A stretch of DNA of 63,057 nt, the filler included, from Nemertoderma westbladi (Eukaryota > Animalia > Xenacoelomorpha): the NCBI GenBank assembly GCA_032718475.1. It is 3 parts of 3 records of this genome, joined end to end, with 100 filler letters (N's around TTAATTAATTAA, not from the genome) between each part and the next. Parts side by side here need not be neighbours in the genome. Positions count along the whole stretch, not along the records: positions 1 to 25,176 come from JAUCBJ010008543.1; 2 more parts are not named here. One strand, 5' to 3'. The stretch's first letter is position 1. The number at the start of each line of letters is the position of its first letter. The notes beneath the pieces are model-generated. The model did no database searches and was not told where the DNA came from. It saw nothing but the letters and a program-made list of their open reading frames with translations. The translations under genes and the position numbers were made by a program. Shown one piece after another: positions 1-63,057 of the stretch.

Positions 1-1399
1 TATCAAACACACCTTTCACGTAGACAAAATCATCATCCTTACACGGCACTGAGTTAAAGATATGCTCATAACTACTCTTAAAAAGATCAGCTATTTCCGG
101 TTCGGAATTAGCACCACCAACATTATTGGAACGTTTAATTTTCGCGTTATTTCGCGATCGCACTGAACTCCAAAAATCGTTTTTACTATCAATAAAAGAC
201 TGAGCTAATTTGTCGTCTCTGATAGACTGCACAGACCGACGACAATTACGCAGGGCCAATTTGAACTGCGCGGTTGCACGCCGTTTCACGTCCCAAATAA
301 AACCGAATCTCGGTCGCCCCTGCTCACACCATATATGAAAGGCCTCCTGCGCCGCTTCATATTTTTCTTTAACAAACTCGTTCCAACCGGGAACAGCATT
401 AGTAGTCCTACTGTTATAACTACACTTAGAAGTAGGGATATACTTATCTACACTAGATTTAATAGCACCAATAACTTGGTCGTAAGATATTTTAAGACTG
501 CTTAAATGTTCAGGGTTACTACAGTGAACATCACAGCAAGTAACAGAGTCCGGTAAATTAAACATAGATAAGCACTCATCTAAACCATTATGGTAAGCAT
601 CGATTACAGTACTATCTACCTTCTTCCAATCGGAACGTGGAGAAGCTGGTTCTACGTGTACGTGCCTGGGAGATGAATCTACAGAGACATCGCACACAAA
701 GGATAACGGGAGATGATCATCAACAGAAACATCTGTAACTACTTTAAGACCAGAAATCTTGCCATGGAAACTTGGCGTAGAAACTACATGATCTAACCAA
801 GACACCGTACCGTAAATATGACTTATATACATAAACGTTTCCCTTGGTAATAAAATAACATCTGATACTAGCAACGAAGAAAAATTACAGAAATTCTGTA
901 ATTCGGTTCCAAAATTCCGACCGGGCATAGCATTAAAATCGCCAATAACTGCACAAAGATTACCGGGGTGGTCATTAATACTTGTAAAGCACACTGATAA
1001 TAATTCCAAAAATAATTCGAAATTATCCGAATTATCGCACGGAAAATAGGCATTAATTAAAAACATCGTGGATCCATCCGAGCACTCTACAGTAACACCT
1101 AATAAACGATTGTTATTCAAATTAATTATTTTAACTTTATTATTCAACGACTTATGCCAGAGGATGGCTAGCCCCCCGTGAGGCCTGCCAACACGAGGAC
1201 CATCACTTAGATCTACACTTGCCACCCCACTACCAAAATAGTCGCCTTCAATGCTGTTTAAAGAATGCAGGTCCTGCTTGTATTGCCACGTTTCCTGGAG
1301 AAACAGTATATCGTGATTTTTACATAGCGACCTAACATGGTCCATATGGGAGGTAAGACCTCCACAGTTATACGAACATATCCGCAAATTATGACTCAT
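1..1399 (-). CDS. LINE ORF2 (APE endonuclease and linker), runs off the left window edge
   Basis: Manual translation from the ATG at 1399 gives MSHNLRICSYNCGGL...FLQETW...GRPHGGLAILW...NAYFP...IGDFNA. The linker VPGWNEFVK...W...GRPRFG near 385 is in the same frame. It is absent from the ORF track, presumably because there is no stop before the edge. Confidence 0.9.
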   Translation of the reverse strand, partial: MSHNLRICSYNCGGLTSHMDHVRSLCKNHDILFLQETWQYKQDLHSLNSIEGDYFGSGVASVDLSDGPRVGRPHGGLAILWHKSLNNKVKIINLNNNRLLGVTVECSDGSTMFLINAYFPCDNSDNFELFLELLSVCFTSINDHPGNLCAVIGDFNAMPGRNFGTELQNFCNFSSLLVSDVILLPRETFMYISHIYGTVSWLDHVVSTPSFHGKISGLKVVTDVSVDDHLPLSFVCDVSVDSSPRHVHVEPASPRSDWKKVDSTVIDAYHNGLDECLSMFNLPDSVTCCDVHCSNPEHLSSLKISYDQVIGAIKSSVDKYIPTSKCSYNSRTTNAVPGWNEFVKEKYEAAQEAFHIWCEQGRPRFGFIWDVKRRATAQFKLALRNCRRSVQSIRDDKLAQSFIDSKNDFWSSVRSRNNAKIKRSNNVGGANSEPEIADLFKSSYEHIFNSVPCKDDDFVYVKGVFD

Positions 1400-1550
1400 T
1401 ATCTATACTAAAAGATTACTTTTTAACTAATTAAAACTGTTACTAAAAATAACAATGGGTACTGAAGCAAATTGGGTTACTTAGAAATTAAGTTGGATTA
1501 TTTGATTAGAGTCTAGTATAATAGTCTCTAACGCTACTCCCATCCAGCAC

Positions 1551-3200
1551 TTAAACCCGAGACCCATCCATAGGGACCCAGTGCCTCTTCACAAGAATCC
1601 CCTGCGGCCAGGATCTAGTGTCAATAAGTTTTTCATACACATCCTTACTCCGAGTTATTATAATAAACGAGCTATAGGTCTGGTGTAGTTGTTTCGGGTT
1701 AGCAACCACCGAACCAACAGACAAATTATGCTGCGAGTTAATAAACTCCTCGACAACCGCTGCTGTTGTTTCGGGGGTGAAACGAGAAACAAAGATACGC
1801 AACTCTTGCGGCTCACGGGCAGCCGCAACTAGGCCAGGAAACTCAAAAGTACCGGTTCCAATCGGCGCCGGACGTTTCTTCCGCCTGTCGGCAGTGAAAC
1901 CACCGGGGAACGCAGCACGGGTACCAGAAGCAGGAGGAACAGGACCGTCCGATGTAGCAGGTTGCTTGGAGGGACCTCCATTGACACCGCCGCCACCCCG
2001 GCGTCGTCCTCGTAGACCACGTAGTTTAGCAGATCGAGGACGTCGACTTGCTTCTTCACTGTCGGAAGCAGCCTGATCAGAAGTCAAATCAACCAGCGGA
2101 TCAAACCGATTGTGAACTGCTGGCTGGGGACTGGGGAAGTAGGTAGGCATGGGACGCCTTGGGGGGTGGCCAGGATGGCCACGAACTGCACTCGCATATG
2201 AGTTGAGCTGGATTTGATTAGAGACCCGAGCCCGATGGAAGTTGCCACTGGATACAGCTGTGGCTCCCTCCAGTCCGGTGTTCGCACCATGTTCGGAATA
2301 ATCGGGATCCAGATCTGCCCCGGAGGCGGAGACAAGGTCTGTAACTTCCTCCTCTTCATTACGGGTATAGTCGACGGGGCGAGGAAACTCCCTCCGGCAC
2401 AGATTATTCGAAGAAACTCGATCAGAGACCCTCACGGAAACCAGATTAGCGACAATAGGACTGACCAATTCCGGCAGATCATCCTTCTTACAGTACGATT
2501 CCTTGAGCAGGATGTCATGGCGTTCAATTGAGAGTTTCATTTCTAGGAGGGAATCACGAAGATCTCTAAAGTCCTCGCCGCGTACAGCCAAGTTCACAGA
2601 CTGTTTATCCGTCGGCGGTAAACGCGCCGGATTTAGCGCGTAGAAGCATGGACAATTCTCTGAGTCTACAAAACAACTCTCGTTGAATAAATTATACATG
2701 TCAAGGACATGATTTCTCTTCGCTTTATTGCCGATACGACCAACCCAGGAAGGCAACGGGCGATCAGGAACAGCACACTTAACTGCCTCAGCGAAGAGCA
2801 ATTTCTTCGCTAAAACAATATCATCCAGCGAGTAAAAGTTCGCGATCGCAGCAGACAACTGAATTTTGTCTAGCGTGGAAATTCCAAACTGCAGAAAACA
2901 AAGCAGTTCCGAGTGAACGAGCCGACAGTCTGCTCCATGATCATCTAGGATCGGTGCCTCCTCCACCAGCCCCCGATCCTCAGTTTGAGAGATGGTAATC
3001 GAATCACTATCATTACCGTCCTCCTCCACCGTAAACACGTCAGTCACCCTTGGAGTCATACTGTCACAACGCTTCAAGCAACAGCTTTCACATAAAAGCC
3101 TATTATCCAACAATTTAAAGATCACAGATGGTTTACCGTTTACAGCACTAATTGGCAGCTCCACGGTCAGGCAATCTGCACACTTCTTTAGTGATGTCAT
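1551..3200 (-). CDS. LINE ORF1 (N-terminal Cys-rich finger, C-terminal RRM-like domain), CR1/L2 group
   Basis: 549-aa ORF with CxxC...CxxC, SELLCFLQ and a C-terminal IFVSRF...YSSF...WPQGILVK motif, directly upstream of ORF2. Confidence 0.85.
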   Translation of the reverse strand: MTSLKKCADCLTVELPISAVNGKPSVIFKLLDNRLLCESCCLKRCDSMTPRVTDVFTVEEDGNDSDSITISQTEDRGLVEEAPILDDHGADCRLVHSELLCFLQFGISTLDKIQLSAAIANFYSLDDIVLAKKLLFAEAVKCAVPDRPLPSWVGRIGNKAKRNHVLDMYNLFNESCFVDSENCPCFYALNPARLPPTDKQSVNLAVRGEDFRDLRDSLLEMKLSIERHDILLKESYCKKDDLPELVSPIVANLVSVRVSDRVSSNNLCRREFPRPVDYTRNEEEEVTDLVSASGADLDPDYSEHGANTGLEGATAVSSGNFHRARVSNQIQLNSYASAVRGHPGHPPRRPMPTYFPSPQPAVHNRFDPLVDLTSDQAASDSEEASRRPRSAKLRGLRGRRRGGGGVNGGPSKQPATSDGPVPPASGTRAAFPGGFTADRRKKRPAPIGTGTFEFPGLVAAAREPQELRIFVSRFTPETTAAVVEEFINSQHNLSVGSVVANPKQLHQTYSSFIIITRSKDVYEKLIDTRSWPQGILVKRHWVPMDGSRV

Positions 3201-3295
3201 TCCGGTCAGTGTACAGCAGTACAGCAGTATAACGCTAGGATTTAGCTAGGCTTCAGCTGTACAAAGTTAGCACCTTATAATGAAGGCAGTGTTAT

Positions 3296-3836
3296 GATAA
3301 TGAAGGCAGTGTTCCTGCTGGAGAACTCTGGACTACTCGATTGATTCATATTCGAGGACTAGCCGGTTCTATGCACGTCTTCACTCACGCTTGCTCTGAT
3401 GCAATCGACTACTCTTTCGAAACCCTCACTGAGATCCAAAAGAGACTCTGGCATGGACAATTTGAACTCGCACAGCGTTATGTCTTTGACACAGAATGGA
3501 AACCAGCTATGGGAATAGATGGATCTATGCTTCCTCAACCCTTGCTCGAGATGTTATTCGATGAAAGAATTATTAAGCTTAGTGCCTCGATCTATGGAGA
3601 TCTTCGGAACGATTTTAGAAATAGTGAAAATATTCCATATCCATTTGTCGATACACAGTTGATAGCACCTTGGGCGGAAGGTTGATGATTTTTCCGAACC
3701 ATGTATGCTACTACACCGAGCAGGATCAATAAAGTCCAACGTACTTCCATCGGACATTTAGCATTCCAAGAATGTGGATGTAATTTTAAAGTGGGAAATC
3801 CACTTAATTATCAACAGGTGGGAGGTGTATTCTACA
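3296..3836 (+). pseudogene. DEDDy (WRN/EXD/RNase D-like) 3'-5' exonuclease, 5' part, disrupted
   Basis: ExoI-like VFDTEWKP, then LPQPLLEMLFDERIIK...DL, FVDTQLIA, SIGHLA and QQ. ORFs 3341 and 3701 share one frame, separated by TGA TGA. Confidence 0.65.
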
Positions 3837-4384
3837 GACTAAGACGCATTTTCCCATTAAATATACTCCGAATAATTTTTCTTAGATTAGTTTATCCGTA
3901 CTTATGCTACGGGATCATTGTGTGGGGAAGTACGTATAAGTCGATTTTAAACCCATTGAGAATTAAAATAAATAAGATAGTTCGTTGTATAACGTTCAGC
4001 CATTGGCAAAGTTCATCAACACCTATATATCAAAAACTTAACATCCTACCTCTTGATTCCTTGTATAGATATAACATATGTGGGTTAATGTACGATATTA
4101 GTAAAAACTCAAAGCACCCATTATCTCATCTTTTCTTTAAATCTACCGCGGCCCATGACTACAATACTCGTACAGCATCTAGGGGCAATTTTAACTTGCC
4201 CAGCGTGCGTTTGGAAGTCGCTAAAAGGTCCGCAAAATTTCAAGGGCCACTAGAATGGAATAAACTTGAGGACTCTTTAAGAGTTTAAGAGCTACAGCTA
4301 GTCCTTTAAAATCAGTTTCCCTTAAGAGGCTAAGAAAATTGCTGTTGTAAAAGTTATAAAAAAAAAAACTAAAATTAAGTAACA
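3837..4384 (+). mobile_element. 5'-truncated CR1/L2-like LINE (RT C-terminal region and 3' UTR, probably continuing after 15293)
   Basis: LVYPYLCYGIIVWGST...KIVRCIT...LNIL...HDYNTR...GPLEWN, typical of the C-terminus of CR1/L2/Crack ORF2. Confidence 0.8.
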
Positions 4385-5099
4385 CATGGAATACTAAATA
4401 TACACGGAACCGCATTAGTGTTATTTTTTCGGCCCCGAAATTTTTTTCAATAAAATGGTAGTATATGCCATAGAAACCTCAGAAAAAAAATTTAAGCAAA
4501 TTTGACCGGAGCGTTTCCATGGAAACCGGGCAAACATAAAATTTCTAGGTTTTGCCATGAATTAATTATTTTTTCCATCTACTACCCTATTTATTTTTAT
4601 CCTATTTATTTTTCTTTCTAGCACAGGTAACTATAGCAACGAGGTAAAATCTATTAATATATATATATATATAAAATATATTTAAATAAACACTGCTGTG
4701 GAAGCTAATTTTGACACTTTTATTAGTTTTATATATTACTCCCCCCCCCCCCCCCCCCCCCTATTGATACAATTTAATATCAATTCAATTTATAATTAAA
4801 TATAATATTGTGGTGTACTGTAGTGATTGTGGCACTACATTGTGTCGAAAACAGTAATTTATTCTATCCTACTTTATATAATGTAATATATACAGTATGT
4901 ATAGGGAGGCTATGTAATTGATTCTTTATGCAGTATAATAATAATAAACCATTAATAGAAACGGCGTTTCCGCCGGCTTTAGGCCTCTTCAGCAGTACTG
5001 CCAAGTACTGGACACCCCATTTCCAAAGATGTATAGCTGTTACTAGTAGTGGTGATTGTCAAGATACGAGTGGCGATTCTCCTATTATTCTGATTGCTG

Positions 5100-5455
5100 G
5101 CAGAGTCTCCAGGTGGCAGTGGTTGTAGAATCATCAGACAGGGTGGCAGTGGTAGTAAAGATGACAGCCAGGGTGGCAACGTGGCAGTGGTAGTAGAAAC
5201 AACAGCCATGATGGCAACGTGGTAGGTAGTGGAAACAACAGCCAGGGTGGCAATGGATGTAGAGTCAACAGTCAGGGTGGCAGTGGTAGTAAAGATGACA
5301 GCCAGGGTGGCAACGTGGCAGTGGTAGTAGAAACAACAGCCAAGATGGCAACGTGGTAGGTAGTGGAAACAACAGCCAGGGTGGCAATGGATGTAGAGTC
5401 AACAGTCAGGGTGGCAGTGGTAGTAGAAGCAACTACCAGGGTGGCAGTGATAGTA
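5100..5455. repeat. Degenerate minisatellite (CAGGGTGGCA-based subunits in a duplicated ~135-bp block)
   Basis: Repeated cagggtggca(g/a)tggtagtag motifs. Confidence 0.8.
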
Positions 5456-7243
5456 ACATGGCACTGACTTTACAATTATTCCATTTCCCCCACTTAGACC
5501 TCTTACCATAATATCCAGCAGGGTCTTTGGTGATTCAATAATACCTCCTGCACTAAATATTGATTCTCTCTGTAAGTAAATTTCATCCGCGTATATTACA
5601 ACATTATGATCCATACCAATGCTCTTTAGAAGTGTATAAACTTTTACATCACCTCTTGTCAACTTTTCAAAGAATGAAATGCTGGGTAGGTTCGGCATCA
5701 GCTTCAAGAGCTCTTTATATCCATTCCTGCTCTTATAACGTAGAATAAGACACTTTCTAATGATATTCTTGGGGTATATTCCAATCTTTTTATAATTGCG
5801 GTACTCGTCTAGAAATTCCATGAAATCTGAGTCAAAATTAGGCAATGAATGAAACTTGACCTCATTCATTAGCCTAAGCAAAACGCTTTTCTTCTGAACT
5901 TTATTATACACACTTTTGTTACGTGGTAAATAGCTAAAATTAACGAGGGGTATTTTAGAGGTATTTTGAGAAACAATAAAGTACGTCGTTGAGATCTTAA
6001 GTAAGTAATTCAGTTTTAGATTTTCTGGGGAAATTTCATAAATCATAATTCCATCTTCACTTTCAACATCACACTTACACGCATGTACCTCTCTATTCTT
6101 AAAAACATCCTCGTCTTCAATCCCTTGCTTTATATTTCCCAACTCCCACTCTAATTTGTCTTCTTCAACTAATTTTCTATTTTCGAGTAGGTTGTATAGT
6201 GTGGGATCAACTTTTCGTTTAGTTGGTGACTTTCGTAGTGGAGATGTCAATGGCACAGCCAATGTAAATATTGATGGAATTGATTCCTTTTTGAGATTGG
6301 AACTTCGAAACTGCAAATTTCTGTTCATCATAAAATCCTTCGGCTCAAAGTGAACTTTACAAATTCGATCTTTATCGTAATCGAATTCTCGACCTAACAA
6401 AAATATTAATCTAAAATAATTTATACGGCTAGTGTTCCGCCCGTGCCAGTATTTATATTTCACATTGCAATGTAAACTAATTACTACTGAATACAAAAAC
6501 TCGAATCAATAATCAATTAATTTTTTACGAGCTAGTATCTTTTGAAACTATAAAAATGTTGAAATATTTGGCAATAAATTGTTAAAAGTTGAAATCTGAT
6601 TTTTTTTTTTAAATTACTAGCTAATTTAAAATTAAAAAATAACTATAGCTATATGTTCTAGATCATTTTATTTTTTATTTTATTCTGGAATAGTTAAATA
6701 ACTTTTATATGGTGTTCTATAACTAATATTGAAGCCATAGTAACAATGATTAAGGAACATACGCATACGCACGGATAGCCGTTTTTTTTAACTAGCTAGT
6801 ATTTTTTGAAATTATAAAAAAATGTGAAAACATTGATTCTAGAATGTTTTCCAATATTAAAAAAACACTAAATAAAATATTATTTTTTTTATTTTAAAAA
6901 ATACTAGCTAGTGAAAAAAATACTACTAGATGTCAGAAAAAATGTCTACTAAGGTTCTAGAACAATCACCAATGTTCTAGAACATAATAAAATGCAATAA
7001 AACCAAATAAAAAGAAATACAAATTTTATAAATTTGCTGTACCATGGCTATACACATACTATAGTAGTACCAAATAGATAACATGTCGTAGAACATTTCA
7101 TGCATGATTATAATAATAAAATCCTTACCTGGCGTATTCAGCCCCTGACGAATCGCTTGTTTCCATTCATTGCAAACAGCAACATCAATAGGAAACCGGT
7201 GCAAATGGTCTTTTGACTTGCAAACTAAACAAGTACGTGGCAT
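5399..7243 (-). pseudogene. Spliced THAP-domain P-element transposase, truncated
   Basis: Exon 1 (7243-7129, MPRTCLVC...HRFP...W, GTAAGG donor) joins exon 2 from 6393 (TTAG acceptor) in frame: GREFDYDKDRICKVHF...IPSIF. Then LRYKSRNGY..L...LPS and the first catalytic Asp (YADEI); similarity ends near 5460. Confidence 0.85.
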
Positions 7244-7359
7244 GATGTAGATAGTTCACTATGTGTAGCCAGTGAAGTAGTGTAGGCCCTACTGTGTAGG
7301 GACTAAAGGTTACTGGTACTAGTGATGTACTGGTTAATTGTAATCGAAAAATTATCGGT

Positions 7360-7814
7360 TAATACCCAATTGACAAAGGTAATTGGTTTTGCAGCGACAT
7401 CCTATGTGACTATTTTCCCTTCCTTGGAGGGGTGTGTGTGTATTAGCATTTGCTCGGCAGGAATAACCAGACTCGTATATCAACCTGGACCAGAGCCATT
7501 TCCCCTCCCTTGGAGGTTGTGTATCAGCATATGGTCTATAGGAACAACCAGGTTTGTAAATCACTCTGGGCAGCAAAGCTCAAAGCCAGAATATCGTTGC
7601 TAAGGCAACGTCCTATCAGAGCTTCAAGGTGCAGGTAGGTTACTAGCAGTGTAAGTAATGGAGCTGACTGCTCACCGTATATTGACAAATATTGGGTTGA
7701 CTGAAACGTTCATTCCAACATTGCATAATACTACAAATATTATACTGACTTATTGTTTGTTAATATTTTTACCAAGGGAGAAATATTTGGATAGCATTCT
7801 AAAAAATTTTTTTT
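7360..7814 (+). repeat. Split direct repeat A1 (matches A2 at 14227-~14681)
   Basis: Direct comparison; the ORF-track translations of 7450-7638 and 14317-14505 are identical. Confidence 0.95.
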
Positions 7815-8134
7815 CATTATATTATACTTTGGTGTACATAAGCTTCTGTACTTTCATCTTTAACTTAATTACATAATTATTCTTATTTGCGAAGTCTTTC
7901 GGTTTGTTTTTTTTTTCTCTCCTTACGAGTTACTAGGAGTTTTTAGTCGCGAATATAAAATACATTGTTCTTGTATATAACATACTGTATGGTATATATG
8001 TATTCATACATATACCGAAACTCATGTTAATATGGTAATAATAATGCAATTATTTTGGCAACGGCTTTACTGCTGTTATATCTGTAAAATTACGCATCTA
8101 TCTGTTTATCCGAATCCCTTAAGGCAGTAAGGGG

Positions 8135-9160
8135 GAGACAGCCTATGGGCTTAGGCGGATGTCCAGATCCCTTTACGGGAGGACAGCCTAATATACAGGC
8201 GGAAGTCCGGATCCCTTTACGGGAGGACAGCCTAATATTTACAGGTGGGTGTCCGGATCCCTTTACGGGAGGACAGCCTAATATCTACAGGCGGATGTCC
8301 GGATCCCTTCACGGGAGGACAGCCTAATATCTACAGGCGGATGTCCGGATCCCTTTACGGGAGGACAGCCTAATATACAGGCGGATGTCCGGATCCCTTC
8401 ACGGGAGGACAGCCTAATATACAGGCGGATGTCCGGATCCCTTCACGGGAGGACAGCCTAATATCTACAGGTGGGTGTCCGGATCCCTTTACGGGAGGAC
8501 AGCCTAATATCTACAGGCGGATGTCCGGATCCCTTCACGGGAGGACAGCCTAATATCTACAGGCGGATGTCCGGATCCCTTTACGGGAGGACAGCCTAAT
8601 ATACAGGCGGATGTCCGGATCCCTTCACGGGAGGACAGCCTAATATACAGGCGGATGTCCGGATCCCTTCACGGGAGGACAGCCTAATATCTACAGGCGG
8701 ATGTCCGGATCCCTTTACGGGAGGACAGCCTAATATATAGGCGGATGTCCGGATCCCTTCACGGGAGGACAGCCTAATATCTACAGGCGGATGTCCGGAT
8801 CCCTTTACAGGAGGACAGCCTAATATACAGGCGGATGTCCGGATCCCTTCACGGGAGGACAGCCTAATATCTACAGGCGGATGTCCGGATCCCTTTACGG
8901 GAGGACAGCCCAATATACAGGCGGATTTCCGGATCCCTTTACGGGAGGACAGCCTAATATCTATAGGCGGATGTCCGGATCCCTTCACGGGAGGACAGCC
9001 TAATATCTATAGGTGGATTTTGTCCAGATCCCTTTACGGGAGGAGAGCTTAATATCTATAGGTGGATGTCCGGATCCTTTCATGGGAGGACAGCTTTCAG
9101 GCTGATGTCCGGATCCCTTTATGGGAGGACAGACTACAGGCGGATTTCCGGATCCCTTTA
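8135..9160. repeat. Tandem array of ~22 units of 44/46 bp, each a potential bulged hairpin
   Basis: Unit AGGCGGATGTCCGGATCCCTTYACGGGAGGACAGCCTAATA(TC)TAC; period measured at 8290, 8336 and 8380. Confidence 0.95.
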
Positions 9161-9369
9161 TTCAATGAGAGCCTATTATATAACATGCTCTTAATACAAG
9201 GGCAGCATGTTGTCAGAAGCTAGGTATTATATCTATTTATTTCTTTTTTTTCCCCTTTCTTATGGATCATAATGTTATGCTGACTCGTTGGTTAGATATA
9301 ACTAGCTGAGTACGGTATAATCGCTATAATTTATTCATCAACGAACAGTATAACTGCAGAATAAAGCAC

Positions 9370-11289
9370 ATGACACCGTTCTTTGCTCTCAGCAAATACT
9401 TTGAGATAAACACAGATATCCCAATCAGAGCTCCGATCATGACAACCTTAGACACAGCACAAAGGTTATATCCTTATGATCATGCAAGAACATGTGGTGA
9501 ATTCTTAACCCTCTCAACACCGTCAACATTACCCGCAGCTACATTGCAGGAATTCCTAGATTTACCGATTCATTCAGTAGAATATATGATAAACAAAGAA
9601 CCAACAACCCCGATTCACATAGAAAATTTAAGGAAGGATTTGCAATATTACCCTGACCAACAACTTGTGGCAGAATTGCTCACACAGTTAACCAATGGTG
9701 TCAACACAGGTTACAATGGTCCCAGAGATAAATTTATATTCCGTGAAAATAATAAGTCCGCACTTGATAATGCTCTACAAGTAGACGAGTTACTGACCAA
9801 AGAAATTAAATCTGGCTTCATCGAAGGCCCCTTCATCAATGTACCCAAGATAACAACATCATCTTCCCTTATTGTTGTAAACCCACTAACATTGAGTGCC
9901 ATCAAAAACAAAAAGCCAAGGCTCTGTGTTGACTGCTCACACAATCTCAAAGGGACATTAAATAGCTTTATTTCTGATGAAGATTCCACTGTGACATATA
10001 CAACGATAGATGATATCGTGGATAGTGTCATGTTCTGTGGAAATCATGCTCTAATTGGAAAATTAGATGTCAAAGATGCTTTCAAAATCATCCCAATCTC
10101 AAAGAAGGATTGGTGTCTCCTAGGAATTAAATGGCGAAATATGTTTTTTGTATGCATCAGATTAGTATTCGGATTAAGATCAGCAAGTCGCATATTTCAA
10201 AATTATAGTACTCTAATAAAAGACACAATTATTAACAAATTATCAATCCTTCCATGTCCTCCTAGCCAAAATCTCGAACTCGAAATAGACACAACAACAA
10301 TGTTATCAGATATCACTAAGATTGATCACTTATTAGATGACTTTATTATAACAACTGTTAATATTCCAGAATTGGCCACATACACTTTCAATTTGATAAT
10401 TGACATTTTCAAACACTATCACATTCCTCTAAATACCCAGAAAACTTTCCCCCCTGAACACCGGCAGACAGTATTCGGGATTGGAATAAACACCATTTCA
10501 ATGAAGTTCTTTGTGCCAAATGACAAGCAAGGTACAGCCCTAGCAGAAATTCACCGATTTCAAAACATGGCATCAGGAACTATGATAAATAAACGTGAGC
10601 TTCAGAGCCTTATTGGGCTACTATCATTCATCTCTAAAGCAGTATGTGCTAGTCGCACATTTCTTCGTCGCCTCATTAATGCAATATCAGTGTCCAAGCA
10701 TCAAAAGATGATATGCATTCCAGGTAAGTTGCACCTCGACCTGGAATATTGGATATTTGCATTACACACATTACATAACTATCAAGCACCTTTACAAAAC
10801 CCAACCATGCTGACTCCTAGCCAACACACCCTGTCAACAGATGCATCTGGGTTTGGTTTGGGAGGTATTTGTAATGAAGACTGGTTCTCAGTACGGCTAC
10901 CAGAACAGATGACTAACAATCAATTATCAATAGCAGCAAAAGAGTCAGCGGCTATACTACTCGCAGTTAAAGTATATGGGCGATCTTTTGGTGGTTCAAG
11001 GCTACTAATTTATAGTGACAGTGAGACCAGCATACATGCATTTGCAAAGGGAACTTCCAATAAGCCAGTGCAGATGACACTGATTCGCCTACTTCTCCAC
11101 ACTTGCACAGAATACGGAATAATGGTATTCTGCCAGCACATCCCAGGACATGACAACATTGGTCCAGATCTCTTGAGCCGTCTCAGGATCAGCAAATTCA
11201 AAGCTTTGTTTCCAAAAATGAATGGAGACCCAACTCCTGTTCTTGACCAATGGTCCGAAATCAAACAAGCCATTTTCAATCCAGTATAA
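9370..11289 (+). CDS. Reverse transcriptase / RNase H of the YR retrotransposon (no methyltransferase)
   Basis: KPRLCVDCS, KLDVKDAF, LVFGLRSA, HLLDDF; RNase H motifs TDASGFG, AAKE, YSDS, HIPGHDNIGPDLLSR. Confidence 0.95.
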   Translation: MTPFFALSKYFEINTDIPIRAPIMTTLDTAQRLYPYDHARTCGEFLTLSTPSTLPAATLQEFLDLPIHSVEYMINKEPTTPIHIENLRKDLQYYPDQQLVAELLTQLTNGVNTGYNGPRDKFIFRENNKSALDNALQVDELLTKEIKSGFIEGPFINVPKITTSSSLIVVNPLTLSAIKNKKPRLCVDCSHNLKGTLNSFISDEDSTVTYTTIDDIVDSVMFCGNHALIGKLDVKDAFKIIPISKKDWCLLGIKWRNMFFVCIRLVFGLRSASRIFQNYSTLIKDTIINKLSILPCPPSQNLELEIDTTTMLSDITKIDHLLDDFIITTVNIPELATYTFNLIIDIFKHYHIPLNTQKTFPPEHRQTVFGIGINTISMKFFVPNDKQGTALAEIHRFQNMASGTMINKRELQSLIGLLSFISKAVCASRTFLRRLINAISVSKHQKMICIPGKLHLDLEYWIFALHTLHNYQAPLQNPTMLTPSQHTLSTDASGFGLGGICNEDWFSVRLPEQMTNNQLSIAAKESAAILLAVKVYGRSFGGSRLLIYSDSETSIHAFAKGTSNKPVQMTLIRLLLHTCTEYGIMVFCQHIPGHDNIGPDLLSRLRISKFKALFPKMNGDPTPVLDQWSEIKQAIFNPV

Positions 11290-11524
11290 AAATAACATAG
11301 ACAATGCTACAATGTCCACAAGTAAGACAATGTATTTTATTTATTTTATATAAATATTTTTTTTTCATACTTTATACCAAATGAAAACTATAGCTATCCC
11401 AAGGTGATCATCGTTTCACAGTCAACAATATATCTTAACATTTAGCGGTATCATGGTTCATGGTAAAATATCATGCATAGATAAGTAAATTTGTTTTCAA
11501 TAAGTATATAAAATCTACAACATC

Positions 11525-12682
11525 ATGTCAGTTCCAGAGATAAATTATACCATTGGCACTATTGCATATAGAGGCGAAAGCAACTCATGGTTGAGATTAC
11601 AACTGTCAACCGAGGGTCCCATCTGGGAGGGCACAGAAGCCCCAAGTAGTGCATCACAATATCTGGTGTTGCATCATGGTGAGCAGGTAACATTCTCTGG
11701 TGTAGTATACAAATTAAATAAAGCCATCAATAAGGATTTTATTCTTTTTATTCCGGTCAGAGCAACATCCCCTGAGCCACACATACAACCTGAGACAGCC
11801 CAAGAACATGAAATTACATTCATGGAGAAGTTTGTAGGAGTTTTGTTGAAGGCTCAACAAAATTATTCTATGGATGGGATAACACAATCGAAAGGAAACA
11901 AACGCCAAGAAACACGATCGGACAAGGAAGTGCCTGGGGTATTGTCATCAACACGACCACTTGAAAGGGACACGGTGGATCAACTTCGCTTGCAGTACCG
12001 ATATATCCCTCTAACTGATCTGGCTGAACGGCAAGAGCTGAATGGAAAATATGGGAAAAACGCAGAAGTAGAATCCACAGGGGGAATGTTGAACTGCTTA
12101 GCCCTACTTGCTAGTTATAAGAGTGCCTTCTATCCAGAAGAAGCACCAAAGATATGGACTTATTATCGGAACATGCTCGAGATAGCCCCATTATATTCAC
12201 TTGGGTTTTTACTCAAGGTTGACAAAGACCATCGTCTCTATGTTGAAACCAATCAGGGAGGATGGGAGCGACCACCAACTATTCGCCATCCCATGCGATC
12301 AGACTACATGAACAGATGTCGAAACTGCGACAAGCAGCATTTAGGCTCATGTTTGCCAGCAGAGGCATTTATGACGTCACCAAGGAAAACAAACCAGAGC
12401 AACTTCAAGAGGGGAGTTTTCTGCCACGGGTGTCACCGTGAGGGTCATTATCGCCCTGATTGCAAATCCAAAAACCGAGAGGATTCTGAATCACACTTCA
12501 AGAGGAGATATCAGGATGACTCAGACGATGTTAGAAGAGGTACAAATGACAATAGGTTCCGACATCGACTTCGGTACGATAATGAAGAGGACAATAATAT
12601 CAACAATGCTAGGGAGAGGGTCCCGATTGTAAAATCGCTGCCTAAAAAAGCCTTAGGAAACCAATTTATTCAGCAAGGATAG
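11525..12682 (+). CDS. Gag-like protein with two zinc knuckles
   Basis: YPEEAPKIWTY...Y...VDKDHR resembles the Ngaro Gag core; CRNCDKQHLGSC and canonical CHGCHREGHYRPDC (CX2CX4HX4C). Confidence 0.85.
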   Translation: MSVPEINYTIGTIAYRGESNSWLRLQLSTEGPIWEGTEAPSSASQYLVLHHGEQVTFSGVVYKLNKAINKDFILFIPVRATSPEPHIQPETAQEHEITFMEKFVGVLLKAQQNYSMDGITQSKGNKRQETRSDKEVPGVLSSTRPLERDTVDQLRLQYRYIPLTDLAERQELNGKYGKNAEVESTGGMLNCLALLASYKSAFYPEEAPKIWTYYRNMLEIAPLYSLGFLLKVDKDHRLYVETNQGGWERPPTIRHPMRSDYMNRCRNCDKQHLGSCLPAEAFMTSPRKTNQSNFKRGVFCHGCHREGHYRPDCKSKNREDSESHFKRRYQDDSDDVRRGTNDNRFRHRLRYDNEEDNNINNARERVPIVKSLPKKALGNQFIQQG

Positions 12683-12824
12683 TTTACCCACAAGCCTAAA
12701 ACTGTTTAAATATATATAATCGCATCTATAAAAAAAATAGCATATGTTATTAAGTAGTTTACGAACTAAACTATAAATAGTTTATATATATATTGTCTAC
12801 CAGCCATATGAAACATCCATCGCC

Positions 12825-13733
12825 ATGGAAATTCACCAATCCTTAATAAATCAGCTTGTTGTTGATAGTTTTAGTCATAATACCCAAAAGAAGTATATAT
12901 CAGCATGGTATAAGTACAAACTATTCTGCAGGATCGCAGGAAAAGCACATACTCCTGTTTGTCAAAGAACTCTGGAAACATTTATTCTTATGTCTCACTA
13001 TAGTGGTCTGCGGGCATCATCTATACGGATGTACCTTGCAGGTATAATGAGTACTTTAATGAACATAGAATGCTCATCAGATATAAATATGGGACGGCTA
13101 CAACATATTATACGAGGATGCGAAAGAGCCAATGGAGCTCCATCTGTTGCGCGGCCTATAATGGCAGCCGACCTACACTTATTAATGCAATCCTTACCAC
13201 AATTTTACAACAACCGTTTGCTTGATATACAAATGATGAAGGCCATTTTTACAATGGCTTTCTTCGGTGGCATGAGAGTGTCAGAATATGTTAATTTGAC
13301 AAGGTCTAATATCGAAATGTCAATTAATTGCATAATCATAACTCTGGACCATTCAAAGACATCACGTTCAGCTCTAAAGTTTCCCATTGCTAAGGTGGGT
13401 GGACCATTGTGCCCACATAATCGCCTGAAGATATACCTACAGTTCAGAGATCAATGCGGCCCAAACATATCCCCACTTTTTATATGGTCAACAGGTGAAT
13501 CAGTTCAAGCCCACCACATTAATGGTGTTTTACGTAAAATAATGGGACAGGGTTACTCCAGCCATAGTTTTCGTTCTGGGATGGCCACCACTGCCTCCAA
13601 GGTTGGTATACCTCCAAACACTATAAAGAAATTAGGACGATGGAGAAGTTCTTGCTACGAATCCTACATAAGGCCATCAGACTACGAACTCATAAATGCT
13701 CAACGCGTTATGGTATCTTCAATCAATAACTGA
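12825..13733 (+). CDS. Tyrosine recombinase
   Basis: AFFGGMRVSE, SKT, CP, HSFRSGMAT and LGRWRSSCYESYIR: catalytic R-K-H-R-W-Y set intact. Confidence 0.95.
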   Translation: MEIHQSLINQLVVDSFSHNTQKKYISAWYKYKLFCRIAGKAHTPVCQRTLETFILMSHYSGLRASSIRMYLAGIMSTLMNIECSSDINMGRLQHIIRGCERANGAPSVARPIMAADLHLLMQSLPQFYNNRLLDIQMMKAIFTMAFFGGMRVSEYVNLTRSNIEMSINCIIITLDHSKTSRSALKFPIAKVGGPLCPHNRLKIYLQFRDQCGPNISPLFIWSTGESVQAHHINGVLRKIMGQGYSSHSFRSGMATTASKVGIPPNTIKKLGRWRSSCYESYIRPSDYELINAQRVMVSSINN

Positions 13734-14067
13734 TACATGTTCACTGATCATGAACATAATATATGATTACTATTATTATTAGATATTATATATATCCTTT
13801 ATTCGAAATTATATATAGTCATATATTATATCTTAATTTACCTATACACAACAGCATGTATGTGTTGTATACGCATGAAAATATCGATTCTGAATTTATT
13901 CTATTAGAAACCAAAATCGCCATCTCAATTTGTAAGAATAATAATAATTAATAGTGCCTCAATTTATTTTATTTTTTTTTTTCATGGTTGAAATAGGCAT
14001 AGGAAGTGGTACTTGATCAGTGCATTTCCGTATATCCACCTTCTGCCATTCTGATTGGGGGTTTCTT

Positions 14068-14944
14068 TGGGGGGTTGTTTTTTCCCTCTTCAGAATAGCA
14101 AACAGGATTACCTAACTAGGCTAGACTTCCCCAAACACGAACGCGAGCAATTCGACAGACAATGGTGCATAACGACAACGTTTGCTTTATATCACTATAT
14201 ATATGTATTTCCACAGGAGATCGCTGTAATACCCAATTGACAAAGGTAATTGGTTTTGCAGCGACATCCTATGTGACTATTTTCCCTTCCTTGGAGGGGT
14301 GTGTGTGTATTAGCATTTGCTCGGCAGGAATAACCAGACTCGTATATCAACCTGGACCAGAGCCATTTCCCCTCCCTTGGAGGTTGTGTATCAGCATATG
14401 GTCTATAGGAACAACCAGGTTTGTAAATCACTCTGGGCAGCAAAGCTCAAAGCCAGAATATCGTTGCTAAGGCAACGTCCTATCAGAGCTTCAAGGTGCA
14501 GGTAGGTTACTAGCAGTGTAAGTAATGGAGCTGACTGCTCACCGTATATTGACAAATATTGGGTTGACTGAAACGTTCATTCCAACATTGCATAATACTA
14601 CAAATATTATACTGACTTATTGTTTGTTAATATTTTTACCAAGGGAGAAATATTTGGATAGCATTCTAAAAAATTTTTTTTTTTTTACCCTCTTCCGGCC
14701 TTGCGATTGGCCGTAGATGAACGATCTTAGACAGCACGCGTTTTCTGGTCTTACCTAGTTTCCTATCTTGTCTGCCCACCTGGGGGGTTGTTTTTTCCCT
14801 CTTCAGAATAGCAAACAGGATTACCTAACTAGGCTAGACTTCCCCAAACACGAACGCGAGCAATTCGACAGACAATGGTGCATAACGACAACGTTTGCTT
14901 TATATCACTATATATATGTATTTCCACAGGAGATCGCTGTAATA
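14068..14944 (+). repeat. Right-end B1-A2-(spacer)-B2 split direct repeats
   Basis: B is 159 bp (14068-14226 and 14781-14939); A2 directly follows B1; ~94-bp spacer at 14687-14780. Confidence 0.95.
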
Positions 14945-15967
14945 TTGTTTTAAAATAGTGCAGGTGTAGCTACAGTAGTTGTGGTAATAATAATATTGTT
15001 GACAAACCAACGCATCAATGTTACAACAGCGCAGTTCAAGAATAATGGCAGTACTACTTGTTGCCATAGAAATATATCGCAAATAAGCTTAAATCGCCAC
15101 CAACACTGCATTTATTGTTGGCAAATTTGAAAACTTTGACGGATTATATCTCGAGAACGCTCCGGTCGAATTTGCTTAAATTTTTTTTCTGGGGTTTCTA
15201 TGGCATATACTACCACTTTATTGAAAAAAATATCGGGGCCGAAAAAATAACACTAATGCGGTTCCGTCTATATTTAGTATTCCATGAGTAACACCATTTC
15301 ATTTCTTTCTCTCCTTGGAAAAATAATCAAAAAGGAAAAAAAAATAAAATAAAAATTTTTTAATGCAAATACCTAAGACAATTAAAACTAAAATTAAGAA
15401 TGCAAAGTATGTAAAAATTCGGCAACAGGTATATCATCATCAGTATAGCATCCTCCCTATTTCGGTTATTGAATTTTATGTGAAAATATAAACAAAATTT
15501 AACTAAAAATTAATTCGCCGTACACCATTTTCCTCATGATTGTTTCACATCAGTACATTTGAGTCATCGCTAATTACAAATAAATTTAATTGAAAATAAA
15601 AATAAAGAAAAAAATTATATATTTCACCGTTGCAAGAAGGATACTCGTATGTATTCGCCAAGATCGTATGCATTCGTACGCATCCGTAAATACATGAACC
15701 AAAAGGACAAGGCTGGTCTGTATTAAATAAACTATCAAGGGTATAATGGAAGGAACCTGGAACCAAAAGGACAAGGCTGACCTTAGACTGACCTTAGACC
15801 AATTAATTCGCCATATTCAAAGACAATTTACAACATTTTCATTGAATTGATTGGACATAAATCATGTGACATACAACAACTTGCATTACAATGTTTATTC
15901 ACTTTCAAACCAGAGTATGTATTAATGTCGGATACGCTTTTGATTGCACCGTTAGAATAAAAATATA

Positions 15968-16935
15968 TAACTAGAGAGCCAGCAAGCTGGCTGGAAGGAG
16001 CCCGGGGGGAAGAATCCTAGCCAATACTAAACTAAACAATTGTCTAAATGGTGTGATGATACATAGCTGACTTTGTGGCTTGCCCCACATAATAAAAAAT
16101 GAAACTTTGCTGCCACTAACAACCGAATATTTATAAGAAAATGCCCATGATTCACAACCAGATAAATAACAAGTTAGATTTACCAGTACAGGTACGGTTA
16201 CCTTTCTTTTTGAAAACCATTAGATTTAACAATTAATAGAAGTCTAGGTCGCGGCGAAAAATAATAACGCAAATTAAACAACCATACAATCGGCCTACAC
16301 ACTTTTTATTATTCGAAATAAATTCGCTAACAGAAAATATCTAAACTAATTTATTTATTTACTAATTAATCTAAACGAGAAGGTGAACAATTGTTTCTAC
16401 ACAATTAATTATGACGACTTTTATGGGATATGTAATATTTACTGTTCAATAATAATTTACAATCTCCCATTCCAACACATTCCCAGAGAGTAATAATATC
16501 ATCAATATAACAAACTAAGTGGATTATAATTCGATTTCTTCAGCCAAGTCCGATAGCTATTTTTCTGAAATTTATATTGCTAATTTAATTATTTGGCATA
16601 TTCTGTTTGTGGCGCAGACTATAATAATAATAACATTGTTGACATACAGTCTTTGAACCTTTCAGTCTTTCTCAGCAGTACTTTGTGGCTCGTCCCACAT
16701 AATAAAAACTGAAACTTTGCTATGACAACACACCCGGTTCTTTTAAATTTGCGTGATCTGAAATTTTGTAACGCGATTATGAACCTCAAAAGCAATGTAC
16801 TTGCAAAATTTCATCAAAATCGCCAGGCAGGAAGTGCCTTAACCTAGATAATTATCAGTCAGTCAGTATGTCAGTCAATGTAATGTATCCTGAAGATTCT
16901 TACAGTAAGTATCCCGCTGTCAAGCGGGCTCCTAA
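15968..16935. mobile_element. Possible Helentron-associated (DINE-1/HINE-like) non-autonomous element
   Basis: Internal repeat ACTTTGTGGCT...AAACTTTGC (~16070, ~16680), core-like GCAAAATTTCATCAAAATCG, CAGT microsatellite and terminal stem-loop CCCGCT-GTCA-AGCGGG. Confidence 0.4.
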
Positions 16936-17190
16936 TTTACCGTTGCACATCTCCGACTGACACTCCTCACCACCCCCCCCCCCCCCCCCCTCTCCCCGCC
17001 CCCCTCCTCCCACCCAACCCACCTTGCCACCCCCCCCCCCCCCACCCCAACTCCTCCCATCGACGGTCTGCTGAAGTACTAGCAATCGCTATTTTGGCGA
17101 CTGTCTGATAAACATTATTTACATTATATTAACTTACATATTACGTGATTTGGGAGTTGATTAATAATTTTTAGTAATATTATATATTTC

Positions 17191-18908
17191 GGAGAATAAA
17201 GGGCCAGGCCTATCCCGGAACTACTACGGTACTACAGTACTTAAAAACTACTACAGGTTTATGGCGATCATTATTCACGTTTATATTTTGATGGACCATT
17301 GACAGCGCCTGGAGCAGTTTCTAGTTTTATGAGCATTCACCTCCATCCTTCCTTGGCCCTTTACACCATATTCGAAAATACCGAACTTACCGGATGGTTA
17401 GCCAATGTGTGCAGTCGAACCATACGTTCCCATCCCCTTATCTTCGGAACTAAACTCGCTAACTTAGATTAATATAACAAATTCATCCGATTTGAACGTT
17501 TCAGGCGTTTTATAACTCCATTTCGGAACGTTGATAGTCAGTTTAAAGATTGCGCACTGTCCAAGCTCAGCCTGCGAGACTCCGCCGCTGAGAAACTAGA
17601 TAGTGCCGGATTCGCTATCTTTAAAGATGTATGCATACAAAATATGCATTCCACCGTTCCACAGAGACCCAAAATCCCTTCGGGATATTCCATTATGGAA
17701 ATCCAAACTGTAGATCCTTCGAGAAGAATCACTACCTCCGTAGAAATCCTACAGACCGAAGAGGAACCTGTCTGTTTGGAGGCAGATTAAATCTCAGACT
17801 CCTAGGAGCAACGACGATGATCACACAGTGGAATAGTATCAAGGACCTCAACGTTTTACTGCTTATGATTACAGACACGCCAGCTATATTTCTCGGAAGC
17901 GCTGCGGATTATGCGCCTCTTGTGATCACACTACTTCGTCAGATTCTAACGAACTTTGTTCTTATTTCAAAGACCAACCCTTAATGGAGATTTACTGTGC
18001 GTATTGTCGCCTTAATAATAAGCATATCTTCACTGTCTGCCCCCAGTTTATGACACAATGTCATTACTGCCATCCAAAGGGACATGCTAGTTGGGATTGC
18101 CCTTTCAGCCAGGACATCGAAAGTGTAGACGAGTTGATTGTACTTCGATACATATGAGCTTGGGAAGCTAGCGCAGATCTTCACTGCGAGTCGCGCCGTC
18201 ATTATTATCCAGGACGCACCTATGAGGGAGTGTACGCATTTCACCCCCATCTTTTTCCCCAAGTCGAACAGAAAACTCGTATTCCCAGTTACGAATTAAT
18301 AAAACACGTTGGTGAGTGTATTTCCACCAAATATGTCCGAAAATAATTGAGAAATATTAATCCAAATTAATATTGATTCTTATAACTTGATCAGTTTTAT
18401 TGGCCGAGACCTTGAATACGGTGAGACATTTATAAATGCGCACCCTGAATTGTAAGAAGTCCACTGACGTCCCTATGAGTACAAGGCGAGGGAATGGGAA
18501 TGGGAATTAGAAAGAACTGTTAAACCCTGAAAATTCCTCACTACTCACGGTCAACCTACAGCAGTCGTACAAACGACTAAAGCAGGACCAATACAAGCTG
18601 CTGTCCTGAGATGGGCCTTAAAGGTTGTGCGCCCTCGATCTCTTGGATCCTCCGATAAACGTGTCGATATCGCAATTTCACCACAGGAGAGAAGTGAACC
18701 TCCTATGGATATTGATCAACCAGGTACCTCGACTGGCGGATACACCGACCACAACCCAAACCCTTCTGATGCAATAGTATTGCACCCTTCCCCCAGGAGT
18801 TATAGCCCTCCTAGTAAAGTGGCTCGTGCTGTAGAGAAAAAGACTATACAAAAGTTTAAAAACTCCGTAAACGTCGTTCTAGAAAGAAGGATTGATTATT
18901 TAGAGTAG
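17191..18908 (+). pseudogene. Continuation of the decayed exonuclease ORF, with multiple CCHC zinc knuckles
   Basis: Starts GE*RARPIPELLRY...KLLQVY (ExoIII-like). Later CGLCASCDH, CAYCRLNNKHIFTVC and CHYCHPKGHASWDC (~17900-18110). Scattered stops and frameshifts. Confidence 0.55.
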
Positions 18909-19040
18909 TACATTTATTCGAAACTGTGACTCTATGTATATTCTATAGACTGAAGTCCCATTTTCTGGGAGCGGTATTAAAGCTTTTGCAGCAAAAATGT
19001 GTCGTTTTGTGCAATTCGCGAACTACTCTAAAAGGGGCAG

Positions 19041-19556
19041 TATTATTTTAAAGTATTAGAGAATGTACAGACTTATGCCCTCTAGCGTTTGTTTTAGTAC
19101 AGAGCTACCATTACGAAATTAGCCAGCTGTTTCTTTATGCGTAGAGCCTATGTTATATTTTGGCCAATCAGCACGATTTTCGGTTTACTGCCTTTGTTGA
19201 CATATGAAAATGACGCAATGCGACAAAATCCTTCATTCCGGACTTTCTGACTTTGCCTAGAACATCAGCAGCCAGAGAGAATCATAGAACGCAAATCATT
19301 TAACTTTCCACTTTCCATTCTGACTTTCCACTCTCTGAACACTCTCATTAGCAACACATCCTGACTCTCAAACATCCTGACATTCTGACACTGCCGGCAC
19401 CGCATCCCTTATACTGTTTTTATACTGTTATTATATACTGTGTTTGTAACTCATTTAATCGGTGCTTATATTTTATTTAGAGAATACTTATGAATAACCG
19501 ATAATTCCCTTGACTTTCTTGATTATTGAGGTAAGCAGAGGGGAACATTAGTAACA
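19041..19556 (+). repeat. Candidate 3' LTR preceded by a polypurine tract
   Basis: AAAAGGGGCAG (19030-19040) directly before TATTA...TAACA (one mismatch from TGTTA...TAACA). No second copy in the window. Confidence 0.4.
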
Positions 19557-20058
19557 ATTGCTTGGCTCATATTACAGTGGTTTGTATGAATTCATGCTAT
19601 TTCATAACCCCAACGTACGTGAGCTAAATTATTCCTTATATGTGAGTAAAATTGGTGACAGTCAGCAAATTAGCGTATTTCATTCAGTACTATTGTCAGT
19701 TCCGGGAGTGTAAACGATTAATAATACATTCCTAAAGAATGTAAACATTTGCGTTATCTCATGACCATCCGTTGTAATTAGTATAAGTCATATCTCTGTG
19801 TGGTATTTAAAGCGCAGCATCTAGAGAGGAACTGCTGGTATTTCCCTGAAAATATACATAGTTTTTGGAGATTATATAGTAGAGAACAATCGAATAATAC
19901 AAGCCCTCTCTCTGCCATAGATTTCAGTCTCCCACACCCAGTGGGTCATACGCCGCGCTAGACTGACTTCGGCTGTGTTCATATTTGTACGGGCTGTCAG
20001 ACATTATAAGACACATAAATTAGCAGGTTAAATTGTTAAAGGTCTAAAAGCGCGAACA

Positions 20059-21359
20059 CAGCCAAACACAGTGCCGGCGGACCCAGCAACATAGTGCCCC
20101 CAGATCTTGCGATCAGCCAAACACGGTGCCGGCGGACCCAGCAACATAGCGCCCCCAGATCTCGCGGTCAGCCAAACACAGTGCCGGCGGACCCAGCAAC
20201 ATAGTGCCCCCAGATCTTGCGGTCAGCCAAACACAGTGCCGGCGGACCCAGCAACATAGTGCCCCCAGATCTCGCGGTCAGCCAAACACAGTGCCGGCGG
20301 ACCCAGCAACATAGTGCCCCCAGATCTTGCGGTCAGCCAAACACAGTGCCGGCGGACCCAGCAACATAGTGCCCCCAGATCTTGCGATCAGCCAAACACG
20401 GTGCCGGCGGACCCAGCAACATAGTGCCCCCAGATCTCGCGGTCAGCCAAACACAGTGCCGGCGGACCCAGCAACATAGTGCCCCCAGATCTTGCGATCA
20501 GCCAAACACGGTGCCGGCGGACCCAGCAACATAGTGCCCCCAGATCTCGCGGTCAGCCAAACACAGTGCCGGCGGACCCAGCAACATAGTGCCCCCAGAT
20601 CTTGCGGTCAGCCAAACACAGTGCCGGCGGACCCAGCAACATAGTGCCCCCAGATCTCGCGGTCAGCCAAACACAGTGCCGGCGGACCCAGCAACATAGT
20701 GCCCCCAGATCTTGCGGTCAGCCAAACACAGTGCCGGCGGACCCAGCAACATAGTGCCCCCAGATCTCGCGGTCAGCCAAACACAGTGCCGGCGGACCCA
20801 GTAACCTTTTGCCCCCAGATCTTGCGGTCAGCCAAACACAGTGCCGGCGGACCCAGCAACATAGTGCCCCCAGATCTCGCGGTCAGCCAAACACAGTGCC
20901 GGCGGACCCAGCAACATAGTGCCCCCAGATCTTGCGATCAGCCAAACACGGTGCCGGCGGACCCAGCAACATAGTGCCCCCAGATCTCGCGGTCAGCCAA
21001 ACACAGTGCCGGCGGACCCAGCAACATAGTGCCCCCAGATCTCGCGGTCAGCCAAACACAGTGCCGGCGGACCCAGCAACATAGTGCCCCCAGATCTCGC
21101 GGTCAGCCAAACACAGTGCCGGCGGACCCAGCAACATAGTGCCCCCAGATCTCGCGGTCAGCCAAACACAGTGCCGGCGGACCCAGCAACATAGTGCCCC
21201 CAGATCTCGCGGTCAGCCAAACACAGTGCCGGCGGACCCAGCAACATAGTGCCCCCAGATCTCGCGGTCAGCCAAACACAGTGCCGGCGGACCCAGCAAC
21301 ATAGTGCCCCCAGATCTCGCGGTCAGCCAAACACAGTGCCGGCGGACCCAGCAACATAG
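20059..21359. repeat. GC-rich minisatellite, 55-bp unit, ~23.5 copies
   Basis: Unit CAGCCAAACACAGTGCCGGCGGACCCAGCAACATAGTGCCCCCAGATCTYGCGRT; no unique spacers. Confidence 0.97.
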
Positions 21360-21983
21360 CACTCGTTGTAGGCTTTTTTTGTCAGAAAACATTATTATTT
21401 AATTTGCATCTCAATCTTATTATTTTTACTTGAACATTGTGGAATTTGATTATACATAATGAACTGTTCTGTTTCCTAAAAACACATTGGACTGAATTAT
21501 TTCTCTTCATATCATTGTAGATATTTAGCAGCTCAATTGTATTCAGACAGGTTGACTGTTGAGTTGCAACAAAACATTTACTATAATGTCTCATATTATA
21601 GGTGCGGCCATTAATTTCATAATAGTGTTGGTAGGAAAAGCAATAAATTGTGTAGTTGTCAATAGTCATACCACGACGATTTTGTTAGCGATGGGTCTGC
21701 ATATAATACTGTATGGTCCCATAACAATAATTTTTAGGTAATAAAAAACAGTCTGCTACGAAAGCAGCCAATTGGAGCACGGTATGCGATTGTAGTACAA
21801 ATTATTATTTCATTCAGAACGCTAACAAAGCAAATTATAAAATAAGATGCCGAAAATGTTATTAAAATGAGAGCAGGAGAGAAGGAATGGTGTACCAAGA
21901 ATTAATGTTGAAATAACATAATTCTGCGAGTGTCGCCTAACATAATCACGGCCTTCCAAACCTTGTTCTATAAAAGGCCGTGG

Positions 21984-22076
21984 TATTTTATTTCTATTGC
22001 TATAATGGCGACACGGAAGAGACATTGCTTAGCAATGTCTCTTCCGTGCCGTCATTATAGCAATAAAAATAAAATA
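21984..22076. repeat. Near-perfect palindrome (46-bp arms, 1-nt centre)
   Basis: TATTTTATTTCTATTGCTATAATGGCGACACGGAAGAGACATTGCT, then T, then its reverse complement with 3 mismatches. Confidence 0.9.
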
Positions 22077-22975
22077 ATTGCTTCATTGTATTTTTTCCTC
22101 AGAACCGAAACTCGTGCTCAACACATTTTGAATCTACAGTAGACACACTACTTTTCAGCCCTTAAATCTTGTTCGCAAGTTTTTTCAGCCCTTAAATCAC
22201 TTGCGGATGACTTTTCAATTGTAAACATCAAATCTCATGCACATGATTCACATTCAATTTCATACAATATGCTCCTTCATAGTTACCCACCATACATTTA
22301 AATTGGCTAGGATACTTTATTCCTTCGAAGCGACGTATCCTGTCCTGTGTAGACATTATACGATGTGTAACTATGGCCTGTTAGTATAAAACTGTCTCGG
22401 AGAAACCAACTGGGAACCACACCCACAACAAAGGGAAAAAAAGTAATAATTTTAGAATCTTTAATTTTAACGGAATATTTTAACCAATAACGTTTATTTT
22501 ATAAAATAATATCTAATTTATAGTAGAAAATAAATGTATGTACAGTAGTTGGCAAATTAACAATAAGATGATAAAATATAAATATAAAACCAAAAATTAT
22601 GTTACTATAATAAATGTCTGCATGTATGCATAAACTTTATAATACAGTATGTATAGTAAGGTAGAGAGAGCCACACGTTGTAACTTTTGTTGCGGGCGCT
22701 AATAAGCGCAGTCATTATATTATTGGCTTGTTGTCAAATTGCTTTTGAATTGAATAAAATAAATGTTAAACGAAACGAACTTTTGTTGCGGTAGTTTATT
22801 TTAACTAAATTTTTGAAAGATTTGCAGCTAAACCAGGTTGGTAAATAAAAGTTACAACGTGGGAGGTGGCCTAGTTTGGGACTACTTTATTCCTTTCAAG
22901 TTTAAGGGGATTTGTTTTATTGATTCTCCGTCCCTGTGACAAATACTGTGTAATTAAAATTTAATGATTGATTAT

Positions 22976-24170
22976 CTATAGAAATGTTACTCTCTCAGAA
23001 CTACTTAAATTTAATAACCGCCTTCCTGACTGGTTATTGTTTAACCATGGTGTCGGGCTGCGCCCCCTGCTGGTGGGTCTGGGAATCCTAGAATGCGAGA
23101 CACTGCGATTTTTAAGGGGGCTAGCCTCACTGCGAGGCGATTGAGAGGCGGACGGGTAGCGGCGTGCGCGCCGAGGGTGAGTTAAATCTTCGGAAGAGCC
23201 GCCGCTCAGCAAGGAGTCATCCTCCACATCGCGATGAGTCACGATAAAACTCCCGATATTTACTCCCCTTGTAGCTCGCTCATCCCTCGCCGATACGCCG
23301 TGGTTCCGCGACAATGGCCTATCGAAATAGGACATCACCGAGTCTGCGTCCAACTCGTCGCGCCCGGCACTTAAACTCAACTCGGGACTCCTCGCCCCAC
23401 TCGCGTATTTCGGCCCGGATAGCGGGCCCGCGGATTTCGGACGTTTTGGTATCGCGAGGTACTTCCGCTGTTGTCCGGTCGTGTTATCCTTCCCGGTAGA
23501 AACACCGGCATTCCTCCGGGACTCACTGTGTCTCGAACTGTTCTTCTGTAACTCTTCGCTGTCCTGCAATGGGTTGCTATTAACCGCCTCGATCAGCTGA
23601 GCGCCGGCTCGCGATTGGTTGGCTTCCCGCGCCGATGTGTTTCGTTCTCGTATCGCCTGATACTCCGAAGCCGCCCGGTAAGCCGCCTCGATCTCCGTAG
23701 TCGGGGTGTTCCAACCTCGTCGACTGGGCCGAGGAGTGTCGCGGAAATCCGCCGATTCCGACGACATGTAATCCTCGTTGATTCCCACCGAGGACGCATC
23801 GGATCCGAGTCTCTGGGACGGGTCAGGAGATCTCGACTTGAGAATCCCGCGACTGGGACTCAGTACCGGGGAAACCGCGTGGAGTTTACGGGTCATCGAG
23901 TCCTCATTGGTAGCCGGAATCGCCACAGACAGCGGAGCACCCCTACGGGGCCCCAACCCACCCGACCGACCCACAGGGGAGCGCCCCCCAGCGGCTGTCT
24001 GTGGCATTGGAGAGTCCCTACCGCGTTGGTCGTACATGTATCCCGTCGGAATTGGTGTGTCTCGATCGTGTTTTTGCGGTTCGAGGCTGAAGTATGTCCC
24101 TGTCGACGGAGGCGTCTGCTGTTTAATCTCTTTTTGGAATGACGGATGTTGCGATTTATTCAACTCATTT
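22976..24170 (-). CDS. Large Ser/Arg/Pro-rich host exon, probably the terminal coding exon of an unidentified gene
   Basis: ~395-codon open frame, GC/CpG-rich against an AT-rich background, strong acceptor CTCTTTGTTTCCAG ending at 24171, no TE motifs. Confidence 0.6.
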
Positions 24171-24799
24171 CTGGAAACAAAGAGATTGAATACAATTAAT
24201 GATCTTGATCTACTCAGTTAGTTTCATAATTTTTGGAATATTTCAGTTCATTTGACTTGAATTGACCAATCCTGAGCCAGTGACGAACGGCTTGTATTGT
24301 TGTGAATTACATACCAGATCGATGGAATATAATATAAATATATATTAATTAATTTCTAGATTTCTAGAACGTAGTATTTATTATAAAATAAATACTAAAC
24401 TAAAATTATAAAATAATGTAATAAAATACTGAAAAATTAATGCTATTATAAACTATAATTAAAGTAATCCAAAATTGTTGATAAATTGATGTATTTGATT
24501 GGCCCTTTATGCAGCATGAACTATGATGAGTAATATTATGGTTATCAAACTTCCATATCGATCGCATTTCGACATCAAGGAACTTGACATGAAATATTTA
24601 AAACACGAATCCCAAGTTGGGGGTTAATACAGTCATTATTATATTATATTTATAAAACAGTTATTATTTTTACACTAGTGTAGTCAGCAATCCATTGGTG
24701 GGATCCTTGACCGACATATACTCAACGTCGCCGACAATAGCACGTCTGACTGCTGCAGTCGTAAATAAATAAATATGTTCATCCATATTGTTAGGCCTA

Positions 24800-25000
24800 T
24801 ACCTTGCCGCAGTAGAATTTCCTTCTCTGGCTCCAATGGAAGTGGGTTCGAGCCCAGCAAGGAGGCATGGGGAGTTTTCGCTCCTGCAAGAATGCTTTAA
24901 AGGTTCTCGTACTAGCCAGGGAGCAATGGTAGCTAAATGAGTACTGGTGTTTCCTCTGGAGTGTATAGTTCTGGGGGGCACCGCATTAGTCGTAGGAAAA
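24800..25000 (+). mobile_element. Possible tRNA-derived SINE
   Basis: A-box-like TTGCCGCAGTAG and B box GGTTCGAGCCC (~24845), followed by a body containing TAAATGAGTAC. Confidence 0.45.
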
Positions 25001-25176
25001 AAATATTCTTGATAATTCACACATTTAAGGTAAACCCCATGGAATTGAATATGAGCTGTATCACATTATCTGTCAACATTATGCATGACGTTAACATGGG
25101 AATGGACTAAAAGTACGAAGTTACAGCGCTTCTAGTAGCTACCATTACATGACAAGTGCCAATGAAACGTCATATA

Positions 25177-25276
25177 NNNNNNNNNNNNNNNNNNNNNNNN
25201 NNNNNNNNNNNNNNNNNNNNTTAATTAATTAANNNNNNNNNNNNNNNNNNNNNNNNNNNNNNNNNNNNNNNNNNNN
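25177..25276. other. Scaffold gap with artificial TTAATTAATTAA linker
   Basis: N run containing a six-frame-stop spacer. Confidence 0.99.
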
Positions 25277-25889
25277 TTCAATGTAAAAGATAATAAAAAT
25301 AACGGGGCAATTCAGCAAAGGCTTTTACATGTAGGCCTAGTAAGCTAAGCCTTTACCGTTAAAAATTTGATTACGTGACAAGGAAGCAAAATAACTACAG
25401 GAAGTGTCAACATTTCTCCCGTTAATACGCATTTAGCGCAGTGCATCCTTTAATCTGCTGATCTCGCGTATCTTAAAGTCCAACTTGTTTAACGGATTAC
25501 AGTAGGAAATTCACGGAAGCGCACCTCTCCGAGAACGGCGTGATGGTTACAAAATACTCCCCTAAGAATACCCTCCATGAATATTTTAAAGATATATTAA
25601 GGAATCAATCCCAGATAATTTCCTACAACATGGGTTCAATGAAGAAGCTCCCTATTGAATTAGACATGCCGGAGCACACCTTCCCGATAGAATAATGCAG
25701 TATATTAACCACCTCAATCGTCCAACGTTAACCTCGTGGTAGGATATTAATGTAAGCTGATTAACAACGCCCACAGAGCAAAATATTACGCGATGAATTA
25801 TAAGATTGCAAGCACCATAACTTTTTGTTTGGTAAAGTTAAAACGTGTAAAGTTAAAGCAATAATAATAATATACTGTAGGCCTACTGT

Positions 25890-26427
25890 GGGGGCGTTCA
25901 TAAAGTATGTCACGCAAATTTTTCCGATTTTTGACCCCCCCCCCCTCCCCCCTCTGTCACAAAGTGTCACACAAGCTCGACCCCCCCCCCCCCCCCCCTC
26001 TGTCACATTAGACAATTTGTAATACCCCCCCCCCCCCCCCCCGCCCCGACAAAAAATATTTTATTGTAATAATACACAATGTTTGTTATGCCAAAATACA
26101 ATATAAATTCAATCACTATATCTACATTTTCCCACGGGCAAGTCAAGTGTTCTTATTCTATATTAATAACAGGTATTACAGTGTTGGAGTCAATGGCTTC
26201 TATGTCCTACTCAATTTATCGATTATACTCAATGTTATTGAGTTTATTGTTTTCCTTAAAGTTACCCACAATGTGTGAAGTCAAAGCCAAGTCTAACATT
26301 AAAGCAAAGAACATCGCCGTGACCGTCACAAAAGTCGACACCCCCCTCCCCCCTCTGTCACAAAATGTCACGCAAGCTCTAACCCCCCCTCCCCCCCTAG
26401 TGCGTGACATACTTTATGAACGCCCCC
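25890..26427. mobile_element. PIF/Harbinger-like MITE
   Basis: 27-bp TIR GGGGGCGTTCATAAAGTATGTCACGCA and 3-bp TSD TGT. Confidence 0.8.
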
Positions 26428-26854
26428 TGTATGTGTAAATCATTGTGAAAGTAGCATTTTTCAGCAGTATGACCCGTGTGGGGGTATTTACGTACTGTGA
26501 AACTTTATTTCAGTTGTAGAATTTGGGCACTATCAACCAGAGCGTTGATAAGTGGACACAATGTAATAGAAGTAGAAGTTGGAGGGAACGGTAATTTACA
26601 CGACTTGCTTCCTGACACAGGAGTCCATATTAACCTTGAATTTTACTGATAACGACAATTAAATAACTAAAGTTCGTAAGTTTGGTAGTTTATGCGGGCA
26701 GATGAGTCCTAATTATAATCTACACGTCAATGTTAAACACGATATATATATCCTCGCTTCTCCAAATTATCACTCATCGTCTCTTAGTAACATAAATACT
26801 CAATGTAAACGAATCTATTGCTGTCACCTTGACATTTATGCACTTAAAAATAGG

Positions 26855-28619
26855 ACACGTTCGTGGGGCCTTCGCGCAGCACGAGGCCCAGTTATGAGAT
26901 ACAAATTAAAACTGAGCGACTGTATCACAAAATCAGTATTTGAAAAATTTACCCACACCACCAATCAATTAAAGAAAGGGGTAGTACGTGTTCAGCCCTT
27001 TTAATCTGCACCCCCCCCCCCCCACCCTTCCCACCCACCAATACATAACCGCGACATCTACCACCCACGGAAGGGTAGCACGAACTTATTTCCAATCGCA
27101 CGTTCAATATGCAAAGCCAGGTGGTTTATAGGAATATAATAGACGCAGTACTCGTTTTCATTATAAGCCTCGTTGCGTTCGTCCTGTTTTGAATTTAAAT
27201 ATATTTCTTAAACGCAGGCTAGGACGATCTTTATAATAATAATAACTAGGGATGCGATCAATGTGTGGAGCCAGGTGGTTTATATAATAATATAGTCAAC
27301 GCAGTACTCGTCTTCTTTATAAGCCTCGTTTTGCTCGTCCTGTTTTGTATTTAAATATATTTCCTAATCGCAGACTGACGATCTTTATAACTACCGATGC
27401 CTTCAATAGGCGAAGCCAGGTATGGTTTATAGGAATATAGTCTACGCAGTACTCGTCTTCATTATATGCCTCGTTGCGCTTGTTGCTCGTCCTGTGTTGT
27501 CATAAAATATTTTTCCTAAACGCAGACTGACGACCTTTATACAGTTATAACTATGCGAAGTTTCGAAACTGTGCGAGTAACTGCTGATACATCTATGTGG
27601 AGATGTGAGATACAACGCCAACGCATCGTATGCCGATGTAGTAATATGGGTATTGAAATAATATTAAATCAATGTACACTCTTAAAGCTGCAGCGAAAAA
27701 TTGTAGCTAATTTCCTTGGTTACATATAAAATAATAAAATTATTTTTAAGAACATTAATTTTACTACTTTACAAAAATTCAATTAAAAAATAACTAGACA
27801 AATACATTGTGGAATAAACTATTTCATATATAAGCCTACACAACAGCAATGCCATGGATTGTATTTATGTTATTATACATGTATCTGTCATTTACCTGAG
27901 ATAGCAATACAACATTTATAGTAGAGTCAATAGGAATTGGAATACAGGAAGGATGGAGGGATGTTGGATTTAAAGAATGCTGTCTGGGCTGGAATAGCAA
28001 TACTGGTTGCCTATTACTATTCTTCTCTGGTTAGTCTACAACCACAACTCCCAGCCAGCTAGCTCCACACCAGCAGAGACTTGACCAATAATCATTCCCA
28101 GCAACTGGCTGCTTTCCTTACACACACATCCTTCCATCTATGTACCAGCATGTTGGCCAATAAATGAGCAGTATTAAATGAGAATCAATTTTTTATGCCG
28201 TTTTAATTACTTTAGATCAATTAAAGACACAATTATTAAAGCAAATCACTTGAACTAATTAAAAACTATAATAGAATGGAGTATGTGGATTACATCTGTA
28301 TAATTTTTAAGTATAATTATTGAAGTCTTGTACTGTAAAATAATTACTTTCCTTTAACAGGCAGGTTGAATGTGCTGTTTTTACCGTAATCAATTTAATT
28401 AACTAATTAACTGCTATTATCTTAGCTTCTCGAAGGCCACACGAAAATTCTACTTGGAAAATTTCTAAACTTTTGCCAAACAACATGTGTACCACGTTTG
28501 GATAGATTTCATCAAAGATTGGCCGAGTTATTAACGTTTAAAATTGAACACGACAGAACGACAGGTTGATTAATGGTACCACTACGCTAAGGCTCACTCA
28601 CTTCGTGGCTCGCCCCACA
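26855..28619 (+). mobile_element. Helentron/HINE-like interspersed element, copy 1
   Basis: The ~400-bp left arm and ~190-bp right arm are shared with 43485-45098; three internal ~130-150-bp tandem units. Confidence 0.6.
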
Positions 28620-28848
28620 TCCGAAAGCATTGCGGAAGGACTGCGCTGTCGATTTAAACTGGATAAACTTCATAATTATTGTTTATCGTCGTGGTTTCGC
28701 CTATTACTAAAGTTTACAACAAAAATATAAATTTATTTTTACATTTGTTTTTATACGCCGAATGTAAAAAATAAATATACAATTAAAATCTTTCATATTC
28801 GTGAAAAATGAAGTTACTACTGTATCATAATAATCAATTTCAATACCA

Positions 28849-29915
28849 ACACAGCGCAGTGCACATAAATACAAACACAGCGCAGTGCACATAAATACAA
28901 ACACAACGCAGTGCACATAAATACAAAAACAGCGCAGTGCACATAAATACAAACACAGCGCAGCGCACATAAATACAAACACAGCGCAGTGCACATGAAT
29001 ACAAACACAGCGCAGTGCACATGAATACAAACACAGCGCAGTGCACATGAATACAAACACAGCACAGTGCACATAAATACATACACAGCGCAGTGCACAT
29101 AAATACAAACACAGCGCAGTGCACATAAATACAAACACAGCGCAGTGCACATGAATACAAACATTGCGCAGTGCACATGAATACAAACACAGTGCAGTGC
29201 ACATAAATACAAACATAGTGCAGTGCACATAAATACAAACACATCGCAGTGCACATAAATACATACACAGCGCAGTGCACATAAATACAAACACAGCGCA
29301 GTGCACATAAATACAAAACAGCGCAGTGCACATAAATCCAAACACAGCGCAGTGCACATAAATACAAACATAGTGCAGTGCACATAAATACAAACACAGC
29401 GCAGTGCACATAAATACAAAACCAGCGCAGTGCACATAAATACAAACATAGTGCAGTGCACATAAATACAAACACAGCACAGTGCACATAAATACAAACA
29501 TAGTGCAGTGCACATAAATACAAACATAGTGCAGTGCACATAAATACAAACACAGCGCGGTGCACATAAATACAAAAACAGCGCAGTGCACATAAATACA
29601 AACATAGTGCAGTGCGCATAAATACAAACATAATAATAAGTGAATTGTCATATTGTCCTATTTACATTGTATAAATACAAACATAGTACAGTGCACATAA
29701 ATACAAACATAGTGCAGTGCACATAAATACAAACACAGCGCAGTGCACATAAATACAAACACAGCGCAGTGCACATAAATACAAACACAGCGCAGTGCAC
29801 ATAAATACAAACACAGCGCAGTGTACAATAAATACAAACGCAGCGCAGTGCACATAAATACAAACACAGCGCAGTGCACAATAAATACAAACACAGCGTA
29901 GTGCAGTGCACATAA
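28849..29915. repeat. 26-bp minisatellite, ~38-40 copies in two blocks
   Basis: Unit AAACACAGCGCAGTGCACATAAATAC; accounts for the Cys-rich ORFs in all three minus frames. Confidence 0.97.
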
Positions 29916-30129
29916 AAAAACAAAACAACTAAAAAAACAAGTAGAGACCCAGAACGACTAATTAAATGTACATTAAATAAATTAAATGTTAATTGGGTTG
30001 TTGTCGGCTATTTGGTGGTTAGGAAGATTTAGTATGTTGTATTTTTTATATTTAAAAACTATTACCAACAATGTCGTCCCCGAGTTGGGTATATGGTCGG
30101 GATACAGAGCAACCCGACCAGCATATAAT

Positions 30130-32063
30130 AAAAGCTCACAAGGAATCATCCAAGAAGCACATTCGCCAGAAACCCAAACGAAAATATTATGTGCCATGGC
30201 AAGACTCTGAAGTTACTGTACTTGTAAGAGAGATCGTAATTTAGCCTACAAAGTAAAAATCGAACAGCCAACAACAGAAAACATCAACAAGGTTGAGAAA
30301 GCTAAGGAATATCTTAAATTGACCTACAACATCAGCCAGGAAAAGTACATACAGGATAAAACTGAAGCAATTACAACTGCTCACATACAGCAACAATCAA
30401 GACTTACCTGGCAAACTGTAAATGAGGTATCTGGTCGGAAAAGTTGTGCTAAGGGGCGCCGCGCCTCAAAGCTGACAGCTACAGTATCACTTCAGCAACT
30501 TGCTTGGGCAGCCACCAAACATCGGGGTCAGCCCAAAAAGGAAAATATATGACAAGACGCTACCTATAGAAACAGGTGACTTACACCCGCCGAACTCCAA
30601 AGAAGCATTAAAAGCATGTCCAATAATAAAGCGAGTGGATTAGATGAAATCCCAGCGGAGGTATGGAAAACCGGAGTGCTAAACAGACCATTATTGAATG
30701 TTTGCAACCGGATGTTAAAAGGGGAAAAGCCCCCACCAATTTGGACTAAAGGTCAACTAAAGCCTCTCCCTAAGAAAGGAAACCTCGGCATACCAACAAA
30801 CTATCGTGGGATCTGTCTGCTTGTGGTAGCTGCCAAAATATACAATAAAATGATTCTATATAGGATTAGGCCACACATAGAGTAACTACTGCATAAGAGC
30901 CAAAACGGATTTCGACCAAATAGATCAACAATAGCTCAGATACTTGCGCTATGGAGACTGTTTGAGGGAATTAAGTCAAAGAATCTCCCCGCTGTCCTGA
31001 CATGTGGATTTCAAGAAAGCATTCGACTCAACCCATAGAGGTAAAATGCTGGAAATCCTAAGAGCTTATGGAATACCAGAGGTAATTGTGGCTGGGATTG
31101 GAATATTATATTGTGACACAGAAGCGCAGGTACTCTCACCAGATGGTGAAACTGAGTTCTTCTCAATCCTGGCTGGCTTACTGTAAGGTTAAACATTGGC
31201 GGCATTACTGTTTGTAATTGTGCTGGATTATGCAATGAGGACGGCCACAAAGGGTGGAGATCTTGGATTCACATTACAAGAACGCAGCTAAGTAGTAGAT
31301 ATCCGGCAACTACAGTCACAGACACCGACTTTGCGGATGACATCGCCCTGCTCTCTAATACGCTAGCAGATGCACAGCTTCTACTAAACAAAGTGGAGTG
31401 GGCTGCTAATGAGGTTGGATTGCATATAAATGCTACCAAGACCGAATTCATGACTTTTAATGTTAATTGATAATAATCAACTAAGGAAGGTTCACGACTT
31501 CCAGTACCTAGGATCATGGATAGAGAGTAGCAAAAAAGACATAGAAGTTAGGAAAGCAAAGGCTTGGGTAGCTCTATCAAAAATGGATACCATCTGGAAA
31601 TCAGATCTCTCCAGGCACCTGAAGACTAAGTTCTTTCGAGCCACAGTGGAAAGTGTATTTTTAATCGGGGGTGAGACCTGGACACTGACTAAATCACTTG
31701 AACAACGAATTGATGGTTGCTACACAAGACTACTAAGGGCAGCCCTAAACATCAGCTGGATACAACACATGACAAACGCCGAGCTTTATGGTACAATACC
31801 ACCTGTATCAACCACCCTCCGTGAACGCAGATTAAGATTCAGTGGCACTGCTGGAGAAGTAAAGACGAGATCATACCAGATCTACTTTTCTGGCAACTAA
31901 CTCATGGAAAGCGTAGTCGTGGACGACCGGCCATAACATATATATATCAACTTGAAAGGGATACTGAACTTGGGAGAAACGAAATTGTGACAACTATGCA
32001 GAATCGGGAAGCCTGGAAGGATCTCATTTCCACTGTCCGAGTTCGTTCGACCTAGTAGTAGTA
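30130..32063 (+). mobile_element. Decayed 5'-truncated RTE-like LINE
   Basis: KASGLDEIPAEVWK, NYRGICLL, QNGFRPNRST, DFKKAFDS, DFADD and YLGSWI across frameshifts; (TAG)n tail at ~32053. Confidence 0.88.
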
Positions 32064-32218
32064 TTTTGAAATTTTTGTCCATATGTTTCTATAAACTGTT
32101 CATATTTAACAAAATTTGGAGAAATTCCGCCTTAGTACACAGCAACAATTTTCCGATAAAATTTCCAACCGATCTAGAAATAAACACAGTACGGAATAGT
32201 AAGTAGTGAACTTTATAT

Positions 32219-32340
32219 TAGGGATGTCCCGGAATTCCGTTCCGGCCGGAATTCCGGCGGTTTTTGCCCGATTCCGGTTCCGGCCGGAATTGCCGGAATG
32301 GGGTCAATTCCGGCCGGAATTTTACCGGAATTGCCAGGTT
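32219..32340. mobile_element. hAT-like transposon end
   Basis: TAGGGATG terminus followed by clustered CCGGAATT subterminal repeats; matching end not found. Confidence 0.5.
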
Positions 32341-32982
32341 CCTAACTAGTTTGATAGTTGCACATTTTGCACGTTGGCACGCAGTGCTTTGCAGTTGCAC
32401 GTTTGATATGTAAAACATTTCCAAAAACATTTCACCTGGTAATCAAACTAAAATGGTCCCACCATATGTTACACCATCTACTGTAGTATTCATATACAAT
32501 TCACAATAACCATCGTAATTTACATTAACTAATGAAATGCATCAATAGGCCCGGGCCCCACTGGTCAGAATGTTAACGCAATAATTTTTATTGTCCGTTT
32601 AAATCCTTTTTTTGTCCTTTTTTTTATTTTTTATGTCCTCCAAAAGTCTAATGCAGTAATGTTAGGTTCCATGCTACCGGTTTCTCTACTGCTGTTCTCT
32701 CAGGCTATCAGTACCGGTATTAGTATATATAGCACTATTTTGCTGTATTGTATGTACAGATGTATGTATAAAGCAGGTATTTCTGTATTTTAGTACCGGT
32801 ACCGGCACCGGTACTGCTATAGGCCTACTGTGTAGCCTACCATTTAAATACGGTAATGGTAGGCCTACCGGTTGTGCTAATAAATTTTACATAATTGATA
32901 GGCCAAACTGGATTGCAGGATTGTGGAAAATGTGGATATACCTTTCACATAATTTAGGCCTATTACTGTATTAGTTTTATCG

Positions 32983-33415
32983 TCTCTGTAACCTGCTCCT
33001 TTCCCTCAATTAGTTAAATGATCGTTTATTGTTTTGGTTGGAAAATCCCGCCTCTGTAACCTGCTGTCCCTTTCCCTCAATTAGTTAAGTGATTGTTTAT
33101 TGTTTTGGTTAGAAAATTCCGCCTCTGTAACCTGTCCCTTTCCCTCAATTAGTTAAATGATAGTTTATTGTTTTGGTTAGAAAATCCCGCCTCTGTAACC
33201 TGCTCCTTTCCCTCAATAAGTTAAGTGATCGTTTATTGTTTTGGTTAGAAAATCCCGCCTCTGTAACCTGCTCCTTTCCCTCAATTAGTTAAGTGATCGT
33301 TTATTGTATTGGTTAGAAAATCCCGTCTCTGTAACCTGCTCCTTTCCCTGATTTGGTAAAGTGACTGTTTATTGTTTTGGTTAGAAAACTCAGCCTTAAC
33401 CTGCTCCTTTCTATC
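32983..33415. repeat. ~68-bp tandem repeat, ~6 copies
   Basis: CTCTGTAACCTGCTCCTTTCCCTCAATTAGTTAAGTGATCGTTTATTGTTTTGGTTAGAAAATCCCG; diverged copies near 34495 and 40640-40770. Confidence 0.9.
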
Positions 33416-35875
33416 AATTGGTAATTGTTTTTGGCTATAAAATGAGTGTTTTGCTACGTCATGTGGTAATCGATTATCAACAACAACTACAAACTATTAA
33501 ATATAGAGTCTTTTTACCACAGGCGCATATGGAAATCTATCTCATAGTCTATAAATCATGGAATGTTTTGGCACAGGCATAGTGAAATCAACTGTCTGAC
33601 ATTCCAGAAATCAGCAGTCTGACAGTTTGAAGAAATACATACATAAAAAGTCATTAAAAGGACAACAAAAGTCATTATGCATAATTCGTAAAAAAAAAGG
33701 ACAAAAAAAGTCAAATAAAAGGACATAAAAAATCACTGCCGAATGTTAAAATGAATGCCTCCTTGCTCCATTGGTAACACAAGTCATAAGTCATTTGATA
33801 AAAAATATAAGATGCATCTCACATTTACTGCATATTTATACGCAAAGTAACCAATCACAGGCATCTTGCCGGATATAACACATGATTCATATGTCAAAAG
33901 ATGGAACATGGGACATAATCACTCTCGACTCATAGGTCGTAACTTACGATTTACCAGTGGAGACGCCCCCATTGAAACCAATGTGTTCCATAATTTATTC
34001 TGACTAAGACTACATAAGACTTTATACCAGTGGAGCACGGGCCTTAAATAGTGGTTTTTCCAATTTGCTTTTTACAATTTGCTTATAAAATGACGTTTTT
34101 TAGATTGATCTTACAACATTTTACATTTATTTTATATTATTTTACTTTGAATTAATTATTAAATAATATGATAATATTATGATTGGTATTGTCATTGTCC
34201 AACGTAACATATAGGATGACCCCTAAAGATTTGCAGCTTATTTCCATGGGGGTCCTTTATGTTATTTGGTTACAAATACAATATTACTCAATTACAATTA
34301 CTACTCTAACCTAAATCTAATATAAACGTTATTACAACACGTACAGGTCAGCTGCGAGTGGTCTTTAGTTCAGTTCTGCGTCGAAGGTGCTGCATAATAT
34401 AGTAGTTTAATTTTTATTTACAGCAAATCCATTTCTTACCATAAATCTATTTATTCCCAGCAATAATTAAACTGTAACATGTACTATTGGCCTCGTTTAT
34501 TGTTTTGGTTCGAATAACATGTCACTGTGACATGCTCCTTTCCCTTAAAGACACCAGGATATTGCACCAAAGGACCTAATGACGCGAAACCATAGGTTTT
34601 TGTTTAACGTAGGTTTTTAGGTATGAGTCTAAATGCTAATAACCTAACTTTTGGCCAAAGTTATAGATTTTAGAAAAATTTTGTATTGAATTCCCTGTCG
34701 TTCAATGCCGAAGTACCATCCCGTCCCATTACGGCCCAGGCCACTCTACACTACACCCACTTTAATTCCGCCCAAGGTTCTGATTCCTCCTCTCATTATC
34801 AAATATCAAAGCCAGAACAACAAACACCAAAAAGTTTCGTTTCGATTCGAGAAAATCTAAAGACACTATAAAATGTGCCTCAGTGTGCATCAGCCTTCTC
34901 CTATTTTTTGCACAGAGATTTGGGAAGATACAATTAGTAATATTAAATAGGGGTTGGCTATCAGAATATAATTTTTTAATGGCAAAACATTTTTTTATTC
35001 TTAAATTGTTACAAAATCGGGAGAAAAATAAGTACTTTTTTCCCGGCGAAAAAAGGAAAATAAAATATTTTTGGTGGAATGTCTTAAAATGTGTTGAAAG
35101 AAATAATTAAATAGCTTCTGCCCTGAACTCTTTCTTTATAGGAGTAAAAAACTTTATCTTAAAAAGAAACAAGTGTTTCTATTATATTATAGACATTGAT
35201 ATAATATTTATTACATTAAATGATAATCGATCGAATTTTTTCTTCATTTGAAATGATTTTCGATTAATTTTTCACTATTCCAAATATCAAACATTTTTAA
35301 CAAAACTGTTATAAATCATGTAGGGTAGGCTAACTGTAGTTGTAAAAGCAAAACAGTTACTTATCCTTTTATTTTATTATTCATTATTGTTGTTTTTGGC
35401 AACATTTTAAGCTGCAGGGCATATAAATTCAGGATCGGGACGGGATCCGAATATTCCATCGGGATCCCGTTGCAACACTAGTAGGTTATTGTGGCTCTCA
35501 AATCCCCAATATACCGATTTAGGATTTATTAAAGCTGCGATGGAGAGGATATATTTTTGTTTTGGTGGTTGTCCTAATCCTACAAACATACCAAATCGAG
35601 ATAATTAGCCAAATGTTTGCAGTGTCCTTTAAAATATCCTAGTTTTTCCATACTTATTGACTAACTAGTAAACCAATGCTACAAAAATAGCAACCCCTGT
35701 TACTGTAAAACTGGGAGGAAATTCTGTGGAAAAACCAAATATAATTGCCTCGTTATTTATTTAGGAAGTAAATGCACATGTCTCAAGGATATATTATCTG
35801 GTCTATTGATGCAACATGATGCCAGTACGTTGCAGACACCTTATTGGTTGCTGCTAACCAATAACCATCCAATCA

Positions 35876-36016
35876 TTAGGCAGTATCCATCGCCAAGGCT
35901 GAGGCCGCATCTTCCTCTGTAAACTTCCCCTTCTCCTGTCCCTGCAACCGACCCTTCAATTTACGCTCTAATAAATTCTTCCTGTCTTTATCTAACTTCA
36001 ATTTCGTTATAACCAC
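35876..36016 (-). CDS. RPL26: 60S ribosomal protein L26 (uL24), last coding exon
   Basis: TACAG acceptor, then [19 protein letters not shown]...EKGKFTEE...MDTA-TAA. Confidence 0.95.
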
Positions 36017-36114
36017 CTGTAATGTTAAATTACAAACTACTGCAGTAATAAAATATTAAGAATATAAAAAGTTACATAAGTGTTACAATGTTTGAATTAT
36101 CAATAATTAAACGA

Positions 36115-37370
36115 CAATTCTTCCACCATGCTTACTCACTCCATGAGGCTGCCAAAGCACAAGATTATGCACTGGCTGGTCCTCACGGCGAAAGCAATGT
36201 CCTGCAAAGCATATATACCTCATATACTCCCATATAAGAGTACTGGAACTACTGCTGCCATAAATAATCGAACCTTAAGGTTCCGTTTTATTCAATGGGA
36301 CTTCCAAATCCTGGAAAGCCTATTCAAGGCTGCCCATGCCTTTCCCTTACGTATTCGAAGATCCTCACCTGACTTCCGGATCTATGATCCCAGGTAACAG
36401 AAGTCGTCCACATGCTCAAGCATACCATCATTTGAGCTTATGCTCATCCAATCAGAGACTTGCTGAGGACTTTCAAAGTTAACTGTCAAAATTTTGGTCT
36501 TTCTGGAGTTAATAAAAAGACCAACACTAGAAGCAGCATGTTCTAATGAGCTGAGGAGCCGTTGGGCTCCCTCTAGTGATTCTGAGAGTACTCCTAAGTC
36601 ATCAGCAAAGTCTAGATCAGTTAGGTACTTGGCAGGATTTCCTCGACTTCTGGAGCCAGTAGGTGGAGTTATCATCACCCCATCATCATTATGATGATCT
36701 AAGGACATGCGTAGAACATAGTCAACCACAATTATGAACAAGAATGGTGCAAGTGTGTCTCCCTGGAGGACGCCCCATAACACTTCAAATGGTTCTGTGT
36801 CACCACCAACAGTAGACACAAATGTTGTCGAACCATCGTATACTGATCTGATTGCTGCAATAATTTCATCAGGAATCCCATATAATGAAAGTATGCTGAA
36901 CATACGTGAGCGAGAGACTGAATCAAAGGCCTTGAAGAAGTCAACAAAGATAACAGCCAGATGCCTGTCTTCTTTTTTGACCCCACGGGTTTTTAGGTTG
37001 CTCTACTTTGGGGGCTGGGACCAACATATTTGTTTTCAGTTCTTGAGGGACTGTCTTTGTCCTATGTCCAGTCCACAATAATGGGTGAATGAGCTTCAAA
37101 CACATTTCACAAACAACATTTTAAAGACCTCAGGGGGCACGCCATCTACTCCACTGGCACGATTGGTCTTGATGCTCTTTGCTGCAGTTTTAATTTCAGC
37201 AAAGGAGATGTAACCAATTCGGATATCTGTGAACACAGACTCAGATACAAAGGTTTCAACACAGACTCAGATACAAAGGTTTCAGGCAATAGAATGCCCG
37301 GTCATTGTTTAGAAGCTTCTCAAAGTATGCCTTCCAACCTTTGAGGCGTTCAGCTGGAGTCTTTGAATGA
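36115..37370 (-). mobile_element. Decayed RTE-like LINE fragment in an RPL26 intron
   Basis: DFFKAFDS, YGIP, GVLQGDTLAPFLF, DLDFADDL, FCYLGS. Confidence 0.88.
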
Positions 37371-37457
37371 CTCAAAGCGGCCGAATTAATTAGCAGCACA
37401 TCAATATGAATGAAGTAATTTATCTCTGTTAGTTGTATAAGTATCGTGTTCACCTAC

Positions 37458-37598
37458 CTTTGAAGGATGTATTGGTACATTAACAGTGGCACCATTAGCC
37501 TTCTCTCGAGTAACCCTCTCTATGTATATACAGTATTTCTTCCTGTAAACAGATGTTACCTTCCCTGTCTGTTGGCCCTTAAAGTGACCACGAGTTAC
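37458..37598 (-). CDS. RPL26: 60S ribosomal protein L26, middle coding exon
   Basis: TTTAG acceptor, [53 protein letters not shown] donor; 141 nt, phase 0/0. Confidence 0.97.
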
Positions 37599-38962
37599 CT
37601 AAATGAAGTTACGGAAACATTAAATAAAATAATCCAAAACTTTATAGAGGCTCTCAGAGTATTAAAGAAATATTATTGTTTATAAAAATAAATGCGAGAA
37701 ATATCTAAAAAAAATTGAGAAACAGGAAAACATCAAAACCTGTTTATTTTGAGATTCTGAGCCGAATTGCCTGTATAGGATTCTTCTAAAAAGCGCGCCG
37801 ACCCACTTCGAATTGTCCGTTTAATATTATTCTTTATTTACTTTACGCACTATGGGAATGGGGTGAGGATGGGCAGCGTTTAGATGGGACTCATCGTTAG
37901 GCCTATTCAAGCATTCCCCCTCTCTTGTTCTTGTTTGAGTACCGTATATCTCTCTGACATCATCTGGGGAGTAAAATTCTGGCTCTGGGAGAACCGCCGA
38001 AAAGAACTTTACTTTTTTACTTTACTCTATTGCGCTCTAATCGGTTTGCGTACCAGTGATTTTCTCAATGTGCTGGCTAGATAATGTATACCAGTATACT
38101 GGAGTACTTTTATAGCCTACCGGTAGTCAGATAGATATTTATTTATTTAATTATTGACATGTCATCTATTCAACAGTCTCTCTAAATAACATAGTATAAC
38201 TAAATCTATAAAATCTCAACAGGTTCTAACACTTGAATACAAAGTTCGATAAGACAGAACGTAGATTATGGGTTTGTGGATGTCAGGATGTCGGTATTTT
38301 CTAACGGGAAGACGCGCTGCTTTTTCAGGATTGCTCTGACTGGTGGCTGAATAGTGAATACCCGATTCAATAAAGAGCATATCTCTACACCCCTAATCTA
38401 CACACAGACAGACACACCTTTGAGCGGACCCATATTGCTGCAGTTAGAACCTCAAATGTCTGAGTGTATTGGGACTCTAACTCTATCGCTCTTTAAAATA
38501 TGTCAACTGGGGTGACTTTATTTTATATGGTGTTGAATAATTGTTTTTGGGGTCACATTATTTACATTGGCGTAATATAATTTTTTTGGTGAAATTTTCA
38601 TCGATTTTGGTATGACTTTAATTGGTACGGTAGGCCCTAGCCTTTTATATGTAAATTTCATATGTAAGTTGTATGTAATTTTGAATTGTTGCAAATATGT
38701 TGGCTTTTTAATCCTGTAATCTAGGTAGGCCTATGTTTGTTTGTGTTATGATAAAAAAATAACAGGTTATACTGAAAAAAATATAAGTGTTTTGTATTTG
38801 GAATGGGTAAAATGACAAATGCACTTGAAACAAATACCTAAATAAACGCCCTTTTTGAAGGGTGAAAAAATTGCTTCCACTGGTACTCAAACCAATTAGG
38901 CCTATCACTCTTTATTGATCACTTGTGCTGTTGTGTGTGTAGTGGCCTACAGACAGACTAAC

Positions 38963-39130
38963 CTGCACCTCATCATCTTTCCGTATTGGAATGGATCGTA
39001 CGTTGTATTTCTGCCGTAGATCCTTAGACAGCGGGGAACTCATGATCTTGCGGCGTTCGTGAGACGCGGCGTTGAAGTGGGCGCGTCGGTTCTTACGACG
39101 AGAACTCGTCTTACACGGATTCAATTTCAT
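38963..39130 (-). CDS. RPL26: 60S ribosomal protein L26, first coding exon
   Basis: [56 protein letters not shown], then GTTAGT donor; upstream acceptor at 39150-39151. The spliced product is 149 aa. Confidence 0.97.
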
Positions 39131-40097
39131 TTTATATGTGTCTGTTTTTCTGAAACTGCAATGGGACAAGTGCAAACATGAAAAGTAGGAAACCTACTGT
39201 CTACTGATCTGATACTGACTGACTGATGACTACCGGTACCTCCTGATGTCTATCTCTGATAAACGGATAATCAGATAGCCTAGTACAGTACCGCACTACC
39301 GGTAGTAGCTCTAAGCTACTACTGCTGTACTGTACCACCTATACCTAAACCTACTACTGGTATTGCTGTATTCAGGTATTGGTATAGGCCTACACGTTCA
39401 CGTTTTGCATGCGTTTCTCACTCGTTTGTACTATTTTTGCACTGTTTTGTACCTTATTGTACTCTTTAGTACCGGTACTCTTTTTGCTTTTGTCAGTTTG
39501 TACTATATTGTAGGCCCTACTATTTTGTATTTTTTTTGTACAGATTCGTCGGACCGTGAATATATCGACTGGATTCTGGATTGGATATTAAACAGTAGGC
39601 CTACAGAAGACTGGAAGATGAATGATAGGCCTATTGCCTATACTGCTATAGCAGTATAGTGCTATTGACTGCTGGACTGGGTGTTGAACAGCTGAACAGA
39701 AGATGGATAGGCCTACATACAGTTGGCTGTAGGCCTATACCAATATACAGCTATACAAGACATATGACTGTATCAGTGTATGACTGTAATCCTGTAATCA
39801 GGCATCAGGTAATGCAGGTACAAGGTAGGCCTGTAGGCGGTAGCCTAGTTCCTTTGACTGAATGAAGAGAAGAAGGCCGAGCAGCTGATAGACAGATAAC
39901 AGGATAATGAACATGAACAATTCTGCAATTGACAGAACAGTTAGATAAAACAGACAAGGTTAGATAGAACAACACGGTTAGGGTCTGAGGGTTAGACCTG
40001 CAGACGGTAAAATAAACATCTGAACATACTGTATAACAGTCAGACAATACAGCATGCAGGTACCGGTATAGGCCTACTGGTATAAGTCAGTAAGTAG

Positions 40098-41472
40098 TAG
40101 TGTTGAGAACTGAATAAGAATAATTTCAGTTACAGTTACAGTTTCAGTATTCAAAGTTTTGCATTTCAGTTACAGTTTCAGTATTACAAAGTGTAACATT
40201 TCAGTTTCAGTTACAGTTTTGATCGCGATAAAATTTCAGTTACAGTTTCAGTTATAGATTCAATATATTATCCCACAAAGTAAACAGTCATTGAAATAAT
40301 GTCAGTCTCATCGGGGCGGGGTGCAGTGAAGTCACTCACCCAATGAGTCACTTTCCCAACAAAAATCAAACGAATCACTTTGCCCAATAAAAAAGGTAAT
40401 CTATAACTAAAAATGAATCACTTTAATATATATAACTGTAACATACACTAATACTGTAATACCGGTAATATTCATTACGAAACATGCCTCTTTATAGATA
40501 GCCTGTCTGCCTGAGCGGTATAGGTTAGTTGTATGAAAGATGGGATAGGAAAGATGGACCCCATCTATAGTAATATTTTGTAACTATAATATTCTGATAG
40601 TACTGAATGTAATGCTTGTTTCAGTGCTTGTACTGTTATCATTTATTATTTTGGTTATAAAGGCCATGCTTCTACAGTAAAACCTGCTCATTTCCCTTAA
40701 TTTATAATTTGTTGTAGTAATCATATATTTGAATTTTTGGTTAGACCCACCTCGTTAAGCTGCTCCTTTCACTTTTTAAGTTTAATTGTAATTTTGTAAT
40801 TTATAATGGTAAACTTGATAAAAATTTAATTTCCAGTGTACCTCTAGTGTGATATCCCCTGAGATATTAATAGTACCAGTAACATTAATTTTTATAATGT
40901 AAAATATATCCGTTATATCCATCTACCATTACCATTAACTATATTTTTGTTTATCTAAAACATTTACATTTGATATGCGATATTTAGGAAGCAAAGAGTG
41001 CTGATAAGGCTGATAATAGTCTAACAGTTGAGATAGATAAACATGACTAATTAGAACTACATTATATGCTAGATCTTCGTTCATTACTCGATGCTTGATT
41101 CGCCAAATAAATCACAGTTGAGTTAAGTGGGCAATAGGTCTTTGGGCCACTTGACTAATATGGTGGTCCATTACTATCAAAGCCCAAAACTATAATAATA
41201 AATAAAAATACAATGTTTTAAAAATGATACCTATATCGACCACTGTTATTAATTTATTAAACTATTACAATACTGTTTCAAGTGCTCATTCATGTTAGTT
41301 GTGTGGTTGAGAACTGAATCGATTTTTAGTAATTTCAGTTTCAGTTACAGTATTCAAAATTCGCAATTACAGTTACAGTTATAGTTACAATATCAAAAAA
41401 TCATAAAAATCATTCAGTTACATTTGCAGTTACAGTATAATCAGATAATTACAGTTACAGTTCTCAACACTA
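40098..41472. mobile_element. Non-autonomous hAT element
   Basis: 15-bp TIR TAGTGTTGAGAACTG, 8-bp TSD GTAAGTAG, CAGTTA/CAGTTT subterminal repeats. Confidence 0.9.
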
Positions 41473-43484
41473 GTAAGTAGGTACCCCAACTGCCCAAACC
41501 TAACAAGTGTTTTTTAGACATAAAAATTACCGGTTAATCATAAAACAATAAATTTAAATAGGCCCAAGGCGTGGATGGACTGATGGATGCAGGGATGGCT
41601 GGATCCTGCACACAAATTTTTTAGACATTATTATTTTATTTGTTTGACGAGTTGTTTGATGTCATTTTGCTATTTCGTAGCTACTCCATTAAAAAAACAA
41701 ATATTCCAGAATATTTTTTATTACAGTACTGCAGTATATAGTTGAATAATTGAAGACCTGATTGAATGACTTTCTTGAGACGCCTATTAAAAGACACTGC
41801 GTCCTTGATGTTGCGGATAATTTCGCGAAAGTCAAGGGTGATAGGGGGGCATTCCGCGCGGGGTGGAGTAGATACGCCTAGGACACCGGCATAGCATTCT
41901 TATGGCAGCTGCTTCGAGCATGCCGATTTTAGATGATAATTGAAACCTGTAAAAGGTGGACAGTCCAATCACTACGAAATAGCATTGCTTTAATACGTTC
42001 AGACGTTTCTGATTGGTCAGGGTCAGACTATTATCTATATTTTATGTGCCTGTGTCCAGTCCACCTTTTTCAAACTAAAATTGGATCTGGTAAGATCTGT
42101 AAAGGTCAAGAGAAATTTTTAAAGAACTTATTATTATCTTCACAGGCGATATGCCAGAATGGGAAAGATCTTTACGAGAATTTATTAGATCGATATGCAG
42201 TACAGTTCTTAGCACAAAAAATAAAGTCATCATAATAGGGCAGAGAATTGCAGATGGTTCAACGTAATCATATACAGTCGGGGTTACAAAGTTCATCTGA
42301 TCTTTGAGATTTTCTCAAAGTTTTCTAAAAGTGTCTAAAAGTTATTACATTACTCCCAACGGCCACTTTGAATTCTTGCAGACACTTATTTGGGAATCTC
42401 AATGTGATTTCCTGCTTTTAGGCACTTTGAATTCTTTGAGAAAATAAACTTCGAGGTATTCCTGATTGACAGCTCGTTGTAGGCCTAAATTAACAGAAGC
42501 AGAGGTATTCTCGGGGAACAATATCATGCGGGCAACAAAGTGATACATTGTGGGCTGGCCAGTTGTTGCTTAGAAGCTATTCCCATCAATTTATCACATT
42601 GAGGTTCCTGAGGTCATTATGGGATGGGGTTAATTTAATATAGTTTAATATTAACAAGATTAATGCAATAGATTAATTTAATAATAATATAATATAAGAT
42701 TAATTAAGTGAAACTGCTAAACTGCAGTGCAGTTTATCTGTGTATACGCAGTTTCATTGTAATGACCTGAAGAAGCTGTTGGGATAACTTGCTTGTAATA
42801 ACTTTTGTTATTCATTTCATTAGTCACCTGAGGTCAACCCGTACTACCTTAACTGTTTATTATGATAACTACGGTGACTAGAGCGTGGGAATTCCTTCTT
42901 AAAAACGAAGAAAGGCTTTCAAATTTCAAGTAAGACAGAACAGAACGGCTACAATCCTGTGTTGTTTTAACTTAATAGAGATATTGAAATATTCCCTGCC
43001 CCTGGCGTTTTCTATTTGAGCATATTTTAAATGTTTGCCTGATATTCAATTGATGTGTAACGCCTTCTGGCAAAGCGGCACCCAGTTTAAGCTAACAATC
43101 ACAGCTAGCGAGTAGCGACCCACGGACGGCGACCTTCAAACAAACAGGTGCAGAGCCGGAAAGAACTGTCGTAGGCTTTTGCTTGGCTTGTGGTCCCATT
43201 TGATAACTTTAGATTTGGGCAGACTGGGAGGTCGCTCTGACCATATACACTGCGCATCTACAATGCCTAAAACGCCTATGGGAACAACCTACCTATTAGT
43301 GAGCTCGTAGGCCTATCATTTCTCTGTATTCTATTGTATTCTTTACTTTTATAGCATAAAGCTACCAACTTTTTAAACTCAGTGTAGTGTGGCAAAGAAG
43401 GGTTGGTTGACCATTGAAATGCATGGGTGGGTAAAGGAATTCGGCGTTCACATTCCTAAGGCCCTGTGGGCTAAACAGATTTAA

Positions 43485-45098
43485 ACACGTTCGTGGGGCC
43501 TTCGCGCAGCACGAGGCCCAGTTATGAGATACAAATTAAAATTGTGCGACTGTATCACAAAATCAGGTTATGAGAGATTAACCCACACCACCAATTAATC
43601 AAAGAAAGGGGGACAGTACGTGTTCACCCCTTTTTATCTGCACCCTCCCCCCCCCCCCCCCCCACCCACCAAACATAACCGCGACACCTACCACCCACGG
43701 AAGGGTAGCACGAACTTATTTCCAAACGCAGGTTCAATATGCAAAGCCAGGTGGTTTATAGGAATATAATCAATGCAGTACTCGTCTTCATTATAAGCCT
43801 CTTTGCGTTCGACCTGTTTTGTATTAAAATATATTTATTAAACGCAGGCTGACGCTCTTTATAATAATAATACCTAGGGATGCCAGTTCCAGACTTTCAA
43901 TCTTTACTGCCGCGCAAACCCCGCAGAGGAAGTTTTGGTTTGAGAGATCAAGCCCATCGGCAATTGGTGTTACAATTTCGGTCCAGGAACTCTGACAATG
44001 GGAGCATTCAATCTTAGCTGTGGTCCATTCCCGTGGTTTCGGCTTCCTTTTCTTCGTCCCAATGACAGATTCTTCTGAAGACGTTCGATTCGCTTTCAGT
44101 TTATTGTTGGCATTTGTGTTTTGAAGTTGTATTCGAGTGGACAGTCGCGCCGGTTTCGAGGTAACCATACCGACCTGTGATAAGCGTTGGTTTTGTTGAG
44201 TGCCGGTATTCATCTTCTCTCACCTCTTCAATGTCAGATGTTGCAAATACTGATAACACGAATAACGGTATATATTTCAATACTTGTCAATAGTAATATA
44301 TATAATTTAGATAACTATTTTATATCTGTACTGTTGAGCAAACTCTACATAAATTCCAACCTGTGTATCGCCGGTAGTGCTGTTGCTGTGCAAGTGTTGA
44401 TGTGCTAGTTGCCACCGGTCACGCGGTCAGCCGGTACCGGTAGTAGGGTGGTACCTACGGTGCGCACTACAATGGCAGTACAGCAATACGGTGTACCGTG
44501 CCAATGACTGAATGATTAGCGGTAACTATCTAAACTATTACTGTATTACTGTATTATATTATTATTACCGGTGCCGGTACTGGGCTAATTAAGCCTAAAC
44601 TATAATCACCGCAAGGGTTGGCGGGGCCATGTTTAATTAGATTACATGATATGGCATGTCTGCAGTGTATGGTACCGGCTGACCAGTATTGCAGTATTGA
44701 CTGATTGCAGGATTCTCGATTCAGGGAATGAGTACAGCCTGACAGTACCGGTACACATGGTACATGCAGAATTGCAAAATTTGTCAGAAACCCAGCTGAT
44801 ATATCCTACAGTAATAATAATTTAACGCATTTTAAATTTGGTTAAATAAATTTATTATAACTGCAATAACAGTTACACTGATGCTGCACGAAGGCCCCAC
44901 GCAAATTCTACTTGGAAAATTTTCAAACTTTTGCCAAACAACATGTGTACCAAGTTTGGATAGATTTCATCAAGGATTGGCCGAGTTATTAACGTTTAAA
45001 ATAAAATACTGAAAAAAAACGCGACAGAACGACAGAACGACAGGTTGATTAATGGTACCCCTACGCTAAGGCTCACTCACTTCGAGGCTCGCCCCACA
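43485..45098 (+). mobile_element. Helentron/HINE-like interspersed element, copy 2
   Basis: Subterminal inverted repeat GTGGGGCCTTCGCGCAGCA / TGCTGCACGAAGGCCCCAC, core TGTACCAAGTTTG and GACAGAAC repeats. Carries a Cys-finger ORF fragment (43880-44213, minus). Confidence 0.6.
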
Positions 45099-45197
45099 GT
45101 CCGGTTTTAGAGCTATACATTAATATAGATAAGGCAACAGACAACTGTCTAAGACACAAATGCCAACACATTCCGATAGCCCCCAATTATGGCGACT

Positions 45198-45521
45198 CTA
45201 AAGAGTCAAAATATAAATTAATAAAAACCTCTATGAAACAATAAAAATACCTACAAAAAAAATACTGCAGTAATAAATATTTTTATTTTTATTTTTTTAT
45301 ATTTATATTTATATTATTATATTTTTTATATTATTTTTATATTATATTTTAATCTGCAGTAAACAATTTGTTTTTATTACTGCAGTAATAAATATTTGTT
45401 ACTGCGGTAATAATTTATTGTTACTGCAGTAACAAATATACAGTATATTACCCGCAGTATTTTTTGCGTGCATTTTTATTGTTTCATAGAGGTTTTTATT
45501 ACTTATATTTTGACCCTTTAG
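45198..45521. mobile_element. AT-rich MITE with long imperfect TIRs
   Basis: CTAAAGAGTCAAAATATAA...AATAAAAACCTCTATGAAACAATAAAAAT is mirrored at ~45445-45521. Confidence 0.7.
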
Positions 45522-45819
45522 TTAGTCAATATACCCCAAACCATACCCAGCTTGCTTCAGGCAGGACTGCATGAAATGACTGACAGTACAAGATTTCGAG
45601 CTACTTTGAAATCTTTGTGGGCACTTTGTCAATTCTTGGACCACTTTAGAACTTTGAGACACTTTTAGTTCTTTGAGAAAATCTCAAAGAACATATGCAC
45701 TTTGAAACCCGGACTGTAGATGCGACCTGTCCTGTAGTCTGTAGTTGGCCAGGCCTTCATATATGTAGGGTATACTTAAGTGAGGGGGGGCAGCCTCCTA
45801 CGGTTTTTTCGTAGTTTGT

Positions 45820-45919
45820 NNNNNNNNNNNNNNNNNNNNNNNNNNNNNNNNNNNNNNNNNNNNTTAATTAATTAANNNNNNNNNNNNNNNNNNNNNNNNN
45901 NNNNNNNNNNNNNNNNNNN
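45820..45919. other. Scaffold gap with artificial TTAATTAATTAA linker
   Basis: N run containing a six-frame-stop spacer. Confidence 0.99.
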
Positions 45920-48900
45920 GTGCAAAGCCATCAAAACAAACGAGTTCAATTAGTTCACAATTCTTAAAATGTCCAAATGAAAAATTATCACGGCACGGTC
46001 AAAGGTATAATATATAAATATGAAAATAAATAAATAGTAATTAATATGTACAAATTAATATGTAAATATAGAGAAGGCACATAATTTATTCCAGGATATC
46101 GAGGGCCGCGCGTATAAAAATACAGATTTCTCGTGGACGATTCAAGGAAAAGTACATGTCAAGAGAGGCGCAGGATAAATTATTTGCCTGACGCTAATCG
46201 CTAAGCAGGGTGCACTCGCAAATTACGTGGGCTTCGGTTTGCACCAGACCACACTTACAGATCCTGGAGTCTGCAGGAATACGAGACCACCTCCCAGTCT
46301 CTTCTGCTAAACGGGTCGACATCAACCGGAATCTCGTAAAGGCCAAACGATCTGGCTCGTGAACGTTTAAGACTCTGGAGGTGTAAATCTCTGGAGAGGA
46401 GAGCAAAGGGTTCATTGCGCAGTACACCACACATAGGGAGGAAGTGCTTTCTCTTGTCCGCGAACAGATGGCGTCGTGGTCTACCTTTCGGAAATCTATG
46501 TCCAAGTCCGGCGAATTCAGTATTGATGCGAGGCCTTTTGCCATGGTACTGTTACAACCACGTATTAGATCGATTGCGAATATTAGGGGACTATGTAACT
46601 CGGGCCTGCCCAATATCGACTTTAAGAATATGCATTGGTGGTTTAAAATCCACGCCTTTGGAGAAGGCCGACCGGTCTCGAGCAATAACAGATCATGGCA
46701 GGTTTGGTTTCGGACGCCTATGGCAGACTTCAGCATGCTAAAATACTGTGATGATGTAGGAGCGACGTTACCACCAATCCACGCCTCGCACCCATACAGT
46801 ATAGATGACGTCACAGCCGCGTCAAATACCAAAAGCTTCACCAAAGCGGACTAAATGCGTGCTTACTGAGGAAAGAATGGAATTTCGAACAATGCTTTAA
46901 CTTCTCTTTAGCGTGTAATACCATTGCTCTATTTATTCCGCCGGACTGACTGATACAGGCTCCAAGATATATGTAGCTTGTGCAATTCTTAACCATGATT
47001 GTAGAGACTCCAGAGGAAATAACAAAATCTGACAAGTCATCAATATGACCATTAATGACCATAAACTTGATTTTCGATTCGTTGATTGCCATGTTAAATT
47101 CCTCGCAGAAATCTAACAGAATTCTGAGTTTCTCGATAGCGCTCTCTCGTGATGTGGCTAACAAAGCGGAATCGTCCATCAAAAGAAGGGAATGAAGGGC
47201 CTGTAGGAAACCGTCATTTGGGCATTGTTTTAGACGCTTAATAAGAGGGTTTATATACAAGGTGAAAAGTCTACATCTACCTTGCAAAACTCCAAAAATA
47301 AATTTCAGGACAGATGAACTCAAAATACTGACGGTCGAACTGTATAACGCCTGAAGTGCGCGCAGTATAGCGCCGCTGCAACCCATATCCTTGAGTAGTT
47401 GGAATAGTTTCGGACGAGACACCCGGTCATAGGCAGTAGCGAAATCAACGAATATGATATACAGCTTTAGCTTCTTCTTAAGGGCATAGTCGATGAGAAG
47501 GTTCAGCGTCAGAATGTGCTCTTCACATCTGCGCTTCGGCTGCGCTCCAGCCTGCTCGATGTCTGGTAAACCTCACTGGGAAAGGCGTCTGGAAAGTATC
47601 CAATAATACAGCTTCGCGATACAGTTCAGTATGGAAATGCCACGATAGTTAGAACAGATTAACCTCAATCCGCATTTAAACACCGTCACGAGCCGAGATT
47701 GGCACCAGGAAGCCGGGAATGAGGGACCAAAGAAAACTGAGTTAAATAATGTTACGGACAATAAATAAAATCCAGTTTTGCGGAAGAAATTTCAAGAGGC
47801 CGGGAGAAATACCGTCGGGACCAGCGGCCTTATTAGGTTTCAAAGAGTCTATACCTGCGGTAACTTCCTCTATGGTTATTGGCGAATCTAGGACTGGGAT
47901 AAATGGACATTCACTAGTCGATATGTCTCCTGGACCTGTGGTCTGGCTGTCGTTACACAACAGCTTTCCAAAATGCGTGGCGAACTCCTGCTCCGATGGG
48001 GAGTTGTCGCTTGCCGACATGGATGAACTGGGTTCGAGGCCGCCCTTTCAGTTGATTCTCTCCCAGATAGATCGCTCGCTACGACTGGTGGCCAGCTCGT
48101 TCCAGACTTGGTTGGGGTCGGAGGTACCTGTACCTACACTACACTGGGAAAGGACATTCCGAGCAGGCTTAGCCGACCTCGCTGTGTCGTAAATTGCATT
48201 CGCAAAGTAATGTAGTCGTTGTTGGTGAGATCCCGGCTGATAAGAGTGTCGTGAGAACGGAGGGATAATCGAAAAGTCGTTGGTATAACCTGTGCGCATT
48301 TAATTCGCTTCCTACACGGATGCGATTGGTTTGGCTCACTCACATTGTAACTACCCAAAATCTCGGAAAGAGCCAACAGTTGTACATTGGACGGTACGTT
48401 ATCGGGTTTCAGACACATAAAAATTGCATCATGATCCGATGGTAACCACATGTCAATCACCCCAAATTCTGTTACTCCATTGATAATATCATAGCTCACA
48501 ACAGCACGATCGAGTTCCGAAATATAATTACCTTTCTTCCGATACATCAATGCACCACCAAATATTACGTCACCAAATGAACCATAACTAAGGTTTACAA
48601 CTTTACAATCAACCAGTAATTGAATAAATCGTCTGCCGTGTTCACATGAGTAGCAACCCAATCCGTGCATTAAAATCCCCCAAAAGTACAACTGAGCGGT
48701 TGCTACTCATGTCAAATATATGGGACTGTATTTCGGCCCAAATTATCAGGTCGTAATATCGAGTATCAGATGGTGCAATATAAACACAAGCAAAATCAAT
48801 ATTAGGGAAATCAATTAAGCTAACCCATAAAATGTCATGTACATCAGTTCTTATGGATTTTACTTTACAGCCATTCCTTATTAACACAGCCACTCCGCCC

Positions 48901-49860
48901 CTATGGCTGTCACGGCTGGGGTTATGTACCACATTAAAACCCGATACGCTAACATTATAACGTGCTTTAGTTTCTTGTAAAAATATTAAATCGTAAATAG
49001 AAACCGGTGGGTAGAGATATTTCTAGCCAAGTCCGGCACAGTTCCACGACAACAGTCGGATAAAATCAGTTCGCTTGTGGTAAATTAAAAAATTGGCGCG
49101 AACCGGTCTATGATGTCCGTGTCCCGGTAAACCACGCATTCCTTCGGATCGAATTTGATGATGTGACCAACATTCTCCGGCTTCTTCCATTCAACAGCAG
49201 CGACTTTCCTTAGTCTACCAAGCTCCCTGTTGATGGCTGGGTGGACATCCGGTTTCAGGTAAATGTTCTTGAAAGGCTCTGGGGCGTCCTTCAACATCCG
49301 TGCGGCTGAGAGGAAACTACTACGGATGGGTGCCGTGGCTTTCAGCGATATCAGAAGCGGGCGACTCCGCAGTGTGGATACATCGTTGTTGTCCCCGTCT
49401 ACAATTAGCTCCGGCTCTCTAACCTTTCCGAGACGGCGAACCGTGAAACTGTCGGCATCCACCTGGATGTCGAGAAGCTCGAATACAACTGAGCACTTCT
49501 TAGCGTCGTTTACTTCGCCTTCAAACTCGCCTTCTGGGAGGCTGGTACAAACGATGCTTTTACTGCGAAGCTCTCGGTCAATGGATTCTGCGAACGCCAC
49601 ATGGTTATCAATGGTTGCCCGCAGATCAGTGTTCTCGTGCGATAGTTCCGCTACCCGCTCCTCTAACGCAGCCACGCGCTGGTTGACAGTGTTAGAAATA
49701 ATTGAACGCAAGTCGTCGACGGACAAAATCGTTATGGGCGTATTGCCGGAGGGAGGCGGAAAAGCAGTGGCAGTTACCGGTACATTTCCATTGCCAACAA
49801 TCCGCGTACCAAGAGTCGTCGCGTTCGCCCCGGTCAATTGGTTATTTCCAGTTGCTTGGT

Positions 49861-51844
49861 CCCAGTTAAACATGAGTATGTGTTTCATATATGGTTGCCA
49901 TAAATAATTCGACATGTGATACATATATGTAAATGTTACAGTGTTGTAAAATGTGATCAATATGTGGAATATTCACATGCGATACACATATGTTTTTTAT
50001 GTGACAAGTGCGACAAAAAGAGTAAAAATTTAAACTGAGACCGACCAATCACTGGTGTGGGTCTGCATTTCCTATAGAGAGGTGGGGCGGGGGGGGGGGG
50101 GGGGGTATAGCCTACCTCAGTACCTTCCTTATCCTATCCAATCCCTACACCCTATCCTACGGCTCTACACCTACCCTATACAACATCAACAAGAAGGAAG
50201 CATCGGAGTATATATGAAAATATTTAATCCATAGTGATGAGAGTATCCTTAATAGATTTTGGTGATGATCCGTAAATTCGTATTCTATTAGTTAGATTTA
50301 ATTAAGTTATCCAATTTCCAGCTATAATAGATTAGGCCCCTATTCATTTTGATAAATCTTCGAAAATTAATTAATACTAAGATCATATAATTGCTCATAT
50401 GATATTTTATATCTAATTTTAAGACATCTTTTCCATACAACATATATATACCACATATGAAACATATGTTCAATTTGTTAACGGGATAAGAACTGCAATA
50501 GGCCTGCCTACCTTACGCCTGGTATAGTGCATGTACAGTATGTTATCTGTCTATGTCTGTACCCCTTACTGATACTTAGCAGCACAGATGACAATGCACA
50601 ACCACAACCTGACAAGTGAAAACCACCATACAGCCATACATATGTTTGTCTAATTCTGTTAATAAATGTTATAGTAAATTATGATAATGCTCTCCATAGT
50701 GAAAAATATCAACCGCCCCTATTGGGGCTCGAACTCGGTACCTATTTTATTTATTATATTTTAGGTACCGAGTTCGAGCCCCAATAGGGGCGGTTGATAT
50801 TTTTCACTATGGAGAGCATTATCATAATGTACTGTACTATAACATTTATTTAATTCGCCGTCACCCTCCCCACAACAATTCATTTATAATTAATTCTGTT
50901 AATACAGCACTGTACAATGCACAGCACAATGTGCGTGCATAGTGCAAGGCAGAAAGCAGGCAAGTCACACACTGCATCACTGAACAATTGAGTTGCCTAT
51001 GATAAGCGGAAGGCTTATGCAACGCATTATGCTGTTATGGGTAAAATATAAAATAATTTGCGATTCAATAGCTAAACTGCAAGCGACACGACGTGGTTAA
51101 GAAGAAAGATTGCAGCATCAGACTATGAAATGTCTATCATTTTAAGAATGTGTCCCACCGCCAGCCCTCCAATGCAATAAACAAAACAATTGGACGATCG
51201 ACTATGGTTACTTCAATTTAGTGTCCATACAGCCTTCACTTCACAGATCATTTAAACCTTATAGCAGGCCTATGTATTGATTATACATTATATGGTTAAA
51301 TGGCCGGTACTTTAGAAAATACAGTATAACAAAAAAAAAATAGATTCAACGTATTATACTGCTGATTAAAACGATATTTGTTCTATGTTTTTTAATGCAA
51401 AAAGCTGAGTAATGACAACAACAAATTCCGCACCCCCCCCCCCCCCCCCTCGCTATTATTTTCAGTACATGTATTACTGTAAGGCCTGTATTACCATAAG
51501 ACAAACATGTGTGCAACATATAAAATCCATGAACTGGATTACACAATTACGAATTAAATAGTTTATGGATTTAAATTTAACTTCTGAGTCTTGGCTATGG
51601 CTATTTCACATATGTTCGACATACAGTATATTATTCACATGCGCATTCTCACACATTTATTTATGATAAATTCATATGTGCAACATATAAATACCATAAA
51701 TGGCGATACACACATTCTAAGTGTATGTATCACCGCATGCGTGACATGTATTATACATGAGCATAAAAACCCAATTTCCAGACACACCTATTCCATACAA
51801 CATATATATACCACATATGAAACATAAGTTCATGTTTAACTGGG
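49861..51844. mobile_element. CACTA/EnSpm-like non-autonomous element inserted in LINE ORF1
   Basis: TIR CCCAGTTAAACATGA, 2-bp TSD GT; removing it restores ORF1 in frame. Confidence 0.8.
50678..50828. repeat. Perfect inverted repeat, 67-bp arms, 17-nt AT loop
   Basis: 50678-50744 is the reverse complement of 50762-50828; pairing extends imperfectly to 50661/50850. Confidence 0.95.
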
Positions 51845-52419
51845 GTGTGAGTTGACGAATGCGGGCGGTGTACCTGCTGGTGCCACGTCCGGGCCTGCGG
51901 CGGGAAAGCGTTGGTTCGGGGTCGGATTAACTGCGGTGGTCCTTGGAGACTGACAATTCTGCAGGTTGGCCCTGTTAGGATCTGCGAAACAAGCGTCGCA
52001 AACGAATCCCCGTTTTAAACGTACCTGGAAACGGTTACAGACGACGCAATAACCCATTATTAGGCCTATGCCCTATGCACTTTGCAGCTTAGCACAGCAC
52101 AGATGTACCACCGAGAGTAAAACCACCCTAAGTCAAAATGGGGTGTTATTACACTGCTACTGTATATTACTGATGTTCTTAATGGTTCATGGTCCTATTG
52201 ACATAAGTAACCATTATTACCCTAATGTGTTTGTGTGTGTCCAGAGCAATATCTCAGTTATTTACGAAACAATTGAAACGAAATTTGGACAAGCGTTAGA
52301 TATAGGCATAACGACGGTTCATACAGAAAATTAGGTTTTATACTACACCTACTGTAACCCTACACCTACTACACCTACACCTACTGTATTTTTTAACTTC
52401 AATATTTCAATCAATCCTA

Positions 52420-52790
52420 CAAAGCATGGTATAATCATGACCGACGCCGGAGCTCCTACACTCGTCTGCGTGGGGTTCGAGCTTGCGATTTCTGGCTATG
52501 GATTGGGCATATCCAGGGTCTGTGGCACCACCGTTGATGAGTAAGGCCTGCAGGGGGGGGAGATGACCCCCCCCCCCCCCCCCCCCCCCGCAAAAGTCCA
52601 AGGCCATTGGCTGACTGCGATTCCAGTTAGGGATAAAAATGTTGGCTGGACGACTGCGAGAACCAGGAATGAGGCCGGGGACTCCGAATCGCGACATTAG
52701 AGCAGCAGATTGCGTAGCTACGAAAATAGAGCCCCGAACAGAGTCATAACGAGCAATCCTGCCCCCGTCTCCACAGCAACCAATCCAGTT
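52420..52790 (-). mobile_element. Fragment of a CRE-like non-LTR element (restriction-like endonuclease region)
   Basis: CCGDGGRIARYD...LIPGSRSRPANIFIPNW...ALDF, a degenerate RHD...RPAD...ALD pattern. Confidence 0.6.
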
Positions 52791-52799
52791 GTATGGTAA

Positions 52800-55700
52800 T
52801 GAAATGGCATATTACTACTGTATTAGCGGCACAAAACAACGCAAATTTGTTCACATTCTTTTGACATTGTTCCAAGTGGCAGTTAATAGCGCTAGAAAGT
52901 TTCCCGTCTTGTGTAATATAAGCGGTATTACGAACTACCAGATTTCCTTACTTAAAATCGCCTTTATCAATATGATTACCATTAATAACTATAAACTTTG
53001 TTTTTTTCTCGTTTATTACTGTACCATAAATCGAACAAAAACGTCCTAATACATCTAGCTTTTTTTCAAACATTTCGCACGAGGTTGCGACGATAGCTCT
53101 GTATCGTCCATAAGTAGGAGGGCGTGTAATGCACATAAATATCCGTCTAAACCGACAAATCTCAACATATGTATCACAGGGTCAATGAAAATTGTAAAAA
53201 GAAGAAAACCACTGGATAGCGCACACGCCATTACATACGCGTATGCACATACGGATACGGCGAAAAGTTACACCCAGCAAGACTTTTGTTGTGCAAATAA
53301 ATATAATCAATCAGCAGTTAAAATTAACTGCTCCAAATAATAAAGCAATAATTTTTGATTATACAGTAATTCTACTTAATCGAAAACTTGTTTGGTCTTA
53401 AATGAATTATTAAGATATCATATTATGAGTATCGAAAAATTATATTAATCTTAAATGAATATTACTCATATTAATGGAAGAATCAGAACGATAATACATA
53501 TTCTAACAAATATTAGAATATTCATATGTAACATAAAGATAAAACATATAATAAAAGTGGTTACAATCCTGTAAAATATGAAATATAATACAGTAACAAC
53601 GCCAAGTGGGGACTTCGCGCAGCACGTGATATAAAGTTATGTTAAGTGACAACTCGAAGGAAATATAAAGTAAATTATAAGCAGATGTCCCCTAATCACT
53701 TTACCACCTAAAGGCAGACTGGGTAACTGCAGTCGAACATTTCTAAATTTTTTTCTTTTCAGAATTCTAGCGGTAGACTTGAGAACTGCCGATGTATTAC
53801 TGTCCCTATATAGACGCAGCCCTGTAGGTTTTGTCTATGGTCTAGCATGTATATCTGCTAAGTTTCAGATTGAACGGATATCAAAAAACGAAATTAGAGA
53901 AGATATTTACTTTCGGACATTTCGATGTGTTGTACTGTAGCACATATCTGACGAGATTCAGATACTATTTATAATTGGATTTTCACTAAAAATAATTATG
54001 TTTCAATTATTTTAATTGGTATAATAGGGAGGCTGTCACTGCGCAGTCGAATACCGCCTTTCTTAAATGAAATGGCATATTACTATTTGCGGCGCAAAAC
54101 AGCGCAAATTTGTTCACATTCTTTTGACATTGTTCCAAGTGGCAGTTAATAGCGCTAGAAAGTTTCCCGTCTTGTGTAATATAAGCGGTATTACGAACTA
54201 CCACATTTCCTTACTTAAAATCGCCTTTATCAATATGATTACCATTAATAACTATAAACTTTGTTTTTTTCTCGTTTATTACTGTACCATAAATGGAACG
54301 AAAACGTCCTAATACATCTAAGCTTTTTTTCAAACATTTCGCACGAGGTTGCGACGATAGCTCTGTATCGTCCATAAGTAGGAGGGCGTGTAATGCACAT
54401 AAATATCCGTCTAAACCGACAAATCTCAACATATGTATCACAGGGTCAATGAAAATTGTAAAAAGAAAACAACTGGATGGCGGTTTGGCATCCATGGCGG
54501 GATGTGCACTTCTTACTGGTCCGCAATGCCTAATCTCTAAAATCGCATATGGATTATTCTCCATAGAAATCCATTACATACGCACATACAGTACGCGTAT
54601 GTCCATACGGATACGGTGAAAAGTTACACCCAGGATGACTTTTATAGTGCATAAAAAAATATAATCAATCAGCAGTTAAAATTAACTGCTCCAAATAAAT
54701 CATTTATTTAATTGTATTACTTTTACTTATTCGAAAACTTGTTAATAATGGTCTTAAATGAATTATTAATATATCATATTATGAGTATCGAAAAATTATA
54801 TTAATCTTAAATTAATAGTACTCATATTAATGGAAGAATCAGCACAATATTACATATTCTAACAAGTATTAGACTATTCATATGTGTAACATAAAGATAA
54901 AACATATAACAAAAGTGTTTAGAATCCTGTAAAATATGAAATATAATAACAACACCAAGGTTGGAATTCACGCAGCACGTGATATAAAGTTATGTTAAGT
55001 GACAACTAGAAGGAAATATAAAGTAAATTATAAGCAGATGTCCCCTAATCACTTTACCACCTAAAGGCAGACTGGGTAACTGCAGTCGAACATTTCTAAA
55101 TTTTTTTCATTTCAGAATTCTAGCGGTAGACTTGAGAACTGCCGATGTATTACTGTCCCTACATAGACGCAGCCCTGTAGGTTTTTTCTATGGTCTAGCA
55201 TGTATATCTGCCAAGGAAATGGTGAAAAATATCGAGACTTGAAAAATATCGAGAGTAAAAATAACGAGAGTAAAAATATCGAGAGTAAAAATAACGCGAG
55301 ATGAAAAATATCGAAAATAACGAGTGTTGCAAAATATCGAGTGTTGAAAAATATCGAGAGCAAAAATATCTAGTGTTGAAAAATATCGAGTGTTGAAAGA
55401 TATCGAGAGTAAAGATATCGAGAGTAAAAATATCGAGAGTAAAAATATCGAGAGTAAAAATATCGAGAGTAAAAATATCGAGAGTAAAAATATCGAGAGT
55501 AAAAATATCGAGAGTAAAAATATCGAGAGTAAAAATCGAGAGTAAAAATATCGAGAGTAAAAATAACGAGAGTAAAAATATCGAGAGTAAAAATAACGCG
55601 AGATGAAAAATATCGAAAATAACGAGTGTTGAAAAATATCGAGTGTTGAAAAATATCGAGAGTAAAAATATCGAGTGTTGAAAAATATCGAGTGTTGAAA

Positions 55701-58495
55701 AATATCGAGAGTAAAGATATCGAGAGTAAAAATATCGAGTGTTGAAAATATCGAGAGTAAAAATATCGAGAGTCAAAATATCGAGAGTAAAAATATCGAG
55801 AGTAAAAATATCGAGAGTAAAAATATCGAGAGTAAAAATATCGTGAGTAAAAATATCGAGAGTAAAAATATCGAGAGTAAAAATATCGAGTGTTGAAAAA
55901 TATCGAGAGTAAAAATAACGAGTGTTGAAAAATATCGAGAGTAAAAATATCGAGAGTAAAAATATCGAGTGTTGAAAAATATCGAGAGTAAAATTATCAA
56001 GAGTAAAAATATCGAGAGTAAAAATATCGAGTGTTGAAAAATATCGAGAGTAAAAATATTGCATTTTGCTTGAGCATTTTATTTAGAATTATGGAACAAT
56101 ATTGCTGTGCATGGGTTACAACAGTGCAAGTGAATGGCATTAATGCACCTTGGGTACCCATTTACCAGATTTATTATACTAGCTAGTTTTTGCTATTTTT
56201 TTAATAAATAAGTATAAAAGAAGTGCTAGCTATAAATTTTGATAAATATTTTTGTTCTAGAACACATTTTTTAGTTCTAGATCATATTTTTAATTTTTTT
56301 AAATAGCTAGTATTTTCTACTTCTTTTTATAAATGTTATAGAACACGTGAAAGCTACCAAATGTTGATAAATATTTTTGTTCTAGAACACATTTTTTTGT
56401 TCTACTGTAGAACCTTTTTTAGGAAAAAAATTATCATACAACCCTTATTTAAAAAAATTTTTACTATCGATATTTTTACTCTCGATATTTTTCAACACTC
56501 GATATTTTTCAACAATCGATATTTTTACTCTCGAAATTTTTCAACACTCGATATTTTTCAACACTCGATATTTTTACTCTTGATATTTTTCAACACTCGA
56601 TATTTTTACTCTCGATATTCTTCAATACTCGATATTTTTACTCTCGATATTTTTCAACACTCGATATTTTTACTCTTCATATTTTTCAACACTCGATATT
56701 TTTACTCTCGATATTTTTCAACACTCGATATTTTTACTCTCGATATTTTTCAACACTCGATATTTTTACTCTCGATATTTTTCAACACTCGATATTTTTA
56801 CTCTCGATATTTTTCAACACTCGATATTTTTACTCTCGATATTTTTACTCTCGATATTTTTTGAACTCTCGATATTATCGTTATTTTTCAACACTCGATG
56901 TTTTTATTCTCATTATTTTTACTCTCGATATTTTTCATGTCTCGATATTTTTCAATATAACCTCTGCCAAGTTTCAGCTTGAACGGATATCAAAAAACGA
57001 AATGAGAGAAGATATTTACTTTCGGACATTTCGATGTGTTGTATACTGTAGCACATATCTGACGAGATTCAGATACTATTTATAATTGGATTTTCACTAA
57101 AAATAATTATGTTTCAACTATTTTTAATTGGTATAATAGGGAGGCTGTCACTGCGCAGTCGAATACCGCCTTTCTTAAATGAAATGGCATATTACTATTT
57201 GCGGCGCAAAACAGCGCAAATTTGTTCACATTCTTTTGACATTGTTCCAAGTGGCAGTTAATAGCGCTAGAAAGTTTCCCGTCTTGTGTAATATAAGCGG
57301 TATTACGAACTACCACATTTCCTTACTTAAAATCGCCTTTATCAATATGATTACCATTAATAACTATAAACTTTGTTTTTTTCTCGTTTATTACTGTACC
57401 ATAAATCGAACAAAAACGTCCTAATACATCTAGCTTTTTTTCAAACATTTCGCACGAGGTTGCGACGATAGCTCTGTATCGTCCATAAGTAGGAGGGCGT
57501 GTAATGCACGTAAATATCCGTCTAAACCCACAAATCTCAACATATACAGTATATCACAGGGTCAATGAAAATTGTAAAAAGAAAACCACTGGATGGCGCA
57601 CACGCCATCCAGTGGTTTGGCATCCATGGGTGCTGTACACTTCTTACTGGTCCGCAATGCCTAATCTCTAAAATCACATATGGATTATTCTCTATAGAAA
57701 TCCATAACATACGCACATACGCGTATGCACATACGGATACGGTGAAAAGTTACACCCATGATGACTTTTATAGTGCATAAAAAAATATAATCGATCAGCA
57801 GTTAAAATTAACTGCTCCAAATAAATCATTTATTTAATTGTATTACTTTTACTTATTCGAAAACTTGTTAATAATGGTCTTAAATGAATTATTAAGATAT
57901 CATATTATGAGTATCGAAAAATTATATTAATCTTAAATGAATATTACTCATATTAATGGAAGAATCAGAACGATATTACATATTCTAACAAATATTAGAC
58001 TATTCATATGTAACATAAAGATAAAACATATAACAAAAGTGTTTAGAATCCTGTAAAATATGAAATATAATAACAACACCAAGGTTGGAATTCACGCAGC
58101 ACGTGATATAAAGTTATGTTAAGTGACAACTCGAAGGAAATATAAAGTAAATTATAAGCAGATGTCCCCTAATCACTTTACCACCTAAAGGCAGACTGGG
58201 TAACTACAGTCGAACATTTCTAAATTTTTTTCATTTCAGAATTCTAGCGGTAGACTTGAGAACTGCCGATGAATTACTGTCCCTACATAGACGCAGCCCT
58301 GTAGGTTTTGTCTATGGTCTAGCATGTATATCTGCTAAGTTTCATCTTGAACGGATATCAAAAAACGAAATGAGAGAAGATATTTACTTTCGGACATTTC
58401 GATGTGTTGTATACTGTAGCACATATCTGACGAGATTCAGATACTATTTATAATTGGATTTTCACTAAAAATAATTATGTTTCAACTATTTTTAA
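52800..58495. repeat. Three head-to-tail ~1.3-1.4-kb units (LINE RT fragment plus HINE-like segment)
   Basis: GAAATGGCATATTACT at 52801, 54069 and 57181; repeated ORF-track peptides; minus-strand LHALLLMDDT. Confidence 0.9.
55215..56962. mobile_element. Foldback/Mutator-like element with long inverted arms built of 15/17-bp repeats
   Basis: (AAAAATATCGAGAGT / AAAAATATCGAGTGTTG)n at 55225-56060 is inverted at 56455-56955; GG...CC termini; 8-bp TSD TCTGCCAA. Confidence 0.88.
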
Positions 58496-59374
58496 TTTTC
58501 GTGTCCATCCAATATAATCATAGGCCTATTTCACTAAAAATAATTTAAGATTTAATCACTTTAATTCACTTTCCACTAATTTTCCATTAAATTATCTCAG
58601 CTTTAATTGGGAATGCGTCATTATAGTTCCTTTGGTCATTAGGTCCTATATATTTATATTTTGTCACAATTTTACTTCTTTACAACACAGATTTCTAGCA
58701 AATAATAAAGTGAAACATCTTGGCACTCTCTGGGAGTGTTTCCCCTCGGCTGCTAGCCTCTACTAGCTGTATTCCCTCCGAGGTGGTTTGACCTCTAACC
58801 TTTCTCTGTGGCATTGGGCTTGTATCGCCCTCCCCCCCCCCCCCCCCCAATGTTGGTTATGATACGAGATTAATATTGGTAATCTCGTACCCCCAACATA
58901 TTGCTAAAATGCCACTACTCCCATTTTCTGGTTGGTAATGAAGTGGAATTGAATCCGCTTACACTCCCCCCCATGCTATCTTCCCGGTGAGAAGATAGCA
59001 TCAACCTCAAGTGCGCTTCAATTCCGCTGGAACCCAATCTAATATCGGGTGTGGGGTGGAGTTTTTTTTCTCGGGGTCGGCTTTCCAGGCCGCCCCCCCT
59101 GGGTATGTTGTTGCTACCCCTCCTTGGTTCAATCACGAGCTATGTTGCACCAAGGTATCTGACGTCTCCGTTTGAGACAATTGTGTTCTCTTCTTCACAC
59201 AATTTTCAAAAAACCTCACTCTCAATCTTACTCTCGGACCTCTCTGTCACTTACTCTCTCTCTCTCTCTCTTGGGACTCTTCCTCTCTCCATGCTCGCTC
59301 CCCACGCTTGAATTGCACTCCTCTCACTCCCTCATGTGTCAACACCTCCTCTCCATACTTCCCTCGTACTCCTC

Positions 59375-59920
59375 TCGGAACTTACCCCAGTCCATCGGCT
59401 TGTGGCAGACAAGCCTCATGAGCTGGCCCATCGCCACTGCTCCACAATGTCCTGTGCCCGCTCCGTGCTCCCCCCGGAACTTGCCCCAGTCCATCGGCTT
59501 GTGGCAGACAAGGCCCATGGGCTGGCCCATAGCCCATCCCCACTGCTCCACAATGTCCTGTGTTCTCTACCACTCCCAAAGTGCCAATTTTCCTTAGTCT
59601 TATGCTATTATCCTATCTACATTTCTACTTCCTTCTTACTATGTACCATACTACTACTATGCTATGCCTACATACCCTTTACTTTCTTACTACGTGGCGC
59701 TCTCGGTGCCCACAACTTCTAACTTCTATGGTACTATGTACCCTAATACTGCTACTACCTACATAATGCTACTACCTAATACCTACATACCACACCCTTC
59801 ACTCTCTAACTACGTGGCGCTTTCGGTGCCCACAACCCCTCTGCTACTACCTCTATGGTATATCTACATACCATGCCATCTACTCTATTTCTATGTGGCG
59901 CTATCGGTGCCCACAACCTC
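59375..59920. repeat. Local tandem duplications (two copies of a ~100-bp unit; three copies of a GTGGCGCT-TCGGTGCCCACAAC motif)
   Basis: Direct sequence repeats. Confidence 0.7.
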
Positions 59921-60255
59921 TAACTCTCTCGGTGCTATGTACCCTGCTATTCCGGTACTATGTACCCTGCTACTACTCTCTTGGTATGTCTATATACCAG
60001 ACACCCTAATTTTTAACTTCTAACTCTCCTCTTACTCTTACTAACTTCTACTAACTTTCTAACTCCTTATTTCTTACAAACTCTTACTAACTTCTAACTA
60101 GTGCTACCTACTATCTAACTATCTACTACCATTACTTTCTAACTTTCTACTATCTCACTTCTTACTCTATTATTTTTTATTATTTATATTTTATTTATGT
60201 GAGAGAAGGGCGTCTCGCCCTCATTCCCACCCCCTCAGTCCAACATATTGGACGA

Positions 60256-61050
60256 CTAAACTTCAAGGGCGATTCTTCCAGCAGGCACTCTCCCACTACC
60301 CCCCCCTGTAGGTCCTCTTATCCTTCGCCACACTCTCCATGCCAATTCCAACTCTCTAGGAATTGATTCTCTCTCCTCCGCCACCCTAAAATCGGGTCTT
60401 TTGGTCGCCTTCTTGATTTTCTCATGGTCCACTGGCAGAAAAATGCCACCCTTCATCTTGTTGTCACCTGGCGGTAGAATGAAAAGAAATCGAAAGAATA
60501 GATAAAACAGAATGGATAATAGTAATACTATCCCTTTCCACCCTGTCTTCTTATTTGACCTTCCCCTTTTCGGTATGCCTCTCAACCGGACCGGCGTCTC
60601 CTCCGGACACTTCTCGGACATCTCGCCGTCCACTCTTCTCCATCCTCGTACCGATACTTGCCGGGAACATCCTTGTTCCATCCCATCGTCTCTAAGTCTT
60701 CCGCGTCAAATCCATTCTCCTCCGCCCACTCTCTTGCTGTAGCTTCCCCTCCTAATTCATCTACCGACGGTATTTTTCTGGAACTATCCTCTATCCTTTC
60801 GCCACGCTCCACTACACGTGGTTCCAGATCCATACCCAACTCCTGGTATCCTTCCCCGGGCCGCTCCTCACATGGGACCTCCCCATCGCCCATCTCTGGT
60901 TTCTCCTTTACGTCCTCAACGGTGCCTGATAGCATGTACCCTGATGTATCCGACACCCTGAATGGAATCTTGGTTTTAATTGGGCCGCTAAGAGTCCATC
61001 CGAACGGCGTGAGAATCACCATCGGATCATGCTGCTTATTCTCTTAACTT
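60256..61050 (-). mobile_element. Possible BEL/Pao LTR-retrotransposon relic
   Basis: Only the ILTPFGWTLSGP motif (Pao protease-region T-x-GW-x-x-x-G). Confidence 0.35.
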
Positions 61051-62267
61051 TTGGGAAATATGGATAGGATCTTTATGAGAGAAAATAAGAGCACTGTCGT
61101 CGGCATATAAAATGAGTTTAAAATCGGGATCTATACTACTTATCATATCATTTACATAGCATACAAAAAGCAGAGGACCTAATCGCTAAAGCTTGATAAA
61201 AATGTGCTATTTTCGTTTTTTATAGGTTTTCAAAGGTCCTGATTCGATTTTAAATGGTTTCAAATTCTCTAGTGGCACAGAGGTGCCACTCTTTAGCATG
61301 TGGCACATTCGTTTAGCATGGTACAAAATATTAAAATTGCTAAAGCTTTATAGAAATGTGCCATTTATAGGTTCTCAAAGAGGTTGACGCGATTATTTTT
61401 GACATGTTCCATAAGTGGCACAATTTCCTGCAACCTTAGTAAACAAAACTATATTTGTAATCCTGTTTACCATTGATCTGTTTAAAACCGTAACATCGAA
61501 CAACTCATTTCCAGCCTGTCTGTTTCTATTTTATCACAATTAAACTGAATTTTTGCTAGTGGGAGAACTACAATGAAATTATGTACACCGCATCAGGTAA
61601 GTTCGATTGTACTTTGGTTAATAATCCAGTATGATATCCATCAATACTGGGGGTTGCAAACCGCACTGTTTGTGAGGAATAATACTGGGAAAAAGTCGAC
61701 TCGACAGTAGTAGTCTCAATTGTTAATTAATAACACAGATTATCAAGCAGTCACACAATACAGCATTAGGTACAACAGCACAGTAGGCGGTATAGGCCTA
61801 GATATAGCAGATTTGTAGAAAATCATACCTGCATACCCAAAAACAATTCAAATTTCCCACTGAATGCGCAGCTAGGCGCAGCCTTTTTAATTTGGTTCAA
61901 ACACTACCATAGTGGTAGAAAGTGATCCAATGGGTTTTGGGACAGGATATCAGGGGATTGGGATTTGCCGGCTTCCGAAATTTGGAAATTAAAATAAAAT
62001 AAAATATTAATTTATTAAATTATTATATTAAATTTTAATATTCAATTCATATTATTATATTATACTGTATAATAAATACACAACGTTACAGGAACATTGT
62101 CGAGGGTTTTCTTTCTTTTTGTAAATAATGTTATCCCTCGCTTTCTGAAAGTCTTTATGGGAAACCTTCATTCGTCTCTCCCGCAATGCATCCCAGCTCC
62201 CAGCTTCGCATCCCAGCTTCGGATCATATCGCTTTGATATCAGTACTTTTCATATTGTTCTTAAATT

Positions 62268-62930
62268 CTATTGAAGAAGATGGCACCACAGAGACTCTAC
62301 CCCCCCAGGATGTCGTATAGTCCTTCGGATGCCGAGTTGATGGATCCCAGTATTGATGCAGTGTTCACAATTAGGGTCGCAGCTGTGTGGCTCCATTACC
62401 TTGCATCCCAAGCAGGTAGCCACGGAAATGCGTAGCTGGGCATCGGTGAGTTTAAGACCCAATGATGATATTGGGATCGCATCAATCCAGCAGCCAGGGA
62501 TCAGATCCTCCAGGGCATTCAACCGGGCGAGGTCAGTTTGGGGTACGGATTCCCGGAGAGAAGCGAGGTTTCTCTGGTGGATTGGCATCGTCCAGGAACT
62601 CTGCTTCCCGTTTGTTGGTGGGGCGGTATCTGGGACGATGGAGGAGTCCCAGAGACTCAGGGCCTTGAGCGAGATCGGATCGCTACAGTGAGGGAGGTCT
62701 CCTGGAGTGGTGGGAGTGGTGTCTGTAATGGGGGAGGGAGGAATCTCTGGGTTGTAGAGGAGGGTGGATAGAGGCCTGCAAGCAGCCGCTGAAGCCAGAT
62801 AGGCAGATGGTGCAAGCTGTTTAGCAGACCTCAATCCAAGACCTCCCACTCGGGCCGGGAGACAGGCCTGGATCCAGGCTGAGTTGGTAATCTCGGTGTT
62901 GGTGAGTTCCTGGAGCGCTGTTCGCGCTTT
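62268..62930 (-). mobile_element. CRE-like non-LTR retrotransposon fragment (post-RT region)
   Basis: LPARVGGLGLRSAKQLAPSAYLAS...Q.SW...W..AIP.SSLGLKL....LRISVA..LG...PH.C. Confidence 0.75.
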
Positions 62931-63057
62931 CAGACCTTTGGCAGTTTAACCCACCAAATTAAGATGTCTTCTAGATATTAAATCAGTTTTTAGTCTATGA
63001 CAAGTATTTGATTCACTACACTAGTCGAAACCAATCCGTGCGCGACCATTCACCCGC

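Follow-up and report, generated by a model that had tools for sequence, protein, structure and literature searches.

A 7.6 kb stretch of the Nemertoderma westbladi genome, at positions 7360-14944 of the 63,057-nucleotide DNA analysed here (the window), very probably constitutes an intact Ngaro-like retrotransposon of a divergent lineage, likely to be autonomous and recently mobile, whose genes follow the order reverse transcriptase/RNase H (RT/RNase H), Gag-like protein, tyrosine recombinase (YR). Its features are as follows.

7360-14944: whole element, 7.6 kb; split direct repeats arranged as A1...B1-A2-B2; three open, non-overlapping genes
7360..7814, + strand: split direct repeat A1, 455 nt, 100% identical to A2, TAATA junction core at its start
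8149..9182 (about), unstranded: tandem array of 23 units of 44-46 nt, occupying the canonical Ngaro gag position
9370..11289, + strand: RT/RNase H ORF, 639 aa from the first ATG, LLDD active-site motif
11525..12682, + strand: Gag-like ORF2, 385 aa, helical core apparently homologous to Ngaro ORF1, two zinc knuckles
12825..13733, + strand: tyrosine recombinase ORF, 302 aa, motif residues R, K, HxxR, W and Y
14068..14231, + strand: split direct repeat B1, 164 nt, 100% identical to B2
14210..14275, unstranded: imperfect inverted repeat over the B1/A2 junction, the B end pairing with the A start
14227..14681, + strand: split direct repeat A2, 455 nt, 100% identical to A1
14682..14780, + strand: A2/B2 spacer, 99 nt, crossed by the X1 read contig 14651-14810
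14781..14944, + strand: split direct repeat B2, 164 nt, 100% identical to B1, TAATA core at its end

The split direct repeats noted by eye in the first-pass annotation were confirmed, both pairs being identical over their full length. The last 5 nt of B1 (TAATA) are also the first of A2, and this motif recurs at both outer ends of the element; the two internal repeats lie downstream of the YR gene. No long terminal inverted pair of the DIRS1 type was present among the 25 longest of the 81 listed, the tandem array is the only long internal repeat found in the element, and an Rfam search over positions 6500-16000 returned no matches. The array and the hairpin over the B/A junction come in addition to the features first described. 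The ORFs are uninterrupted and separated by AT-rich spacers, as had been described, with a GC content of 39-44% against 26-27% in the spacers between and after them. Their lack of overlap, initially set against the frequent overlaps of described elements, is not a distinguishing trait, since overlaps are usually absent from Ngaro and Viper elements according to PMC3266345.

Read from stop to stop, the RT/RNase H frame covers 9310-11289 (659 aa), with its first ATG at 9370. Its product has 153 relatives at E <= 1e-3, the best of the matches listed being 39% identical (P0001) and the rest about 30%, and its match to the Pfam RT profile falls under the threshold (E = 0.06). The ORF ends 35 residues past the last RNase H motif; of 107 sequences with this motif located, 104 have at most 51 residues there. 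Space for a methyltransferase domain behind RNase H is lacking, and Pfam gave no methyltransferase match. The YR frame (12777-13733 from stop to stop, 318 aa; first in-frame ATG at 12825) matches Pfam Phage_integrase (E = 1.3e-9) and is 28% identical to the YRs of canonical loci, with no matches among PDB sequences. Encoding an RT/RNase H and a tyrosine recombinase and no DDE integrase, the element falls within the order DIRS, and the split direct repeats, the lack of a methyltransferase and the homology of the Gag-like ORF uphold its initial assignment to the Ngaro-like class.

Profile comparisons support the ORF2 product (frame 11504-12682 from stop to stop, 392 aa; ATG at 11525) as a distant, Gag-like homologue of the first ORF of canonical Ngaro elements, connected to it through intermediate relatives only. 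A profile of ORF2 and three relatives (P0131-P0133, 22-27% identity) aligned with 11 canonical gag cores (HHalign 88.6%, E = 2.7e-6, score 46.6), which come from loci or proteins with gag-RT(-YR) order rather than from named references; the best of 60 column shuffles scored 17.7 and the reversed control 10.9. A profile built from the three relatives alone retrieved ORF2 from the 679 window frames (E = 2.4e-18) and reached the canonical gag core at 84% (HHalign, E = 7e-6). The two zinc knuckles, CX2CX3HX3C and CX2CX4HX4C, the latter plain in the sequence, lie C-terminal to the core, likewise in loci L001-L005. A further candidate, P0134, matched at the knuckle only and was not retained in the Gag family.

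Direct comparisons are what could suggest that ORF2 encodes an accessory zinc-knuckle protein rather than a structural Gag, leaving the element gag-less and non-autonomous. Compared alone with canonical gags, ORF2 reached 1% in HHalign and -4.1 bits with an HMM; a gapless test was weak, with one of 3000 shuffles as good and the block picked after the match had been seen, and its score was 3.7 against 50-153 for true members. ORF2 had no Pfam match, and a word-indexed homologue search yielded none among 1166 candidates. Fold searches gave no capsid fold, the structure models being of low confidence (pLDDT 34 and 46): Foldseek returned no match at E <= 0.001, and the best VIA-align hit (Z = 4.8) was uninformative. 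Moreover, the Ngaro ORF1 is itself called Gag by position, without experiment, in PMC8547959 and PMC6681497. On the other hand, the in-register profile-profile homology to the Ngaro ORF1 core, obtained independently via the three relatives, and the position of the knuckles argue for a Gag and render an accessory role quite unlikely. No second gag-like frame was found in the window, including upstream of RT; with the relative-bridged alignment and the CCHC knuckle, this substantiates the earlier description of a zinc-knuckle Gag downstream of RT/RNase H.

The order RT-Gag-YR, proposed at the outset and evident from the ORF positions, is reproduced by short-read contigs. The X2 contig 9001-12249 joins RT to gag, while gag is joined to YR by the X1 contig 11387-13542 and the X3 contig 11387-14055; the link between array and RT also recurs, although the array itself is collapsed in the read contigs (joint 8193-9001), and none of the 13 joints listed links RT to YR or places gag before RT. 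Each of the two studies bridges one junction alone, RT-gag in one case and gag-YR in the second, and the window sequence may itself derive from one of these studies. Repeats abound in the region and four short N runs lie in the window, circumstances in which misassembly could have shuffled a canonical element; none of these runs lies inside the element, however, and with its junctions recovered from the contigs of two studies such an artefact is scarcely credible. Neither is it at all likely that the RT of one element and the gag-YR cassette of another form a chimera or nested pair rather than one mobile unit. AT-rich spacers do part the ORFs and no single contig covers all three genes, let alone the element, but a single set of split repeats encloses them, the array is the only long internal repeat, no alternative joints were seen, and contig depth over the three genes is near level in X2 (135, 135 and 130-160) and X3 (132-134), if less so in X1 (370-470). 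In X2 the element has a depth of 130-150 against 28-36 for some flank contigs, an excess that hints at several copies and from which no copy number can be derived.

A direct join of the flanks (joint 7362-14941) is present in three of four runs. This element-free form is not proof of an empty allele, because its length exceeds by 2 nt that predicted for a clean TAATA target and because its sequence stems from paralogues of a flank repeat present in high copy number. In X1, a second right flank follows the ...TAAT of B2. The bridged junctions, the empty site and the second right flank together make misassembly or a one-off chimera unlikely, and the last two, with the identical repeats and open ORFs, support the earlier suggestion of recent movement in this form rather than a relic. 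The window differs from the read contigs in three letters, at the same offset in both repeat copies (7699/14566, 7770/14637 and 14186/14899), a pattern that copying of both repeats from a single template would produce, though polishing of the assembly or gene conversion could also account for it. Circles were not deduced from the joints 14674-7807 in X2 and 14939-7360 in X3, since assembly collapse of A1 and A2 gives the same result. From a third study with the same species label (X5), only a 398-nt piece matched, at 13988-14385, the rest being uninformative.

Comparison with known systems follows the papers cited. Ngaro-like elements (order DIRS; Xenopus DIRS-53_XT, PMC9210276; Cafeteria Ngaros, PMC8547959) share with this element the A1...B1-A2-B2 repeats, an RT/RNase H without methyltransferase, a YR gene in last position followed by the internal repeats, and a Gag-like ORF of the same family. 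In contrast to these, where gag comes first, the element carries its Gag-like ORF between RT/RNase H and YR; its RT is about 30% identical to theirs and sits on a long branch, its Gag has an extra N-terminal region with no family assignment, a 1-kb tandem array precedes RT, and a hydrolase ORF is lacking. PAT-like elements (Pat1, TOC, Kangaroo; PMC4157794, PMC3266345) also have split direct repeats, and the Pat1 Gag a zinc finger, but they encode a methyltransferase and place gag first; their known rearrangements, including an inverted YR and moved internal repeats, indicate that layout is changeable (PMC4157794, PMC3266345). DIRS1-like elements have YR, RT/RNase H and Gag in common with the element, and their integration has been proposed to use the short junction core of a circle, yet they differ in their inverted terminal repeats and internal complementary region, their methyltransferase domain and their leading gag (PMC3266345, PMC7192593). 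VIPER/TATE elements resemble it in their split direct repeats, absence of methyltransferase, an order other than gag-RT-YR and, in some Gags, a CCHC box, but are arranged gag-YR-RT, with gag first, are confined to kinetoplastids and, in T. cruzi, have an RT/RNase H of about 950 aa (PMC6681497). As RT-gag-YR can be reached by cyclic permutation from gag-YR-RT but not from gag-RT-YR, and VIPER too has split direct repeats (PMC6681497), a circularly permuted VIPER/TATE-type ancestor might be considered; this origin is highly improbable, given that the best RT matches are to animal proteins such as gag-RT-YR loci encode, that the Gag is homologous to ORF1 of such loci and that VIPER-like elements are reported from kinetoplastids only (PMC9210276). 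The YR retrotransposon literature covered has gag in first position as a rule, and no description of RT-gag-YR order was found in the literature searched, which did not extend to Repbase or Dfam.

An intact, apparently mobile pol-first element suggests that gag-first order is dispensable where replication depends on split repeats. Gag also comes first, as a rule, in LTR retrotransposons and retroviruses, where the order sets a high Gag-to-Pol ratio. The element offers a natural case for the poorly known question of how YR elements express and dose three proteins.

The possible separate lineage is supported at the level of the RT protein, by the long branch shared with one relative, and of the Gag protein, by three relatives. 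In the trees, the window RT and P0001 form a pair (100/100) on a long branch off 23 sampled animal Ngaro-like RTs, the sample numbering 49 in a larger tree. The smaller tree comprised 22 matches and two locus RTs, and the larger one 47 of the 120 listed RT matches and three locus RTs, in both cases without named Ngaro, DIRS1, PAT or VIPER references and with a partial gypsy-like RT as sole outgroup, which carries a risk of long-branch effects. A metagenome scan yielded nine loci with identities of 26-33%, the sister lineage not being among them; gag is first in all six where gag and RT are both present (L007 and L001-L005, the latter five being nearly identical copies of a single family). Scans of viral and prokaryote genomes gave no relatives with DNA context.

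These loci, the absence of any observed relative with RT-gag-YR order and the array at the usual gag position would fit a recent accident in a single family, whereby a canonical gag-RT-YR Ngaro was rearranged in the host lineage and then spread, its relatives keeping the usual order. For instance, a tandem pair gag-RT-YR/gag-RT-YR could have lost the first gag, the first YR and the second RT. Such an accident, which differs from the preferred reading in age and breadth only, is a serious possibility falling somewhat short of probable: RT and Gag are both far from canonical Ngaro and have distant relatives of their own, and the lost overlap and separate start codons of all three ORFs suggest long adaptation. 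More tentatively still, the element may be the first observed member of an old fifth group of YR retrotransposons beside DIRS1, PAT, Ngaro and VIPER, marked by pol before gag, a Gag (P0131-P0133) and an RT (P0001) of its own, genes that each have their own start, and a hairpin junction for integration. It would then be a functional gag-pol retroelement not relying on a leading gag, perhaps overlooked because neither RT nor Gag reaches the thresholds of standard profiles. Elements like this one, with a sub-threshold RT and a Gag that Pfam does not match, may escape routine annotation.

As for how the intact Ngaro-like element would move, the published split-repeat model provides the scheme. The Gag-like protein would use its zinc knuckles to bind full-length RNA, which would be copied by reverse transcription; with the A and B repeats the ends would be rebuilt, giving a circle with a single B/A junction, and the recombinase would insert this circle through recombination between its TAAT(A) core and a genomic site of matching sequence. 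Since it is the repeats, rather than the order of the genes, on which this cycle relies, a rearranged element would still move. The B1/A2 junction, the predicted circle junction, coincides with the inverted repeat at 14210..14275, whose DNA fold (z -4.0 and -4.3 for the two strands; none of 200 shuffles as good) is the best of 1076 66-nt windows in the element outside the array. This hairpin is likely to aid end joining or core presentation, and offers a concrete candidate substrate on which the recombinase of a eukaryotic retrotransposon could act. The left target flank was also considered as a hairpin site and discounted (z 0.01).

As every gene starts at an ATG of its own that follows an AT-rich spacer, separate or spliced RNAs, and not frameshifting, may well give rise to the three proteins. 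In the array region (8100-9170), 14 of 21 ATGs open mini-ORFs of 10 codons, which might damp RT translation from full-length RNA. Donor-like splice consensus sequences occur at 7379, 7635 and 7651, and AG lies just before the RT and YR ATGs, all of them candidate splice sites.

The element at 7360–14944 has the anatomy claimed for it in the first-pass annotation, with identical split repeats and three consecutive, non-overlapping ORFs set among AT-rich spacers (26–27% GC), as listed here.

Split repeats and ORFs of the element
7360–7814, plus strand: split repeat A1, 455 nt, 100% identical to A2
9310–11289, plus strand: ORF1, stop to stop
11504–12682, plus strand: ORF2, stop to stop
12777–13733, plus strand: ORF3, stop to stop
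14068–14231, plus strand: split repeat B1, 164 nt, 100% identical to B2
14227–14681, plus strand: split repeat A2, 455 nt, 100% identical to A1
14781–14944, plus strand: split repeat B2, 164 nt, 100% identical to B1

B1 and A2 have the five letters TAATA in common, which are also present at both outer ends of the element, and a gap of 99 nt separates A2 from B2. A tandem array of 23 units of 44–46 nt (approximately 8149–9182) is located between A1 and ORF1; most of its units contain an in-frame ATG...TAA of 10 codons and the palindrome TCCGGA.

Sequence comparison identifies ORF1 as an RT/RNase H. Its Pfam match to RVT_1 is below threshold (E 0.06), and a homologue search returned 153 proteins at E ≤ 1e-3 among 7994 candidates scored, the closest being the unnamed protein P0001 (39% identical) and the remainder being approximately 30% identical; those that are named come from molluscs, cnidarians and a fish. 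In the alignment the RT aspartates are kept as LLDD (YLDD or similar in most relatives), preceded by an insertion common to ORF1 and P0001, and the RNase H acidic residues are conserved. ORF1 ends 35 residues past the last RNase H motif, a tail similarly short in nearly all of the 107 motif-bearing sequences, and therefore has no room for a methyltransferase domain. In RT trees sampled without named DIRS1, PAT, VIPER and Ngaro references, the window RT groups with P0001 at full support, and the two diverge together from the sampled Ngaro-like RTs along a long branch. ORF3 is a tyrosine recombinase: it matches Phage_integrase in Pfam (E 1.3e-9), shares 28% identity with the YRs of canonical gag-first loci and carries the R, K, HxxR, W and Y residues at aligned positions.

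The first-pass annotation regarded ORF2 as a Gag-like zinc-knuckle gene and proposed a profile check of 11525–12682. Taken alone, ORF2 found no homologue by word-indexed search, no Pfam match and no match to canonical gags (HHalign 1%, HMM −4.1 bits). When the conserved gag block was used as a gapless profile, a test chosen post hoc after the match had been seen, ORF2 came out top of the 271 window frames and beat 2999 of the 3000 shuffles, at a score far under those of true members. A full HMMER search against 1.84 billion representatives yielded four matches, three of which (the unnamed proteins P0131–P0133; E 4e-9 to 1.5e-5) align to ORF2 over nearly its full length, including both knuckles, and all three match Pfam zf-CCHC. 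It was in their company that the check succeeded: the four-sequence profile reached 88.6% with 11 canonical gag cores (E 2.7e-6), scoring 46.6 where the best of 60 column shuffles scored 17.7, and 78% with another gag alignment. The profile of P0131–P0133 without ORF2 recovered ORF2 at E 2.4e-18 and the canonical gag core at 84%. These bridged matches show ORF2 to be distantly homologous to the ORF that stands first in gag-RT-YR elements. Gag profiles found no other gag-like frame in the window. Structure models of ORF2 were poor and fold searches uninformative; the accessible portions of PMC8547959 and PMC6681497 assign the capsid function of the Ngaro ORF1 family by position only.

The proposed order RT/RH, Gag, YR is reproduced in read contigs, the three runs (X1–X3, from two studies) containing 92% of the sampled words. 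One X2 contig (9001–12249) runs from RT into gag, contigs of X1 (11387–13542) and X3 (11387–14055) run from gag into YR, and both X2 and X3 link the array to RT; every contig covers only part of the element, each junction is bridged in just one of the two studies, and the window may itself derive from one of them. No alternative order occurs among the 13 listed contig joints. In metagenome loci with Ngaro-like elements, gag comes first in all six that show both gag and RT (nine loci in all; five of the six represent one family). At one of them, L001 (341–1868 and 2640–5418), the canonical element adjoins gypsy-like RT and integrase fragments.

Recent movement in the rearranged form, also put forward at first pass, is supported by the 100% identical repeats, by flanks joined without the element in three of four runs and by a second right flank found in X1 immediately after ...TAAT. 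The flank joint (7362–14941) exceeds by 2 nt the length predicted from a clean TAATA target, and is probably an empty paralogous form because the flank itself is a high-depth repeat. A2-spacer-B2 is bridged in X1. Three letters distinguish the window from the read contigs, each of them at matching positions in the two copies of a repeat, a pattern consistent with the published split-repeat model, implying near-identical repeat pairs at insertion (accessible text of PMC6681497); polishing or gene conversion could mimic this pattern. At least seven ORF differences are listed, four silent and three missense, with no stop. A 472-nt X1 contig passes from unrelated sequence into repeat B at its start (14781) and could be a truncated copy, a solo repeat or another family sharing B. 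A low-depth 195-nt contig (X2 and X3) matches parts of A with differences (14546–14667), followed by spacer-like sequence, and probably belongs to a diverged sister family in the same genome.

By analogy with the circle-and-recombine model put forward for DIRS-1, parts of which have been tested in that element (PMC7192593, accessible portions), the element RNA would be reverse-transcribed, end repair through the A and B repeats would yield a circle carrying one B/A junction, and the short core of the circle would recombine with a matching genomic site. The junction is predicted to fold into a 66-nt imperfect hairpin in which the last part of B pairs with the first part of A (z −4.0 and −4.3, matched in none of 200 shuffles), and none of the other 1076 windows compared outside the array folds as strongly; this predicted fold is newly described here. 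Every gene starts from an ATG of its own, preceded by an AT-rich spacer. Upstream of the RT start there are 34 ATGs, and 14 of these begin one and the same 10-codon mini-ORF within array units. The three proteins would likely come from separate or spliced RNAs, expression being the least supported step.

The premise that described YR retroelements place gag first agrees with the accessible portions of PMC9210276, PMC3266345, PMC3783388, PMC8547959, PMC6681497 and PMC4157794, and known layout variants there comprise an inverted YR, moved internal repeats and the gag-YR-RT order of VIPER. Literature searches, mostly at listing level and outside Repbase, Dfam, figures and supplements, returned no RT-gag-YR element; the Repbase-derived tables of PMC9210276 and PMC6681497 may be relevant to its novelty, and passages of PMC13465315 and PMC8556966 and the abstract of PMC12440569 do not touch on this order. 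The element resembles Ngaro in its split repeats, lack of a methyltransferase and Gag homology, but departs from it in gene order. It is Ngaro-like in its working, its RT stands on a long branch off the sampled Ngaro-like proteins, and the rearranged order is the apparently novel feature.

Other features of the window
2–1402, 36385–37002 and 46841–47572, minus strand: non-LTR retrotransposon fragments (endonuclease and RVT_1 matches)
1554–3245, minus strand: 564-aa ORF, no Pfam match, just upstream of the endonuclease frame
4363–4515 and 15156–15308: inverted pair, 153 nt, 91.5% identity, enclosing the THAP frames and the element
5399–6505 and 6977–7255, minus strand: THAP-domain frames, sub-cut-off Pfam matches (E 0.0014 and 0.052 for the pair)
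20059–21359: satellite array, period 55 nt
28842–29905: satellite array, period 26 nt
32984–33419: satellite array, period 68 nt
55225–56955: satellite array, period 15/32 nt

The longer THAP frame contains what resembles the start of a P-element-type transposase. The element is located approximately 115 nt upstream of the THAP start, within a flank of high read depth, and probably represents an insertion nested within a DNA transposon; the inverted pair may consist of two dispersed-repeat copies or of the ends of a host transposon. The 564-aa ORF is possibly ORF1 of the adjoining non-LTR retrotransposon.
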